From positions 1-64,000 of IMG/VR virus record IMGVR_UViG_3300041585_000108: 64,000 nt of DNA. One strand, written 5' to 3'. Of the stretch, positions 1 to 64,000 are shown piece by piece. Made by a program: the position numbers and the translations under genes. Within the stretch, counting starts at the first letter, position 1; every line of letters begins with the position of its first letter. Under the pieces are notes generated by a model that was not told where the DNA came from, did not search any database, and saw nothing but the letters and a program-made list of their open reading frames with translations. The DNA comes from a virus.

Positions 1-202
1 TTGGCATTGGTTTCTTTTCAAATAATGCTAAACCCTTTAAGCGAAGATCGAGCATCCACTGTGGCTCAGATTTCTTTTGTGAAATATCGCGAACTACTTC
101 TTCGTTAATTCCACGCTTGGCATTTTTGCCAGCATCACTTTTATCTGACCAACCGTACTCGTAGTTTCCGAGGCCTTCTAGTTCTGGATGTGCAGTACTC
201 AC
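1..202 (-). CDS. sufB: Fe-S cluster assembly protein SufB, 5' end (runs off window)
   Basis: Manual translation from GTG at 202: MSTAHPELEGLGNYEYGWSDKSDAGKNAKRGINEEVVRDISQKKSEPQWMLDLRLKGLALFEKKPMP, the typical actinobacterial SufB N-terminus; not in the ORF track. Confidence 0.9.
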   Translation of the reverse strand, partial: MSTAHPELEGLGNYEYGWSDKSDAGKNAKRGINEEVVRDISQKKSEPQWMLDLRLKGLALFEKKPMP

Positions 203-224
203 TTTTGCCCCTTAGAATAGGTAA

Positions 225-288
225 GATCTTGCCGATTTAAGAAATTATGGCACAAAAATACCATAGATCTATTAATTTCGGCAAGATC
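225..288. repeat. Inverted repeat GATCTTGCCGA (225-235) / TCGGCAAGATC (278-288) upstream of sufB
   Basis: Perfect 11-bp arms; inner TATGG/CCATA pair; brackets a CATAAT -10-like hexamer on the minus strand. Confidence 0.8.
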
Positions 289-356
289 GTTTCGAAAATC
301 TAACACTCCTTGTGTTAAGTTTTTCATTCTCCCACCTCTCTTAGTGCACTAAAAAT

Positions 357-403
357 CTTTTTGTATCCAGAATTATGCTCTTTTTGTATCCGAAATTATG
401 CTC
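357..403. repeat. Tandem direct repeat, 2 x ~23 bp (CTTTTTGTATCC-AG/GA-AATTATGCTC)
   Basis: Read directly from the sequence. Confidence 0.85.
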
Positions 404-471
404 TGCCAAGTTATTCAAAGCTATCTCCCTTAACTTGGAATAATGATACTGTTAATACAAGTTAATAGGCT

Positions 472-630
472 CTACGCTACCTCACAACCAACTCCTACAC
501 TACCTTGTAGCCACCTTACGGTGTCAAGATCGTATTCATTTATTATGTCTTGTGCTATCTGTTCACGAACTGCTTGTGCCATCATATCAAACTCAGCCTC
601 TGTTGTCAATGGGGAACCATCAACTCGCAT
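472..630 (-). CDS. Small hypothetical protein (MRVDGSPL...)
   Basis: 3' part of track ORF 472..702; ATG at 630 has a GGGAG SD and upstream TATAAT. Confidence 0.5.
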   Translation of the reverse strand: MRVDGSPLTTEAEFDMMAQAVREQIAQDIINEYDLDTVRWLQGSVGVGCEVA

Positions 631-661
631 GGTATTTAAAACTCCCGACTTTAGAGTTTTA

Positions 662-865
662 TTATACTTGACCCCATTTGACCTTATTCCAACCGCGTTC
701 ATGAAAATAATAAAAAACTGTCTTGGTTAAAACCTCAAAGCCAGCAATAGAAGCGGCTGTTATTGCCTTATGGGTAATAAAATAGGACAAAAGAAAAGTA
801 TCAGCCGTGCCAATTATTCGCCACGAGATTGCCTTAACAAAAGAGCGTTTCTTTGTTACCTTCAA
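662..865 (-). CDS. DUF2061-like small membrane protein
   Basis: RSxxKAISWR...YYFHERxW signature; usual neighbour of phage cysC. Confidence 0.8.
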   Translation of the reverse strand: MKVTKKRSFVKAISWRIIGTADTFLLSYFITHKAITAASIAGFEVLTKTVFYYFHERGWNKVKWGQV

Positions 866-898
866 TGTCCTGCTCCAAAGGCAAGAAAATTAAGAATT

Positions 899-1654
899 TT
901 AGATACCCATTTCTTTTCTTTTTTGAGTAGCCGAGATTGCTTCAATTTCATCACCGAGTTTAACCTGTTCAATTTTATACCCCACATCTCGCCCATAGAC
1001 GATATTAGTAATATTTGGAAATTTAACAACCATAGAATTAGACATCTTAGGGTCTTTTTCAATATAGGTCTTAACTTCAATGAAAGTTAATGGGTCTTTC
1101 TCGCTTGTTTTATAAGTATTTCGAACACCCAGAACTACCTGTTTTGTGCGCTTACCAGCCTCATCAAATAGGGCATGGTGTCCATCATGCCACGGTTGAT
1201 AGCGACCAAGCATAAGAGTAGTTGGCTCACGCCAATCATGTAAGTTAAACAGCTCAATAACCTGTTTTACCTCTTCTTCAATGGTTTGACCCAGCTTTAT
1301 TTCAAGGTCAAATTTCTCTGGATTTACCCATAAAGCATTAGTATCTGCAAAGCGACTCTCATGAATTCTGTTCACCCATATTAAAATATCAGGCGTACCA
1401 AATGCCAATCTTGTTTCATTGGTTGGGCATATAAAGTCTACGATAACAATTTGATTTTGGATAGAGAGCATTTTTGCCATTTCACCAAGTCTGCGAGCGT
1501 GTTCAATCCTATCTTCAATATTAAAACCAAGGTCAGAGTTTATGGTTGCCCTCACATAATCTGCATTTATATGTGTGGCATTTATGCGATCAGCCAGTTC
1601 AATCGCCAAAGATGTCTTGCCAGAACCCGCTAAACCTATAATTTGAATTATCAT
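899..1654 (-). CDS. cysC: Adenylyl-sulfate kinase-like P-loop domain fused to an HxGH nucleotidyltransferase domain
   Basis: GLAGSGKT P-loop, DLGF..EDRIE motif; C-terminal GRYQPWHDGH and YGRDVGY...ISAT. Confidence 0.8.
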   Translation of the reverse strand: MIIQIIGLAGSGKTSLAIELADRINATHINADYVRATINSDLGFNIEDRIEHARRLGEMAKMLSIQNQIVIVDFICPTNETRLAFGTPDILIWVNRIHESRFADTNALWVNPEKFDLEIKLGQTIEEEVKQVIELFNLHDWREPTTLMLGRYQPWHDGHHALFDEAGKRTKQVVLGVRNTYKTSEKDPLTFIEVKTYIEKDPKMSNSMVVKFPNITNIVYGRDVGYKIEQVKLGDEIEAISATQKRKEMGI

Positions 1655-1776
1655 AAGATGATTGCCTGATAGATTGTATTAAGTTCTTCAACCGCTGCTG
1701 CGAACTCAAGTCCATGATGGTTTGTCCACTCCCCTGTATTAAAACTAGATTGATTAGTATGCCTATCTTTAATCAT
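1651..1776 (-). CDS. Small hypothetical protein
   Basis: Non-overlapping part of track ORF 1651..1845; ATGA overlap with cysC. Confidence 0.45.
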   Translation of the reverse strand: MIKDRHTNQSSFNTGEWTNHHGLEFAAAVEELNTIYQAIIL

Positions 1777-1792
1777 TTTAATCAACCCTTTT

Positions 1793-2125
1793 TTATCCAA
1801 AAGAATCACCACAAGCACAAGACCCACCAGCGTTTGGATTATCAATAGTAAATCCTATTTTCTCAATAGTCTCTACATAGTCCATAGTAGATCCCTCTAA
1901 ATAAGGCATAGACATTTTATCTATTCTGATATCAAACCCAGTAGTATAGGGCATAACTATATCTCCTTCTTTAATCTCGTAATCAAAGTAGGTCTGATAT
2001 CTTAGTCCAGAGCACCCACCTGGCTGTACAGACAATCGCAAAAATTGTTTTTTGTCTGGTGTTGTAATTTGTGATTCTTTAATTAGTTCTGCAACTTTCA
2101 TTTCAGCAGCGGTAGTTAAAATCAT
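1793..2125 (-). CDS. A-type Fe-S carrier (HesB/IscA/SufA/ErpA family)
   Basis: GGCSGLRY and NPNA..SCACGDSF motifs. Confidence 0.95.
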   Translation of the reverse strand: MILTTAAEMKVAELIKESQITTPDKKQFLRLSVQPGGCSGLRYQTYFDYEIKEGDIVMPYTTGFDIRIDKMSMPYLEGSTMDYVETIEKIGFTIDNPNAGGSCACGDSFG

Positions 2126-2734
2126 TTGTTCTCCATATCATCATCCATTGCACCACAACTAACACAAGTTACTTGTCCATCTAAGTCTATTTCATACTCG
2201 CAGGCATGTGTCATGCTTCACACATTAGACATATTAAGTTTCCTGATGGATGAGTTAGTCCTGTTATAAACCACTTCAAACATCTTATGCATTGTATTTT
2301 AGTTAAAGGATCCATCTTCTCTCCTTATCACCCTTTTAGTTTCGTTAAAACATATGTCACATATGCCTTTATATAAGTAGTCCCCCTGAATTTGTTTTTC
2401 TATATTTATTAGTTTTCCAGGAACATTTCCTTTGCAGGAATAGCAGTATGCATTAAACTCAATCAAGGGTATCTATATCCCTGTAGGGGCATACAGCATG
2501 CGCTAACTGGCAGCCAGTATTGTGTTCTGGACTACATACCTTACATGTCTTAGGAGTGTCCATAGTGGGCTAACTCCTCAAGGCATGTCTCACACAAACA
2601 ATCAAGTGTGTCTATTATAACGCTAGTCATCTCTGTCATTTGTGCTTCTTTCTCTCAAGGTGATGCAATATATTTAGGTAGGTGTTAATGGCTATTAACG
2701 ATAGTATGCCTAATTGAATTAGATGCGATGTCAT
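2122..2734 (-). CDS. Chain of six overlapping micro-ORFs (2122-2214, 2211-2315, 2299-2466, 2459-2563, 2550-2639, 2636-2734); five with CxxC motifs, one short hydrophobic peptide
   Basis: Manual translation; contiguous, with ATGA or short overlaps; below ORF-track cutoff. Confidence 0.65.
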
Positions 2735-3117
2735 TCAAAGTCTACCTGTGTCTCAAAAATATTTTTTTCTTTAATTCTCCAAGCATCCCCAGTTAATGGA
2801 TCTTCATGCCAATGATATTGCCAATAAGCATTACCTTTTGAGTCATAATCATCCCACTCAGCCTCTGCCATATCTTCTTTTAAATCTTTTAGCCATCCAT
2901 CCATGTCTATTTGATACAATGTTGACCAACAAGATGAAATTAAATCAGATATCTTCCAGGCTTTGGAATAAAAACGGTATTTAAATCCATAGTCCTGATC
3001 TTCATCTAAATAAACAGCCTTTAATAAACAAGTGCTACCAATAGAACTAATGTAGTTAGATACCCATCGCAGTGGCAGGATCTTAGTCCTGTGTACTATC
3101 ATTGAGTGCTTCAACAT
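2731..3117 (-). CDS. Hypothetical phage protein
   Basis: ORF track; GGGG SD upstream. Confidence 0.6.
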   Translation of the reverse strand: MLKHSMIVHRTKILPLRWVSNYISSIGSTCLLKAVYLDEDQDYGFKYRFYSKAWKISDLISSCWSTLYQIDMDGWLKDLKEDMAEAEWDDYDSKGNAYWQYHWHEDPLTGDAWRIKEKNIFETQVDFE

Positions 3118-3205
3118 CTTTCCCCCATTCTAGTCTGCCGTCTTTATAAGCAGGCTAATATGCTAATGACCGCCAGTTTATTTTTATTATTTTAGGCTGT
3201 TTTAT
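3083..3205 (-). pseudogene. Probable inactivated small gene (ATA at leaderless start position; internal TAG at 3155-3157)
   Basis: ATA lies 6 nt after the -10 box, where other leaderless genes here have ATG; frame reads KQPKIIKINWRSLAY*PAYKDGRLEWGKD. Confidence 0.5.
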
Positions 3206-3211
3206 ATTTTT

Positions 3212-3240
3212 AGTATACTATATTCTACAAATGAAGTCAA
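3212..3240 (-). promoter_or_regulatory. SigA-type promoter TTGACT-17-TATACT
   Basis: Consensus hexamers with 17-bp spacer. Confidence 0.7.
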
Positions 3241-3254
3241 TAGATTATGTTAAT

Positions 3255-3926
3255 CTAATCGTAATTTTTTCTTTTCCATGATGTTTTTTTATACCAATCT
3301 TTTGCCTTTGATCTTCTATATTTTTTTGAGCTTTCAAACAATCCTATTTCTATTTCTGTTTTCCATGAGTCATTGCCAAATGGAATTATTTGAGCTACTG
3401 GGGTTCCAGCTTTTATTACTCCCTCAAATCCTTGTTTTACATAAAATGGTATTGCTCCATGAGGAATTAAAGTAAACTCTCCATCTATTACTCCACTTAA
3501 TGTTGTAAATGGAAGATCATGTCTGTTTAATGGATGAGTAAATAGAATGCTTGCCCCCGTGGGTATGGTTAAAGCAGTGCATAAATCCCAAGCAAATTCT
3601 GTGCTATAGTGATTAAATGGAATAATTGAAATGCTTTCTGCATCTCTAGTAGAACCATTGTATATACTTCCGTCCAATAATTTAATTTCTGGGTTTTTAT
3701 TACTACAAATAACTTCTATGTCATAGGGAAGGCTTACGATATACCCAGTTAAAAATGCATCTAAAAAGGGCATACATTTTTTTAAACTATTAATTTTTTC
3801 AGATTTGTACCACTCTGGTATAAAATTTTTAGATGGGAGTATAGAATCTTTTTGTAAAGATTCATACTTTATTATGTATTTTGACAATTTAAGTCTAATT
3901 TGAAGATAACGATATACTGCTTTCAA
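3255..3926 (-). CDS. Hypothetical protein, DUF6065-like phage family (true start probably TTG near 3887)
   Basis: KCMPFLDA..TGY and GTPVAQIIPF motifs; similar motif in 27444..28148. Confidence 0.55.
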   Translation of the reverse strand: MKAVYRYLQIRLKLSKYIIKYESLQKDSILPSKNFIPEWYKSEKINSLKKCMPFLDAFLTGYIVSLPYDIEVICSNKNPEIKLLDGSIYNGSTRDAESISIIPFNHYSTEFAWDLCTALTIPTGASILFTHPLNRHDLPFTTLSGVIDGEFTLIPHGAIPFYVKQGFEGVIKAGTPVAQIIPFGNDSWKTEIEIGLFESSKKYRRSKAKDWYKKTSWKRKNYD

Positions 3927-4356
3927 CTTCCTCTATTGTGGTATGAGGAGGCATAAATTTAATAGTGTCATTAGCCACTATAAATTTACTAAAATTCCAA
4001 GGGATACTTTCTAGATTAGATTTTAAAGCTAAATGTTTAAATAACGGATGAGAATCTTCGCCATTAACATCAATTTTTTTTGACATTAAAAAGCTAACAC
4101 TATAATTTTTTTGACAAAAATCTTTAATTTCTTCATCTGTTCCAGGCTCTTGTGAGTTAAATTGATTGCAGGGAAACCCCACTATGACCAATCCCTGATC
4201 TAAATATTTTTTATGCAGCGACTGCAAGCCTTCGTACTGTTCTGTAAAACCACAATTACTAGCAACATTTACTAGCAACAAAATATTATCTTTAAATTTA
4301 GATAAATTAACAATATTGTTATTGTTGTCTGTAAAACTATAATCATAAATTGACAT
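3895..4356 (-). CDS. Glutathione peroxidase family protein
   Basis: NVASNCGFT, GFPCNQF..QEPG and WNFSKF motifs. Confidence 0.95.
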   Translation of the reverse strand: MSIYDYSFTDNNNNIVNLSKFKDNILLLVNVASNCGFTEQYEGLQSLHKKYLDQGLVIVGFPCNQFNSQEPGTDEEIKDFCQKNYSVSFLMSKKIDVNGEDSHPLFKHLALKSNLESIPWNFSKFIVANDTIKFMPPHTTIEEVESSISLSSN

Positions 4357-4406
4357 AATAATCCTTTTCTATAAATACTAAAATGCTTTATGTAATAATT
4401 ATACTA

Positions 4407-4649
4407 TTATAAACAAAATTTGTCAATGGGGGTATACCTGTGTTGGTCCATTAATATTTCGTAATATAACATCTCTGGAATATCATGGCCAGCGCTTAAA
4501 TGTTCTTTTATGTGGATAAAAAGATGCTCATCATCTTTAATCACTTCAGAATCAGCATTTTTTGATAGCCAGCAGGCTGCACAGCATATGTACCCTAATA
4601 CGTGAGGATATATATATATATCACTTTCAAAAAACCTACTATAAGACAT
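4407..4649 (-). CDS. Hypothetical protein
   Basis: ORF track. Confidence 0.6.
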   Translation of the reverse strand: MSYSRFFESDIYIYPHVLGYICCAACWLSKNADSEVIKDDEHLFIHIKEHLSAGHDIPEMLYYEILMDQHRYTPIDKFCL

Positions 4650-4652
4650 TTA

Positions 4653-4778
4653 TTATCCCATGTGTTTAAAATGAAAATGATCTTCGCATACATTTATAAT
4701 TTCACCAGTTTTTAATTCTGGCTCACTGTATTTGCTATCTTCCAAGCAATAAAAACATGGGGGGGTATTTGTGTCCAT
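4653..4778 (-). CDS. Small Zn-finger-like protein (CFYC...CEDH), leaderless
   Basis: Manual translation; TATAAT 6 nt before ATG. Confidence 0.6.
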   Translation of the reverse strand: MDTNTPPCFYCLEDSKYSEPELKTGEIINVCEDHFHFKHMG

Positions 4779-4795
4779 AACCATATTATATCAGA

Positions 4796-5371
4796 TTATT
4801 CTTTATCATAAAAAGAAACTGGATGCTCATAAATATATGTTTGAGTCATATATCTATTTCCATTTAATATTTCTAAGACTTCGTGCTGTTTATCACTTGG
4901 AAAAATTACCATTGACCCAGCTTTTGGCTTTATGCATAGATCATCATGGATAAAATCAATCTCTCCCCCAACATAGTCATCATTTATATATAAAATTGCA
5001 GTTAAAGATGGCTTAACATTATTTCCATCTTTTTTTACATAGCTATATGCATCACTGTGAGCAGACATTTTAGATCCAGCATTGTATTCTCTAACTAAAA
5101 GCCAGTCGTGACCAACGTTATCATCGTTAAAGCTTAAACCATTACATAAAGAATATTCTGCTACGCAATCAAAAAATGTTTTAATAATTTTTGAATGTAG
5201 TTCCTCTCCTTTATGCAATATTGCAGCACGACCGATTATTGTTTCTCCGCCACCTTTATTTGTATAATATTCCCACCTGTTTTTTTGAATAGAATCAATA
5301 AACTCATTTGAATTTTCTAAAACATTGTGCCATTGCCATATTCCATTTTTTTTATTAACCACTTTATTCAT
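4796..5371 (-). CDS. 2OG-Fe(II) oxygenase (prolyl 4-hydroxylase-like)
   Basis: HSD...LYINDDYVGGE...HEV...RY. Confidence 0.9.
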   Translation of the reverse strand: MNKVVNKKNGIWQWHNVLENSNEFIDSIQKNRWEYYTNKGGGETIIGRAAILHKGEELHSKIIKTFFDCVAEYSLCNGLSFNDDNVGHDWLLVREYNAGSKMSAHSDAYSYVKKDGNNVKPSLTAILYINDDYVGGEIDFIHDDLCIKPKAGSMVIFPSDKQHEVLEILNGNRYMTQTYIYEHPVSFYDKE

Positions 5372-5492
5372 TATTTACCTCTACTGTAGTTGAACATCTT
5401 TCACAATAATTGTATTTTTTCCCAGTAAAAGGGCATGATCCAGCTTCTTTAAGAGCATGACCTTTTATCTTACAAAAAATAAACTTAATCAA
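5364..5492 (-). CDS. Small Cys/His Zn-binding protein
   Basis: Manual translation: FCKIKGH...CPFTG..YNYCERC. Confidence 0.55.
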   Translation of the reverse strand: MIKFIFCKIKGHALKEAGSCPFTGKKYNYCERCSTTVEVNNE

Positions 5493-6031
5493 TTATTTTC
5501 CTTTATTATTTCATTAATTATACTATTTAATTCTAGCACACCATGATTATTAATCAAGGTATTGTCAAATTTATAGTTATCTAGATCTGTTTCGGATGGA
5601 TGACCAGTAACTGGACCAACATCCTTTCGAATAATTCTCCAAATTTTTCCACCTTTGGACCTTATTGCATCTGCTTCATTTTTAAATCTAACATCACTGA
5701 TTACAACTTTTTCATTTTTGATATTATTTAACACAATATCAACCCAAAAATTTTCTCCAAACAGATCTCTTCCAACTTCTGTGCCAAAAACTTGAAGAAG
5801 CCTACGAATTTCTGGAACAGACTCTTTAGCTTTGTCTAAACCGTATACGTCTACAATATTTTTATATCTAAGGCTACTAATTTCATCTACCTTTACTATG
5901 GGGTTTAGCCTATACATTGCTTCTTTCATTGGAGCCGCAAAGGACATTTTAATAAACTCATTATGCTTTATTAAATAATCTGCAACAGTATCTTTGCCAG
6001 ATCTAGCATATCCACTTAAGCCAATAATCAT
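5489..6031 (-). CDS. Deoxynucleoside monophosphate kinase
   Basis: IIGLSGYARSGKDT, RRLLQVFGTEVGR, ISDVRFKNE and HPSE motifs. Confidence 0.9.
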   Translation of the reverse strand: MIIGLSGYARSGKDTVADYLIKHNEFIKMSFAAPMKEAMYRLNPIVKVDEISSLRYKNIVDVYGLDKAKESVPEIRRLLQVFGTEVGRDLFGENFWVDIVLNNIKNEKVVISDVRFKNEADAIRSKGGKIWRIIRKDVGPVTGHPSETDLDNYKFDNTLINNHGVLELNSIINEIIKENN

Positions 6032-6525
6032 CTTTTTACGCCATCCCATGTTCCTATTTTAGTTGTAGGTATTCCATTAGATTCCCATAGATTAATGATG
6101 TCTGGGTTATCGTCTACTGCATGCTTTACATCCCAATACTCATTAATTTTTTCTAAAATTTCTTTTTTTATTTCGTAATCTGATCTAAAGTCATTTTCTT
6201 TTCTCATAAACAATGCGTCGTGAGGCACATTATTATTTTTTAGCCACCTAGATGTAAGTGCCCTATAATTTTCATTTCTTGCAGTCACTATAACAATATC
6301 TGAATCATTACATGCTGACCAAACCATGTCAATAACTTCTTTATGGGGGTCACAATTAATTGATTCTGTGTGAAACATATCATAGTATTTTTTAAATGAC
6401 TCGTGTTCTCTATCTTTATTGGTTATCCAGTGAATTACAGAATCTACATTGACTAAAGTTCCATCTACATCAAATATCCAACAATGCTTTTTTTTAATTT
6501 TTTTCTCTTTTCTTTTTTGTATCAC
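6028..6525 (-). CDS. HAD-family phosphatase (polynucleotide kinase 3'-phosphatase-like)
   Basis: FDVDGTL, VTAR, RSDYEIK and VDD motifs; track start lies inside tRNA-Lys, so GTG at 6525 was used. Confidence 0.85.
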   Translation of the reverse strand: MIQKRKEKKIKKKHCWIFDVDGTLVNVDSVIHWITNKDREHESFKKYYDMFHTESINCDPHKEVIDMVWSACNDSDIVIVTARNENYRALTSRWLKNNNVPHDALFMRKENDFRSDYEIKKEILEKINEYWDVKHAVDDNPDIINLWESNGIPTTKIGTWDGVKR

Positions 6526-6528
6526 CAG

Positions 6529-6601
6529 TGTCCCCAGATGGGCTTGAACCATCGACCCGCAGATTAAAAGTCTGCTGCTCTACCAACTGAGCTATAAGAA
6601 C
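6529..6601 (-). tRNA. tRNA-Lys (TTT)
   Basis: Cloverleaf GTTCTTATAGCTCAGTTGGTAGAGC...CTTTTAA...GGTTCAAGCC; three G-U pairs in acceptor stem. Confidence 0.9.
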
Positions 6602-6605
6602 ATTG

Positions 6606-6678
6606 CTGTCCCACCAGGCCTCGATCCTGGGACATCCAAATTAACAGTTTGGCGCTCTACCAACTGAGCTATGGGACA
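6606..6678 (-). tRNA. tRNA-Asn (GTT)
   Basis: TGTCCCA/TGGGACA acceptor stem, CTGTTAA anticodon loop, G discriminator; atypical T-loop ATCGAGG. Confidence 0.85.
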
Positions 6679-6687
6679 TTTAATAAT

Positions 6688-6716
6688 ATTATACTATTTT
6701 AAAAAAAATTAGTCAA
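6688..6716 (-). promoter_or_regulatory. SigA-type promoter TTGACT-17-TATAAT for the tRNA pair
   Basis: Near-perfect consensus. Confidence 0.8.
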
Positions 6717-6719
6717 TAG

Positions 6720-7379
6720 CTATTCATCGCTTACTGGCTTATAGTTAATTAATTCTAAAATACGATCAGAATCAAATCCTTCGAAAGCTTTTTCTTTATC
6801 TGATGTAGCCCAAAAGATTATTGCATATTTATTTCCAGAAGTAATTCTTTTCCCACCATGCCATAATCCTGATGGGAATAAAGAAAGCGAGTTAGCTTCT
6901 GGCTTAATGCAAACTCCACCCATAGAGTTTTCATATAATGGGAAAGATGATTCTGAAGTAAACTCTTCTAAAAATGCAGCCTCTCCGCCTTCATAATCAT
7001 CATTAAGATAAAGGACTCCGCTATAAGACAAAGATGGGAAGTCTCCGTGAGCATCTTGATGAATTCTTAACTGTATGTCCTTGCTAAGTTTTGTTAATGA
7101 AAATCCATAAAAATATTGAGTTTCATCTGAGGGCAAATGACTAGATTGGTTTTCCATAAACTTGTTTGCATATTTCATGCATATTCCTTCTATGTCTTTA
7201 AAAAGAGTTGCTGGTTTTTCATCTGGAAAAACTGCTCTGACCGCAAGCCCCTTATTAAAAGCAATTCCTATTCTATGCCTAAACTTAGACTTATCTGAAG
7301 AGTTTTCATCAATCCAGTTTATAAAAAACTTTGCATCTTCTTTACTTATAAAGTCTTTAATCATTTTTAGTTTATCCAT
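6720..7379 (-). CDS. 2OG-Fe(II) oxygenase
   Basis: HQD...LYLNDDYEGGE...HGG. Confidence 0.88.
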   Translation of the reverse strand: MDKLKMIKDFISKEDAKFFINWIDENSSDKSKFRHRIGIAFNKGLAVRAVFPDEKPATLFKDIEGICMKYANKFMENQSSHLPSDETQYFYGFSLTKLSKDIQLRIHQDAHGDFPSLSYSGVLYLNDDYEGGEAAFLEEFTSESSFPLYENSMGGVCIKPEANSLSLFPSGLWHGGKRITSGNKYAIIFWATSDKEKAFEGFDSDRILELINYKPVSDE

Positions 7380-8517
7380 TTTTGATATCCTTTTCTTTTA
7401 TATTTGTTGCCCATATTGGCATTGCTATTCTTATTCCTGATAAAACTTTTGTTATTTCATGCAGTTCAGTAGAGTCAAAAATAACAAGGCTGCATTTTTT
7501 TGGATCAATAGTAATATTTTTATTTACAAAATTTAAATAACCTCCGTCAAAATCTTCATTTAAATAAATTACACCACTTCTAAATAAGTGTTCTGCTCCT
7601 ATATGGTTATCCGCATGCCCTGGAAGTCTAGTCCCTGGTCCTAACATTGTAAGCCATTGTGCTGCTAAATATATTTTTTCATCATCTTTAAAAAAATTAT
7701 TACACTCTAATAAAAATTTAGTAGAGTATTTTTCTAACAAATGTGAAATTTCTGGATGAACAGAAGGTTTATGTATTTCTGGCATTGCTGACTCATATCT
7801 AATTCTATTACTTTCTATAGCTTTTTGAGGCCTATAAAATCTTGTTTCATCTTTATTATTTAATTTTATATAATCTACAATAAAATCAGAATCTTTTTCG
7901 TCTATAAAATTTTCTATTATTTTAATCTTTATATTTTTAGGGGCTAATTTAATTGTTTTTATTTCGCAATTTGGCATTATGTCTATTAACAAATGAACTC
8001 TGTCTAAATCGCTATTATTTTTTACGCTATGAAGGTTAAGGTTATTTATTTCATAACAATCTCCTTGCTTCATGTGTATTTCTTCTTCGCCTACTGTATA
8101 ATAAACTTCCTCATTTGTTATTATGGGTATGTGAAATCTTCTTACTCTAGATAAATAGTCGCCACTGTCTTTGTGAGCAAAAACTTCGCTTTTAGCATTT
8201 AGTTTGATTAAAAGAATCCTTGCCGATTGACCAAACATTATTTCTTCTAGCTCTTTTACTATATGAGAAAAAAGATAAAAAGTTTCTTCATCTTTCAGCT
8301 CTTTTGAAAACAAAGTGCCTCTTTCCCAATGTAGAGAAGAGTCTTGAATTATGTATGTATTTGTATTTACATGAGGATTTGGTCTGCCTTTGTAAACTAT
8401 GCTTTGTCTAGAAACTTCAATGTCCCACTCAGACAAAAAATTTTTAACTTTATTGTTTAATTCTTTTATGTCAAAAGATTTAAGTAATTTAAAATTAAAA
8501 TTAATTTTGTTTTTCAT
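7372..8517 (-). CDS. Asp/Asn beta-hydroxylase-like domain fused to a 2OG-Fe(II) oxygenase
   Basis: HKD..RFHIPIITN..HSVKN..RVHL, then HAD..IYLNEDFDGG..HEI..R. Confidence 0.85.
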   Translation of the reverse strand: MKNKINFNFKLLKSFDIKELNNKVKNFLSEWDIEVSRQSIVYKGRPNPHVNTNTYIIQDSSLHWERGTLFSKELKDEETFYLFSHIVKELEEIMFGQSARILLIKLNAKSEVFAHKDSGDYLSRVRRFHIPIITNEEVYYTVGEEEIHMKQGDCYEINNLNLHSVKNNSDLDRVHLLIDIMPNCEIKTIKLAPKNIKIKIIENFIDEKDSDFIVDYIKLNNKDETRFYRPQKAIESNRIRYESAMPEIHKPSVHPEISHLLEKYSTKFLLECNNFFKDDEKIYLAAQWLTMLGPGTRLPGHADNHIGAEHLFRSGVIYLNEDFDGGYLNFVNKNITIDPKKCSLVIFDSTELHEITKVLSGIRIAMPIWATNIKEKDIKNG

Positions 8518-9322
8518 TGATTTCCTTTTCCCTTATCATAGAGTATATTTTGTAGTCTATGTTATTGTTCTCTAATATCTTATCTTTATCCTTACTGTTT
8601 AACATACTAATAAGTTTTTGTGTTGTATAAATTTGGCTTTTATATAAAGTTTCAGAAGAGTTTATAATTTTTTTTGGGTTTAAATTAATTTTAATATTAT
8701 GTTTATCCTCAAACCATTTAGATATTGAAATATAATGCAAGTCAATAGATTCTACTGTGTTTACAATATCAAAAGAATTAATTTTATTAATTGCATTATC
8801 AATAGAGGTTTTATCATTTTTTATAAACCAATTAAATGCCCTACCCAATTTAATTGAATGCCTGCTATAAACGTCTTCAATATTTTTTTCAAAATCTAAA
8901 GAATTTTTAAAAACTACTTCATCCGTAGGGTTACATATATGCCTAGACTGATAATTATTATGCTCAAAAAACTCTTCGTCTTCAAATAAGTAATATTTTA
9001 GCTTATCAAGATATCCGTCTATCGATCTGTATTTTACTGTATCTAAATCATTTCTCCCATGAATAAAATTAAAATAAGATACTCTAGCTTCTATGGGATT
9101 TCTAACCAAACATGATACGGATATTCCTGGAATTTTTTCTAAAGGATAAGTGCCAAAATGCCCAGAAATATAAGTCTCATTAGATATTGGGTATTCGTTT
9201 GGATAACGTGTACTAATATATGTTGAGATATTGTTTTTTTCTAACTCAGATTTTAATTCAGACGAAACACTTTTGCCAGCAGTTTTTGGAATATGTAAAA
9301 AATAAAGTCTATTTTTGTTCAT
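8501..9322 (-). CDS. Sulfotransferase family 2 protein
   Basis: FLHIPKTAG 5'-PSB loop and RNPIEARVSYF 3'-PB motif. Confidence 0.85.
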   Translation of the reverse strand: MNKNRLYFLHIPKTAGKSVSSELKSELEKNNISTYISTRYPNEYPISNETYISGHFGTYPLEKIPGISVSCLVRNPIEARVSYFNFIHGRNDLDTVKYRSIDGYLDKLKYYLFEDEEFFEHNNYQSRHICNPTDEVVFKNSLDFEKNIEDVYSRHSIKLGRAFNWFIKNDKTSIDNAINKINSFDIVNTVESIDLHYISISKWFEDKHNIKINLNPKKIINSSETLYKSQIYTTQKLISMLNSKDKDKILENNNIDYKIYSMIREKEINEKQN

Positions 9323-9536
9323 ATTTATTCTTTATCCTTATCCATTTGCCATAAGAGTTAGTTGTGCTAGACCCTATATACTCTTGTCCAGTTTCTAAAT
9401 CAATCAATAGCCATTTTCCAGGTGCTTTTGTATGAATTGTTAAATCTATAGCTTTTGTATATTCTTCTACTTCTGCCCCCTGATAAATTCTGGGCAAAAA
9501 GGGGTAGACATTGTTTAGCAAAATTCTTTTTTTCAT
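9309..9536 (-). CDS. Hypothetical protein
   Basis: ORF track. Confidence 0.65.
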   Translation of the reverse strand: MKKRILLNNVYPFLPRIYQGAEVEEYTKAIDLTIHTKAPGKWLLIDLETGQEYIGSSTTNSYGKWIRIKNKYEQK

Positions 9537-9629
9537 TAAATGTTTTACCCTTTCAAAGATAAAAAATTATTAATTCTCCTAATAATTAACAAATGGTAAA
9601 TAATTTTATGTACCATTGGCGTTTTATTA

Positions 9630-9818
9630 TTATATTTTTTTTCTACCTGTTTTTTTAGGTGGTCTTGGAGTTGTATTAATCTCACGACGAATGCCATGCT
9701 TATTTGTATCTAACTTAAGACCTTGACGAGGTTGTTTTCTTGGGGTCTCTCTACTTGTTATTGCCCCAGAAGGAGAATTATTAGGTGGAGGAGTCATGCC
9801 TGTACCATCATCACTCAT
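9630..9818 (-). CDS. Small basic hypothetical protein
   Basis: ORF track; overlaps upstream stop codon. Confidence 0.6.
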   Translation of the reverse strand: MSDDGTGMTPPPNNSPSGAITSRETPRKQPRQGLKLDTNKHGIRREINTTPRPPKKTGRKKI

Positions 9819-9960
9819 TTATAAATTGTTTTTTCTGTTCTGATTTAGAATTCATTTTTAAAGTTAAACCTGATTCTCCATCTACTGAAACGTCTTGAAT
9901 AGTTACTGGGATAATACCAGTTTCACTACCAACTGATTCGCATCCACATTCGTGACACAT
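9811..9960 (-). CDS. Small protein with N-terminal MCHECGC metal-binding motif
   Basis: Manual translation, 49 aa; TAATG coupling to upstream gene. Confidence 0.65.
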   Translation of the reverse strand: MCHECGCESVGSETGIIPVTIQDVSVDGESGLTLKMNSKSEQKKQFINE

Positions 9961-10169
9961 TATGCGCCTCTATTGGCGAATGCATTTGCCCAAAAGTTTG
10001 CTTTTTCATCCGCTGCTGGGGCCTCTACGACTGCTGGGGCCTCTACGACTGCTGGGGCCTCTACAACTGCTGCTGGGGCCTCTACGACTGCTGCTGGGGC
10101 CTCTACGACTGCTGGGGCCTCTACAACTGCTGCTGGGGCCTCTACGACTGCGTTATTTTCGTTTGTCAT
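9960..10169 (-). CDS. Low-complexity protein with (A)AVVEAP repeats
   Basis: In-frame 18/21-bp tandem repeats at ~10012-10150; TAATG coupling downstream. Confidence 0.7.
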   Translation of the reverse strand: MTNENNAVVEAPAAVVEAPAVVEAPAAVVEAPAAVVEAPAVVEAPAVVEAPAADEKANFWANAFANRGA

Positions 10170-10369
10170 TAAATCATATCCGATTCATCTGCACCAGAAA
10201 TTGGCAATGCCGAAGAAGATCCTTCTCCGTTAAGTCCCGCATTTCCTTGGGAAGACATATCTGTTGATGCAAAGGCTGCTGCTGGATCTGCAGCATATTG
10301 CTCTCCAATTGAGTGCTGAGTTCCGTTTTTTACTTCGTTAAATCCTGTTAAATTTATTCCATCTGTCAT
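10169..10369 (-). CDS. Small acidic hypothetical protein
   Basis: AGGAG SD; TATAAT at 10426-10431. Confidence 0.65.
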   Translation of the reverse strand: MTDGINLTGFNEVKNGTQHSIGEQYAADPAAAFASTDMSSQGNAGLNGEGSSSALPISGADESDMI

Positions 10370-10459
10370 TTTATTGCTCCTATAGGTTTTAATTTAGACG
10401 GTCCTAGAATGCCGTCTAGTTAACCATTATAGCATTTACTGCATATTAAGACTAGTAAA

Positions 10460-10634
10460 CTAAGATCCTTTTTGCTTTAATGCCTCTATATCCAGTTTTC
10501 TTATTCATAAATCCTGGCTTATTGTAGCCTGCTCTATTTGGAGCAGATGCAATTCTTTGAGCAAGGGATTTTCTATTTTATCTAAATGTCTCCCAGCTTA
10601 TGGTTTTTAAAGATGTTTTTTTACTTGATTCCAT
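10460..10634 (-). pseudogene. Truncated DUF2061-like gene joined to a start-less basic ORF remnant
   Basis: MESSKKTSLKTISWETFR* resembles the N-terminus of 662..865 but stops before the TM helices; SLAQRIASAPNRAGYNKPG... follows with no start codon. Confidence 0.6.
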
Positions 10635-10635
10635 T

Positions 10636-11418
10636 TTATTCTTCAATCATTTCTTTTACTAAAGAATGTATTGCTACAATATTTGTGTCCTCTGGATGAG
10701 GGCTTATTAGTATATCTGTTGCACCTATTTTTTTTAATGCATATATCTGATCTTTTACGCTTTCTTTGTTGCCATATATTGTCCACTGATCAGAACCCTT
10801 GCTATTTTTTAGCATACTATTTATTTTTTTTTCAGAGTTATCAATCATAACACTTAATGATATCATCTGTTTAGAGTTCTTAATAGTATTTGGATCTAAA
10901 TATGAATTCTTATGCATATTAAGCATTGCTAAATGAGTAGCATTATATTTTTCCGCCATTTTTCTTGTTTCATTTGAATGCCCTGCCATCACTATTTCTG
11001 ATACATTATTGCCAGCTAAAGGTAAAAATTTTTGCATCCATAAATCTGTATACTGTAGTCTTTTTTCTGGAGTATTTAAATCATCTGATTTAGAAACAAG
11101 GTCCAAGCTAGAAGTTTCTTCTAGATGTAGGTCTCCTGATACTATATTTAGCATTAGTCTATCAGGGGATATAGATGAAAATGCTTTACAAATCATGGCA
11201 CAATATTCTGGAGTAATTGCATAAGTTCTAATCGCGGGCATGTATTTAAATTTATGATTAGTATTTAGCACCCTAGCCGCTTTTATCCAGCTATCTTCTA
11301 GCTTTGAATGATAAACAAGCAGTGTAGATTCATATCCAAACTCGTCTAGTATATTTGATACAGTCTTTAAATGGGATACGCTTGTATCCCCGCCTCTTTC
11401 CATCCAATGAAATCTCAT
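10636..11418 (-). CDS. Luciferase-like (LLM) flavin-dependent monooxygenase, SsuD-like
   Basis: DEFGYESTLL, D.WI.AA, KYMPAIR and RLMLNIVSG motifs. Confidence 0.8.
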   Translation of the reverse strand: MRFHWMERGGDTSVSHLKTVSNILDEFGYESTLLVYHSKLEDSWIKAARVLNTNHKFKYMPAIRTYAITPEYCAMICKAFSSISPDRLMLNIVSGDLHLEETSSLDLVSKSDDLNTPEKRLQYTDLWMQKFLPLAGNNVSEIVMAGHSNETRKMAEKYNATHLAMLNMHKNSYLDPNTIKNSKQMISLSVMIDNSEKKINSMLKNSKGSDQWTIYGNKESVKDQIYALKKIGATDILISPHPEDTNIVAIHSLVKEMIEE

Positions 11419-11478
11419 ATTACCATTCTATCATTTATGTAGTAAGGGGGCAAGGCTGTTAACTATGACTTACAATGA

Positions 11479-11763
11479 CTAATTAGCCTTTTTGTCTACA
11501 GTCCTAAATGCATCATTTATTTCTGTTAATGATAACCTGCCATCGTCTAAAAAAGCCCTTGCAAGCCTTTCAATGACTGTTGCTACGCCTAACAAACCTG
11601 CAAGCATAATTGCCTGAACTGTTTCAATTCCTACTACTGCTCCAGCACCAAGTACTGATAAACCAGAAGCAGCGAACACTGCAACAATACGCATTAAGAT
11701 ATTTGGAAGAGCCTTCTGTGAGCTCTCTTTTTTTGGAGCTACGAATACTTTTTTAGTTGTCAT
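11479..11763 (-). CDS. Small membrane protein (possible holin)
   Basis: Two hydrophobic helices with charged termini. Confidence 0.5.
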   Translation of the reverse strand: MTTKKVFVAPKKESSQKALPNILMRIVAVFAASGLSVLGAGAVVGIETVQAIMLAGLLGVATVIERLARAFLDDGRLSLTEINDAFRTVDKKAN

Positions 11764-11764
11764 T

Positions 11765-11932
11765 TTAGTCCTCCTCTCTATTTCTAATTTTATATGTTAG
11801 TGCCCAGAATATTAGCGTGAATACAATTCCGTATCCAACAACATCTTTTGCGCTGCCATCTAAGACAACCCAGGCGATAAACATACCCAGGAGTGTCCAT
11901 GCTTGATCTATCATATCTTTGATGATTTTCAT
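11765..11932 (-). CDS. Small two-TM membrane protein
   Basis: Manual translation [46 protein letters not shown]... Confidence 0.65.
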   Translation of the reverse strand: MKIIKDMIDQAWTLLGMFIAWVVLDGSAKDVVGYGIVFTLIFWALTYKIRNREED

Positions 11933-13296
11933 CACTTTCCTTTCCTCCTTCTCATACCCTTGGATTCTCCTGAAGAGCCTCCTCCACCTGAACCTCCTCT
12001 TGAATTAGAAGAGCCTCCTCCAGTGGATCCTGCTGCACCTGCTGCATTTATAGCAGCCCCTGTAGCAATAACTGTTACAACAACCATCTTGGTTGCTTCT
12101 TTTCTTTCTGCTGGAGACATGTCTGCCCCAATACTTCCTAGGGCTGCTAATGCTGCTCCTGGATTTGAAAATAATTCTGCAGTAAATGCGGCTGGATCTG
12201 ATATGAGTTCAACTTGAGCAGCGACTTCTGCAGTAATTATAACTTCGTTTTCGTTCTCATCCTGTCTAACCTCAACAGGAGTTTCTGGTGGTAAATCTTG
12301 ATACTCAATTCCTGCTTCTTTTATTTCCGCAGAAGTAAGTGCTTCATTTGGTGCTAATGATGCTACAAGAACTCCAGCAACTGCTATTTTTTCTTCATTA
12401 GTAATAGGCTTAGGTTGTCTTGGCTGTGGCCCTAGTTCTGGCTTTGGTTCTGGCTGTGGCCCTAGTTCTGGCTTTGGCTGTGGCTGTGGCTGAGGTTCTG
12501 GTTGTAGCTGTGGCCCTAGTTCTGGCTTTGGTTCTGGCTTTGGTTCTGGCTTTGGTTCTGGCTGTGGCTGTGGCTTTGGCCCTAGTTCTGGCTTTGGTTC
12601 TGGCTGTGGCTGTGGCTTTGGTTCTGGCTTTGGTTCTGGCTGTGGCTGTGGCTGTGGCCCTAGTTCTGGCTTTGGTTCTGGCTGTGGCTGTGGCTGTGGC
12701 CCTAGTTCTGGCTTTGGCTGTGGCTGTGGCTGAGGTTCTGGTTGTGGCTGTGGCCCTAGTTCTGGCTTTGGTTCTGGCTGTGGCTGTGGCTGTGGCCCTA
12801 GTTCTGGCTTTGGTTCTGGCTGTGGCTGTGGCTGAGGTTCTGGTTGTGGTTGTGGCTGAGGTTCTGGTTGTGGTTGTGGTTGAACTACTGGTGGCAATGG
12901 TGTTGGCTCAGGAGTCGGTTCGGGTTGGGGTTGAGGTTGCGGTGAAGGCTCTGGCTCAGTTGAAGGTTCAGGCTGCGGTGTTGGACTCACAGAAGGCCCA
13001 GGACTAGGTGATGGAAATGGCTGCGCTGTTTGTGTTGGCTCTGAGTTTGGGTTTGATTCTGGGGTACTGGTCGGCAATGGTGAGGATTGCTCGTTTGGAG
13101 CGGGACTTGGTGAAGGCTCTGGAGTCGTTGACGGTGTTGAAGGAGCAGGTTCTGAGCTTGGGCTTTGAGAAGAATCGGCTGCGTGAGCTTTATCTATGCC
13201 AAGGAGCAGGGGTGCTGATACAAGTATTAATACTAAAACTATGCGTAATAATTTTTTTATTTTCCTCATCTCCCTCTGCATAATAATGTTTAGCAA
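11932..13296 (-). CDS. Exported Pro/Gln/Glu-repeat protein with C-terminal membrane anchor
   Basis: Signal peptide ending AHA; long [12 protein letters not shown] repeat stalk; C-terminal hydrophobic segment and RRRKGK tail. Confidence 0.8.
12415..12880. repeat. Coding tandem repeat (6-bp-based units encoding [10 protein letters not shown])
   Basis: Read directly from the sequence. Confidence 0.95.
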
Positions 13297-13320
13297 GATA
13301 ATTATATCATTTTATTATAC

Positions 13321-13351
13321 AAAAAAGGGACCTACATAAGCAGATCCCTTT
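13321..13351 (-). terminator. Probable intrinsic terminator
   Basis: AAAGGGA...TCCCTTT stem followed by a T-run on the minus strand. Confidence 0.6.
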
Positions 13352-13364
13352 AGTGTTGGACTGA

Positions 13365-13530
13365 TTACTTCTTTAACGTAACCTTAGTCTTAGGATTCTT
13401 TGCATTCCACTTCTTAGCAAGAGCATTGTACTGTAACGAAAAGTGGTGCTGCCGAAGATGTTGATACAGAAACTGACATAATTGCTAGGGCTGCAGCAGT
13501 AGCAATTGAGATTTTTTTAAATGAATTCAT
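13365..13530 (-). pseudogene. Internally deleted secreted-protein gene
   Basis: AAGGAG SD, complete signal peptide MNSFKKISIATAAALAIMSVSVSTSSA-AP, stop after 38 aa; out-of-frame tail YNALAKKWNAKNPKTKVTLKK* ends just before the terminator. Confidence 0.65.
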
Positions 13531-13572
13531 CGTTCTCCTTATTTTAATCTAATCCTAAAACGAATTAAAAAC

Positions 13573-13743
13573 TTAGTTTAATTCTATTACTTTTACTTGA
13601 AAAGAACAAGGGTCTCCACCCTCATCCCACTCTTGCATTTCTTCGTCTGACATGGGGGGGCTATCATGTGTATTGCAAAATACATCTGAGATCCATCCTC
13701 TTTTATAGCCATTTTCTAGCCATATTTCAAACTCTAAATCCAT
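13573..13743 (-). CDS. Small hypothetical protein (FCNTHD...GGDPC)
   Basis: Manual translation, 56 aa. Confidence 0.65.
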   Translation of the reverse strand: MDLEFEIWLENGYKRGWISDVFCNTHDSPPMSDEEMQEWDEGGDPCSFQVKVIELN

Positions 13744-14036
13744 TTTGATAGCTCTTCAAGCATAACATGCTTTGGTTTTGCGCCATTAATTGTTTTTACT
13801 GGCTTACCAAATTTAAATAAAATCATAGTTGGAATAGTTTTGATTTCAAACTGATCGGATTTAATTGGGTTTTCATCAACATTTAGTTTCCCAACCCACA
13901 AACCCTTTTCAATAGAAATTTCATCTAGTATAGGAGATACTTTTTTACATGGTCCACACCATTCAGCCCAAAAATCAATGAGTATTAAATCGTGTGATAG
14001 CAAAGTACTTTCAAAGCTTTTATCTGTTACCTTCAT
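13734..14036 (-). CDS. trxA: Thioredoxin
   Basis: WAEWCGPC active site. Confidence 0.95.
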   Translation of the reverse strand: MKVTDKSFESTLLSHDLILIDFWAEWCGPCKKVSPILDEISIEKGLWVGKLNVDENPIKSDQFEIKTIPTMILFKFGKPVKTINGAKPKHVMLEELSKWI

Positions 14037-14242
14037 GGTTGATCTTTTAAAGCTTTTGCTGCGGCGTTAAACCTAAGCATAAACTCTTGTATAACCCAAA
14101 ATGTTGTTTCGCCAGCATTTTTAGACATAGCTTCAGATATTTCTAATGTTCGATCTTCTTCTGCTAGTGCGTTATACCATTTTTGATAAAGCTCTTGTCC
14201 TAAATCTTTAACTATTCCATCTAAAACTGTAATATTAGACAT
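14033..14242 (-). CDS. Hypothetical protein
   Basis: ORF track; coupled overlaps. Confidence 0.65.
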   Translation of the reverse strand: MSNITVLDGIVKDLGQELYQKWYNALAEEDRTLEISEAMSKNAGETTFWVIQEFMLRFNAAAKALKDQP

Positions 14243-15380
14243 TTAATTTTGCCATCCATAATGCTTTAGTTGCTTCAAGCTTATCCTGAGCCGCTTTTAA
14301 TTCATTAGCATACTGCAATTCTGCTGCTGCAATGGCTATATCAACTTGAATCTTTACTAATGCCTTTTTAGCTGCTAAAGAGTCTGCTAAAATTTTTGCT
14401 GCTAAAGAGTCTGCTTGTGCTTTTTCTAATGCTATTTGCTCATTAGTTTTTGCTATTACTGGGGAAGAAGAAGTATTAATAATAGGCATAAGCTTATTAA
14501 ATGTTCCCTGACGACCAACTGTTTTTGTTGAGATACTTTTTAAATAATCAATCATTTTTTGTCCAGAATAACCAAAATTATCAATTGCGCTTAAATAAGT
14601 TGCAGCAGCAACCTGTGTTGCACCAGATGTTCCAGCAGTATTTTTAACAATATTGTTTGGTCCAGTAAGAGGCATGTTCCCTTTGGCAAAAAAATCTAAA
14701 AGCAAGTTGTCATTATTACTATAAGATGCAATTTCATTAATTTGATCTACTGCACCTATTGATACTACCTCTGAAATACATGATGGCCAATCAATTCTTG
14801 AGTAATCACGAGCATTACCTGCTGCAGAAAATACTGGTATGTTGGCTGACATTAAATTTTGAACTGCAGTTACTGTGCGAGGGAATGTAGGGCAATACTG
14901 TTCTCCTGAAGAGATGTGTAATCCTGAACTGCCTTGTGATATTGAAACTGCTTTGATGTTGTACCTAGATGCATTTTCTGAAACCCAAGCTAAGGCAGAA
15001 GATATTGTTGTTTCTCCAGCAGGCTTTCTTAATCCAGTTGAAGTGTGTGCAATAATTTTAATAAAAAGAATTTTAATATTTGAATTAGTTCGCACTGCTG
15101 CCGATGCCATCATTGTGCCGTGATCAAATCCATTTTTAACAATAAGATCCGAAGACATAGACGCTGATCCAGCACCTTCTTGAAAATTAGTTCCATTAGG
15201 ACACAAATCCCACTGAAGAATACAAACTTCTCCTACAATTTTGTTTTGAAATTCAGGCAAGGAGGTATCGATTGCAGTATCTAGAATTGCTAAAACTGGT
15301 GCATCGTTATTAGCCTGTGCAATTGCAACAGGAGACAGAAGTGATAAGGTAAGTACCGCCGTGATTAGTTTATTTTTCAT
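14235..15380 (-). CDS. Secreted S8 (subtilisin-like) serine protease
   Basis: Signal peptide; ILDTAID, HGT, AAGN and GTS catalytic motifs; Ala/Lys-rich coiled tail. Confidence 0.9.
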   Translation of the reverse strand: MKNKLITAVLTLSLLSPVAIAQANNDAPVLAILDTAIDTSLPEFQNKIVGEVCILQWDLCPNGTNFQEGAGSASMSSDLIVKNGFDHGTMMASAAVRTNSNIKILFIKIIAHTSTGLRKPAGETTISSALAWVSENASRYNIKAVSISQGSSGLHISSGEQYCPTFPRTVTAVQNLMSANIPVFSAAGNARDYSRIDWPSCISEVVSIGAVDQINEIASYSNNDNLLLDFFAKGNMPLTGPNNIVKNTAGTSGATQVAAATYLSAIDNFGYSGQKMIDYLKSISTKTVGRQGTFNKLMPIINTSSSPVIAKTNEQIALEKAQADSLAAKILADSLAAKKALVKIQVDIAIAAAELQYANELKAAQDKLEATKALWMAKLNV

Positions 15381-15386
15381 ATCTTA

Positions 15387-15414
15387 ATTGTACTAAATAT
15401 TAAAATATTGTCAA
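15387..15414 (-). promoter_or_regulatory. Promoter TTGACA-16-TACAAT giving a leaderless protease mRNA
   Basis: ATG 6 nt after -10 box; no SD. Confidence 0.7.
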
Positions 15415-15563
15415 GGGTTATTCTTATACCATTTACCAGACTCTAAAATACTTAATTTTTCTTTTTCTATAAGCTCATTTACTAATAAAATCAATACGTC
15501 TGTGATGGATGAAATTTGTTCTACTTTACTTTCTAATTGTTTAATTCTTTTAGATTTACTCAA
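15411..15563 (-). CDS. Small hypothetical protein
   Basis: Manual translation, 50 aa, TTG start. Confidence 0.5.
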   Translation of the reverse strand: MSKSKRIKQLESKVEQISSITDVLILLVNELIEKEKLSILESGKWYKNNP

Positions 15564-15921
15564 TTATATTCCTGTCTAATAATGTTGGTGCTGTTGCTAA
15601 ACTTCCGCAGGCAAGGCACTCCATGTCTAAATAATAGGTTGCTATTTCATAATCTTCAAAGGCAACCTTAACTAACCAAACTCCAGATCCGCAGGGGCAT
15701 ACGTGTGTTGGGGTTCCTCTTAAATCAATAGCTTTGTCGTAATCTATGGGAGGAACATACTGAGGATCATTTTCTTGAGCTATCTTTAGTATGTCCTGCA
15801 CTGCTTCTTCATACTTATCTATGTAGTAGAACCCAAGCTTAAACCTTCTAAAAAATATTCTAGCAAAAAGGGATAGTGATATTAAACTTATTGTGATTGA
15901 TATAATTAATGCTATCCTCAT
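15556..15921 (-). CDS. Membrane-anchored Zn-ribbon protein
   Basis: N-terminal TM helix; CPCG...CLACG. Confidence 0.65.
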   Translation of the reverse strand: MRIALIISITISLISLSLFARIFFRRFKLGFYYIDKYEEAVQDILKIAQENDPQYVPPIDYDKAIDLRGTPTHVCPCGSGVWLVKVAFEDYEIATYYLDMECLACGSLATAPTLLDRNIIE

Positions 15922-15935
15922 ATAAAAATTATACC

Positions 15936-16490
15936 TTAAACCTGTATATATGTAAAGGGTGCAGATACGGACATATTAAATTCTGCGGCTGCTTCTAAAG
16001 CTGCCTTAAGTCTTACTTTTGGGTTTTTTTGATTTTTAGTGGCATGTAAAGCTCCCAGTGCTATTGATCCACCGCTTCCTTCTGCCATATAGTTAACTAT
16101 GTTTTCTCCAACATGAAAGTCTTCATCTATAGTAAAGATTCTACCTTCTAGCCCAACAATAAATATTCCGCCTGTGTCTTCATCTGTTCCGCCTATATCT
16201 CCAAAGCCATGCTCTTTGAATGTAAGCTTGACTGAATCTACAAACTTAGTTCTTAAAAATTTATCTAAACCTGAGTTTGTTTTTGTTGGAGTATACTTTG
16301 GTGGGGTCCAAGAGTACTGAAGTATTTGCCCCATTCTAAAAGAGTCCGTAAATGCAATAGCATACTGACCAACCTTAAAGCATTTAGGCTCTTTTCTTGC
16401 TATTATCCATCCGCTTTTATCATCAGATGCAGCGTGGTCGGAACCCATATAAACAGTTCCATTTTGAGCAATAGCCACAATACAGGTCAT
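15936..16490 (-). CDS. Ntn-hydrolase / HslV-like peptidase
   Basis: N-terminal MTCIVA..MGSD, GSG..ALGAL and VSAPF motifs. Confidence 0.8.
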   Translation of the reverse strand: MTCIVAIAQNGTVYMGSDHAASDDKSGWIIARKEPKCFKVGQYAIAFTDSFRMGQILQYSWTPPKYTPTKTNSGLDKFLRTKFVDSVKLTFKEHGFGDIGGTDEDTGGIFIVGLEGRIFTIDEDFHVGENIVNYMAEGSGGSIALGALHATKNQKNPKVRLKAALEAAAEFNMSVSAPFTYIQV

Positions 16491-16522
16491 AACTTAATTA
16501 TACTAAATTTAAATTCGAAAGT

Positions 16523-16840
16523 CTACTCATCAAGCCTATCCATATCTATATGTATTCCAATATGGTCTATTTTGCTTAAACAAGCATCTAAATCTGATTT
16601 TACATGTATAAGCTCTTGTAATGCCTCATAGTATTTATCTTTCCACTCATCTAAATCTTTTTCTAATTTGTACAATTTTATTTGTAGGTCTTTTAATTCT
16701 ATAAGCAGCCCATCATGAGCTTTTTCACTTAACCGAATAAACTCTTTTTTCTTCTGGATTTTGTAATTAAATAAAACTCCTACTAAACCACTAGAAATAG
16801 AAGCAATTAAAGTTACAATTATCTGAGTATATGTTGGCAT
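16523..16840 (-). CDS. TM plus coiled-coil protein
   Basis: ORF track; N-terminal hydrophobic helix. Confidence 0.6.
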   Translation of the reverse strand: MPTYTQIIVTLIASISSGLVGVLFNYKIQKKKEFIRLSEKAHDGLLIELKDLQIKLYKLEKDLDEWKDKYYEALQELIHVKSDLDACLSKIDHIGIHIDMDRLDE

Positions 16841-16861
16841 TATTACATAATTATACCTTAT

Positions 16862-17098
16862 TTAAACTAACAATTCAGAAGCTTTTATTTCTTCTCCTGC
16901 ATATCTTTTCTTTGTAATATAATCTTTAACAATTTCATGCCCATATTGTCTTCCAGATAGTATTACTGTCCATCTAGGCTCTAGTTTATTTGAAATACAT
17001 GTTTCGCACATTAATAAATTAATGGGCAATAATGCAGATCTTTTTAAGACTAAATTTGCCTTACTCTTATTGCAACAATAACATAATACTTTTTCCAT
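16862..17098 (-). CDS. Zn-binding hypothetical protein
   Basis: CYCC...CETC. Confidence 0.65.
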   Translation of the reverse strand: MEKVLCYCCNKSKANLVLKRSALLPINLLMCETCISNKLEPRWTVILSGRQYGHEIVKDYITKKRYAGEEIKASELLV

Positions 17099-17355
17099 TA
17101 ATCTTCCTTCATTTCTGTAAGTGCAATCTCATCTGAAAAAATGAAATCGTTTGTATCAAAAAGCTCAGTAACTTCTTCAAATCCATCGTGATATTTTATC
17201 ATAGACATGTATGCCCCTTGCGATATTACTACGCCATACCTTTGTTCTGGTATGATAAATACTATTGATGCTACGTCACCTTGTTCTTCCACCTGGCTTT
17301 CCTTCCAACTCGACTCTAATCCCGTATGATTCCAGGACCTTTTTAACCATTTCAA
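17098..17355 (-). CDS. Hypothetical protein (start uncertain)
   Basis: ORF track. Confidence 0.5.
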   Translation of the reverse strand: MKWLKRSWNHTGLESSWKESQVEEQGDVASIVFIIPEQRYGVVISQGAYMSMIKYHDGFEEVTELFDTNDFIFSDEIALTEMKED

Positions 17356-17599
17356 TATAATCTATAACTCTTAATCTCATACTTCCATCGTACTGTGAAA
17401 AATTATCTTCATATAGTCTGATTGCTAAAAACTCAGGATATTTTACTATATCCATCTGTAAGTCGTAAGCTGGGCTAGTAAGCTCTCTTACTTTTCTTGC
17501 CATTTCTTTTGTATAAAAAACTGGTTTGTTTGCTTCCCCAGTCCATTCATTAATTCCAAATTTAAAATGATCTTTATTTTTGTCTATAAAGTTAGCCAT
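17276..17599 (-). CDS. Hypothetical protein
   Basis: ORF track. Confidence 0.65.
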   Translation of the reverse strand: MANFIDKNKDHFKFGINEWTGEANKPVFYTKEMARKVRELTSPAYDLQMDIVKYPEFLAIRLYEDNFSQYDGSMRLRVIDYIEMVKKVLESYGIRVELEGKPGGRTR

Positions 17600-17900
17600 G
17601 AAGCCTCTTTATAGACTTAGATATTTCTTTTGTCTTATGAGAATTTTTTGATTTATCTGGTATGCCAGAGTTTAAATATACTCCACCCCAAACACCATAG
17701 TTATCTGATTTTACTCCAGCAGCATAACAAATTGAAATTACTGGGCAAGACATACACGCTTGATCAATGCTCTTAGCAACATTTACATCAGATTCGTATG
17801 AGTCAAAAAATAAATTTGTATCCATTCCTAAGCACAAGGCAAGGTCTTGCCACTCAAAATTATCTTTCTCAAGCCCTAGGCTATTTAAAAATTTTGACAT
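17592..17900 (-). CDS. whiB: WhiB-family Fe-S transcription factor
   Basis: W..ALC...LFF...CMSCPV...C...GVWGG; marks an actinobacterial host. Confidence 0.93.
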   Translation of the reverse strand: MSKFLNSLGLEKDNFEWQDLALCLGMDTNLFFDSYESDVNVAKSIDQACMSCPVISICYAAGVKSDNYGVWGGVYLNSGIPDKSKNSHKTKEISKSIKRLHG

Positions 17901-18111
17901 ATTTTGCTGGAAGCTTCCATAGCCCGTCATTATTGATTGCAAATTCTTCTGCAATCCCCCATTTATTTCTAAACAATCCTTTATTATTTGTAAATCCTAA
18001 TTGATCTTTTTCCCAAATAACTAATGAATAATTATTCCAAAATGAATCAAGGTCTTTGGACTTGGCTTTTTTAATTAACACATCTACGCCAAGCTCAGTT
18101 AGATTAAGCAA
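17881..18111 (-). CDS. Hypothetical protein
   Basis: ORF track. Confidence 0.6.
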   Translation of the reverse strand: MLNLTELGVDVLIKKAKSKDLDSFWNNYSLVIWEKDQLGFTNNKGLFRNKWGIAEEFAINNDGLWKLPAKYVKIFK

Positions 18112-18127
18112 TTGTCTTCCTGTCTAG

Positions 18128-18211
18128 TATCAATAGTCGGATTTGAACCGACACTCCACAATTGGAGGCAAATTTTAAGTCTGCTGCGTCTGCCGATTCC
18201 GCCATACTGAC
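18128..18211 (-). tRNA. tRNA-Leu (TAA)
   Basis: GGCGGAATCGGCAGACGC D-arm, CTTAAAA loop, long variable arm, GGTTCAAATCC. Confidence 0.9.
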
Positions 18212-18225
18212 ATAATGCTAATACT

Positions 18226-18254
18226 ATTATACTATCCTAAATTGGACATGTCAA
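18226..18254 (-). promoter_or_regulatory. SigA-type promoter TTGACA-17-TATAAT
   Basis: Perfect consensus upstream of tRNA-Leu. Confidence 0.8.
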
Positions 18255-18397
18255 CTATTTTTAAATATTTTTATTAATTCTACGCTTTTTATTTCATCAT
18301 CTACGCTAAATATATCTCTAACATATTCTTTTGCATCCGCCTCATTAAAAGCTTGAACCTCTAGCTCAACATTTAATTCAATATAATAGGTATTCAT
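18251..18397 (-). CDS. Small hypothetical protein (MNTYYIELN...)
   Basis: Non-overlapping part of track ORF. Confidence 0.55.
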   Translation of the reverse strand: MNTYYIELNVELEVQAFNEADAKEYVRDIFSVDDEIKSVELIKIFKNS

Positions 18398-18416
18398 TTG
18401 CTTAACTGTTTTCTTG

Positions 18417-18977
18417 CTAGCTGGGCAAACTTTTTGCCGAAGCCCTTTTCTTAGTAGATTTAGCAGGAGATGGAGTTGATCCAAATTTAGGACGACCAAA
18501 TCCAACAATTGAAATCATAACTTTCTTGGGGTTCTTCTTGTAAGCACGAAGTTTCTTGGCAACCTGCCCGCCATTACGTTGGCTTCCCTTGTCATCAGAG
18601 CTTGTATTACCTTCAATGCACCAAACTGTTCCGTCACCATTGTCTTTAACAACAATGCCTACGTGAGAAATTCTATCGACACCATCTGCGGGAAAATCAA
18701 AGTAAGCGATATCTCCTGCATCTGGGTCCGCTAAGTTGCCATCAATCCAAGCTCCAGCTTTCTTAAATGCTGCTGCACCACCAGGTGTGTAAACGGTATT
18801 AGGTACCTTTACTCCAGCTTCGTTAGCACACCAGTTTACGAATGAACCGCACCATGGCTGAAAGTTAGCTTTAGCGTACTTTCCATACTTGGTCTCGTTA
18901 TCTTTTGGACCTTCAATAGTCCCAAGTTCTGCTGTAGCTACTTCAATAAGTTTAGCTACTGTTCCTTTATCTGCCAT
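18417..18977 (-). CDS. Endolysin, CHAP/NlpC-P60-type amidase
   Basis: PWCGSFV, SHVGIV and IEGNTS motifs. Confidence 0.9.
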   Translation of the reverse strand: MADKGTVAKLIEVATAELGTIEGPKDNETKYGKYAKANFQPWCGSFVNWCANEAGVKVPNTVYTPGGAAAFKKAGAWIDGNLADPDAGDIAYFDFPADGVDRISHVGIVVKDNGDGTVWCIEGNTSSDDKGSQRNGGQVAKKLRAYKKNPKKVMISIVGFGRPKFGSTPSPAKSTKKRASAKSLPS

Positions 18978-19171
18978 TACTTGTTCCAATCCTCATCTAC
19001 TGGTTGCTCTTCTGGCATTGCACCATCTGGCTTTGCTGCTAAACGTGCAGCGATAGCATCTAAGTCTGCTGTTGAATAACGATATTCTTTTTTAACCATT
19101 TGTTGCTCCTTGTTTTGTAGTATCAGGTGTAATTTTTATTACATCCTTTGTGCAGGTCTGAGTTGCCTCAT
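18977..19171 (-). pseudogene. Two stub genes directly upstream of the endolysin (40-aa 18977-19099; out-of-frame stub 19092-19171)
   Basis: Leaderless ATG at 19171 stops after 10 codons while another frame reads EATQTCTKDVIKITPDTTKQGATNG*; the next ORF keeps its SD and TAATG coupling but has no TM segment. Confidence 0.55.
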
Positions 19172-19192
19172 GAATCTATTATACCACTTTAA

Positions 19193-20140
19193 CTACATTG
19201 GATTATCCGTTTTATAAAAACCATTATCTTTAATTTGTTTATAAAAATCTTCAGCTATATGCAAATTTTTATGAATGCCCCAGTGTGGTCTATGTCCTGC
19301 TTTCCTGTCTGCACCTTGATAAAATAATTCATTTTTTCTATCTTCAGGGTGACAGTCTAAAGAATTAAATTCACCATATTCGTCTGAGTTTTCAATAATA
19401 TTAGAATTAGTTTCATTTTTATCATAAGGAATTTTCCAATCAAAAGCATCTATATAGCAGTAGCCTTCGTGGTGTTTTGGGTAAAACAAATTAACTTCAT
19501 TGTAAATATTTTTTTGATATATAGGGTCCCAGCTACTCCAAAAAAATTTAATATTATTTGAAATGCAGTATTGTCTTAGCATGTCAATAAAAATATTTTC
19601 ATAAAAAAATACAAATTCTTCTGTCAAAATATGTTGTGGGTCGTAAGGAGCTTTCCCATATGGGATAAAGCTATCATATATTTCTGAATATTCAACCATT
19701 GGCAAATAATCATGTCTTTCAAACTGAGTTCTTTTAAATACATTTTTGGTTTCCATTTTACCTTTTGTATAGGGTGTGTTTATTCTACAAAATGGAAAAA
19801 GTCCTATAACAATTTTAGGGTTGCCAAATTTTTCAAAATAATAAAAAGCTTTTGATACTTGTCCCATTATGGAATCTCCACGCGCACCTAAATTGGAGCT
19901 ACTCAAATTTAATTTTTTAGATAAGACTGAGCTCCATATGTATTCTTCTGGAAGCCCTTGCCCGTACGTCAGAGAACAGCCAAGAAATAGTATGTCTGAA
20001 TTTTCTTCAAACTCTCTGCTTCTATAGCCCAAGCTGTTAATGTTATATTCTATTTCTACTATGTCCGCGTTTTTTCCAACATGCTCTCTTCCTGGGCCTT
20101 CCTGTAATTCATTTACAAAGAGCCTTTTAATATTTTTTAT
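19193..20140 (-). CDS. SGNH/GDSL-hydrolase-like protein; frame open to an ATA at 20140
   Basis: NSLGYRS, LFLGCSLTYGQGL, NLG..G.S and HWG..HIAE motifs. Confidence 0.65.
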   Translation of the reverse strand: MKNIKRLFVNELQEGPGREHVGKNADIVEIEYNINSLGYRSREFEENSDILFLGCSLTYGQGLPEEYIWSSVLSKKLNLSSSNLGARGDSIMGQVSKAFYYFEKFGNPKIVIGLFPFCRINTPYTKGKMETKNVFKRTQFERHDYLPMVEYSEIYDSFIPYGKAPYDPQHILTEEFVFFYENIFIDMLRQYCISNNIKFFWSSWDPIYQKNIYNEVNLFYPKHHEGYCYIDAFDWKIPYDKNETNSNIIENSDEYGEFNSLDCHPEDRKNELFYQGADRKAGHRPHWGIHKNLHIAEDFYKQIKDNGFYKTDNPM

Positions 20141-20331
20141 TATTTTAAGTTATCCGTCCTATAAAAACCATTTCCTTTAAACTGTATCGCAAAGGAAGTA
20201 AAAAATCTTGACATAACAGAATCACATTCTTTGCAGAGATATCCTGGATCATTTTCAGACATAGATCTAGTTACTTGAAGTAATGCGTGGGATTTATTTT
20301 GATTACAGTTATATTCATATATGGGCATCAC
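20140..20331 (-). CDS. FmdB-family Zn-ribbon protein
   Basis: MPIYEYNC...CKEC...FKGNGFY.TD. Confidence 0.85.
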   Translation of the reverse strand: MMPIYEYNCNQNKSHALLQVTRSMSENDPGYLCKECDSVMSRFFTSFAIQFKGNGFYRTDNLK

Positions 20332-20735
20332 TCACCGTTTGTTTTCCTTACTTTAGCTAAGGCCACAAAATCTTTAACTTTTGTGTCCCCCATATATTTC
20401 CAGGCATAACCATTTAAAATCATCTGCTCATTTACTGAAACAGCAGAGTTATCTAAATAAAGCCATCCTAGAATACGACCATACTTTTCAGATGAATTTA
20501 TTTTTTCTGTTTTAATAACAATATTTTTAGCAGAATTAATCTTATTCTTTAAATATGCTTTTGCTTCAAGGCCTAGGGCTTTTTCCATTTTGTTTAAGGT
20601 TCTGCTTTCTGGTGTATCTATACCAGAAAGTCGAACTCTTGAGGTAAACGATATATCAAATCCAAGATCAATATCTACATCTATTGTGTCTCCATCAACA
20701 ACCTTTATTATTTTTTTTACATAATATTCAAACAT
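20328..20735 (-). CDS. Thermonuclease (SNase-like)
   Basis: VVDGDT, VRLSGIDTPE and KYGRILG motifs. Confidence 0.9.
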   Translation of the reverse strand: MFEYYVKKIIKVVDGDTIDVDIDLGFDISFTSRVRLSGIDTPESRTLNKMEKALGLEAKAYLKNKINSAKNIVIKTEKINSSEKYGRILGWLYLDNSAVSVNEQMILNGYAWKYMGDTKVKDFVALAKVRKTNGE

Positions 20736-20829
20736 TTTTCTCCTTATTTTAATTTGTTTTTAATAAAATTACAAAAATATTCTGCGGCAATATTAAAAAA
20801 CTTTTTCCTAGTCTTGTGAAACAACGCCG

Positions 20830-20901
20830 CACCCCTGGCTGGAATCGAACCAGCGACAAACAGATTAGAAGTCTGTTGCTCTTCCGCTGAGCTACAGAGG
20901 T
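20830..20901 (-). tRNA. tRNA-Arg (TCT)
   Basis: Cloverleaf with CTTCTAA loop. Confidence 0.92.
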
Positions 20902-20905
20902 ATTG

Positions 20906-20988
20906 CGAAAGTAACAGGATTTGAACCTGCGGATCTTTCAATCTACGATTTAGCAAACCGTTACATTCGACCACTCTGCCATACTTCC
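20906..20988 (-). tRNA. tRNA-Ser (GCT)
   Basis: TTGCTAA loop, long variable arm, G discriminator. Confidence 0.9.
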
Positions 20989-20993
20989 TTTCG

Positions 20994-21065
20994 TAGCCCC
21001 ACAGGTATTTGAACCCTGTTCACCAAGCTGAAAGCCTGGTATTCTTGCCCATGTACGATGGGGCC
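20994..21065 (-). tRNA. tRNA-Glu (TTC), somewhat degenerate
   Basis: GGCCCCA/TGGGGCT acceptor stem, CTTTCAG loop; mismatches in T- and D-stems. Confidence 0.75.
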
Positions 21066-21069
21066 TTAG

Positions 21070-21143
21070 TGTGCTAAGTAGGACTCGAACCTACGACGAC
21101 CAAATTATGAGTTTGGGGCTCTAACCAACTGAGCTATTAGCAC
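21070..21143 (-). tRNA. tRNA with CAT anticodon (Ile2 or elongator Met)
   Basis: GTGCTAA/TTAGCAC acceptor stem, CTCATAA loop; lacks initiator features (paired 1:72, no GGG/CCC anticodon stem). Confidence 0.88.
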
Positions 21144-22581
21144 CAGTTATTATATTATACCTATAATGTTCTTGCCAGTCAATAGCGTCTTGTTTGTCAT
21201 TTAATAACGGCTGTCCTTTTATATTTAAGCTTGTATTTAAAAGCACTGGACATCCAGTATCCCAATACCATTTTCTTAAAAGCATATGAAGCCCTGGATG
21301 CTGGTCTCGATTAACTGTTTGAACTCTAGATGTTCCATCTTTATGAACAACAGATGGTATTGCTTTGGGATACTTGCATTTTACTGTATATTGCATATAT
21401 GGAGATGCAAAATTCATATCGAACCATTCATTTGCAAATTCTTCAAGAACTACTGGTGCAAACGGCCTAAATAACTCTCTTTGTTTTATCAAATTAACTT
21501 TATCTTTGATGTCTGGATCCCTAGGATCAGCTAATATACTTCTATTCCCTAAAGCTCTTGGCCCATATTCTGCTCTACCATTTGCTACTACTGCTATTTT
21601 GTTTATTTTTAATTCTTGAAATATTTGGTCTACAGGATATTTGCCTCCCATATCATGCCCAAGGTACGGGGATTCCCATTTTAAATGCTTTCCATATAAG
21701 GCTGCTGCTGCTCCAAGCGAGCTTCCAGCATCTCCTGGATTTGGCATGATCCAAATATCATCAAAAAGTTTCCAAAGTAAGGTGTTGGCCGAAGAATTTA
21801 GTGCACACCCACCCATAAATACAAGATTGGTCTTCCCAGTTATTTTTCTTGCCATCTGCATGAATTCAAAAAGTCTTTGTTCGTAAACCTTTTGAACTGC
21901 TGCTGCAACATCAAACTTATCTTGTTTGCCCATCCATCCCCAATCCCATATTCCTTTGTGAAAATTATATGATTGTTTATTTATTGATGGAAAGTAATCA
22001 TTAATTCTATTAAAATATTTATTTGGGTCCCCATAAGCTGCCATTCCCATCATTATATACTCTTCTTGATTTGGCATTAACCCAATTAGTTTTGTAAATG
22101 CAGAATAAAATAATCCAAAGCTAACTGGGTAATTTTGTTTATGTCTGAGTGTTATTTTTTCCCCTTCTCCAATCCAAACTGTGGAGGTGTTGTATTCTCC
22201 TATTGCATCTAAAACAACAATTACCGCATCATTAAAGTGACTTGTATAATACCCTGCTGCAGCATGAGAATAATGATGTTTAAAATATTTTGTTGGAACT
22301 TTTTCCCCAAACATATTATTAATTACATAGCTTGGTTTCCAGTCTCCAGAACCACCCTTTAAAATAAGCCTTGAGGCTTTTAATAAAGGCTTTTCATAGT
22401 AAGCAATTTTATCTGGGAATCCATACTGTAAAGCATTTTCAATTAAATTATTATTAATGTACCAATCATTTTTTTGCTTGCTATATCTTTCTGCATGTCC
22501 TGCAAATAGTATTTCTCCGTCTTTAATTAAAGATATTGATGCGTCATGAGAAGTCTCATTAATTCCTAAAATTATACTAAT
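21121..22581 (-). CDS. Carbamoyltransferase (NodU/CmcH/TobZ family); frame extends 89 codons upstream of the track start to an ATT
   Basis: IILGINETSHDAS, AERYSK.K, HHYSHAA, GGCALN, EYGPRALGNRS, RELFRPFAP and LLNTSLN motifs. Confidence 0.9.
   Translation of the reverse strand: MSIILGINETSHDASISLIKDGEILFAGHAERYSKQKNDWYINNNLIENALQYGFPDKIAYYEKPLLKASRLILKGGSGDWKPSYVINNMFGEKVPTKYFKHHYSHAAAGYYTSHFNDAVIVVLDAIGEYNTSTVWIGEGEKITLRHKQNYPVSFGLFYSAFTKLIGLMPNQEEYIMMGMAAYGDPNKYFNRINDYFPSINKQSYNFHKGIWDWGWMGKQDKFDVAAAVQKVYEQRLFEFMQMARKITGKTNLVFMGGCALNSSANTLLWKLFDDIWIMPNPGDAGSSLGAAAALYGKHLKWESPYLGHDMGGKYPVDQIFQELKINKIAVVANGRAEYGPRALGNRSILADPRDPDIKDKVNLIKQRELFRPFAPVVLEEFANEWFDMNFASPYMQYTVKCKYPKAIPSVVHKDGTSRVQTVNRDQHPGLHMLLRKWYWDTGCPVLLNTSLNIKGQPLLNDKQDAIDWQEHYRYNIITGANSSVG
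21154..21182 (-). promoter_or_regulatory. Promoter TTGACT-17-TATAAT for the tRNA cluster, inside the carbamoyltransferase 3' end
   Basis: Consensus hexamers 10 nt before the first tRNA. Confidence 0.7.
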
Positions 22582-22642
22582 TTTTTGTTATCCCTTCAAT
22601 AAATTTTTTTGTTTAATTAAAATCATAATTAAAATATTTTAT

Positions 22643-22732
22643 TTAATATGTAAATCTATCTTTATTTTTATTTTTTTTATAAAAAATTTTATTGATAATG
22701 GCATAAGCATAGTATTTTATTTTTAAAATCAT
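22643..22732 (-). CDS. Very small basic protein
   Basis: Manual translation MILKIKYYAYAIINKIFYKKNKNKDRFTY; AGGA SD. Confidence 0.45.
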   Translation of the reverse strand: MILKIKYYAYAIINKIFYKKNKNKDRFTY

Positions 22733-22749
22733 TACTAAATCCTATTCTA

Positions 22750-22989
22750 TTAATTTATATTATTTTTATTAAATTCTTCAACAATTTGTTGAACATATTC
22801 AGAAAAATGTTTTCTAATTGAGCCTGCTGGTCTGCTACCAATACTATCATATATTTTTTTGTACTCTAGCACATTTTCATATGTTGTTGGACACAAAATT
22901 ATTTTATTATAAGATTTAAGATTTATTGGTAATGGCACATGTTTTGTACAACACTTACACTGTTTTGCTTTTTCTTGATACTTGCTCAT
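22750..22989 (-). CDS. Hypothetical protein
   Basis: ORF track; ATGA overlap with terL. Confidence 0.65.
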   Translation of the reverse strand: MSKYQEKAKQCKCCTKHVPLPINLKSYNKIILCPTTYENVLEYKKIYDSIGSRPAGSIRKHFSEYVQQIVEEFNKNNIN

Positions 22990-24791
22990 ATTATCTCCAT
23001 ATTTTCAATTGACCTTGCTAGGCTTTCTGGCATTCTTGGTGCACGAATCATATTCTGAACGTACTCAACTTCTCCATCAGAGCTATTGGCAAAATCGTTG
23101 TCGTAGCTCATTGACTCGTAGTCATGAATTTTTATTTCCTCATCCCTTTTTATTCTAGTCTTACTAATACAGTTGTATACTGCCCCACATACAGCATCTG
23201 CTAAATCCTTAGAGCCTTTTCTAGGGTGGTCTATTTTATCTCTCATAATTCTTAGCTGAAGTAATTCATCAATTAATAATGAAATATGTGGGCCTCGCAA
23301 ACGCTCTTCTAAAACTACCATAGCCATATCATCATAATGTTTTTTGGCAACAGAAAGAATTTCAGTATTAATTCCATAAGATTTTAATTGCTGCATCATA
23401 TCATGAGAATTCCATCTGTCAAATGTGCACAGCCTTATGTTGAATCCACGAGTTCTAAGAGACAGGATATAATCTTTTACTTCAGTAAAATCTACAGATT
23501 TATCTGGTGTTGGGGTCCAAAATCTTACTGCATCAATTTCAACTATTGGGGCTGGTTGAGAATAAGTGTCTGTTACTTTTACCTCAACCCACTTATTTAC
23601 GTGTCCCATTGCAACAGCACAATGATCATGTTTTTGAGCAAGGTCTACGTGTATAAAGTACTCTTTGCCTTCTTCTGGTTTAAACCATTCTTCAAGTCTT
23701 CCAAATTTATCTACAGCTAAAGCTGCATTATTGAATGCACTTTCAATTTTACTCCTTGACTTAAAAAAAGCATCTACGGCATCTGATGGCATGCATGCAA
23801 ATCTACTTAGTGCATCTGGTAAATTTTTATGAAATGCAACGGTAAAGTCTGTTATTTTTTTTGTAGGGTTTACTTCCCATGTGGGTCTTTTTAATGCAAA
23901 AACTTTAGGATAAACATATGAAACAATATGGTCTTCTTCCCATGAAACCTCAAACTCATTTCCCTCTGTATTATCTGGAAGATCAATATCTAGTTTCAAT
24001 GTCTGGGTTCTAATAATTGTTTCTTTTTCTGCAATAACTGACTCATAAAATTTTTGAATAGGATCATTTTTAAATCTTGGAAATGAAAGCAAAATAATTT
24101 TACCAAAGTCTGGAAATCTAGAATCAACTGATGCCCTATACATATCGTAGATTGCTTCTGCTGTTTTTGCCTGATCATGCCCGCTTGTATTTTCAGTTGC
24201 AAATCCTGAAATCTCATCTAAAATTACAACTAAAACGTTGTATCCTTCAAAAGCTTCTCTTTCTGAGTGCCCTGAATGAACTGTAATAGATTTATCAAAT
24301 TTTATTTCAGAAGCTTTATCTGTATATTTTCCTGCAAACCATGGTGAGCTTTCGATACGCATCTTAAATCCTTTAAAGAAAACGTTATTTGCTTGTTGAG
24401 CATTTATTGCTATATTAAGAATATCAATAGCATCTCTTGGTGGTTTCCCATAGTATGCTGCTGGATTTTTTAGGCATAGCAATAAATACACTATGTATGC
24501 CACTGAAATAGTTGAAGAATAATCTTTTCCAGACCCTTTGCCTAATTGAGCAATTATCTCAACACATGTCTGCTTAAACATTTTTTTGCCAAGCTCTTCG
24601 CCATAAAGTTTTATGAGGGTAGATTCTTTGTATATCTGAGAGCTTTTTGATATTAAAGTATACTGATGTTCTGAAAGTGGTGGAAGGCTCATGTAGTCTG
24701 GGCTTGTTACAAAAGTTTGCAGATCTACTGGACGTTCTTCAAACTCTTCTCCGTCTAGTATTTCTATAAAATCAGAAAAATCAAACGACAT
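22986..24791 (-). CDS. terL: Terminase large subunit
   Basis: GKGSGKD Walker A, VILDE Walker B, HVDLA...FDRWNS...KDLADA nuclease domain. Confidence 0.92.
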   Translation of the reverse strand: MSFDFSDFIEILDGEEFEERPVDLQTFVTSPDYMSLPPLSEHQYTLISKSSQIYKESTLIKLYGEELGKKMFKQTCVEIIAQLGKGSGKDYSSTISVAYIVYLLLCLKNPAAYYGKPPRDAIDILNIAINAQQANNVFFKGFKMRIESSPWFAGKYTDKASEIKFDKSITVHSGHSEREAFEGYNVLVVILDEISGFATENTSGHDQAKTAEAIYDMYRASVDSRFPDFGKIILLSFPRFKNDPIQKFYESVIAEKETIIRTQTLKLDIDLPDNTEGNEFEVSWEEDHIVSYVYPKVFALKRPTWEVNPTKKITDFTVAFHKNLPDALSRFACMPSDAVDAFFKSRSKIESAFNNAALAVDKFGRLEEWFKPEEGKEYFIHVDLAQKHDHCAVAMGHVNKWVEVKVTDTYSQPAPIVEIDAVRFWTPTPDKSVDFTEVKDYILSLRTRGFNIRLCTFDRWNSHDMMQQLKSYGINTEILSVAKKHYDDMAMVVLEERLRGPHISLLIDELLQLRIMRDKIDHPRKGSKDLADAVCGAVYNCISKTRIKRDEEIKIHDYESMSYDNDFANSSDGEVEYVQNMIRAPRMPESLARSIENMEII

Positions 24792-25320
24792 TTGATTCTT
24801 CTATAATTGTAATAGGCTCAACTATTCCAGTAATTTGAGATAATCTTTTAGCTACTTCTATTTTGCAATGATTGCAGCTAGAGGTTACTTCTTTTAGTAT
24901 ACTAACAAGCATCTCTTGCTTTCTTTCATTTTCTAAAATCTGAGATGCCATCTCATTGTTTTCAAGTAGGCCTACTGACTGAAGCATAGCAATCCTTTTT
25001 GTTTCAATGTCTGCTATTAGCTTTAATGTTCCTGATTTAACGCCCAGTTGTCCTTGGGTATCCGCATCTTCAACTGTTTTCCAGGCCTCTTTAATTAACA
25101 TATCATAGTGTTGATCTGCACCCATAAGGGCTTCCTTGGCTCTATCTCTTACATTAGTATCATTATGAACTACAGACTTCCATTCATCAATGTACTCTAG
25201 AACTTCTTTTCTTGTAAAGCCTGTCATGCTTGCTATCTGAGTAGCAGAATTTCCTCTTAGTAATTCCGACACAACCTTATTCATTTTATCAAAGTGTACG
25301 GAAGGCTCTATTTCGCTCAT
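24781..25320 (-). CDS. HTH protein, probable terminase small subunit
   Basis: N-terminal HTH plus helical region directly upstream of terL. Confidence 0.6.
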   Translation of the reverse strand: MSEIEPSVHFDKMNKVVSELLRGNSATQIASMTGFTRKEVLEYIDEWKSVVHNDTNVRDRAKEALMGADQHYDMLIKEAWKTVEDADTQGQLGVKSGTLKLIADIETKRIAMLQSVGLLENNEMASQILENERKQEMLVSILKEVTSSCNHCKIEVAKRLSQITGIVEPITIIEESNVV

Positions 25321-25326
25321 TAAATT

Positions 25327-25355
25327 ATTATACTTCTAGTCAACTAAAATGTCAA
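25327..25355 (-). promoter_or_regulatory. Promoter TTGACA-17-TATAAT giving a leaderless terminase transcript
   Basis: Perfect consensus; ATG 6 nt downstream. Confidence 0.75.
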
Positions 25356-25502
25356 TTAACGTTTAACTTTTAATTTAAATTTTTCTATATATCTTTGTAT
25401 AGTCATAGCCGATACTTTGCACTCTGTAGCAATTTGAGTAATTGTTTTTTTTTGAACCACATACCTATTTAATAACCACATTTTATCTTGATATAACTTC
25501 AT
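25356..25502 (-). CDS. Small HTH DNA-binding protein
   Basis: Manual translation ...KTITQIATECKVSAMTIQRYI... Confidence 0.7.
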   Translation of the reverse strand: MKLYQDKMWLLNRYVVQKKTITQIATECKVSAMTIQRYIEKFKLKVKR

Positions 25503-26065
25503 CTTCTTGTTAATTCCTTGTTTGCATAGTGAGCTATCCCAAATGAATCTGCTACATCAAAATCATCTAGGGATAAATTATATTTTACATTAAAATAATC
25601 TACAGTTTTTTGTTTTCTCATATTTCTTATTTGATTTTTATACCATGAATCAACATGTCCTGGATAAGCAATTTTAATTGCTTGCTTATCTGCTTTTGTT
25701 GAATTTTTATTTCCTATATATGCCTGCCAAGATATAGGAGGAATAGTTATTACTTTGGCCCCAGTTGACATAAGCTCTGCAATAACAACTCCATAGACAT
25801 AAGAAAGCTTAATAACGGCATCTGGAGATCTTACTAAAACCGCTCCTTCTACAACAATATAGTCTGCTTTAAGTGTATCTAACATTAGATTAGTTTTTAT
25901 TTTAGCATCATAGATTTTTTCATAAATATTGTTTCCAGCTAAATTTATTTTTCCCCACTTCAATGGGATGTCATTTTCCATTAAGCAAAAAGCTATAGAG
26001 TTTGTCGAAGCATCTATTCCTAAAACTCTATTGGCTTTGACTTTTATTAAGCTAGCCAATGTCAT
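25499..26065 (-). CDS. ruvC: RuvC-like Holliday junction resolvase
   Basis: VLGIDAS, IVVEG and DVADSFGIA motifs. Confidence 0.85.
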   Translation of the reverse strand: MTLASLIKVKANRVLGIDASTNSIAFCLMENDIPLKWGKINLAGNNIYEKIYDAKIKTNLMLDTLKADYIVVEGAVLVRSPDAVIKLSYVYGVVIAELMSTGAKVITIPPISWQAYIGNKNSTKADKQAIKIAYPGHVDSWYKNQIRNMRKQKTVDYFNVKYNLSLDDFDVADSFGIAHYANKELTRR

Positions 26066-26330
26066 CTAATAGATCCCTTATTTTTTTTTTGTGATTTGAG
26101 CTCTTTGACTTAATGCATTTAGCACAATATAAATCGTTATTATATCTACTTAAAAACCCAACACATCCTTTACATTTTCTTGGAGCCCCATTTTTTATTG
26201 CTTTTTTCTCATAATATTTTTCCATAATTCTTTTATTTGTTGCAATTCTGCAGCACTCATCAGAACAATATTTTTGATTGTGTGTTTTAGAAATAAAATC
26301 TTTTTTACACTTTATATTTAAACATTTCAT
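26052..26330 (-). CDS. Zn-finger protein
   Basis: Multiple CxxC motifs, QKYCSDEC. Confidence 0.7.
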   Translation of the reverse strand: MKCLNIKCKKDFISKTHNQKYCSDECCRIATNKRIMEKYYEKKAIKNGAPRKCKGCVGFLSRYNNDLYCAKCIKSKSSNHKKKIRDLLDDIG

Positions 26331-27118
26331 TATTTTACAACCTTCATTAATTCAATTTCTACTGTGCCAGGGTTTGATCCTTTAGCCCAACATTCTTTTT
26401 TAACTGGACAATAAGTACATGGCAATTTATATTTAGTTGCACCTTCTGGTCTAACTGGCAAATCCCCATCTTTAAAATTATCCCAAACTTGTTCAAGCCA
26501 TGAGAAAGCATCATCGATAATCTTTTTGTTTTTTTCATTCATTGAAATTGGTATGATTAGAACCTCTTGTGTATTTTTGTTTTCATACAAGAAAAATCCC
26601 TCTTTAGCGTTCTTAAGTTTCATATAAGTTAATAGCTGAAGCATATGATTTGGAGAAGATTTCATTTCCGCCTGCCGTGTATCCCAAACTTCTTGTTTAG
26701 CTGTTTTTATTTCACCGATTACAACTTCGCCATCATATTCCATAATTAAATCAATAAATCCTCTTATGGGAGGGTATTCATTAATTATTTCTTCTTCTTC
26801 CGATTTCCATTCAGGCATAGTTTTAATAAGTTTTTGCAATCTTTCATGAGCTTGTGTTCCTTGGGCCATATTAGCAACCGCTACGGCATCATTATCATCA
26901 ATAAAAACTGCACCAGCAAATGCCATGTACCAATATCTAGGACAGGTACCGTGTCCGTACCCCAACGAACTTGGACTAAATGATTTTTTAGTGGTATCCC
27001 CATCTGGACGCTTAGTTTTTTTATAAGATTCATCTAACAACTTTGCAAATTTTTCTGGGTCAAAAAAATTACCAGTATGTTTTTTAAATTTTAAATTCTT
27101 TACTATGTCTCTGGCCAT
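26330..27118 (-). CDS. Cas4-like PD-(D/E)XK exonuclease
   Basis: CPRY, GFIDL..EIKT, QLLTY and CTYCPVKKEC (4-Cys Fe-S staple). Confidence 0.85.
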   Translation of the reverse strand: MARDIVKNLKFKKHTGNFFDPEKFAKLLDESYKKTKRPDGDTTKKSFSPSSLGYGHGTCPRYWYMAFAGAVFIDDNDAVAVANMAQGTQAHERLQKLIKTMPEWKSEEEEIINEYPPIRGFIDLIMEYDGEVVIGEIKTAKQEVWDTRQAEMKSSPNHMLQLLTYMKLKNAKEGFFLYENKNTQEVLIIPISMNEKNKKIIDDAFSWLEQVWDNFKDGDLPVRPEGATKYKLPCTYCPVKKECWAKGSNPGTVEIELMKVVK

Positions 27119-27454
27119 TTATGAGTTATACCTAACTACATATTTAAGAGCATCTACTAATTTGTCTAAAGACTCTTTAACTGAATAATAAATATTTTTT
27201 TTGTTATTGTTTTTTGTACCAGCTTTATCTTTAGCAATAGTAGAATAAACTGAAGCAAGTATTGCAAATTTAGTTGACATAGCTTGTAGCTCCATAATAA
27301 GCATAGGAGCTCTTGCAGATGGAACATCTGGGTTCATTAAAAGCTTTACCACAATAGCAAGGGCTTTATCTAGATGCTCATCATGCATAAACTCATGAAG
27401 ATCATTAAACTCTGTTATATCACTAATTAGCTCTAGCGTATTTTTATCTTCCAT
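27119..27454 (-). CDS. Hypothetical phage protein
   Basis: ORF track; probable start MEDKN. Confidence 0.65.
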   Translation of the reverse strand: MEDKNTLELISDITEFNDLHEFMHDEHLDKALAIVVKLLMNPDVPSARAPMLIMELQAMSTKFAILASVYSTIAKDKAGTKNNNKKNIYYSVKESLDKLVDALKYVVRYNS

Positions 27455-28148
27455 CTTTAATATCCTTTTCATAGTTTACGTGCAATTTAATTTTGCTAAC
27501 TTCATGTTTCCCTATTACATTGCCCAAATGATCTATTCCTTTTTTATACATTCTTGGCCTTATTCCTTTTGCATTTAATCCTTTTAAATAAGATATGTAG
27601 TCTAAGTTGTCATGAATTCTTTTATATGGAGCAAAGGTATCTTTAATAGTAACAACAGAATCTTGGATGGATCCCAAGGAAATTGGTAATATACAGGCAA
27701 TATTTGTTCCAGCTGGGACAAAATATTCTTTATTTGGGGTGTCTAGTTTCCAAACAACAGAAAAAGAACCAGTAAAAACAGAAGTTGATAAAACTGTACT
27801 TAGAACGTGCGCACCCTCTAGATATTCATTTGGAACAGGCATAGTTATAACGCTTGTATTTTCATCAGTTTTAAAAAGTAAATTTGTTACAAAGCTTACT
27901 GTTCCTTCTCCTCTTCCAACCCAGATATTATTGGAGCCAATTATTCCAACTGCGCCATCGGCCCTAGATCCATTCCACATAAATGAAATGTCTTCTTCAA
28001 AATAAATTCCGTAGCCCAAAGTATTGGCCATCCCAATTGGATCACAATTATAAGTATTTTCATGCATCCACTCTCTTTTCATAGCAAGGGGCCTTATTTT
28101 TGCTGAAGGACTTTCTTTATTGTTGACATACACGTCTAGGTTATACAT
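27444..28148 (-). CDS. DUF6065-like protein
   Basis: REWM..TYNCDP..AN..GY and GTNIACILPI motifs. Confidence 0.6.
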   Translation of the reverse strand: MYNLDVYVNNKESPSAKIRPLAMKREWMHENTYNCDPIGMANTLGYGIYFEEDISFMWNGSRADGAVGIIGSNNIWVGRGEGTVSFVTNLLFKTDENTSVITMPVPNEYLEGAHVLSTVLSTSVFTGSFSVVWKLDTPNKEYFVPAGTNIACILPISLGSIQDSVVTIKDTFAPYKRIHDNLDYISYLKGLNAKGIRPRMYKKGIDHLGNVIGKHEVSKIKLHVNYEKDIKDGR

Positions 28149-28452
28149 TATTTTTCTCCCAAAATTTTATTAAATCTTCTAAAACTGCCCACTCTATTAT
28201 GCCAAGCCTGACCTTGCTTTCTGATCCTATAATAATTTTTAATGCTGGGTGCATATCTCGATTTACCTTAAAGGTGTCTGTACATATTTTTGCCCAGATC
28301 TCTTTATTTAAAGTAAATGTTGACCCAGCTTCTTTATAATCGACTAAAAATTGTTTCCACTGAGCATCTCCTTTTTGGTAATCTCCTCTCCCAGAATTTT
28401 TTTGAGCTTTAGCCTTATCTCTTTTTACTTCTGATCTTTCAGACATCGGCAT
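28141..28452 (-). CDS. Small PD-(D/E)XK nuclease / resolvase-like protein
   Basis: NSGRG..KGDA....VDYK. Confidence 0.6.
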   Translation of the reverse strand: MPMSERSEVKRDKAKAQKNSGRGDYQKGDAQWKQFLVDYKEAGSTFTLNKEIWAKICTDTFKVNRDMHPALKIIIGSESKVRLGIIEWAVLEDLIKFWEKNNV

Positions 28453-29275
28453 CTATTTCTTTAATAATAATTTCATTTGTATCTATTTTAATAATTTGAA
28501 GATTTTGATCTACATAATCAGATTCTAGCATAGCAAAATTATTATTTTTATCTAAAAAGTATTTGCTTTTCCAGGGTATATTTTTGTCAGAAACGTAGTC
28601 TAAAAATGTTCTGGCAAAATATCTATCAGCATTAAAATATTGTTTTACCCCATGGTAAAAAGGTTCTGTTGATGGCATTATAACTGCATCTCCTGCCATA
28701 GGCTTATATCTGTAGTTTTTTTTAGAAACATCATCATAAACGCATATATCTCCACCAGAGTAATTGTTATTTAGATAAAAATTAATTGTTGCAACATGTC
28801 TTTTTAGCTTAACTTCATTTGGAAGAGGAAGCTCGTCAATATGGTATTCCATCATTAAATCTTTTTCTGTTTTTTTAAAAAGTTTTTCTTTTTTGTATTC
28901 ATACTTAAAATAATCTATATATATACTTTTCCCTATAGAATTCATCTTGTCCCAGTCTAAAATAAAATCTGGCCATATCCCATTATTTTTAAAATCAAAA
29001 AAATAATCTTTATTTATAAAATTTGTAATGTCATAAATTTCTTTAAGATATTTTTTTTCTTTAATTGATCGATCTGTTTTTAATTTTAAATCTAAATCCC
29101 CATCAAAAGACATTCCTTTTCTTTTTCCCTGTTGGTACCAATCTCTCCATGGGTCTAAAATTGATTCTAAGCTATCTTCTTCAAACAAGTCTATCATTTC
29201 TTGGCTAGACTTAAATATGTTTCTATAAACAACAATTTGAGGTGCAATTACTATCTTTTTAATATCATTAAACAT
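28439..29275 (-). CDS. 2OG-Fe(II) oxygenase
   Basis: YHID..NFYLNNNYSGGD..HGV..RY. Confidence 0.85.
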   Translation of the reverse strand: MFNDIKKIVIAPQIVVYRNIFKSSQEMIDLFEEDSLESILDPWRDWYQQGKRKGMSFDGDLDLKLKTDRSIKEKKYLKEIYDITNFINKDYFFDFKNNGIWPDFILDWDKMNSIGKSIYIDYFKYEYKKEKLFKKTEKDLMMEYHIDELPLPNEVKLKRHVATINFYLNNNYSGGDICVYDDVSKKNYRYKPMAGDAVIMPSTEPFYHGVKQYFNADRYFARTFLDYVSDKNIPWKSKYFLDKNNNFAMLESDYVDQNLQIIKIDTNEIIIKEIDADV

Positions 29276-29463
29276 TAATTTATCACATACTCTGTTTTAT
29301 GATTATTGGCGCATGTCCAAAACATCATTTGTTGTTCTGGGTCAAACCAGGATTCAGATACATCTAGCTCACATTTTGAGCATGGCTTAACCCCATTAAT
29401 TTTTTCAAGGCTGTCTGAAATTAGTATTTCTTTTTTATCAAAAAACTCATTAAGATTTGGCAT
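29275..29463 (-). CDS. Small Zn-ribbon protein
   Basis: CSKC...C..NH. Confidence 0.65.
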   Translation of the reverse strand: MPNLNEFFDKKEILISDSLEKINGVKPCSKCELDVSESWFDPEQQMMFWTCANNHKTEYVIN

Positions 29464-30454
29464 TTATCTCTCCGATTAAGCTGCCTACAACAGCTGGATT
29501 TTCCCTTAAATAGGCTACAGTTTTTGCACGTCCTTGAAAACGTTCTCCATTTACTGTATACCATGCTCCACCTTTTTCAACCAACCCGTACATTTCAGCA
29601 ACATCTAACGTCTCTCCAACTCTATCAACACCTAAAGATTCTCCTTGGTAGTAGAAATCATATTGTCCTGAAAGGTTAGGGGGGCCGAGTTTGTTGTAAT
29701 CAATAATCCAATTGACTGGCCTTCCGACACGCTGTTCAATAATTTTGTCCCCAACTTGAACGCCAGCCTTGATAGCATTAGCTTCAGCTTCTGAAGACCA
29801 GAGCTTGATAACGGTACTAGAGAAAAATTTAACTGCCATTCCTCCTGTTGGGATGTGCGAAGCATGCATTGACCCAAATTGATTTCTTTGCTGGGAGATA
29901 AGAACAAGTAGTGTGTTTTTGTTTGCATAGTTTAACATTTTGACTGCGTGAGTCATATCCTTTGCTTCTGCGCCGATTTGCTTAGTATCTTGCAAATCTT
30001 TCATTTCATTTCCATCTTTTTCAAAATAAATGCCTGGAAGAAGTGCAGATATTGAATCAACAACAATTACATCTACTCCCGCTTCCATCAACTTAACTCC
30101 TACATCAACCATATCATTAACAGTCTTAGCCTGGGAATAAATAAGAGAAGAGGAATCTACTCCCAGCTGTTCTGCCCACTTTTGATCGTAAGAGGCTTCT
30201 GAATCAATCCAAGCGCAGGTTTTGCCTTCTTGTTGTGCTAAAGCAATCATTTGCAAACAAAAAGAAGATTTTCCTGCTGATTTGTTTCCCCATACAAGAA
30301 CCTGTCTACCGTAGCCTAAGCCCCCTTTAAGCGCAACGTTTAATCCGATGCTTGGGGTCAGCTGCTTATGAACTTTAATGTTTTGTGCAGATTGAACTCT
30401 TGCCCTTGTTTTTGGATCTAGTTTTGCCATAATATCTTCTAATGAAATAGTCAT
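29450..30454 (-). CDS. recA: RecA/UvsX-like recombinase
   Basis: GNKSAGKS, WIDSE, VVDSI, TGGMAVKF and KGGAWY motifs. Confidence 0.93.
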   Translation of the reverse strand: MTISLEDIMAKLDPKTRARVQSAQNIKVHKQLTPSIGLNVALKGGLGYGRQVLVWGNKSAGKSSFCLQMIALAQQEGKTCAWIDSEASYDQKWAEQLGVDSSSLIYSQAKTVNDMVDVGVKLMEAGVDVIVVDSISALLPGIYFEKDGNEMKDLQDTKQIGAEAKDMTHAVKMLNYANKNTLLVLISQQRNQFGSMHASHIPTGGMAVKFFSSTVIKLWSSEAEANAIKAGVQVGDKIIEQRVGRPVNWIIDYNKLGPPNLSGQYDFYYQGESLGVDRVGETLDVAEMYGLVEKGGAWYTVNGERFQGRAKTVAYLRENPAVVGSLIGEINAKS

Positions 30455-30508
30455 ATGTATTCTTTCTTCTCTCTAATAGTATAGCATTAAAATAAATTGC
30501 TGTGAAGC

Positions 30509-30709
30509 CTAAACACCTTTAATTTTTAGCTTAAAGGTAAATGTTTTTTCTTCCTCACTATAATCAACCTGTACTTCTTTATCTTCATTTTCTGCATTAA
30601 TAATTTGAGATACGGGAACAGATATTTCTCCCAGTGTCTCTAGGGCTGCAACTAAAATTTTAGCAATATTTAGTTGTGCGTAGACGTCTTCAATTTTTGC
30701 ATCTGTCAT
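30509..30709 (-). CDS. Hypothetical protein
   Basis: ORF track. Confidence 0.65.
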   Translation of the reverse strand: MTDAKIEDVYAQLNIAKILVAALETLGEISVPVSQIINAENEDKEVQVDYSEEEKTFTFKLKIKGV

Positions 30710-33700
30710 TTTATTTCCTTTACATTTAATGTTCCATCATCTAGGGTAGACAATACAACCTTACACTTCATTCCTTCTCTCATCTTGGCCAATGTCATTT
30801 TGTACATAGTGGGGAAAGCAATTGCTCTTGTTAACTCTTTATGCTTATTAGATAATACAATATGACTCATTGTTTTTCCAGCTTTTGTAACGTATGGAGT
30901 AAAATTTACGACTATATATTCATCTTCTTCTAAGTCGTATTCTTTTTTATAAAGATAGTCCACGAACATATCGTTTGAAGATGGATCAATCTCTGATACT
31001 TTTATGTATCTAGCTATTCTATTATCTCCAACCAAAATAAAATACATCTGTCCAATTTCAATTTGTGTTTGCTCATTATGAAATAAACCAATTGTGCCAG
31101 TCTCATCAACAAGCTCTACTCTTGCCCATCCAGACCCTCTTTTAATTGCTTTAACCATTCCAAACATAACAAAGGAGCCTAAATCATCAAAATCTTCAAT
31201 AGGTCTAGCTTGAGCCTTTACTCTTGGCGGAATTCCTTCTAGATTAAATGTTGGTATTCCTAAGTATTCGTAGTAGTTATCTTTCTCATTGCCAATTCGC
31301 TTATTATCCTTAAAAGCAGCCCCACCAATATTATTAAGAGCAGTAATGGCCCTACTATTAATCCCGCTGCCTTTGGCTGAAGCCTTTTGAACAAAATTGG
31401 AATAGCTTTCGTATGGTCTTTTTTCTATTATTTTATTAGCTATATTGTCAGAAATAAATTTAATTTCTGCAAGACCAAATCTAATTGAATCTTTTTGCAA
31501 AGAAAAGTACAGGTTAGACTCATTGATATGAGGAAGAAGAACCTTAAGCCCAAGTCTTTTAGACTCAATTAAATACTCTGTCCTTGCATCTTTATCATTT
31601 TCATTTTTAAGAATAGAAAACATAAACTCAAGCGGGTAGTGCTTCTTAAGCCACGCAGTGTAATAAGATAACATTGAGTAGGCTACCGCATGTGAACGGT
31701 TAAAAGAATAGCCAGCATGTGCTTCAAAGTCTTGCCAAAGCTTTTCTGCTTTTTTTCTTGTAACATGGCTTGATGCACCATTAATAAACTTATCTTTAAA
31801 CTCATCAAACTCTTTAACATCTTTTTTCTTACCAATAATCTTACGAACTTTATCTGCTTCGGACCAAGACATACCGCCAAGATAAACACAAGCTTGCATA
31901 ACCTGTTCTTGATAAATAATTACACCATATGTATTTTCAATAAAAGGCTTCATGATTGCATGCATGTAATCAACTGCCTCATTACCATTTTTTCTTGCAA
32001 TATACGAAGCCCCAACAGTGTTCATGGCTCCTGGGCGTACCAAAGCATTTGATGCAATAAGATCTTCAAATTTGTCTGTACCCATTTTTATTAAAAGGTT
32101 TGTGTATGGTGTTGCTTCTGCTTGAAACACCCCCTTGGTGTATCCTTCGCTAAGCATCTTATATACTTCTGGATCTTCTAAAGATAGGGCAGAAAGATTT
32201 ATATCTTTTCCAGTTCTTTTTTTAATAGACTTTAATGTATCAGAAATTACTGATAAAGTTTTAAGTCCAAGGGCATCCAGCTTAATAAGACCGATGTCCG
32301 CAACCGTATCCATGTCATAAGCAACAACTGGTATTCTTCCAGAAACTTTATCTTGGGAGTCTTCTCTTGATTCTACTGGCGCAAATTTTCTAAGAGCATC
32401 TTTAGCAACAACTACTCCAGCAGCATGAACTCCAACAGATCTAATTCTTCCTCTTAGTCTATCGGCTAGCCAAACAACTTCTGGGTATTTTGCTCTAAAC
32501 TCTTTTGTATTTGGTGATGAAATAAAATCTTCAAAAGTGTCAATTGATTTCATTGCACGATTTACTTCCTGTAAAGGAACCATAAAAATACGTGCAGCAT
32601 CTCTAATTACACCCTTATCTTTAAAATAAGTGTAGGTTGAAATAGAAGCAACATGCTTAAACTTTTTCTTTAAATAATCTTTGACTTCTTTTCTTCTGCG
32701 ATCTTCAAAGTCTGTATCGATATCTGGAAAGTCATTGCGCTCTGGGTTAATAAATCTAAAAAACAGTAGATCATATTTAATTGGATCTACGTCTGTTATT
32801 CCTAGTGTGTAACATACCAATGAGCCTGCTGCCGATCCTCGTCCTGGACCAACTCTAATGTCATTTGTTTTTGCCCAGTTAATCATATCAGCAATAACTA
32901 AAAAATAAGATGCAAAGTTTTTAGATGCAATCACACCAAGCTCTTCTTGTACTCTATCAATATAAACTTGATTATCTCCAAAGCCTAGGGAATTTAATCC
33001 GTCATAAGCCATATCCCTTAATTTTTCATCTGCATCTGTTTTAGGAACAGGAAGAAGATCTAAATTTTGATTAAAATCGTAGTCTCCAATTTTATCTGAT
33101 ATCTCTATAGTGTTTTCATAGATGTCTGTTCTTGTTATTCCAGCCTTATTAAAATCAGACTCTATCTCAGAACGACTTTGAATAAATAAATTCATATCTT
33201 GAAAAGAAATTCTACGATCTGGATAAAGGTAATTAAACCTTTCCATCATATCTTTTATGTTACGAGACATATCAAAATCAGAGTCTTTGTCTATTTTGGG
33301 TGAAGTAGAAAGAATAAGTAATGCTTCTTCAAGAACTCTATCTTCTTCTTTAGCAAAATGTGCGTCACCTGTTGCAACAGATTTAATCCCTAGCTCATCC
33401 GCTAAATCTAATAAAGCATTATTTATTTCTAGCGGATTGTGAGATTGTACCTCAACATAAAAATCTTCTTGAAAAGTTTTCTTAAAGTCTTTGAGCATAA
33501 GTCGTGCTTCAGACATATCTCCTTTAGCAATAGCCTTGCTAATAAGTCCATTAAGACATCCAGACAATACAATAATGCCTTCTGCATATTCCCTCAAAAT
33601 TTCTTTATCTATACGAGGCTTATGATAAAAACCTTCGTTCCACGCAATTTCTTGCAGAGTATTAATGTTTTCTAAACCTTTTTTGTTTTTAGCCAACAAT

Positions 33701-33975
33701 ATAATGTGGTTATAAGCTTGAATAGATTTATCTGTTTTGGAAGATCTGTCAAACCTATCTGTGGGAGATATGTAAGCCTCTACCCCAAGAATAGGTTTGA
33801 TTCCTAAATTTTTAGCGGCTATCTGCATTTCTCTATGAGAAGACAAAGTCCCATGATCAGTTATTGCAATTGCTGTTTGTCCAGCATCTAAAGCAGCTTG
33901 ACATAATTCGGCAGGAGAATTAAGACCATCCATTAAAGAATAGTAACTATGCACATGTAAGTGTGTGAATGACAT
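30706..33975 (-). CDS. dnaE: DNA polymerase III alpha subunit
   Basis: HLHVHSYYSLMDG PHP domain, GRGSAAGS, PDIDTD and YSFNRSHAVAY motifs. Confidence 0.97.
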   Translation of the reverse strand: MSFTHLHVHSYYSLMDGLNSPAELCQAALDAGQTAIAITDHGTLSSHREMQIAAKNLGIKPILGVEAYISPTDRFDRSSKTDKSIQAYNHIILLAKNKKGLENINTLQEIAWNEGFYHKPRIDKEILREYAEGIIVLSGCLNGLISKAIAKGDMSEARLMLKDFKKTFQEDFYVEVQSHNPLEINNALLDLADELGIKSVATGDAHFAKEEDRVLEEALLILSTSPKIDKDSDFDMSRNIKDMMERFNYLYPDRRISFQDMNLFIQSRSEIESDFNKAGITRTDIYENTIEISDKIGDYDFNQNLDLLPVPKTDADEKLRDMAYDGLNSLGFGDNQVYIDRVQEELGVIASKNFASYFLVIADMINWAKTNDIRVGPGRGSAAGSLVCYTLGITDVDPIKYDLLFFRFINPERNDFPDIDTDFEDRRRKEVKDYLKKKFKHVASISTYTYFKDKGVIRDAARIFMVPLQEVNRAMKSIDTFEDFISSPNTKEFRAKYPEVVWLADRLRGRIRSVGVHAAGVVVAKDALRKFAPVESREDSQDKVSGRIPVVAYDMDTVADIGLIKLDALGLKTLSVISDTLKSIKKRTGKDINLSALSLEDPEVYKMLSEGYTKGVFQAEATPYTNLLIKMGTDKFEDLIASNALVRPGAMNTVGASYIARKNGNEAVDYMHAIMKPFIENTYGVIIYQEQVMQACVYLGGMSWSEADKVRKIIGKKKDVKEFDEFKDKFINGASSHVTRKKAEKLWQDFEAHAGYSFNRSHAVAYSMLSYYTAWLKKHYPLEFMFSILKNENDKDARTEYLIESKRLGLKVLLPHINESNLYFSLQKDSIRFGLAEIKFISDNIANKIIEKRPYESYSNFVQKASAKGSGINSRAITALNNIGGAAFKDNKRIGNEKDNYYEYLGIPTFNLEGIPPRVKAQARPIEDFDDLGSFVMFGMVKAIKRGSGWARVELVDETGTIGLFHNEQTQIEIGQMYFILVGDNRIARYIKVSEIDPSSNDMFVDYLYKKEYDLEEDEYIVVNFTPYVTKAGKTMSHIVLSNKHKELTRAIAFPTMYKMTLAKMREGMKCKVVLSTLDDGTLNVKEIK

Positions 33976-33998
33976 CTTAATTCTCCGCCAAAATCATA

Positions 33999-34673
33999 TT
34001 ACCAGTCTAAATTGCTGCTAGTAGCAGAATCAGATTCTGGTTCATGACTTCCGCCTTCACCATTAAAGAAAGCTTCTTGTTCCGTGTAAGGCATGTCACG
34101 AACAGCCAAAGTCTCTAAATCATAGAGTTCTAAGGTAGAGTCATCAAACTTCACTTCATCTTTTGCAAGAGGAATAATAGTATAGCTTGTGTCTGTTTTT
34201 GTTCCTGTACGTTTAATACGCCACATGAGATTTGTGATAGATCCCATTTCTCCAGCATATTCAATTAGTGTAGGTGTAATTGTTTTCCCGCTTGAACCTT
34301 GGGAAAGAATTGCAACATATGGCTCTTCTTTTCCATCATCAATTAAAACATTCATGTAAAGTCGTGAACGACCTTTCCATCCTGCCTTGTAGTCTTTACG
34401 GTGTTGCTCACAACCATAACACTTTCCTTGGTCTTCCATTGAGCATAGCGCCTTGCGCTTATAATCTTTTGGGTTAGTGTGCTCTACTGCAATAAACCCT
34501 AGTCCGTTTTTTTCGTTATAGGATGGTGAATCTGGATCGAGTTCCTGCAAAAACCTTACTTTAACGCTTTCTGCATCTTCCAGCTTTGCCCAACGTGCTT
34601 TGGTGCCATCGCCACTTGGTTGTGGCCTGTCCATTACTTGATTTAGTCCTTTTAACCCTTTTACGATACCCAT
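33999..34673 (-). CDS. Single-stranded DNA-binding protein (gp32-like)
   Basis: Position between primase and polymerase; H/C Zn motif; acidic tail ending in W. Confidence 0.7.
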   Translation of the reverse strand: MGIVKGLKGLNQVMDRPQPSGDGTKARWAKLEDAESVKVRFLQELDPDSPSYNEKNGLGFIAVEHTNPKDYKRKALCSMEDQGKCYGCEQHRKDYKAGWKGRSRLYMNVLIDDGKEEPYVAILSQGSSGKTITPTLIEYAGEMGSITNLMWRIKRTGTKTDTSYTIIPLAKDEVKFDDSTLELYDLETLAVRDMPYTEQEAFFNGEGGSHEPESDSATSSNLDW

Positions 34674-34729
34674 GTTATCCTCTTCTTATTTGTAGGTGAT
34701 GGTATAGATCCATCTGTTATTTTATTATA

Positions 34730-35725
34730 TCATATCCAAGAACGATATTCAATATCTGATACTGAGTTTTTTATACAGTATTTGATCTCTTCATCTGTTA
34801 AATCCCCTGCATCTTTTGCATCATGTGGATAAACTTTATTGTAATCAAATGCTGCCCACATAATATCTTTGTTCCTTAATTTGCTTGAAATTGACTTTCC
34901 TAATTCTCTTCCAGCTTCATCAGCATCAGTCATTATGATTATCTTGTTAAAAAATCTATTCAATAAGCTTTGTTGTTCATTAGATAAAAATCCTCCTAAA
35001 GTAGCAACTACATTTGGGAATCCAGCTTGATGAATTCTTATAGCATCAAAGTTAGACTCACACACAATTACTTGCTCTCCAATTTTCTTTGCCCTATGAA
35101 CATTGAACAATGTCTTGCTTTTAGGAAGGCTAGTGCTATTTTTAAAAGATTTACCCTCTATAGATCTTCCCACTAACCCAATTGGTTTTCCGTCTGGACT
35201 GTGTACTGGAGTGATAACCATGCTCATTGATGATGAATATCCTAGTCCAAAATGATCTGAGGAATCTTTATCTATTCCCCTGCTTTTTAAATAGTTTATT
35301 GCTAGGATATTAGAGCCTAATTCTGTATGAAGCCTATCTAGTATCTCCTGAGAAAACTCTTCAAACTTTGGCTTATCTTCTAGCATATCTGACATTAGCT
35401 CATCAAAATTATTTAGTGACTCTGTTTCTTTATTTGCTATTAGCCTTAATGATTCAAAGTCGTTCTTGTGCATAGTTCTTTTAATTAATTCAATCAGGGT
35501 TCCAACCTCACTGCATGCTGGATTAAAACAAATAAATGCTCCAGATCTTTGGCTTACGCTAAAGCTAGAGGTATTTCTATTAGAATGAAATGGGCAATAG
35601 CATAGAAAGTCATTTCCAGTTTCACCAACAATATCTAAACCGATTTCTTTTAATATTGATTTGATGTGGCTGGGGGCATACTCCGTGGTATTAATTTGTT
35701 TTGAGTTGTACCCTCTAATTGCCAT
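34730..35725 (-). CDS. dnaG: DNA primase (CHC2 Zn finger plus TOPRIM)
   Basis: CPFH..C....C, CESNFDA and DADEAG motifs. Confidence 0.9.
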   Translation of the reverse strand: MAIRGYNSKQINTTEYAPSHIKSILKEIGLDIVGETGNDFLCYCPFHSNRNTSSFSVSQRSGAFICFNPACSEVGTLIELIKRTMHKNDFESLRLIANKETESLNNFDELMSDMLEDKPKFEEFSQEILDRLHTELGSNILAINYLKSRGIDKDSSDHFGLGYSSSMSMVITPVHSPDGKPIGLVGRSIEGKSFKNSTSLPKSKTLFNVHRAKKIGEQVIVCESNFDAIRIHQAGFPNVVATLGGFLSNEQQSLLNRFFNKIIIMTDADEAGRELGKSISSKLRNKDIMWAAFDYNKVYPHDAKDAGDLTDEEIKYCIKNSVSDIEYRSWI

Positions 35726-35952
35726 GACTTCTTCTTTCCTACATATATACCATGAAGAGTCATTAAGAATCTCCATGTCTCGCCCGTAAACTCTATTGAG
35801 AATGCTGGGTCCATATCTAAAACTCTTATATAGCCTTTGCCACGCATGTCTTGTACCAACAAGTTTTCATACTGTGGCCTTAAACTTATAAGTTGTGCAT
35901 TGTCATAAAACTCTACTTCAATTTGAAATCTTTTAATTTTTTTGTGCGTCAT
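35650..35952 (-). CDS. Hypothetical protein
   Basis: ORF track; probable start MTHKK. Confidence 0.6.
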   Translation of the reverse strand: MTHKKIKRFQIEVEFYDNAQLISLRPQYENLLVQDMRGKGYIRVLDMDPAFSIEFTGETWRFLMTLHGIYVGKKKSWQLEGTTQNKLIPRSMPPATSNQY

Positions 35953-37180
35953 TGGCAAAAGGGTTTTCATAAATTTCTTTGACAACACCTCTGTTGATAT
36001 CCCAATCTAAAAATACTCCAAAGTCATGTCCATGTCTATTTTTTCTAGAAACAATTTCAATCATATCGGTACCCTTGTACTTATGAATAGCCATAGCCAT
36101 ATCTGCATCATACTCAATTGCTTTAGACCATGCAACCTGACTCATCATTGGAGGGTTATCTTGATCTGTAATATCATCTGCTGTGGCAGCAGTAATATCG
36201 ATAATAGGAATATTGTTTCTTACCGCTAAGTTTTTAAACTCACGAGAAATATTCATATTGCGTTCTGTTGGTGCCTTAGAATTATTATTATCTGTAAATA
36301 GCTGATGGTAATCAAGGATAACAATGTCTGGCTTATGCTGATCAATCTTAGCTTGAATAGCATTTGGCGTTACGTTTCCAGAGCCTTCATTTGAAACTAA
36401 AATAAACTTATTCTTGTCCGCAAACTTTTTACTAGACCATGTTCTGAAGTCATCAATATTAATATCGCCTTTAGAAAAATCACTGGCCTTAAATAAACCA
36501 GATCCAAGCATAGTATAAATACGATCACGCATATTCTCTGGAGTCATTTCAAGAGAAACAATCATTGGCTTAAATCCTTGCTCCCAAGCTTTGCAAGCTA
36601 AATATGAGGTAAACCATGTCTTTCCTCTTCCTGGCCAACCAATGGCTACGATAAGGTGTCCTGGAGCCATTCCAGTAGGGTATGCTAAATCGATTGACTG
36701 AAATCCTGTCCTAATACCTGGAGAGCCACCCATCTCGTCTGTACGGACCTTCAGAGCCATTAAATGCTTAATTGCATTATCTGCATCAGTTACATCTAGG
36801 TCTCTTACGTTATTAGTATATTTGTTTAAACTAGAAAGCTGAGATTGCAATTCTCCAATTACTCTGGAGGCTACATCTTCTTTTAGCATTGAGCCGCCTC
36901 GAATAAGAATACTCTTTAGTTTATGAGAAAGAAATTCATTCTTAAGATTATCTAAATAGTATGCTGTTTCTGCAGTAGCATTTAAATCTGGCTCAAAGTC
37001 TTTAAACTTTTCTTGCAGTATTCCAACTTCAGGTATTGACTTAAACTTATTGTAATAGGATTTTAATCCATCCCAAACATCTCCGTGGGAGGTAAATAAC
37101 TCATCTACATTTTCAGCCATGACTGTGCTGATATCTTTATTCTTGCATATAGCAGAAATTAACGTAGCTTCTGTATTCAT
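35933..37180 (-). CDS. dnaB: Replicative DnaB-like helicase
   Basis: GWPGRGKT, SLEM, LDYHQL, IEYDAD and KNRHG motifs. Confidence 0.93.
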   Translation of the reverse strand: MNTEATLISAICKNKDISTVMAENVDELFTSHGDVWDGLKSYYNKFKSIPEVGILQEKFKDFEPDLNATAETAYYLDNLKNEFLSHKLKSILIRGGSMLKEDVASRVIGELQSQLSSLNKYTNNVRDLDVTDADNAIKHLMALKVRTDEMGGSPGIRTGFQSIDLAYPTGMAPGHLIVAIGWPGRGKTWFTSYLACKAWEQGFKPMIVSLEMTPENMRDRIYTMLGSGLFKASDFSKGDINIDDFRTWSSKKFADKNKFILVSNEGSGNVTPNAIQAKIDQHKPDIVILDYHQLFTDNNNSKAPTERNMNISREFKNLAVRNNIPIIDITAATADDITDQDNPPMMSQVAWSKAIEYDADMAMAIHKYKGTDMIEIVSRKNRHGHDFGVFLDWDINRGVVKEIYENPFANDAQKN

Positions 37181-37497
37181 AATCCGCCTTCTTCCACCAT
37201 TTTTTTAGTATGCTCTCGCAGTAAACGACGAGTTTCAAAATCTTTTTTTAATTCTATCCTAGCTTGATCCATTTTGTCAAAGTTATAATAGAAGAACTGT
37301 AGAGGGTGGCCAGTTTTTTCTAATGAAAAATAATAGCTTAATAGATCTGAGGCTTTATCAAATCCAACGCTATCTATTACATCCTGCATAGCCCATTTTT
37401 CTCTAAATTTATTTAAAGTAGCTGGCTTATTATATTTATCTCTATACAAGTTTTGATAAAGCGTCATAAGGATATATGGATCTTTATTATTTGCCAT
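37177..37497 (-). CDS. Hypothetical protein (replication-associated)
   Basis: ORF track; coupled to helicase. Confidence 0.6.
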   Translation of the reverse strand: MANNKDPYILMTLYQNLYRDKYNKPATLNKFREKWAMQDVIDSVGFDKASDLLSYYFSLEKTGHPLQFFYYNFDKMDQARIELKKDFETRRLLREHTKKMVEEGGL

Positions 37498-37690
37498 TCT
37501 TAAGCTCTTCTTCTACCTCACTTGTTTTTTGAATTAGCTTGCTTTCTACAAAAGCGTATATTCTTTCTGTGGCAGCATCTACTGTTTCCCCCTGCCTAAC
37601 ATCATCTTCAATGCCTACACCAATCTTAATGCTCTCATAGTTACCTAAATTTCTAGTAAATGATAGATCTACTTTAACTCTTGTTGTCAT
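37487..37690 (-). CDS. Hypothetical phage protein (TRNLGNYESIK motif)
   Basis: ORF track. Confidence 0.65.
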   Translation of the reverse strand: MTTRVKVDLSFTRNLGNYESIKIGVGIEDDVRQGETVDAATERIYAFVESKLIQKTSEVEEELKNGK

Positions 37691-38172
37691 TACTCCGCCT
37701 TCCATACTGGTACAAACCCGCTGTCTGTCTTAGTATACAATATAAAACTATGTTTGAGAAGAGCTAATAGCTCAGCTTTAGATGGAACATTTTTGGAATG
37801 CCCAGACTCCAAAATATACTCATGTAAGTCAAGTACATCCTTATCGCTAAACATATACTTATACCAACCTTGGCCTGGCTCATTGCCTATTGGATAAATT
37901 TTTTGAGGAGTCTTAATTTTTTCCTCTAAAATATAATCTTGAATTGTTACTCTATGCTTGTTAAGCATATTTCCTACTTGAACAATGCTATAGGCATTAC
38001 CCATGCTTTTATTTACTTCAGAGTATGGGTACAAAACTCTTTTATTGTCTGGATAACACCACGCAAACAACTGGTCTTTTGCTCTTGAAGAGCTTAAGAC
38101 TTTATGTATCTTTTCGTTTAAGAAGAAATACCGTATCGCTTTGAGTGATTTTCTTCTATATTTTCCAGCCAT
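37690..38172 (-). CDS. Putative HTH DNA-binding protein
   Basis: YSIVQVGNMLNKHRVTIQDY HTH-like segment. Confidence 0.55.
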   Translation of the reverse strand: MAGKYRRKSLKAIRYFFLNEKIHKVLSSSRAKDQLFAWCYPDNKRVLYPYSEVNKSMGNAYSIVQVGNMLNKHRVTIQDYILEEKIKTPQKIYPIGNEPGQGWYKYMFSDKDVLDLHEYILESGHSKNVPSKAELLALLKHSFILYTKTDSGFVPVWKAE

Positions 38173-38306
38173 TGTCCCAACTTATTTGTATTCTTATTCA
38201 TCATCCAGCGCTTGCCGCACATGATGCAAAACAACTCTATATGCATTTTTTGAGAGAATACCCTATCTACAAACACTCTGCCTCTGCATTTATCACAAGT
38301 TATCAT
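38118..38306 (-). CDS. Zn-ribbon protein
   Basis: CDKC...CIMCG. Confidence 0.65.
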   Translation of the reverse strand: MITCDKCRGRVFVDRVFSQKMHIELFCIMCGKRWMMNKNTNKLGQWLENIEENHSKRYGISS

Positions 38307-39103
38307 ACTTGAAATACTTTCCCATCTACTACGCATGAGTAATCTGGGGAAACATGAATCATCTGAATGTGTGGATAGTCATTAACAATATGAGCAACCG
38401 CAAATCCTTTTTGCCAATCATGGTGCTGAGTATACTTCATGCCTGGACCCTTTTCATCACACATGTGACCAATCTCATATCCACGAAGAACTTCGCCTTG
38501 TCCATTGTTTCTGAGTTCATAGGTTACCATATGAGAAGCAATTCTATGAGAGTGTCCTCTAATTAAAGATACCTGCATGTCTTCCATGTCTTTTTTTACT
38601 GATCCACCTGCTGCAATTGAAAGTCCGTGGTGAACGTGAATGTCTCCAAAACGACGCTTTGGAAGTGCATCATAAAATATATAATCGTAGCCTAAAGAAT
38701 CTAAACTCCACAAAGCTTCTGGTGTTACTTCTTTTGCATAATCTGGAAGCTTCTTGTCAATATAATCAAATATTCTGATGTCGTGATTTCCTAAAGCAGA
38801 AAACAATTGAGCTTGTGGAAGCATTTCTCTTGTTTTTGCATAAAAATCTCGTGCGCCTTTTGCTTCATGTCGCATCATTGGAACAATTAAATCACGACTA
38901 TCATCTTTGTGAAGTTGCATAAATTCTGCAGAACGCCCTTCAGTATATTTACTATAACATGCTTGATCATCTGTATCACCAAGGTAGTCTACAACATCTG
39001 GCTTAAACCACTTCATAACCTTAAACCAAAGCTCAATCATTTTATCATCTTGATAGGGGAATTGCTGATCAGATGAGAGCATCCATTTTAAATCGTTAGA
39101 CAT
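38303..39103 (-). CDS. Calcineurin-like metallophosphoesterase
   Basis: SDQQ, LGD..D, GNHD, HHG and GHSH motifs. Confidence 0.88.
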   Translation of the reverse strand: MSNDLKWMLSSDQQFPYQDDKMIELWFKVMKWFKPDVVDYLGDTDDQACYSKYTEGRSAEFMQLHKDDSRDLIVPMMRHEAKGARDFYAKTREMLPQAQLFSALGNHDIRIFDYIDKKLPDYAKEVTPEALWSLDSLGYDYIFYDALPKRRFGDIHVHHGLSIAAGGSVKKDMEDMQVSLIRGHSHRIASHMVTYELRNNGQGEVLRGYEIGHMCDEKGPGMKYTQHHDWQKGFAVAHIVNDYPHIQMIHVSPDYSCVVDGKVFQV

Positions 39104-39122
39104 TATTTCCTCAATGTTAATA

Positions 39123-39142
39123 GGCCATGAATATTCATGGCC
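39123..39142. promoter_or_regulatory. Perfect 20-bp palindrome GGCCATGAATATTCATGGCC
   Basis: Lies between promoter (TTGACA 39180-39185, TACAAT 39158-39163) and the first gene of the replication module. Confidence 0.7.
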
Positions 39143-39194
39143 CATACGCTACATCAAATTGTAGCATATGGGTTTAGATTGTCAATACTTTATA

Positions 39195-39605
39195 TTATCC
39201 TACAGCAATCCATTGAACATATACTTCCCCGTTTGAGGTTGCTCCAATTGGAAGCATGCTTATGGTAAATCCAGAAGCTGTTAGAGATGTAACTACTGGA
39301 AGATATTTATGCTTTAAAAAGTTTGCAGTGCTTGCTTGCCATATGGTGCATGTTATATTTGGCTGAGCATTAAAAGGTGCATCAAATGTTACTGTTGCCT
39401 TGCCTGTACCTGCAGTATTTACTGGAACCTTAAGTCTGCTAGATTTAATGCTTTTAGTAACTGGTGCATTTTCTGATCCGCCAGTTTCAAATGTTGCATT
39501 TGATAGCTTATTAATTGTATTGATGTTGGCTATAATACTTCTCATTACTTCTGAGGTAATAGGGTCCCCATCATTTATCTGCATTGGTTCTAGTTGTGCT
39601 GCCAT
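39195..39605 (-). CDS. Putative tail-associated protein
   Basis: VTF..PF...PNI..T...T.SGF.I....V.WIAVG beta-sandwich pattern. Confidence 0.55.
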   Translation of the reverse strand: MAAQLEPMQINDGDPITSEVMRSIIANINTINKLSNATFETGGSENAPVTKSIKSSRLKVPVNTAGTGKATVTFDAPFNAQPNITCTIWQASTANFLKHKYLPVVTSLTASGFTISMLPIGATSNGEVYVQWIAVG

Positions 39606-39752
39606 CTACTTCTCCTCAGACTCCATATTTTTTTGTGTTTCTTGAAGCTGTGTGATTTCAGCACGAAGAATTGCAACATGAGTCTCATATTGTGAGACTA
39701 GTTGGCCTATGCGTTCTTGTAAAGCTTGTACTACTAGTTCTAATTTATCCAT
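39606..39752 (-). CDS. Small coiled-coil protein
   Basis: Manual translation; AGGAG SD. Confidence 0.65.
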   Translation of the reverse strand: MDKLELVVQALQERIGQLVSQYETHVAILRAEITQLQETQKNMESEEK

Positions 39753-39785
39753 TATATCTCCTTTTTGATTTAATTAAGAATACCA

Positions 39786-42590
39786 TTATGATTCAAGTAC
39801 GTCAAGCCTGGCAGAAATAGATGTTAGGGCAGAGCTAATCTCTTGTATTGCTGAAACAATATATGGAATTAGATTTGTTGTCATGACTGATTGATAATCT
39901 GGATCTCCATTTTCATCTACCCCATCCTTTGCTCCCTGCACAAAATCTGGAAACGGTTCGGCAAACTCGTGTGCAATAAAACCTATCTGAGTGTTACGCT
40001 CAGAGTCTGATTTCATAATAAAGGTTCTTACTTTAGCCATATTAATTTTTTCAAGCCCGCCAGAGTAATCTTGTATATTGTCTTTTAGTCTATAATCTGA
40101 AGGACCTCTAAAAGAAGGAGTCCCAGTACTTATATTTATGCCTCCAGCATCAGACATACTATTAAAACTTGATGAGTACATGAATCTAATAGCTTCTACT
40201 GTTCCGCTTGTTGCATATCTTCCAAACCAACCTGCAGGCCCATCAGTTCTTTTTGTAACCATAGATCCATTAGGGTTTAATGACACACTAGTATTTGTAT
40301 CAGACGGCGTGGAAGTAGCAAATCCAGTAGATATAGAATAAAGAAAGTTAATTATTGGTCTATTTGAATAAATCTTCCCACTTTGGCTATAACCGCCAAA
40401 ATAAAGATCAGCGCCATTTTGTGCAGTTAATATAATGTCATTCTGTGCAAAGCCGCCAAAACCAGCATTTGTAAAAAGTCCTGAACCACTGTTAAACATT
40501 AATGCAGAGGAACCAATGTCTAAACGTTGTGTGCCAGAAGTAACAGCAATTGCCCCTCCTGATAAAAATCCAGATGAAGTATCTGTTAGTGTAAGCGTAG
40601 CATCACTACCTAGTACTGTAGTTTTTGTTCCAGAAATAAGTCTTACAACTCCACTAAATTCACCAGAGGCTCCAGTTATATCTCCTTTAAATGTTGCGCT
40701 TCCATTAAAAGCGTCTATAGAAAATGTTGATTGATTTAAAGAATTGTATGCTGCTATTCCAGCACTATTCATAACAACTCTTGCTCCAGTCCCTGGAGCC
40801 GATGCATTAGCATTACCATTAGAAAATACAGTAATTCCCGCTGAATTTATTGCAGTTATATTATTATTAGAGTCTGTTATTGTGCTAGTGCTTTTTGTTA
40901 GTTTTGTAGCTATAGCATTGTTTGCTGCTGTCACATTTGTATTAGTTGTTGTTAAATTTGTATTAGTTGTTGTTAAATTTGTATTAGTTGTTGTTAGTTG
41001 ATCAGTAGTTGCATATCCAGAAATTGTTGTTCCTGAGCCAAATACCGCACCATTCACAAAAAGCGTTCCATCGGATCTAACTCTAAATTTTGCATTTGCA
41101 TCTGGAATATTGTTTCCTGCCCATGCAAGCCAAGTAGAAGAAGCAAATGAGTATCCATTATGTAAATAAAATGCTGTTGTTGCGTTTGCTCCTAATTGTA
41201 TAAAGCCAGTGCTGTCTAAAATAACATTGTTTTTAGATAGCGTGGTGCCACTTAAATTCCATCCCGCAATAGCTCCAGCATTTGCAGTTATTGTTCCAGT
41301 TGCTGCTGAAAGTATTACTGAGTTTGTTCCACTTGCAACCTTTAATCCAGTTGAGTTAAGTGCAAATCCGTTCCCAGTTAAATTTCCAGTAGCATTATCT
41401 ATTGTTCCGTTATATATAGAAGCTCCTGTTGTAGACATAAAGATATTACCACTAAAAGTTCCGCCTTTAGCATTTACATCCCCATCTACAGTAAATTTAG
41501 TTCCGTCCCAAGAAATGTAATTGGACGTACTTCCTCCTACTTTAAGCAAGGCTGACTGATTAGAGTCTATGTACCAGTAATTGTTTGCATTGAAGGAGAG
41601 CCCTCTTTTGCCAGGCTCTACGCCATATCCAAACTTAAACATTCCTATGTCACCCGTTGAACTTGCACCAAAATATCCAGTAGTTGTTACGTTAGTTCCA
41701 ATATAAGGAGTGCCTGATGAAACAACATTTCCTCCAGAAATATATGAAGATGATATGTTATTGTACTCGTCATATGTAGCAACTGCTATTTTATATGTAG
41801 CCCCTGCTGCTAACCCTGCAATTTTATATGAAGTTCCAGTTCCTGGAGAATCAACATATGAATATACTGGGGATGCTCCAATATCACTAGTAAACCTAAT
41901 TCTATATCCTCTAATCCCGCCGCCTGTAACTGGTGCCCAAGATACTAGGGCAAAAGAATTAAATCCTATGCTTCCAGATGCGTCTATTCCTCCACTAGTA
42001 GTAACTAAAGAAACGTTTTCAGGACCAACCGTATCTACTGTAATTGGATCGGTAGCTTGAAATGGACCAAACACAACACTTTTTTTATGATAGTCCTGAT
42101 CTCTTGTGTCTACACGTATCCACCTATTGTTTGTATTTGAAACTAATATTGTTGCTGAATTTCCAGTACCATTCCAAACAAGATATTCTTCTCCAGTAAA
42201 TGTTCCAGTCAAACTTTCATAAATTTGTGCATCAATAAACCATTTATTGTTGGCCAAGCTTTTATCTATTGCATCCCACTTAACGCCATACAGCAAAAGC
42301 CCTGGGGTAACAACTAAATTTGTAACTGGCATAGTAAAATCTGGAACCTCTAAAGTAAATATAAAGTTTGCTGATCTTGGTCCATATATAACCTGAGATG
42401 GATTTTCTGTATCCTGATAAGCATAAGCAAAAGAAAATGGGTACACTCCATTTGCTATTACATTTAATCCAGATCTTTCTACTATAAAAGAACCTGCTGT
42501 TTGTTTTGAAGCAGCAATTGCAGGATTACTTTGTTGTTCTGCAGGGACATTGTTTTTTCCTCCGTCTAAAGCAGATATTTTAAAAACCAT
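39786..42590 (-). CDS. Tail fibre/spike with FN3-like domain and C-terminal S74 autochaperone
   Basis: FN3-like W..V..GYRI..GL...TY.IAV; SDYRLKDNI...GFIAHE S74 motif; TTTNTNL heptad repeats near 40937-41000. Confidence 0.85.
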   Translation of the reverse strand: MVFKISALDGGKNNVPAEQQSNPAIAASKQTAGSFIVERSGLNVIANGVYPFSFAYAYQDTENPSQVIYGPRSANFIFTLEVPDFTMPVTNLVVTPGLLLYGVKWDAIDKSLANNKWFIDAQIYESLTGTFTGEEYLVWNGTGNSATILVSNTNNRWIRVDTRDQDYHKKSVVFGPFQATDPITVDTVGPENVSLVTTSGGIDASGSIGFNSFALVSWAPVTGGGIRGYRIRFTSDIGASPVYSYVDSPGTGTSYKIAGLAAGATYKIAVATYDEYNNISSSYISGGNVVSSGTPYIGTNVTTTGYFGASSTGDIGMFKFGYGVEPGKRGLSFNANNYWYIDSNQSALLKVGGSTSNYISWDGTKFTVDGDVNAKGGTFSGNIFMSTTGASIYNGTIDNATGNLTGNGFALNSTGLKVASGTNSVILSAATGTITANAGAIAGWNLSGTTLSKNNVILDSTGFIQLGANATTAFYLHNGYSFASSTWLAWAGNNIPDANAKFRVRSDGTLFVNGAVFGSGTTISGYATTDQLTTTNTNLTTTNTNLTTTNTNVTAANNAIATKLTKSTSTITDSNNNITAINSAGITVFSNGNANASAPGTGARVVMNSAGIAAYNSLNQSTFSIDAFNGSATFKGDITGASGEFSGVVRLISGTKTTVLGSDATLTLTDTSSGFLSGGAIAVTSGTQRLDIGSSALMFNSGSGLFTNAGFGGFAQNDIILTAQNGADLYFGGYSQSGKIYSNRPIINFLYSISTGFATSTPSDTNTSVSLNPNGSMVTKRTDGPAGWFGRYATSGTVEAIRFMYSSSFNSMSDAGGINISTGTPSFRGPSDYRLKDNIQDYSGGLEKINMAKVRTFIMKSDSERNTQIGFIAHEFAEPFPDFVQGAKDGVDENGDPDYQSVMTTNLIPYIVSAIQEISSALTSISARLDVLES

Positions 42591-43474
42591 TATAAAAACC
42601 CTAAATTAATTTTATATTCTATGTCCATCTCAACACCTAGTGCTTTTACTATTGGAGTGGACAAAACTGATCTGCTTATTAATCCATATTGAGTATTGTA
42701 CGAGTCTTCATCGTTTAGCCTTAATCCATCTAGCAATATAATGCAGGTACCAGTATTTTTTGCTTTGGCGCCAATTTCTATTCTTGTAATTAAAGAAAAA
42801 TTAACTGAGCCAGAAAAAAATCCAGAGTTAAATAAATCAGACAAGGGTTTTTTAATAATTTTATTTCCTACTGTTGTATCGGAATTAAATCTTATTTCTT
42901 TGTAATTCGTGGGAGAACTATAAAACCTAACATAAATATAGTCTAGGTTTAAATCTTGTTGCCTAAAAGCAATAGTTAATCCATCATTTACTCCATAACC
43001 AGAAATATCAAATATTGTATCTAGGCTATATGATTTTGATGAATTAGACAAAGCGGATACGATAAAATAAGATGATCCAATCCTTGGAGCTGGAGATAAA
43101 GCCAAAACAGGTTGGTTTCCATTTTCATCATACCAAGAAGAAACATTTTCAAAGGACGATATATACTGAGATGAATAGTCTGTATTTTGAAGATTTGCTG
43201 TAGGGAATAGACCTATCTCTGAAATAATGCCTTCTACGTCTGGAGGCAGAGTAGTTTTATAAACTATTGAGTAGGTTGTTTCTCCAGTAGATGTATTTGT
43301 TTGTATGTCGGAGCTTCCTAAAAAAACACCTGATCTGTAAAACTCAAACTGCATGTCTTTGTCGTTGTCATTTTCAGCTTGAGGACCTATGCCTACTGCA
43401 ATATCTTTTTGGTTAAAGTTTAATCCATTAGATAGGTAAGAAGTTATAAATCTTTTACCAAATTTTGTTATCAT
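42590..43474 (-). CDS. Minor tail protein
   Basis: Position; ITKFG...ISEIGLF pattern. Confidence 0.65.
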   Translation of the reverse strand: MITKFGKRFITSYLSNGLNFNQKDIAVGIGPQAENDNDKDMQFEFYRSGVFLGSSDIQTNTSTGETTYSIVYKTTLPPDVEGIISEIGLFPTANLQNTDYSSQYISSFENVSSWYDENGNQPVLALSPAPRIGSSYFIVSALSNSSKSYSLDTIFDISGYGVNDGLTIAFRQQDLNLDYIYVRFYSSPTNYKEIRFNSDTTVGNKIIKKPLSDLFNSGFFSGSVNFSLITRIEIGAKAKNTGTCIILLDGLRLNDEDSYNTQYGLISRSVLSTPIVKALGVEMDIEYKINLGFL

Positions 43475-43893
43475 ATTATAATCACACCTGTCACTAAATC
43501 TCCTGCACTATTTTTTACTTCAAATTTTACTTTTAAGAATCTATTGTTATTTGAATCGTAGTATATGTCTGGGTCTAATATTGTTTGACCAGATGAGTAT
43601 CTAGCTCCAGTTTTTCCTATTAAAGTAATATCTTCTAAATTTGGCGATGGTAGTGGAACTACCTCTGGATCTTTAGGTTCATCTGAATTGTTTAGATTTT
43701 CTAGATCTTCTAGATTTTCATCTCCAGGAACACTTTCAACATAAGTCTTATCTGTGGCACCAGTATATAGATTTACTAAATCATATTGATCTGTTTTTAA
43801 TACCCCAATTAAATCAGAGTCTAGTGGTAGTTGAACCTTTACTCCACCTGCTACCTGAGCATTACCAATTTTTGGGTTTTTCTTATTTACCAT
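43471..43893 (-). CDS. Hypothetical structural protein
   Basis: ORF track; leaderless TAGAAT-6-ATG. Confidence 0.55.
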   Translation of the reverse strand: MVNKKNPKIGNAQVAGGVKVQLPLDSDLIGVLKTDQYDLVNLYTGATDKTYVESVPGDENLEDLENLNNSDEPKDPEVVPLPSPNLEDITLIGKTGARYSSGQTILDPDIYYDSNNNRFLKVKFEVKNSAGDLVTGVIII

Positions 43894-43913
43894 ATTAAGA
43901 TTCTACCATTTCA

Positions 43914-46900
43914 TTAAACATAAATCGACCTACAAACTATTTTTGTTGATGGCGATTGACTGTACCCTTGCTCAATATCCAAGACTATATATTTGCCAGA
44001 TACCTGACCTACATCTTCTGTTGAATATACTAGGTTACTTGGGTAAGATATCTCTACAATATCTCCAGTTTCTATTAATGGGTTTGGGAATATATCTAGA
44101 GATAAAACAGTTTGTTGTTTAGACCATTGTGTTCTCATCCAATCTGAAAGAGCTTTAGCCTCTGATTCTTTTTGAATCCATGTAGATTCAAATGCTACCT
44201 GCTCCTCATTTTTTGTAGACAAAAACTCTGGATCAATGTACTCAAATGGGTCTAAAGGAGCTATTGTTTCTCCTACAACTATAAAGCTTTTTTCTCCGCC
44301 GTCTGCTAAATCAACAAATGTTCCTGTGTTATTTAAAATGTATGCATCAATTCCAAAGGATGTGGCATTGTATCCAAGCAGGGAAACATTTGGGTTTAAT
44401 ATAATTTGTGGGTATTTTACAAATCCTGGGCGGGTGGCATATCTGGTAGATATTTTTTTAATCTCTCTAGCAACTGGGCCAAACTCTTGAACCCAAGGAG
44501 CTTTTGCAGTACTTGATGAAGTTCCGCTAGCTAAAAAATCTCCAAATATATTTTTTAAAGAAGTTGCTGCTCCTATATAAGACCCATAATTGTCGTAGCT
44601 GGAAGGCTTAAGAAAATCATCTTTGCTTAAAACTGAAGTATATATATAATCAAATGCAGACTCACCTAAAATTCCTATCAGTCCTACCTTGTTTGTCATA
44701 GTTATTGATTCATTCCCCACGGAAGTGTCTGTTGCAGTAATTGTACTGTTATTAAATTTAATCTTAAATATTCTTTTTCCAACACTTTGAGAAACCTTAA
44801 CTTCTATTCTGTAAAGTTCTCCGCCAGATACTCCAGTAATTGAATTGTCTTCAGTTTTTTGAGTATCAGATATTGGTGTTTCAATTCCATTTTTTATTTT
44901 AACTAATTGTACGTCTCTAGAACTTAATCCTTTGTTTGCAACGTTTTGAGAAGTAGACATTTTTAATATATATCCATCTAAGTTGTTTGCAGACAATCCA
45001 ATACCTAGTCCTGCAGACACACTTTGCTCTCCAGTAATTCTTCCATTAGAATCTGTGGCTAATTTAAAAAACATTGCTGTGCCAATAGAAAAATATTGTT
45101 CTGCTGCAAATGGTTCTGATGTTGTAGTTGCGTAATAATAGTAATCGCTTTTAGGTGGAACGACTATCTTTAACAAAGATCTGGATATTTTTTTTGCAGA
45201 TCCGTCTGTTTCCTGTAAAGAAAAAATTGATTGTTCTAGCGTATTAGTTTTTGTTACTGACTTTGCCGTTGGAATATTTACTTTGGATCCAGACCATAAA
45301 CTTTTAATGCTATCTAGGTTTACTTCGTGAGAATCTCCTACCCCTATTCCTTTGCCAGTTGCATCAAATGCATTTCTTTCTTTAATTCTATATTTTAACG
45401 TTGGCTTGAATGAACCAATTACGCTTTCTCCTAAAAATTTTGCAATGTCGGAGTCAGACGTGATCCACTTATTTACAATTGTATTTGGAGCGCTGATGGG
45501 CTTATATTGAAATTGAATTGCGTCATACTCAATAATCTCTTTGTTTATTAAAAAGTAACCGCTCTTATTGTAAAAAGAAGTGTCTGTTAGTCCGCTGTAT
45601 ACTGTTATTGGCGACAAAGATATTGTTCCTAGTTTAGCTGCTGGATCATTTACTAAATCAACTGGTGCAGATGCATTTAAAGTTTCTTGTAGTGCCGCTG
45701 CCCCTAACGCAGAAGGAGGGGAGACATATAGGTTATCTGAAGCTCCAGTATAGTTTGTACTAATAATTGGAGTGTATATAACCTTAGCAGCTTTAACAGA
45801 AGGAACAGTTTCTTTTGTCAAAGAAATAATGTTAGGAAGATTAGAAGATTTTTTTTCGCTTCTAAGCTTAAAGCTAGAAGGTCTTTCTTTATCAAACAAA
45901 TAATCTCTTGGATAAAACTGAAGTTTATCGTAGTTATCAAATGTAGCAATCATTTGAGTATCTCTGCACAGATCTTGTATATGCTGCCAAACAGTTTTAG
46001 TATCATCTGTAAACCAATAAAGGGGAACAATAGTTGCAGAGTCCACAACAGATAAATTATTTTTGCCATAAGTATTAAAGTTATAGCTTGTAAATCCAAC
46101 TCCATCTAGAAGTCTTCTAATAATAGCCTGAGAAGGAGCATTTTGAATTACTATGTCTGGGGCTATTATTTCTTGTAAAAATTTTGCTCCGTCTAAGCCC
46201 TGGATATCAATATCTCCAAACTCAGATATAGTAAATGAGTCTATGTAAAATACTCCTTGAGGTATTGTGTCTGAGCCTATTATATTAAATGGCATTACCT
46301 TTACATTCTTATAAAGATTTATATTTGATTTATCAAATGCTTTTGTCTTGTCGTATTCTATTCCTTTTCTGTCAAATCCTTCCAGATTTAAAGTAAGTGC
46401 ATTTGATGTAACTATTCCAACTGGGACTATACCAGCAGAATCATCAGAAGACATCTTTGATATTTGAAAAGCAACTATTCTATCTGAAACGTCTTGAATA
46501 TATCTTGCGCTTACCTCTATTACTCCTAAAAATGAGTTTGCAGTATTTATTGACGTAACTGTAATAATTATTTTTTTAATGTTAAATGGAATAGCTGGAG
46601 ATAAAAATTTTGTGGTGCTCCAGGTAGACCCATTGTAATAAAGATTAAATACCCCATCATCTGGGACCACTCCATTTGTAGATATAGTTGTTTTTACTCC
46701 TGCATGATTTTCAACTTCAATGGTCCATGCTGTTGGCTTAGAGTAAGAAGTTTCAAATTTAACAACAATATTATTTGTAACCGCAGTTTTAGCAGCTGGA
46801 TACTCAACAGTAAAATTGCAATTAGATAAAGATGTTCCTAGCGCTTGAGGGGAAAGCCAAAATTTGTATTGAAGCTTAGAGCTAGAAAAATAAATTCTTG

Positions 46901-47210
46901 TTTTTAAATCTCCAGAAACGTTATACTTAGGAATTGCTTGAGTTACACTTGGATTATTTATAAAGTAATTTATTCCAGCTACTGCTGGTCTTCTTGGATC
47001 TATTATATTAGTAAGAGGAAATAGTTTTTTAAAAGGATAATATACTTTTCCTGTTACAGGATCTGTTTTAGACGCAGTTTCTACTGGAGAAGTTATTTTT
47101 GCTCCATAAATTAGGTCATTCATATTATATTCAAGCCAGCATCCGCCAGACATGGAATAGGATGTGGATTGGTTTATTTTATCTAAAGTTGTTGGGCTTA
47201 CCGTTTGCAT
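43914..47210 (-). CDS. Large minor tail / tail-tip protein
   Basis: Size and position two genes after the tape measure. Confidence 0.75.
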   Translation of the reverse strand: MQTVSPTTLDKINQSTSYSMSGGCWLEYNMNDLIYGAKITSPVETASKTDPVTGKVYYPFKKLFPLTNIIDPRRPAVAGINYFINNPSVTQAIPKYNVSGDLKTRIYFSSSKLQYKFWLSPQALGTSLSNCNFTVEYPAAKTAVTNNIVVKFETSYSKPTAWTIEVENHAGVKTTISTNGVVPDDGVFNLYYNGSTWSTTKFLSPAIPFNIKKIIITVTSINTANSFLGVIEVSARYIQDVSDRIVAFQISKMSSDDSAGIVPVGIVTSNALTLNLEGFDRKGIEYDKTKAFDKSNINLYKNVKVMPFNIIGSDTIPQGVFYIDSFTISEFGDIDIQGLDGAKFLQEIIAPDIVIQNAPSQAIIRRLLDGVGFTSYNFNTYGKNNLSVVDSATIVPLYWFTDDTKTVWQHIQDLCRDTQMIATFDNYDKLQFYPRDYLFDKERPSSFKLRSEKKSSNLPNIISLTKETVPSVKAAKVIYTPIISTNYTGASDNLYVSPPSALGAAALQETLNASAPVDLVNDPAAKLGTISLSPITVYSGLTDTSFYNKSGYFLINKEIIEYDAIQFQYKPISAPNTIVNKWITSDSDIAKFLGESVIGSFKPTLKYRIKERNAFDATGKGIGVGDSHEVNLDSIKSLWSGSKVNIPTAKSVTKTNTLEQSIFSLQETDGSAKKISRSLLKIVVPPKSDYYYYATTTSEPFAAEQYFSIGTAMFFKLATDSNGRITGEQSVSAGLGIGLSANNLDGYILKMSTSQNVANKGLSSRDVQLVKIKNGIETPISDTQKTEDNSITGVSGGELYRIEVKVSQSVGKRIFKIKFNNSTITATDTSVGNESITMTNKVGLIGILGESAFDYIYTSVLSKDDFLKPSSYDNYGSYIGAATSLKNIFGDFLASGTSSSTAKAPWVQEFGPVAREIKKISTRYATRPGFVKYPQIILNPNVSLLGYNATSFGIDAYILNNTGTFVDLADGGEKSFIVVGETIAPLDPFEYIDPEFLSTKNEEQVAFESTWIQKESEAKALSDWMRTQWSKQQTVLSLDIFPNPLIETGDIVEISYPSNLVYSTEDVGQVSGKYIVLDIEQGYSQSPSTKIVCRSIYV

Positions 47211-47659
47211 TAAATTTCTTCCAATGAAATTGATACGTCCCAAAAAGCTTGTGCTGTATCCGCTATTTTTTCTTTAACATTTCTTTTAATTAAATTAAAT
47301 GAGCATGAGGTAAATGAAGCTACAAAATCTTCAGTCCTAGTAGAGTTATATGCAATTCTGGCATTAAATGACCCTTGGCCTTTAGCTCCTAAATAAAACG
47401 ACTTTATGTCTTCTGCCCCCCAGCCGCCGTCTACGGTCATTGTATAGTATGAAGGAAGCATGCTCCATGAGGTAGATAAAGTCTTCTTGTCGGCTATAAA
47501 CAGCTTTCTAAGGCTCCCATTGGCCATTCTAGAAGTCTGCTCAAACCTTTGGGTATCTATTGATATTGGGGATCTATTATGCTCAGTTAATTTTTGCCAG
47601 GTTCCAACGGCATCTTGTAAAAACAATGCGGAACCTACTGGTAAAACTAAAGCTGCCAT
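47210..47659 (-). CDS. Minor tail protein (distal-tail-like)
   Basis: Immediately after tape measure; RMANGSLR..K..WS.L. Confidence 0.65.
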   Translation of the reverse strand: MAALVLPVGSALFLQDAVGTWQKLTEHNRSPISIDTQRFEQTSRMANGSLRKLFIADKKTLSTSWSMLPSYYTMTVDGGWGAEDIKSFYLGAKGQGSFNARIAYNSTRTEDFVASFTSCSFNLIKRNVKEKIADTAQAFWDVSISLEEI

Positions 47660-50600
47660 TATATATTTTTCCCCTGTCCAACCATTTTAACATTAACCTT
47701 AGCTTTTTGTCCAATAACAACCTGTGCTTTTTGAATAATCATATTCGATAGTGCTTCAACATCCATCCCATCAGATGCATAAATATTTTGGTTTACAACA
47801 TATGACGCCCCTGATGTTGATTGGCCACTTACATTAAATGATGATTGAGGAATCTTATATCGTGGAGAGGCGGCTGCCAACTTATTCATTATGTCATTTG
47901 GCATTATATTTGCAGGAGATCCAAGGTGAACCATCTCTGGACCCTTTTCTCCAACCAAGAACATTCCTTTTCCGCCCATGACTCCTGTTGCTGCTTTGCC
48001 CATATAAACAACTTGCCCACCACCAGCGCCACCAACTTTATACTTTTGGCCATTTATTTCAAATGTGTCTCCCAAATTTAATTTTTCTCTTTTAACGATT
48101 GCATTTCTAGCTTCAGCATTAAGAACATCAACTTTTTTACCATCAAATGTTTTTGACTCCATGCTTTTAGAATAATCTCCAGTAACCTTTACATTCTTTT
48201 TTGCTTGTGGATCAATCCCTTTTACAGCGTTAACAACATCTGCCAAAGTCTTGCCACCCTTGATGCTATCAGCTAATGCCTGATTAACTCCAGAAGAAGC
48301 TCCAGATTTTGCAAGTATTCCTAGTGCGTTTTGTTCAGGAGATACTGCAACCTTTCTAGTCATAAGCTCTGAGCCCACATATCCTGTTTGAGTTGCATAT
48401 TTTGAAGACTTAACTCCAGTTGTTGTTTCTGTTGCTCCTACAAGCCCCGCAGCTTCTCTGCCGCCCTCAACTGTTGCAACATACTGCTCAATTGTTTTCC
48501 CTGCAGCAGCTGCATTACCATACAAAGCAGTCATAGCATCATTTACTTTATTTATTGCAGCTTCTTGTTTAGTGTATTTGTCTCTAATCTTATCTAAGCT
48601 TTCACCAGCTAGGGCTGCTGAATTTGCAAGCTTTTCTTGTTTATTTGCCATTGCTTCCAAAGCAGCTTGCAATGGTTTATTTGCAGCCTCAGTTGCTTTA
48701 TCAATTGCTCGTACTTGAGATTCTGTTTGTTGTTGTGAAGTCAGTGACTCTAAATCAATTCTTAAAGATTGTGCTTTTGCAGTGTCTCCAGTTGAAAAAG
48801 CGTTTTCCATTTCAAGTCTTGTTTTTTCAATTTGTCTTCCAAGATCTGCATCTGATTGTGCAGCAGTTAAGGCTTTCTTTCGTGCATCCGCTAACTTATT
48901 ATTAGCGTCAACCTGCTTATTAAGAGATTTAATTCTATCTTTGTCAGATATTTGTTCTGCTACAGACTGTCCCTTTAGCGCCCTGGTATACGACTTAATT
49001 TTTTCTTCTAGTAGCCCTAAGCTTGTATACTGTTCTTTTAATATGCCAATTTTATTTGTAGATTCAACGACTGATCTAATTTTACTAAATGCTTGAGAAA
49101 GCACAGCAGTTTGTGCTGCATTTAATTCAGATAAGTCTCCTTTATATCCCTGTGCTTGAAGTCTAATCTTTTGATACACACTAACAACAGTATCCAGTCC
49201 GTTAATCATTTTTTTAACTTCTGGATTTGTTTTAGCCATTTCATCAACTGTACCTTGAGTAATTATAGCTCCAGCTTCTTTAGACTTATTGATTTTATCA
49301 ATCATTATTTTTTCAGCTTCTGCATAAGTCAATGATTTTGTTTTCCCAGTTAAATCTTTGGCTACAAGTCTTTCTCTTTTTTCAATCAAGTCGTTGATTC
49401 CAGTTTCTGTAGCCATAAGAGCAGTATTTAATGAAGCCGCTTTTTCTTTATTGCCTTGGGTTTTAGTATCTGTTCCAAAGCTTTCTACAGATGAAACAGC
49501 AGAAGTTTGAGCATCTATTATTGATCTAAATTTTGAGTTACCCATTGTTGCTGTAATTGATTGATCTTTTTTGTTAGATAATTGAAGCATAGTAAATACT
49601 TTTTTAGTTGCTTCATCAGCAGACATTCCAGCAGCGATTAGCTGCTCTTTAATTCTACGAACAGCATCTGGAACTTTAGTAGAAGGCTGTCTATCTAATG
49701 CTTTAATTTGTTCAGCAAAAGTTTCTTTAACTTCAACTTTTAATTTTTTGTATTCTGCAATAGTCATTTGAAAAGGAGTTCCGCCATCCTTCATACTTTC
49801 ATAAACAAGTTTATTTGCAGCGGCCATGTCTTTTGAATCTTGAATGGTCTCTTTAATTTTTGAACCAAAATCTGTAAATCTAAGATTAGCTTTTTTAGCA
49901 GCTTCAGCAGTTAATCCAAAGGTTGATAGGTTTAGTTCTTGTCCTTCTTTATAATGCTTAAATGCTTTATACCCTCCATACAATGCTGCAGCAACGGCAG
50001 CCAATGGAAGTATCACTCCTGCTGCAGCGGCAGCGGTAGCACCAAATCCAGCTGTAACTGCTCCAGAACCAGCACTAAGCAGAGCTCTGCTAGCGATCAT
50101 TTTGCTAGCTGATTGAATTAATTGAGGGCCCGCCATCATTCCAACCATGCTTCCCATCATTGCGCCACTTGAGCCTCCAATCTTTCCTCCAATAGCCGTT
50201 CCTGCTGCCATTCCACCGATGGTGCCCAACATCATTCCGCCAGCTCCAGAACCACGGGAAATTGGATTTCCTTGATCGTCTAGAGGCCTAGGCTTATTTA
50301 AAACAGCTCTTCCGTATTGAATCGGATTTAGCATAGCTCTTGTTGTATACCCAAGGTTTGCTTTGAAGCCAAGTCTAGCTGCATTTGGAACTCTTGAGGC
50401 CTCAACTTTGTTACCACTTGCGTCAATGTACCCTGGATTGAAAGCAACTCCTGGTGGCCTAGATGCCATTGTTTGTGGACTGAAATATGATTTTCTAACT
50501 TGCTCCATCTTTGATAATGTTCTACGTGAAGAGTCAGCTAGCTTAGATCCTAATAAACTTATGCCTGCAGACAAATCAGATCCATACATTCTAGCACCTA

Positions 50601-53600
50601 CAATTAATTGATTTGCAGAATACTTTAAAGTAGTAGCACTAAATTTAATGTTTTTTCCTAATGTAATTGCATCTTTTTTAACACTAGTGCCTAATGCATA
50701 TAATGACATCTCTATCTGTTTTGCGGCTGATTTAAGTGCCGCTTGTGTTTTATTTAAAGATTCATGCCCTAATGTAAGCCCTGGCATGTAAGGCAAAGAT
50801 CCTTGAACCCCATAAGAATTTGTTCTAACTCCACGATTTCCTACAAATGTTGTTCTTGACCCAGATAGCGGACCATCTTTATATTCTGGTTGTGCAACTG
50901 GGGCTGGAACATATGCTGCCGCTTTAGCACGTTTTTCTGCCTCCTGCATTGCTCTTTGTGCTGGATTTCCACTGCGACCATAAGCATACTTTCCAGCTTT
51001 AATTATTCCGCCAAGCTCATAGTTTGGAGCTATAGTACCACTTTGCTGAGGACTAAATAGTTCTGGACCTTTTTCTCCAACTATATATTTTTGTCCTGCT
51101 AAGACTGGACCACCCATTTCTCTTTTACCAGCAATGCCAAATATTTCTTTCTGTAGTAATGCTGTTAATGGAGTATCTTTTTTAGAATCCCAATTTAAAT
51201 ATTTTTTTCTAAGAATGTCTTTATCTATTGGGGAAAGCTGTCTAATAAAATTACGATCTGAGATTAAATTTGATGCAGCAGATCTAACTACAGAATCCAT
51301 TACGTGTGGCTCTAATGCATTTTTAAGAGACCCGCTTGCATCCTTTAAATATCCATATGGCTTTTCTTTAGCTAATGCTGCCGCAAATTTATCATAGAAT
51401 AAATTTTGTGTATTTTTAGTTAGGCCAGATGTACCAAATAGTTTGTTTCCCATTCCAATTGTAAGAGAATTTACGCCCCATGGGGCTGACTCATACATGC
51501 TTGGCTTAGGCGCACCTGTTGGTCCAAAGCCTGCACCAATTCTGCGCATAGCCATAGATTTCATGACATTGCCAATTACGCCTCCAGCATTAAATTCATT
51601 AGCGTTTGATTTAAATGCATTATCGCTTAACGATCTTGCGTGTCCTCTTTGTCTTATTCTTAAATCAGTTTCTGTTTTTAATTTAAGTAGAGCAGCTGGA
51701 GTTAATTGCTTGGATGCAGAAGTTTTTACAGCAGAATGAATTCCGTGGAATTCCTCCCAATTTACTTTTCTTCCATCTTCAAGTCTTTTTGTCATGGCTT
51801 TATAAAAAATAGCTTCTTCTTTGTTTAAATCAAATGATTTAATTGTTGCTTTCAGTTTTGGAAGAACTCGATCAATTTCGGAAATCATTTTTTCGTGATA
51901 TTGTTTTGCCGTCATTCCTTTTGGTATTTCTAAAGTTGATTCGGCAAAGAATCTTTTTGCACCGCCCTTAACTCCAAGAAGGTTTATCCTTGCTTGATCA
52001 GACATTGATGGCATATTTGGTTCATATGGTCTAAGTCCAGATGCCATTTTAAATACACCAGCATTTCCCATATCGTTTAATGTTCCGCCAGATAAATTAT
52101 CTCTACTTAAATCTTTATCGCCTCTTAAATTGGCTGCAACTAATTGCTTAAAGTAGTCTTTTTCTGTAAATTTTCCAGACTGTTTTACAAATGCTTTATC
52201 GTATGGGGACTCCAATACCAATAGCTTTCTTTTGCCAGTCGGGTCTGTTGGGTCAATCATAGTCCTTATTGTTTGAACTGGTGTTTTAAGTCCATGGGCT
52301 TCTCTTGCAATAATAGTAGCTCTTTGTTCTGCTAGTGCCGCTCTTTCATCCATAACTGGTTTAACAAATACTACTGATCCATCTGGCTTTTCATAAACTC
52401 CGCCAATGCCTGAAACAGGAAAACTTCTTCCAGATGTAGGAGATCTTAAAGTTCCAAAATCTGTTGGCTTCATTTTGGCAAATCTTCCAGACATAAGAGA
52501 AGCATTGATGTCTTCCATGTTTTTTCTTGCTTTTCTTTGAGTTTCAACTGCTTTGATCCCTCTAGGCATTCCAAGGAACATTCTTCCATAGTTATATTTA
52601 CCAGGTTTTACTGCTCCTCCAATTTCTCCGCCAGAGTTCATGGCAAGTCTTCCGCGGACAAAGAAATTAGCGCGTGGAGTAGGTGCGACTGGCTTTGGTT
52701 TTATTGATCGGGTTTTAGAAGCTTCAAAGACCCTCATGTTTCCACCTAGAGCTTTTACCAAGGATTCTGGTATTGGGCCTTTTCCATTCCATTTGCCAGT
52801 AGAAATAAATTCTTCTATTTTTGGTAAATTTTTCATAAAATCATTTACATTTTTAAAGCCTAAATATTGTGAAACTCGTTTTGCTCTTAAGATTGCTTCA
52901 TCTTTTGTTAATGGCACATAATCATCAATTCCAAGTCTAGCTGTAAGGGATGCGGAAAAATTATTAAATGGGTCATGCATAGCTGATCCAGCATAACCCC
53001 GTGTTGCTATTGGCCCAATTGATCTTTCTATATGAGCTCTATCTGCATTTGGATAAAGAGTAGAACGTGGAAATTTTCTTTTTAATATATTTACTATAAT
53101 AAGTTTTGCTTCTCTGTTTTTTACATCAGATTGAGATATAGCTCTACGTCTTGCTGCCCATTCTTTATCATTCATCCCAGCGGGTCTTGTTTCAACAAGA
53201 TCTGGAAAATTTTCTTTCATTAATTTTTGTTGAGAGTCTGTATAAGAAAGCCCTACACCATCTCTTAAAAATGATTCATGACTAGCTAAAGAAGATTCTA
53301 CAAGAAGTGTGGCTTTTTTAACTGCAATGTCTGGCGTCATTCTAGGATCTTTTGAATTTCTTAATATTGCAGTTGCATCATTTAATATTAAGTTTGGCTT
53401 AACGTCCGCCTGATAAGATGAAGATGTTAAATAATCTAGATATTCTTTTGTGCGTGTTAGTGCAGACATGCCTACATATTGTGAGCTTGAGTTGCTAAAT
53501 ATTTCTGGTGGTTGTAGGCCGTATCTATTTTTATTAGACATAACCATTCCGCCAACAGCTTCTCCAGTACTAATTAAAGAGATTGGACGCTTTGTTTTAT

Positions 53601-56580
53601 TTGCTACATCATAAGATTGTTTATTTTGCTGATATATCTCTGGGCTAACAACTGTTTCTCCTGGAGTTAATATTGCATCAATCATTCCGCCTGAATTATA
53701 TCCTTGTCTTGCGGTTGATACTAATTTTGGATTATTTTTAGAAGCTTCTTGATTTAATACAAATCCACCAAGGGGGACTTTTGCCATAGTATTATCATAG
53801 TTAATGCTTGTATCTCCTGGTACCACCGCTCCATCTTTTCCTGGATGGTAAACGTATCCTCCGCTATTTAATCCTCTTGGCTTTGTTGTTTGAATGCTGT
53901 ATCCAGCGCCTGAAGTTCTAACCCCTAAACCTCTTGCTATTTGATCAACAAGTTTTGAAGTTTCTGTTTTGTGAAATAATTCCTTCATGTTTGATTTTCC
54001 AAGAGCGCTTACTACTGGCTGATTTGTAAGGGGAACCATTCCTAAATTTAATGTTCTTACTTGAGCCGTAGCAATACCCTGAGCTGTTTGAGCCATCATC
54101 GCTTCTACTCTTGCATTTAATGCAAATATTTTAGTTCTTGCTGCTTCAACAGTTAGCTTGCCAGCTTGAAGTTGATCTACTATCATTTCTGTTTCTTTGG
54201 CTGCTAAAGAAGTTATCTTTGTCATTTGTGGAAGAAGAGCTTGATAAGAATCAGTAATTGAAGCAGTCATTGTTCCAGTTGCAGCAATTTCTGTTTTAAG
54301 AAGAGCAATCTCTGCTTTTGACTGCATTGCAATAGCTGCAGTCATTGAGTGCCATTTGGCAGCTTCTGCTGAAACTACTCCAGTTGAAATTCCATTTATA
54401 GATGTTACTCCAGGAATCTTAGGCATATCTGTATTCATGTACACTTGTGGCGCATTTGAAATTCTTTGATTTACAGGCTTTGGTCCAGGAACGGTTGAGA
54501 ATATTGTTTCGTTAGCTCTTTGCTCTGCGGTTTTTGATCCAGTTGGAATCATATGGGACATGTCTCTTGAATATGGCTTGCCAGCCAACGGATTATTTTT
54601 ATCTACAATTCTTCCGCCAACACCCATTACTGGATTTCCTGCAACGGTGGACATACTATTTGAAGTTGCAATTGTAGATGACATTGCTGATTGTTTTAGC
54701 TTTTCAAATGAGGCTGCTAAGGTCATTACCGCATCAGAAAATGTTGCCGCAGCTTTTGTGTCGCTGTAGAATGATTCTTCTACTGTTTTAGCTGCTGCTG
54801 AAGCAGCCACTAACTCTGGAGTTAATAATTTAAATCCTGTTCCGCCCTTTCCAATATTCTTTAAAGCAAATATACCTTTGATTATGTAACCAAAAAAGTT
54901 TGCAAGCACACCCGTAAGCATGATTATAGGACCAGCGATTGCTACTAGCCCACCAATAAATCCAAGCACTGCTTTGATTGGGCCTGGAAGATTTCCAATA
55001 AACTTAAGGATTCCATCTATTGCATTTAATACAAATGCTCCAACCTTTAAGAACTGCTCTCCAACGGTTGCAAGCTCTGCTTTGACTGACTCTAGTGCTC
55101 TTCTATATTTACCAGATGCCGATTCAGTAAGGGTCTTTAATTCTCGTTCAGAAATACTCGCAAGGTCTTGTGTGCTTGCTTTCATTAAGTCTAATACTTG
55201 TAGCGTCTGGCTTCCTTGCTTGCCTAAGTTTTCAAACAAAGCATTAATTCTTGCAAACTGAAACTTACCAAAAAGTTGTTCAATTGCTCTTGCTCTTTGT
55301 AGTGGCTCTAAAGAATCCAATGAGTCTTTGAGCGCCATGATTGTGCCAGTTAAGTTTCCAGCATTTTTATCTACAATTCCTGATAGATCAATTCCAAGTC
55401 CGTTAAACATCTCTTTTGCCACTTTAGTTGGATTGATTATAGATGCAAGTGCTGACTTTAATGCGTTAGCTCCTTCAGACGCATTAATTCCGCCTTCTCT
55501 CATTGCGGTGAGGTATAAAGCTAAATCTTGAATATCTCCACCTAATGCTTTAACAACTGGTCCCGCTTTTGGAATTGCTGTTACTAAATCTTCAAGTGTG
55601 GTAGATGTCTGGTTTTCTACAGCGTTAAGAAAGTCAATTGATTCTGCAAGCTGTGATGTACTTTGGCCAAAAGCAGTTTGAATTGCTAAAGTAGCTTTCA
55701 TTGCATCTTGTCTATCAACTTCACCAAGTACGGCAAGTCTAGTTGTCTGTCTAGTAGAATCTAGTAACTCGGCTCCTTGCTTACCAGTTGCAGCAATATC
55801 TGCAGCCAATGATATTGTTTCTGTAAAGTTTGCGCCTAGGCTTGAAGCAAGTTCTCTAGATAAAGCAGATACATCTCTTCTAACCTGAAGAAGATCTTCT
55901 GTTGAGGTTGCTGTTAATCCACCATAAACTTTTGTAAGTCTTACAAGCGCTTCATCTGCTTGCTTGAATGCTTTTGCTGCAGCCATACCAAATGCTGCTA
56001 GGGGTACTGTAAGTCCTACTGTTAACTGACGACCCGCCCACTGAGTATTTTTACCCCAGTTAATTAATTGTCCTGCGCCATTATTCATCACTTTGTTCAT
56101 GATTGAAAGTTCTTGTCTTAATAAAGCTGTTTTATTTTTAGTAGCATCTAGTCCAGATTGAACCATTACGTTATACTGCATTAGACCTTGAGCATTTTTA
56201 CCAAGTGGTTGAACAAATGCGTTCTCAAGCATTACCTGCTGTTTAGCTAAATCTTTAACTAATGAGCTAGTCTTTTGTGTGTGGCCTTGCCATGTTTTAA
56301 AGTATTGGCCAAGCTTCATTTTTCCGCTATCTAAGTTCTGGCCAAACTTAGATACATCTGATGTTAGTGTTACAAAGTGTCTAGAAAACTGGCCAGTGGA
56401 GCGCATGGTATCGTCAAACTGACGATTCATGACTCCTACCTGGCTAGTTAAGTTTTTGTTTAAACCTATAGTAGTAGTCTGCAGTTTTAGCATTTGTGCC
56501 GTCACTGCTTGTAACTGCGCTGTTAGGCTAGAAAAATTAGCCGTCGCGGTTATGTTGGTGACTATATTTTGATCTGCCAA
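47659..56580 (-). CDS. Tape measure protein (2973 aa) with inserted cargo domains
   Basis: TP901-type N-terminal core, Ala/Gly-rich hydrophobic segments, position after chaperones, GEKGPE motifs. Confidence 0.92.
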   Translation of the reverse strand: MADQNIVTNITATANFSSLTAQLQAVTAQMLKLQTTTIGLNKNLTSQVGVMNRQFDDTMRSTGQFSRHFVTLTSDVSKFGQNLDSGKMKLGQYFKTWQGHTQKTSSLVKDLAKQQVMLENAFVQPLGKNAQGLMQYNVMVQSGLDATKNKTALLRQELSIMNKVMNNGAGQLINWGKNTQWAGRQLTVGLTVPLAAFGMAAAKAFKQADEALVRLTKVYGGLTATSTEDLLQVRRDVSALSRELASSLGANFTETISLAADIAATGKQGAELLDSTRQTTRLAVLGEVDRQDAMKATLAIQTAFGQSTSQLAESIDFLNAVENQTSTTLEDLVTAIPKAGPVVKALGGDIQDLALYLTAMREGGINASEGANALKSALASIINPTKVAKEMFNGLGIDLSGIVDKNAGNLTGTIMALKDSLDSLEPLQRARAIEQLFGKFQFARINALFENLGKQGSQTLQVLDLMKASTQDLASISERELKTLTESASGKYRRALESVKAELATVGEQFLKVGAFVLNAIDGILKFIGNLPGPIKAVLGFIGGLVAIAGPIIMLTGVLANFFGYIIKGIFALKNIGKGGTGFKLLTPELVAASAAAKTVEESFYSDTKAAATFSDAVMTLAASFEKLKQSAMSSTIATSNSMSTVAGNPVMGVGGRIVDKNNPLAGKPYSRDMSHMIPTGSKTAEQRANETIFSTVPGPKPVNQRISNAPQVYMNTDMPKIPGVTSINGISTGVVSAEAAKWHSMTAAIAMQSKAEIALLKTEIAATGTMTASITDSYQALLPQMTKITSLAAKETEMIVDQLQAGKLTVEAARTKIFALNARVEAMMAQTAQGIATAQVRTLNLGMVPLTNQPVVSALGKSNMKELFHKTETSKLVDQIARGLGVRTSGAGYSIQTTKPRGLNSGGYVYHPGKDGAVVPGDTSINYDNTMAKVPLGGFVLNQEASKNNPKLVSTARQGYNSGGMIDAILTPGETVVSPEIYQQNKQSYDVANKTKRPISLISTGEAVGGMVMSNKNRYGLQPPEIFSNSSSQYVGMSALTRTKEYLDYLTSSSYQADVKPNLILNDATAILRNSKDPRMTPDIAVKKATLLVESSLASHESFLRDGVGLSYTDSQQKLMKENFPDLVETRPAGMNDKEWAARRRAISQSDVKNREAKLIIVNILKRKFPRSTLYPNADRAHIERSIGPIATRGYAGSAMHDPFNNFSASLTARLGIDDYVPLTKDEAILRAKRVSQYLGFKNVNDFMKNLPKIEEFISTGKWNGKGPIPESLVKALGGNMRVFEASKTRSIKPKPVAPTPRANFFVRGRLAMNSGGEIGGAVKPGKYNYGRMFLGMPRGIKAVETQRKARKNMEDINASLMSGRFAKMKPTDFGTLRSPTSGRSFPVSGIGGVYEKPDGSVVFVKPVMDERAALAEQRATIIAREAHGLKTPVQTIRTMIDPTDPTGKRKLLVLESPYDKAFVKQSGKFTEKDYFKQLVAANLRGDKDLSRDNLSGGTLNDMGNAGVFKMASGLRPYEPNMPSMSDQARINLLGVKGGAKRFFAESTLEIPKGMTAKQYHEKMISEIDRVLPKLKATIKSFDLNKEEAIFYKAMTKRLEDGRKVNWEEFHGIHSAVKTSASKQLTPAALLKLKTETDLRIRQRGHARSLSDNAFKSNANEFNAGGVIGNVMKSMAMRRIGAGFGPTGAPKPSMYESAPWGVNSLTIGMGNKLFGTSGLTKNTQNLFYDKFAAALAKEKPYGYLKDASGSLKNALEPHVMDSVVRSAASNLISDRNFIRQLSPIDKDILRKKYLNWDSKKDTPLTALLQKEIFGIAGKREMGGPVLAGQKYIVGEKGPELFSPQQSGTIAPNYELGGIIKAGKYAYGRSGNPAQRAMQEAEKRAKAAAYVPAPVAQPEYKDGPLSGSRTTFVGNRGVRTNSYGVQGSLPYMPGLTLGHESLNKTQAALKSAAKQIEMSLYALGTSVKKDAITLGKNIKFSATTLKYSANQLIVGARMYGSDLSAGISLLGSKLADSSRRTLSKMEQVRKSYFSPQTMASRPPGVAFNPGYIDASGNKVEASRVPNAARLGFKANLGYTTRAMLNPIQYGRAVLNKPRPLDDQGNPISRGSGAGGMMLGTIGGMAAGTAIGGKIGGSSGAMMGSMVGMMAGPQLIQSASKMIASRALLSAGSGAVTAGFGATAAAAAGVILPLAAVAAALYGGYKAFKHYKEGQELNLSTFGLTAEAAKKANLRFTDFGSKIKETIQDSKDMAAANKLVYESMKDGGTPFQMTIAEYKKLKVEVKETFAEQIKALDRQPSTKVPDAVRRIKEQLIAAGMSADEATKKVFTMLQLSNKKDQSITATMGNSKFRSIIDAQTSAVSSVESFGTDTKTQGNKEKAASLNTALMATETGINDLIEKRERLVAKDLTGKTKSLTYAEAEKIMIDKINKSKEAGAIITQGTVDEMAKTNPEVKKMINGLDTVVSVYQKIRLQAQGYKGDLSELNAAQTAVLSQAFSKIRSVVESTNKIGILKEQYTSLGLLEEKIKSYTRALKGQSVAEQISDKDRIKSLNKQVDANNKLADARKKALTAAQSDADLGRQIEKTRLEMENAFSTGDTAKAQSLRIDLESLTSQQQTESQVRAIDKATEAANKPLQAALEAMANKQEKLANSAALAGESLDKIRDKYTKQEAAINKVNDAMTALYGNAAAAGKTIEQYVATVEGGREAAGLVGATETTTGVKSSKYATQTGYVGSELMTRKVAVSPEQNALGILAKSGASSGVNQALADSIKGGKTLADVVNAVKGIDPQAKKNVKVTGDYSKSMESKTFDGKKVDVLNAEARNAIVKREKLNLGDTFEINGQKYKVGGAGGGQVVYMGKAATGVMGGKGMFLVGEKGPEMVHLGSPANIMPNDIMNKLAAASPRYKIPQSSFNVSGQSTSGASYVVNQNIYASDGMDVEALSNMIIQKAQVVIGQKAKVNVKMVGQGKNI

Positions 56581-56583
56581 CTA

Positions 56584-56952
56584 CTACTCCCTTTTGTATC
56601 CGAGTCCCGCTCCGATACCAAAACCTGCTTCTGATGCAAACTGTCCTTGTAGCGAAACTACATCTGACGCATTTGCGGTAATTCCTAAAGCTTTTCTTCT
56701 TACATCTTCAAAGCTAGTGTTTTGTTCTTCTTGCTCGCCACCTTCAAGTTCTACTCCTTGTATGGCGGCCAGAAACTTTCTTTTTTCTGATTCAGACTTT
56801 TGCATTGATTTAAAAGTTTGAATCAATTCTGGCATTGAAAGACTATCTTCCAATTCCTCGTAATTCTTATAGTTTCCTATTAAGAATACTTCTCCTTCTA
56901 GCGCAGCTAGATCTAGTTCTGACCAGCTAGAACCGCTGCTGCTAACAAATTT
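56584..56952 (-). CDS. Tail assembly chaperone, -1 frameshift extension
   Basis: -1 frame open from ~56955 (WSELDLAALEGEVFL...); slippery A-AAT-TTG at 56946-56952. Confidence 0.75.
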   Translation of the reverse strand, partial: KFVSSSGSSWSELDLAALEGEVFLIGNYKNYEELEDSLSMPELIQTFKSMQKSESEKRKFLAAIQGVELEGGEQEEQNTSFEDVRRKALGITANASDVVSLQGQFASEAGFGIGAGLGYKRE

Positions 56953-57245
56953 GGATCATCCATCTTTATTCCACCACATACTTCAAGGATTCTATTGATA
57001 GTCGGTACGTCAAGTACGTCTTCAAATGCATCTCTATCTGCTGTTAATTCTGGTAGCTGCTTTTCTAGTGCTACTGCACATGCATCAATCAAAATTGTAA
57101 GGGTTTCATCTTCTGTAGTTACATCAGCTGTTTTTGCAATTGCCGCCATAAATTTTCTAAGCTCTTTAATAGTTAAAGGCTTTAGCTTTACTGTTGCTCC
57201 ATTTTGTAGCTGAATTTCTTCTACATCGTATACTGTTGTTGCCAA
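56913..57245 (-). CDS. Tail assembly chaperone
   Basis: Between major tail and tape measure; AGGAGG SD. Confidence 0.8.
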   Translation of the reverse strand: MATTVYDVEEIQLQNGATVKLKPLTIKELRKFMAAIAKTADVTTEDETLTILIDACAVALEKQLPELTADRDAFEDVLDVPTINRILEVCGGIKMDDPNLLAAAVLAGQN

Positions 57246-57300
57246 TTTATATCCTCCTAGGATCGTCTATATTATTGTATCATAATGAAAATATCATAGC

Positions 57301-57338
57301 AATAAAATACCCCCTAAGAAATTAGGGGGTATTTTATT
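57301..57338 (-). terminator. Intrinsic terminator after the major tail gene
   Basis: AATAAAATACCCCCTAA-gaaa-TTAGGGGGTATTTTATT perfect stem. Confidence 0.85.
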
Positions 57339-57353
57339 ATTTAATTGTATTAA

Positions 57354-58049
57354 TTATATTGGTAGAGCTAGAACGCGGTCTACGATGAAACCATATTCTT
57401 GATTAACGTTTGCGGTCGCACCGTCTGGAAGCAAACGAAATGTAACTGGGAATGTTGATGCTGCGTTACGAGCCAAAGAGAACTGTGACTGTTGTACAGA
57501 AAGAACACGGCGTGCATAATATACGCGCTCAGTTGCTGTTACTTGAGATGTTGGAGCTTGACCAACTGCAATTAGCTGACGCTCTGTTGGAGCCTCACCT
57601 AGTGCACCTCCAGCAATACCAAGCGTATCAATAGTTGATAAACCCGATCCCACATCGGGAATAAGAGTCCCTTGGCGCTGACCAAATACTAGAAGAACGT
57701 TCTCTAGAGTACCTTCTGCCATTTCTGTTGCGATCATAACTTCCATTGACTCCTTGAAAAGCTTTGCTGTATCAAGAAGCTGATCTACTGTAACTGAACC
57801 GTATGATGGGTTATATGTTACCTGAAGACCGTTATTTGTAAAACCAACGTTGCGATATCCAAATGTACCAGTTACCTGGTCGATATTATTAAGTGTCTTG
57901 GTAAAAGACTGACCAGCCACAAAAGCATAAGCGCCTGTGCCTGGAGATTGGTTTTCTAAGTATCCTGCTGTAGTGACGTCAGTGTTCGAAAGGAACAGTG
58001 GTGACGCACCAACAAGAATATTTTTAGCATTACCTGTATTTTGTGCCAT
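57354..58049 (-). CDS. Major tail (tube) protein
   Basis: NILVGA, VGFTNNGL.VTY and FPVTFRLLP motifs; strong SD and own terminator. Confidence 0.85.
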   Translation of the reverse strand: MAQNTGNAKNILVGASPLFLSNTDVTTAGYLENQSPGTGAYAFVAGQSFTKTLNNIDQVTGTFGYRNVGFTNNGLQVTYNPSYGSVTVDQLLDTAKLFKESMEVMIATEMAEGTLENVLLVFGQRQGTLIPDVGSGLSTIDTLGIAGGALGEAPTERQLIAVGQAPTSQVTATERVYYARRVLSVQQSQFSLARNAASTFPVTFRLLPDGATANVNQEYGFIVDRVLALPI

Positions 58050-58131
58050 TTGTAAAACCTCCTGTTAAATAAATATATATATATTGACTTACTTTAAATC
58101 AAGCTGGCTAGGCTCATTTCCTCTTAGTATA

Positions 58132-58160
58132 ATTTTATCTTACAATCAACCAAAAGGCAA
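58132..58160 (-). promoter_or_regulatory. Putative late promoter TTGCCT-17-TAAAAT
   Basis: Same motif at 63813-63841. Confidence 0.6.
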
Positions 58161-58161
58161 A

Positions 58162-58668
58162 CTAATCAAATCTACCTTTTGGCCCTATTGTTCTAGAGTA
58201 CTTAACTTCAAGTATTACATCTGCCGATAAAAATCCTGCTAATTCTGTAGATGGCTCAGTTGGAGACATTTCTAAAATAAGAGTATTATGGAATATGATT
58301 TTGTCTGTATTTTTAGACTCATTTAAGTCTTTGGCGGAATCATCCATTCGTCTAAATACATCTACCATCATATTTCTAATAGTATTAATTTCAGAATAGT
58401 CTAAGGAATAAATAGTAAATGATATTTTCTCACAACATATCATCCAGTTTTCTTCATAGGTGCTCCCCATTTTGTCATAGACAATATGTGTTTTACCACT
58501 TAAAAATTGATTTATTTCTGGAGCTTGCTGAACAGGGATAATAGGAATAATTGACTCTCCTAGATTATCGCTATAGTATGCATTTGCATCAATGATGTTA
58601 TTCTCAAGAAGTTCCTGCCATAGGTGTCTTCTTACTTCATACATGGCATCTATACTATAATCTGTCAT
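58162..58668 (-). CDS. Probable tail terminator protein
   Basis: Position before major tail gene. Confidence 0.55.
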   Translation of the reverse strand: MTDYSIDAMYEVRRHLWQELLENNIIDANAYYSDNLGESIIPIIPVQQAPEINQFLSGKTHIVYDKMGSTYEENWMICCEKISFTIYSLDYSEINTIRNMMVDVFRRMDDSAKDLNESKNTDKIIFHNTLILEMSPTEPSTELAGFLSADVILEVKYSRTIGPKGRFD

Positions 58669-59462
58669 TATGCTACTCCTCCAAATTGTTTTGTTAATGA
58701 TGAGTCCGCCTGCAGTCTAATTGTACCTGGACTAAAAGAATAACGCACCTTGGATATAGAAGATGGAACTCTCATTGCTTTTTCAAATTTAGATCCAAAT
58801 AGATTTTGAAACCCTGACATCTTAATAGAATTACTTACTAATGGTCCACTAAAATATCTGCTATATGTTAAGTCAAACTGATTAGTAGATGCTCTGCCTC
58901 CAGGACTTTTTATTGTAACTGATTTCCCTTTAGGCATAAATACTTTTTCTCCATCAATTTCAAATACTAGTCTCTCTGCTGACTTAGGTCTAATGGTTAT
59001 AGGCATTCCTTTTTCCATTACTGCCGCTTTGTTTTCAAATACATATCTACTTGTTTGCTCTTTATTTTTTGAAGGAACAGATGATTTGGATAGCTTGAAT
59101 TCATAATCTATTCTAAATGACAATCCAATTCCTTCAATTTTATTTAATTTAAAAAGTCTATTGGTTGCTTGCCCAGTTTTATTCCATTCATAAACATGAT
59201 GTAATGACTTTGGCTTTGTTCTAGCCTGTGAATCAATAAACTGACCAAAGTCTTTTTCTATTTGTTTAAATATTGTTGTTTTAAATAGCCTTTGAAATGC
59301 CTTGTTGGATTCTAATTTTGCAGCGACGTTTGCTTGATAATACAAGAATGCTGATATCTGGGCTACCGTACTATCTTTTAAAACTCCTGCTGCCGTTGTT
59401 CCAACCATTAATCTTTCTAGGCCAGAAGAAGCTTGTAGTAAAGCTATTCCACTAGTCTCCAA
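58668..59462 (-). CDS. Neck/tail-completion protein
   Basis: Position in head-tail module. Confidence 0.5.
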   Translation of the reverse strand: METSGIALLQASSGLERLMVGTTAAGVLKDSTVAQISAFLYYQANVAAKLESNKAFQRLFKTTIFKQIEKDFGQFIDSQARTKPKSLHHVYEWNKTGQATNRLFKLNKIEGIGLSFRIDYEFKLSKSSVPSKNKEQTSRYVFENKAAVMEKGMPITIRPKSAERLVFEIDGEKVFMPKGKSVTIKSPGGRASTNQFDLTYSRYFSGPLVSNSIKMSGFQNLFGSKFEKAMRVPSSISKVRYSFSPGTIRLQADSSLTKQFGGVA

Positions 59463-59880
59463 TTATCTGGCTCTCTGATCTTTTAGCAATTGAATTGTAT
59501 GCCATTAAAGTTCCAAAGGGGTCGGTAATTGGAGTTGAGCTAGCTATTTCAAATACCGTTGGAGTATCATTAGGATAATTTAATTCTATCCAAATTGGGT
59601 TGTTAGCACTGTCTCTAACATTAGAAACTTTTTCTCTATATGTTAATCTTGACTCAGTTCTAATTTCAATTGTTTGTTTATCAACATACTTGCCAGTAAT
59701 AGTTTGATTATCTCCGCCTCTTGATCCTACAGAGTTAGTTATAATTCCCTTTGCAAAACATGGGACAGTTCTTTGATAGACCCAACTTTTTTTAATAGCT
59801 CCTGTATTTTGCTCTTGATAGTCTTCTTGAACATAAACATCTAGCTTCATACTAAATATAGAATCAACTAGGCTATTCAT
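59452..59880 (-). CDS. Head closure / stopper protein
   Basis: Position; TGAIKKSW...C.A.G pattern. Confidence 0.6.
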   Translation of the reverse strand: MNSLVDSIFSMKLDVYVQEDYQEQNTGAIKKSWVYQRTVPCFAKGIITNSVGSRGGDNQTITGKYVDKQTIEIRTESRLTYREKVSNVRDSANNPIWIELNYPNDTPTVFEIASSTPITDPFGTLMAYNSIAKRSESQIIGD

Positions 59881-59881
59881 A

Positions 59882-60862
59882 TTAAATCACAACCATTTTA
59901 TTTATTACATAAGGAAGCAATAGCTGATCTGCATAATTATTTCCAGTTCCTGCAAATGAGGATGTGTCGTACTGGAATTGCCAATCAAATGTTTGAATGC
60001 TCTTTATGTACTTGTTTCTCCATTCTTTATCCTTAGAGAAAAAATCTTTCATTAATTCTATGCATGCAAGCTCTACCTCGTCTGGAATTTCTGACCATCC
60101 AAATACACCTGACACTCTGTAAATACCACCATTAACAAATGCTCCTTGGTAATAATCTCTTATGCTTGGAGGAATCATTCCGTTTGCAGAATACACTATG
60201 TTGTCTATTTGGTTAGCACGATTTACTCTAATTCCAAAGCCACTTTCAGATACTCCCACATCTGCACTAAAATTATTAATATTATTAATGTTGTCTATTA
60301 ATAATAAATCATTTAAATATAGCTCGTGTAGTTGATTAATTTTTGTAGAAAGTGGAAGAACATCTGCTCCAGTTGAATATACAATAGTTACATCGTCATA
60401 CAAATAAAATTTTTGTTGAGTATAATTTTCAATTAGCTTTCTTGCATATCTTTCTGCTGTTGTTAAATCAGCAAATGTTTTATAGTTTGGATCAGATTGA
60501 TCAAATCCAAAGCCTAGTGCATCTGCTGCTTGAGTAAGATCAGTGTATGGCTTTACCACAAATAGCTTATGCTCTTTTACAACCTGCTCTCCCTCAACCT
60601 CATATTCCCAAACTAACTTTAAGGATCTAGGTCTATCAGTTAAAGATAGTGGAGGATAAACAAGATACACGCCTCTATCTGTTTCGGCTTCTTCTGCTAC
60701 TTGCGTTGACAAAATAGTACTTGGATTTATAGAAGGGGCAATTGCTGGGTCTTCAGTTATGTCATAAAAACTAACAGTTGGCAAATAGTCAGCTTGGCTT
60801 ATTCCGCCCTTCCAAAATACTCTTTGCTTTACTGGAGAATTTGTTCCTACTATAATTTCCAT
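59882..60862 (-). CDS. Head-to-tail adaptor
   Basis: ARKLIENYT and G.FGWS.IPDEV..A.I.L patterns. Confidence 0.7.
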   Translation of the reverse strand: MEIIVGTNSPVKQRVFWKGGISQADYLPTVSFYDITEDPAIAPSINPSTILSTQVAEEAETDRGVYLVYPPLSLTDRPRSLKLVWEYEVEGEQVVKEHKLFVVKPYTDLTQAADALGFGFDQSDPNYKTFADLTTAERYARKLIENYTQQKFYLYDDVTIVYSTGADVLPLSTKINQLHELYLNDLLLIDNINNINNFSADVGVSESGFGIRVNRANQIDNIVYSANGMIPPSIRDYYQGAFVNGGIYRVSGVFGWSEIPDEVELACIELMKDFFSKDKEWRNKYIKSIQTFDWQFQYDTSSFAGTGNNYADQLLLPYVINKMVVI

Positions 60863-60877
60863 TTTTTATGCTTGGGT

Positions 60878-61273
60878 TTAGCTGTAGTAATCCTGAACTT
60901 CTTTAGGCGTTGCTAAACGAAAGCCCTCCTCTATATCAAAAATTTGTTGAGCTTGATCTTTGTGCATTGATACATAAGGGTGTTGCTGGGTAAATGTTTG
61001 CCCTAAAATATCATATCTAAAATTTTCTCTTGTCATCATAACCAGTACATTATCTTCTGGACGCTGTGCCTTTGGATCAAATACTGGAATAATTTCAATC
61101 TCTTCTTTTGCTTCTTCTACATCTTTGATAGTCTTAGCATATACTGAATAGGTTACGCCCTCTTCTGCTAAAGCCGCAATAATTTCTTGTTTGTTTTTTA
61201 AGCCTTCTGTTTCAACTGCAAAGTCCTCTGCAATTGATTTTAATTCGGCTACTTTTAAAGTGTCAAATGACAT
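60878..61273 (-). CDS. Rho-N/HeH-like domain protein
   Basis: LKVAELKSIA...GLKNKQEIIAAL. Confidence 0.6.
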   Translation of the reverse strand: MSFDTLKVAELKSIAEDFAVETEGLKNKQEIIAALAEEGVTYSVYAKTIKDVEEAKEEIEIIPVFDPKAQRPEDNVLVMMTRENFRYDILGQTFTQQHPYVSMHKDQAQQIFDIEEGFRLATPKEVQDYYS

Positions 61274-61324
61274 TTAATTCTCCTTTTTCTAGGTAAAACT
61301 ATTATAGCATTGTATAATTAAAAT

Positions 61325-61356
61325 GAAAAGCCCCTAAAATTAATTAGGGGCCTTTC
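61325..61356 (-). terminator. Intrinsic terminator after the major capsid gene
   Basis: GCCCCTAA/TTAGGGGC stem followed by a T-run. Confidence 0.85.
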
Positions 61357-61372
61357 GATAGTTAATTCTTAA

Positions 61373-62422
61373 TTAAGAAGCAACTTTAACGTTCTTTACG
61401 ACTACCCAAGCATCTGCTTGTTCAATCTGTACGCCTACTCTTGTGTACATTGTGTACTCAATTGAGTCCTTGCGTGGCCAGAAGAAGCGGTAAACAGTTA
61501 CGTCACGCTTGATGCCAATAACTACGTTATTTGGGAATGTCAAGTGGATGTCACCGTGTGAGCCTGTTGGAGATGCGTAATCTCCAGCCTGTGTTTCTGG
61601 AAGTAGTGGAACTTCAACAACTGGAATACCAAACGCAAATGGCGCTACGTATCCTGCTGGTCCACCAAGTGGTGCAACTCCACCACGGATTACGCTTGAT
61701 GCAATATCCTGTGGAATTGTCTGGTTTGTACCAATGCTGTTGTTGTATAGGAAGTCCTGAATTAAGTTTGAGCCAGCTAGGAAACGAAGGTCTCCACGAC
61801 GCTGCTTGTACTTACGAGGCATTGCTTTGAGTGCCTTGTTAAAGACTTCACGAGAAACTGCTGCTCCAGCTGCGTCTACAACGTGGCCTGATGCTTTAGC
61901 TTTCTTTACAACACCATCAAAGGCCTTGTATAGAGAATCGCTTGAAAGTGTTGTGTTACCATTAAGTAGAACATCTTCAATGTCGTTACCAGCTTGAGTT
62001 GCCATCAAACGTGCAATGTGATCTTCAAGGTCGGCTCCTTCAATGTTATCTTCTAGTGACTCTGTTGAGAGCTCCCAGTCGAGACGTAGCTTCTTAGTTG
62101 TAAGAGAAATTTTTGAGAAAGTAACACCCTTGTTTGAAGAAGTGTCGTCACCCTCTGTTGCAAGCTTCATAAGCTTTTCGCCTACTGACATGCGATCAAT
62201 TTCTGTTGTGTCTGACTTCATTCGAACTGTACGTGCGACCTTACCAATTACGGTTGCGTCGAACAAATAGTCTAGGAAGCGAGCTGATTGTTCTGGGTTT
62301 AGAAGTCCACCGTTGCCAGCTTCTGACGCTACGTGTACTCCTGAACCACCTGTGTTTGATGCAAATCCTGCAGTAGCTGTTGTGCCAGCTGCGATTGCTT
62401 TTTCTAATGTTTCATTGCTCAT
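61373..62422 (-). CDS. Major capsid protein (HK97 fold)
   Basis: GGLLNPEQ..RF, ELSTESLEDNIEG and LLNG motifs; highly expressed codon bias. Confidence 0.92.
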   Translation of the reverse strand: MSNETLEKAIAAGTTATAGFASNTGGSGVHVASEAGNGGLLNPEQSARFLDYLFDATVIGKVARTVRMKSDTTEIDRMSVGEKLMKLATEGDDTSSNKGVTFSKISLTTKKLRLDWELSTESLEDNIEGADLEDHIARLMATQAGNDIEDVLLNGNTTLSSDSLYKAFDGVVKKAKASGHVVDAAGAAVSREVFNKALKAMPRKYKQRRGDLRFLAGSNLIQDFLYNNSIGTNQTIPQDIASSVIRGGVAPLGGPAGYVAPFAFGIPVVEVPLLPETQAGDYASPTGSHGDIHLTFPNNVVIGIKRDVTVYRFFWPRKDSIEYTMYTRVGVQIEQADAWVVVKNVKVAS

Positions 62423-62437
62423 ATTTTTTTACCTACC

Positions 62438-63805
62438 CTAGTTAAATATTTCGTTTACGGAACCGAGGAAAGAACCGTTCCATTTTGATTTTGTGATTGT
62501 TGCTTCTGCAGACCCGCCAAGGTCTGAAGACTTCTTAATTGCTGTATCGCCTTCAACGGCATCTACACGCTTCTGAACACCATCAATAGTGCCCTTTATT
62601 TCTATTACAGCTACACTAAGTGCGCTGTGCTTTTCTGCTAATTCTGTGATCTGAGCATTTAAGCCCTTGCTAAAAGTTTCTACAGTTTCTTTGATTTCTG
62701 AAACCTGCAATGCATTTGTCTCTGTAGCCTTGCTAAGAGTATCTGCAAAGAATCCCTTTAGGTCCACTAACATTTTTGCAAAATCAGGCTGTTCAACTTC
62801 AACTGCAGCTGGTGCTTCTGCATCAACTGACTTAAAGATATCTACAGAAGCAGATTCAGCATCTGCTGTTTCTACAGCTGGTGCTTCTTCAACGGCAGAT
62901 GCGGTTGCATCTACCATGGTCTCTTCAACGACTTTAACTTCTTCAACTACTGGGGCTTCAACAACTGGTGTCTCTGCTGCAACTGAATCTGTACCATGTA
63001 CGTTTAGTTTTTCCATTTCATTACCTCCTTGTACGTTTGCCTGTTTTGCTATTGTTTGTGTTGCAGGCAACGGAACTCTTGACTTCTTAAATGAAGCAAG
63101 AATCTTATCTATCTCTTTGGATTTATTTTGATCTGAGCTTTCAACCCAACCAATTAGCGTAGCATCTTTTCCAGTAATTGGAGATGAGTATGTCTTGTCT
63201 GTTGAGATAAAAACAGATTCGCTATCTTCACAATAAAAAATATTTTCTGTGACAACATCTGCTGCCATTCCTTTAAATATAAGTTGACCATTCATTTTTT
63301 CAATAGAGATGATATTGCACATTTCATTTGCGGGAGAATCAACTATTGATAGTTCAACTAAATCATAGTCCTTAATAAATCTTATAGTCTGCCCTGTTGC
63401 TTTATTCATTTCATCATCTGATTCTTTGATCTTTCCGCCGATTGAAAATCCAGAAAGGGTTCCGTCTAAAATTTTTTCCCATGTATCTTGAGCGCCTTTA
63501 GAGATGTATGATGTTACATAAACTCCGTTATAAAATTCTTTTGTTTTTTGATCGTAGTAAGTTTCTGGTTTAAATGATATAACCTTTCCTACTGCAAGTG
63601 GCTGATGCATCTCACGAAGGTTTCCTCTAAATGCTTCAAATGCTTTCATGCTTGCTTCTGCTGTTACGACATCGCCTGTTTGATCAATATTATCAAGTGT
63701 GGCAAATCCAGATACGGTTCTATTTTCTCTGTTTACTTTTGTAAAAGGAACAGATAAATGAAGGTTTTGTCCGTCAGAAGACCACTGACTTTTTTCTATG
63801 TTCAT
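62438..63805 (-). CDS. Prohead protease fused to scaffold domain
   Basis: D..GD.V, LREMH, GFSIGG and ELSIVDSPAN motifs; acidic/coiled C-terminal half (possible internal start MEKLN). Confidence 0.9.
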   Translation of the reverse strand: MNIEKSQWSSDGQNLHLSVPFTKVNRENRTVSGFATLDNIDQTGDVVTAEASMKAFEAFRGNLREMHQPLAVGKVISFKPETYYDQKTKEFYNGVYVTSYISKGAQDTWEKILDGTLSGFSIGGKIKESDDEMNKATGQTIRFIKDYDLVELSIVDSPANEMCNIISIEKMNGQLIFKGMAADVVTENIFYCEDSESVFISTDKTYSSPITGKDATLIGWVESSDQNKSKEIDKILASFKKSRVPLPATQTIAKQANVQGGNEMEKLNVHGTDSVAAETPVVEAPVVEEVKVVEETMVDATASAVEEAPAVETADAESASVDIFKSVDAEAPAAVEVEQPDFAKMLVDLKGFFADTLSKATETNALQVSEIKETVETFSKGLNAQITELAEKHSALSVAVIEIKGTIDGVQKRVDAVEGDTAIKKSSDLGGSAEATITKSKWNGSFLGSVNEIFN

Positions 63806-63812
63806 ATGCTTA

Positions 63813-63841
63813 ATTTTATACTTAGTTATCTAAAAAGGCAA
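63813..63841 (-). promoter_or_regulatory. Putative late promoter TTGCCT-17-TAAAAT, leaderless
   Basis: ATG 7 nt downstream. Confidence 0.6.
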
Positions 63842-63858
63842 ATAGCAGTTGAGCAGAT

Positions 63859-64000
63859 TTAATCTACTTTACTTCCTTCACCTTTAGCATTTCTTCCTTC
63901 TCCCACTTTATCGGAAGAAGTGGCTGATCTTTCAGAATCTCTAGCTCTTGTTTTCCCAGCCTTGGCTTTTTGATCTGCGGCTTGTTGAGGTTTTAATTCA
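63859..64000 (-). CDS. 3' end of upstream gene, probably portal
   Basis: Open frame ELKPQQAADQKAKAGKTRARDSER...KVD*; position before the protease. Confidence 0.6.
   Translation of the reverse strand, partial: ELKPQQAADQKAKAGKTRARDSERSATSSDKVGEGRNAKGEGSKVD

What the first reader, a model, noticed from the sequence alone, without database searches (positions are those of the whole stretch)
51700..52590. HipA/PI3K-like kinase fold inside the tape measure
Seen: IGGVYEKPDGSVVFVKP (Gly loop, beta3 Lys), ALAEQRA (alphaC Glu), GLKTP, LRGDKDLSRDNL (catalytic-loop-like DxxxN, Ser in place of the usual His) and NDMG (DFG-like). Established: this motif order defines atypical HipA/PI3-4K-type kinases. 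Inference: an injected kinase or pseudokinase acting at entry on host proteins, defence factors or actinobacterial phosphatidylinositol lipids.
Basis: partly seen in the sequence, partly recalled or inferred. Interest (0 to 1): 0.7.

Follow-up and report, generated by a model that had tools for sequence, protein, structure and literature searches.

The report
Kinase-fold cassette inside phage tape measure
The 2973-residue tail "ruler" protein of this uncultured phage, probably of actinobacteria, carries an optional module of about 330 residues that is predicted to fold as an atypical kinase with every catalytic residue conserved, so the virion may deliver a ready-made kinase with its DNA; activity, delivery and target are all untested.

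Summary
All five motifs sit at aa 1392-1505 of one 2973-aa minus-strand ORF (window 47659-56580), which is a tape measure protein (TMP; PF10145, phrog_10030).

AlphaFold2 folds aa 1340-1640 with confidence (pLDDT 89, pTM 0.86). All 50 best PDB matches are protein-kinase-like folds: CotH Z 11.6, CtkA 10.3, PI4K-II 9.6-9.8, MavQ 9.5, HipA and Fam20C about 9. No Pfam or PDB sequence match exists, so this is a new sequence family.

In 132 representatives from clusters at 50% identity, the beta3 Lys, alphaC Glu, Asn and DFG-like Asp are in all 132, and the catalytic Asp in 131.

The module is a discrete cassette, aa about 1335-1666, bounded by xxGG linkers. It is precisely absent from 42 of the 120 closest TMP relatives, so it is accessory cargo. 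It usually lies between two hydrophobic clusters. WhiB and capsid similarity point to an actinobacterial host.

Best reading: an active kinase expelled with the TMP that acts on the host at entry. This is inferred; the substrate is unknown.

This scan has already reported the same cassette in at least six other genomes, with the same conclusion.

The parts
47659..56580 (-). Tape measure protein gene, 2973 aa, TTG start
   Evidence: Single ORF. PF10145 E 8.5e-31 at aa 242-438. TMP PHROGs, best phrog_10030 E 4.8e-119. The N-terminal 600 aa are about 34% identical to TMPs of Streptomyces phages.
51583..52578 (-). Kinase cassette as an indel unit, TMP aa about 1335-1666
   Evidence: Relative P0285 aligns to aa 1-1334 and then directly to aa 1667-2863. 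At its junction the GKYNYG linker is joined straight to VMGNVLK.
51718..52563 (-). Folded kinase-like domain, TMP aa 1340-1621 (N-terminal helix, N-lobe, hinge, catalytic loop, helical C-lobe)
   Evidence: AF2 model m8ceae4276f8b has pLDDT 89.1 and pTM 0.86. PDB matches span model residues 12-282.
52393..52431 (-). Gly-rich nucleotide-loop region, G1384-Y1396 (GRSFPVSGIGGVY)
   Evidence: G1384 and G1394 are 245/245, S1386 244/245 and Y1396 242/245. The region lies just before and in the strand at model residues 55-58.
52360..52362 (-). Predicted beta3 Lys, K1407 (VFVKP)
   Evidence: 245/245 and 132/132 representatives. In the strand at model residues 64-70.
52327..52329 (-). Predicted alphaC Glu, E1418 (ALAEQRA)
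   Evidence: 237/245 (the rest Gln) and 132/132 representatives. In the helix at model residues 73-88.
52096..52125 (-). Catalytic loop R1486-N1495 (RGDKDLSRDN): D1490 predicted catalytic Asp, N1495 predicted metal-binding Asn
   Evidence: R1486 239/245, D1488 239/245, D1490 244/245, L1491 243/245, N1495 245/245. The loop follows the helix at model residues 134-147.
52066..52074 (-). DFG-like D1503-M-G1505
   Evidence: D1503 245/245 and G1505 242/245.
52564..52689 (-). Disordered xxGG linker before the cassette (aa 1298-1339, including NSGGEIGG...GKYNYG)
   Evidence: pLDDT under 50 in model m816899c38225, residues 314-355. The motif is conserved and recurs at other cassette borders.
54862..54990 (-). 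Hydrophobic cluster 1 of the TMP (aa 531-573)
   Evidence: Kyte-Doolittle scan. 101 of 111 long representatives have such a cluster upstream of the kinase, median 171 aa away.
49969..50064 (-). Hydrophobic cluster 2 of the TMP (aa 2173-2204), preceded by a Gly/Met-rich tract at aa about 2113-2150
   Evidence: 96 of 111 representatives have a cluster downstream of the kinase, median 552 aa away.

Best explanation
TMP aa about 1335-1666 is a self-contained cassette. It encodes a bilobal protein-kinase-like domain of a new sequence family, structurally nearest to the atypical CotH / CtkA / PI4K-II / HipA / LepB / Fam20 branch. It has an intact active site: K1407, E1418, D1490, N1495 and D1503.

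Proposed mechanism:
1. The TMP fills the tail-tube lumen, so the cassette probably travels in a non-native, extended state (inferred).
2. At infection the TMP is expelled ahead of the DNA, and its two hydrophobic clusters enter the host membrane (established for TMPs in general).
3. The cassette lies between these clusters. It refolds on the ATP-containing side of the membrane (inferred).
4. It phosphorylates a host target, either a protein Ser/Thr or a membrane lipid or other hydroxyl, before any phage gene is expressed. This would serve takeover or counter-defence (inferred).

Close relatives do without the cassette, so it is accessory cargo and not part of the tail-length or DNA-channel function.

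My odds for the sub-claims: kinase-like fold 0.95; catalytically active phosphotransferase 0.75; acts in the newly infected cell after ejection 0.45.
For: Fold:
- The AF2 model has pLDDT 89.1 and pTM 0.86.
- An alignment against about 48,000 PDB representatives, run without Foldseek, gives CotH 5jda Z 11.6 (215 aa, 3.9 A), PI4KIIa 9.6, MavQ 9.5, CtkA 9.3, Fam20C 9.0 and HipA 9.0. All 50 rows are kinase-like folds.
- The second look gives CtkA 10.3, PI4KIIb 9.8, LepB 9.2 and HipA 9.2.
- Foldseek lists only kinases among its top hits, with weak E-values.
- As an internal control, the neighbouring cassette folds well but matches nothing: best Z 4.9.

Active site:
- In 132 representatives from clusters at 50% identity, K, E, N and the DFG-like D are in 132/132 and the catalytic D in 131/132.
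- In all 245 sequences these residues are 97-100% conserved.
- They lie on the expected secondary-structure elements.

Constraint: in the same relatives the kinase is 75-79% identical, against 33-52% for the upstream cassette.

Cargo nature:
- 42 of the 120 TMPs that are 72-99% identical in the N-terminal core lack the domain. Some of these sit on contigs of 107-118 kb.
- One relative shows a precise excision at the linkers.

Placement: the domain lies between two hydrophobic clusters in most representatives.

Context:
- The domain occurs only inside TMP-sized proteins: 879 hits and 166 clusters. Short hits are contig fragments.
- Structural look-alikes among viral proteins are large virion-associated fusion proteins of actinophages and other tailed phages.
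- Kinases are known cargo of injected polyvalent phage proteins (PMC5512222).
- TMP-like proteins with exchangeable functional domains act as ejected effectors in actinobacterial contractile systems (PMC13277306).
Against: - There is no biochemical evidence for ATP binding or phosphotransfer.
- There is no sequence-level link to any kinase family.
- Residue equivalences rest on motif order and predicted secondary structure. I could not obtain a per-residue superposition.
- Z values of 9-11.6 are only moderately above the 7-8 that unmatched models typically reach.
- It is not known that the middle of a siphovirus TMP reaches the cytoplasm. The enzymatic TMP domains known so far (peptidoglycan hydrolases) act outside it.
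- By my own estimate, three copies of a folded 32-kDa domain should not fit a tube lumen of about 4 nm, so an unfolding and refolding cycle must be assumed.
- The Asn-to-Asp spacing of 8 residues is shorter than in most kinases.
- The His of the HipA/PI3K DxHxxN motif is usually absent.
- The TMP is made late in the cytoplasm of the producing cell, where the kinase could act instead.
Confidence: 0.5

Rival explanations
1. The kinase acts in the producing cell. The TMP is synthesised late in an ATP-rich cytoplasm. Before or during tail assembly the folded cassette phosphorylates the TMP itself, tail or chaperone proteins, or host proteins. CotH does something similar for spore-coat assembly. 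Its presence in the virion would then be incidental.
For: The best structural neighbour is CotH, a kinase of structural assembly proteins. ATP is certainly available there. No refolding step is needed. Invariant Ser/Thr residues in the activation-segment-like stretch (A1513-S1514-G1515, S1525) could be autophosphorylation sites.
Against: Forty-two close relatives build TMPs of similar design without the cassette, so assembly does not need it. Embedding an enzyme in the one protein that is expelled into the host is more readily explained by delivery. A free late gene would serve a producer-cell role equally well, yet no stand-alone form was found.
Confidence: 0.2
2. The delivered enzyme is a lipid or small-molecule kinase and not a protein kinase. 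One candidate substrate is phosphatidylinositol of the actinobacterial membrane at the entry site. Another is a host-made anti-phage small molecule, such as an aminoglycoside.
For: PI4K-II alpha and beta (Z 9.6-9.8), MavQ (9.5), LepB (9.2) and Vps34 (8.5) are tied within error with the protein kinases. The catalytic loop DLSRDN has the same D-x3-D-N pattern as the PI4K-II loop as I recall it (from memory, not checked here). The cassette usually lies about 170 aa after a membrane-inserting cluster. The host is probably an actinobacterium; that actinobacterial membranes contain PI is my own background knowledge. The nearest named clusters in the ESM Atlas are LepB_N, HipA_2 and PI3_PI4_kinase at 0.91-0.92.
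Against: The top structural hits, CotH and CtkA, are protein kinases. Antibiotic kinases score lower (MPH 6.4, APH(2'') 5.9). No PI-kinase activation-loop signature or Pfam PF00454 match exists in this domain; the one weak PF00454 hit lies in a different cassette. Fold similarity cannot assign a substrate.
Confidence: 0.15
3. The domain is a nucleotide-binding pseudokinase or conformational module. It keeps the fold as a scaffold, switch or plug, for example sensing ATP to signal arrival in the cytoplasm, or helping membrane insertion. It does not transfer phosphate to a substrate. Alternatively it uses the fold for other chemistry, such as AMPylation.
For: Many atypical kinase folds are pseudoenzymes or use other chemistry (general knowledge). 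No substrate is known. The position equivalent to the HipA/PI3K His is not conserved.
Against: The whole catalytic set is kept in 131-132 of 132 divergent representatives. This includes the catalytic Asp and both metal ligands, which pseudokinases usually lose. The cassette is dispensable for TMP function in relatives.
Confidence: 0.1

Closest known systems
CotH, atypical Ser/Thr kinase of the Bacillus spore coat (PDB 5jda; Pfam PF08757)
   Same: Best structural match: Z 11.6, 215 aligned residues, rmsd 3.9 A. Both are bilobal kinase-like folds outside the canonical kinase families, and both are linked to a large structural assembly.
   Different: 6% identity and no PF08757 match. CotH is a free protein acting in the mother cell. 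This domain is a cassette inside a 2973-aa virion protein.
HipA/HipT toxin kinases and PI3/PI4 kinases (PI4K-II, Vps34, Legionella MavQ and LepB), plus H. pylori CtkA
   Same: Z 8.5-10.3 over about 180-215 residues. The motif logic is the same: Lys, Glu, G-D-x-D-L-x-x-x-N, then D-x-G. A few family members read DLHxGN, matching DxHxxN.
   Different: No Pfam HipA_C or PI3_PI4_kinase hit in this domain. hhalign against E. coli HipA gives probability 0.5%. No HipA N-terminal domain, antitoxin or helical PIK domain is present. The His is usually replaced.
Tape measure proteins with embedded enzymatic motifs (mycobacteriophage TM4 peptidoglycan-hydrolase motif, PMC1796659; the cell-wall perforation described for phage T5, bioRxiv 10.1101/2022.09.20.507954)
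   Same: In each case a catalytic module is carried inside the protein that is expelled first at infection. As recalled for TM4, the module is dispensable for virion assembly. Both papers are known here only from titles listed; I did not read either.
   Different: Those modules act on the cell wall and need no ATP. A kinase needs cytoplasmic ATP, so it implies a different destination. I found no paper describing a kinase in a TMP.
Kinase domains of injected 'polyvalent proteins' of phages and conjugative elements (Iyer et al. 2017, PMC5512222), and T7 gp0.7
   Same: The concept is the same: a phage kinase available at the very start of infection to modify host proteins. BFVD look-alikes of this model are large portal/MuF/ART-type fusion proteins of actinophages.
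   Different: The polyvalent-protein kinases are defined by loss of the whole C-terminal subdomain, whereas this model keeps a helical C-lobe at residues 187-277. The carrier is the tail TMP, not a head-packaged protein. T7 gp0.7 is expressed after entry, not delivered.
TMP-related effectors of actinobacterial contractile injection systems (Sle1/Tme; PMC13277306)
   Same: A TMP-like carrier with exchangeable functional domains, ejected from a tube lumen, in actinobacteria.
   Different: Those are cellular CIS cargo, not phage TMPs. The paper reports no kinase domain (0 occurrences of 'kinase').

Membership tests
Protein-kinase-like (PKL) fold superfamily | Bilobal fold: a beta-rich N-lobe with an alphaC helix, a hinge, and a helical C-lobe | tested here: met
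   The AF2 model has pLDDT 89.1. All 50 best rows of an exhaustive PDB alignment are PKL folds, with Z up to 11.6 over 215 residues. A second look gives the same result. This rests on a predicted, not solved, structure.
Protein-kinase-like (PKL) fold superfamily | Catalytic set: beta3 Lys, alphaC Glu, catalytic Asp, Asn five residues later, DFG-type Asp | tested here: met
   K1407, E1418, N1495 and D1503 are in 132/132 representatives and D1490 in 131/132. They lie on the expected elements of the model. I could not obtain a per-residue superposition on a solved kinase.
Protein-kinase-like (PKL) fold superfamily | ATP/Mg binding and phosphotransfer activity | not testable with these tools
   Needs biochemistry or a co-folding method that reports ligand contacts.
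HipA family (Pfam HipA_C PF07804, HipA_N) | Match to the family profile, with the N-terminal HipA domain | tested here: not met
   No Pfam hit at E up to 10 for the domain, or at E up to 1 for the 35 family members. PF07804 does not ring in the phage record. hhalign against E. coli HipA gives probability 0.5%.
HipA family / PI3-PI4 kinases | Catalytic-loop motif D-x-H-x-x-N | tested here: inconclusive
   D and N are invariant with the right spacing. The His position is S/Q/G/A/K in most members and His in only 4 of 245.
PI3_PI4_kinase (Pfam PF00454) | Match to the family profile | tested here: not met
   No hit in this domain. The single weak hit among relatives (E 0.008, P0251 aa 265-296) lies in a different, second cassette.
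CotH (Pfam PF08757) | Match to the family profile | tested here: not met
   No Pfam hit. The similarity is structural only, at 6% identity.
Polyvalent-protein kinase clade (Iyer et al. 2017) | [quoted passage not shown] | tested here: not met
   The model keeps a confident helical C-lobe at residues 187-277. The definition is taken from PMC5512222.
Phage tail tape measure protein (TP901 / PF10145 type) | Family profile, great length, hydrophobic segments, position after the tail chaperone genes | tested here: met
   PF10145 E 8.5e-31. Eleven TMP PHROGs match. Two hydrophobic clusters are present. The gene order is capsid, adaptor, Ig-domain protein matching phrog_2175 (probably the tail tube), two small ORFs, TMP, minor tail proteins.

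The most novel reading that the evidence does not exclude
The middle of a siphovirus tape measure protein reaches the host cytoplasmic face and works there as an enzyme within seconds of adsorption. Specifically, it acts as a lipid kinase that phosphorylates phosphatidylinositol (or another membrane hydroxyl) of the actinobacterial membrane around the entry channel. This would remodel the membrane or mark the site for DNA entry or for defence evasion. It would be the first phage-delivered phosphoinositide-type kinase, and direct evidence that TMPs carry cytoplasmic effectors.
Probability: 0.1. Interest if true: 0.85.

Novelty: new variant of a known kind. Interest (0 to 1): 0.6.

Why it matters
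Tape measure proteins are treated as rulers and channel formers. The only enzymatic modules known in them cut peptidoglycan outside the cell. A kinase needs ATP. A strictly conserved active site inside a TMP therefore implies one of two things: part of the TMP enters the cytoplasm and acts before any phage gene is expressed, or it has an unrecognised role in the producing cell.

The family is large (879 clusters at 90% identity, all in uncultured phages) and the cassette is optional. Natural with/without pairs therefore exist for testing what it buys the phage.

It also gives a concrete handle on an open question, namely where the TMP ends up during infection of Gram-positive hosts. And it adds a new sequence family to the kinase-like superfamily. 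This scan has now met the same cassette in several genomes, so the value lies in the family and not in this particular window.

Tried and rejected
- **Sequence searches of the domain found nothing.** This covers Pfam at E up to 10, PDB sequences with phmmer and with a profile, and hhalign of the family profile against E. coli HipA.
- **The weak PF00454 hit was misleading.** A hit among alignment members looked like support, but it lies in a different cassette of P0251. I do not count it as evidence.
- **No cultured phage carries the domain** by tblastn at E 1e-5.
- **No copy turned up in one genome per 185,579 prokaryote species**. That scan is pattern-based and finds close relatives only, so it is not evidence of absence.
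- **No stand-alone form was found.** All hits of 141-546 aa come from short contigs or look truncated. The exhaustive single-sequence search found only long proteins and fragments.
- **The search for related loci with alignment A1 failed**, because fragments broke every conserved stretch.
- **The upstream cassette gave no clue.** I folded it hoping for a functional hint; it folds well but matches no known structure.
- **Pseudokinase reading rejected as the main explanation**, because the catalytic residues are invariant.
- **An essential structural role rejected**, because close relatives lack the cassette.
- **No complex prediction was run**, since no partner is proposed.
Full report
**What is there.** The finding lies inside one uninterrupted minus-strand ORF, window 47659-56580, 2973 aa.
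- The ORF is a tape measure protein (TMP). PF10145 matches at aa 242-438 with E 8.5e-31. Eleven TMP PHROGs match its first 860 residues, the best being phrog_10030 at E 4.8e-119.
- It sits in a standard siphovirus order: protease, capsid, adaptor, Ig-domain protein (probably the tail tube), two small ORFs, TMP, minor tail proteins.

**Fold.** The segment aa 1340-1640 has no Pfam or PDB sequence match.
- With an alignment of 35 relatives, AlphaFold2 gives a confident model: pLDDT 89.1, pTM 0.86.
- The order of elements is an N-terminal helix, three strands, a long helix, two strands, a hinge, a helix, a loop with short strands, then a helical lobe.
- I aligned the model against about 48,000 PDB representatives without a Foldseek prefilter. 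All 50 best rows were protein-kinase-like folds.
- The leaders were the atypical branch: CotH 5jda Z 11.6 (215 residues, 3.9 A), PI4KIIa 9.6, MavQ 9.5, CtkA 9.3, Fam20C 9.0, HipA 9.0.
- A second look at Foldseek's candidates gave CtkA 10.3, PI4KIIb 9.8, LepB 9.2 and HipA 9.2.
- Foldseek's own list also contains only kinases among its top hits, with weak E-values.
- These Z values are moderate. The uniformity of the list is what carries the argument.
- As a control, I folded the neighbouring cassette of the same protein the same way. It is well folded (core pLDDT about 85-95) but matches nothing: best Z 4.9 over 71 residues and Foldseek E 0.18.

**Active site.** The motifs fall where a kinase needs them.
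- K1407 is in the strand at model residues 64-70.
- E1418 is in the helix at 73-88.
- The loop RGDKDLSRDN comes directly after the helix at 134-147.
- D1503-M-G1505 follows the next short strands.
- Across 245 domain sequences, K1407, N1495 and D1503 are invariant. D1490 is 244/245, D1488 239/245 and E1418 237/245, the rest being Gln.
- Restricted to 132 representatives from clusters at 50% identity, K, E, N and the DFG-like D are 132/132 and the catalytic D 131/132.
- The position where HipA and PI3K have His is variable (S/Q/G/A/K). It is His in only four sequences, which then read DLHxGN.
- Such conservation argues for a working enzyme and against a pseudokinase. Activity itself cannot be tested here.

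**Distribution and modularity.**
- The domain occurs in 879 clusters at 90% identity of TMP-sized proteins. It occurs in 166 clusters at 50% identity in an exhaustive search. Nearly all are inside proteins of about 1,200-4,500 aa.
- The short hits come from short contigs and are fragments.
- No cultured phage has it. No copy was found in the reference prokaryote genomes (close relatives only).
- Of the 120 TMPs closest in the N-terminal core (72-99% identity over aa 1-620), 42 have no kinase domain. Several of these are on contigs of 107-118 kb.
- Relative P0285 aligns to aa 1-1334 and then without a gap to aa 1667-2863. At its junction the GKYNYG linker is fused directly to the sequence that follows NAGG in this window.
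- The cassette is therefore aa about 1335-1666 (window 51583-52578), bounded by the repeated xxGG linkers. AlphaFold models these linkers as disordered.
- Other relatives replace both this cassette and its upstream neighbour with unrelated sequence.
- In the same relatives the kinase is 75-79% identical, while the upstream cassette is 33-52% identical.
- The kinase normally lies about 170 aa after a first hydrophobic cluster and about 550 aa before a second. In this window extra cassettes push it further from the first.

**Host.**
- The window is about 35% G+C and has seven tRNA genes.
- Its capsid protein is 58% identical to those of roughly 130-kb Streptomyces siphoviruses. The TMP core is 34% identical to theirs.
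- A WhiB gene (PF02467, E 4.8e-11, above the cut-off) lies at 17592-17954.
- WhiB is also present in three of five related contigs, including a complete 110,437-bp genome with terminal repeats.
- An actinobacterial host is therefore likely. The species is unknown.

**Mechanism.**
- Shown computationally: a kinase-like fold with an intact, strongly constrained catalytic set, in an optional cassette of a virion protein.
- Established for TMPs in general: they fill the tail lumen, leave first at infection and insert into the membrane.
- Inferred: the cassette travels unfolded, refolds on the ATP-containing side between the two membrane-inserting clusters, and phosphorylates a host target before phage gene expression.
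- A kinase needs ATP, so it must act in a cytoplasm, either of the new host or of the producer. Its dispensability and its placement in the expelled protein favour the new host.
- I put the sub-claims at about 0.95 (fold), 0.75 (active) and 0.45 (acts after ejection).
- The substrate is open. Protein kinases (CotH, CtkA, HipA, Fam20) and lipid kinases (PI4K-II, MavQ, LepB, Vps34) are tied as neighbours.

**Comparison with the known.**
- Enzymatic modules in TMPs are known only as peptidoglycan hydrolases (titles; those papers were not read).
- Kinases are known cargo of head-packaged polyvalent proteins, but that clade lacks the C-lobe (PMC5512222). This model keeps it.
- TMP-like carriers with swappable domains are ejected effectors in actinobacterial contractile systems (PMC13277306).
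- Structural look-alikes among viral proteins are large portal/MuF/ART-type fusions of actinophages and haloviruses.
- I found no paper describing a kinase in a TMP. That library is incomplete.
- The domain fails profile membership for HipA, PI3/PI4K and CotH. It works like them by fold and motifs, but it is a new sequence family.

**Relation to earlier work in this scan.** The same cassette was reported, and followed up with the same conclusion, in at least six other genomes. Those notes prompted my test of optionality, which I ran independently. They are not independent evidence.

**Verdict.** This is a real and well-supported kinase-fold cassette in a TMP: a new variant of a known theme, virion-delivered enzymes. 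It is interesting for what it implies about the fate of the TMP. Activity, delivery and target remain unproven.

Noticed in passing
window 52690-53508 (-), TMP aa about 1025-1297: The cassette just upstream of the kinase folds confidently (core pLDDT about 85-95, mostly helical with a small sheet). It carries conserved motifs DRAHIER and GYFGEAxHDxFN. It has no Pfam match and no structural match in the PDB (best Z 4.9). About 53 of 240 relatives share it. Its function is unknown; it may be a second cargo enzyme.
   Followed up: partly
relatives P0251 (aa about 180-330), P0141 (about 3640-3800), P0162 (about 730-900), P0265 (about 2170-2330): Some TMPs of this family carry a second, different kinase-like cassette. 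Its motifs are YY[IV]K, GN[MFI]D[TA]HxxN and N[LIM]DLGNS (P0265 is a looser variant), which is the classical HipA/PI3K type. It gives a weak PF00454 hit (E 0.008). This window's TMP has no such motif.
   Followed up: partly
window TMP aa 906, 963, 1009, 1316, 1665, 1822, 1856: Repeated linker motifs of the type N-[SA]-G-G-x-[IV], often followed by GKYxYG, mark the cassette borders. They are modelled as disordered. The kinase indel breakpoints fall exactly in them, which suggests cassette exchange by recombination between linkers.
   Followed up: partly
window 17592-17954 (-): A WhiB-family transcription factor gene (PF02467, E 4.8e-11), a hallmark of actinobacteriophages. It is also found in related contigs.
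   Followed up: yes
window 30706-33975 (-), 18417-18989 (-), and seven tRNA genes between 6528 and 21143: The phage encodes its own DnaE-type Pol III alpha subunit (PHP, NTPase, finger and HhH domains), a CHAP-domain protein (possibly the endolysin) and seven tRNAs. This resembles the large Streptomyces siphoviruses whose capsid protein it shares at 58% identity.
   Followed up: no
window 11932-13296 (-): A 454-aa ORF lies in a local G+C peak (0.44 against about 0.33 around it). It has a weak, sub-threshold match to acidic repeat proteins (Trypan_PARP, 34.8 bits against a cut-off of 100). It is probably a low-complexity acidic or Pro-rich repeat protein.
   Followed up: no
L001 (IMGVR_UViG_3300036671_000167) compared with the window: The IMG/VR record that holds an identical kinase segment is 62,836 bp, whereas the window's record is 75,318 bp. 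Their TMPs differ slightly outside the kinase (98-99% identity in the flanks and the N-terminal core). These are two close variants or assemblies of one phage.
   Followed up: no
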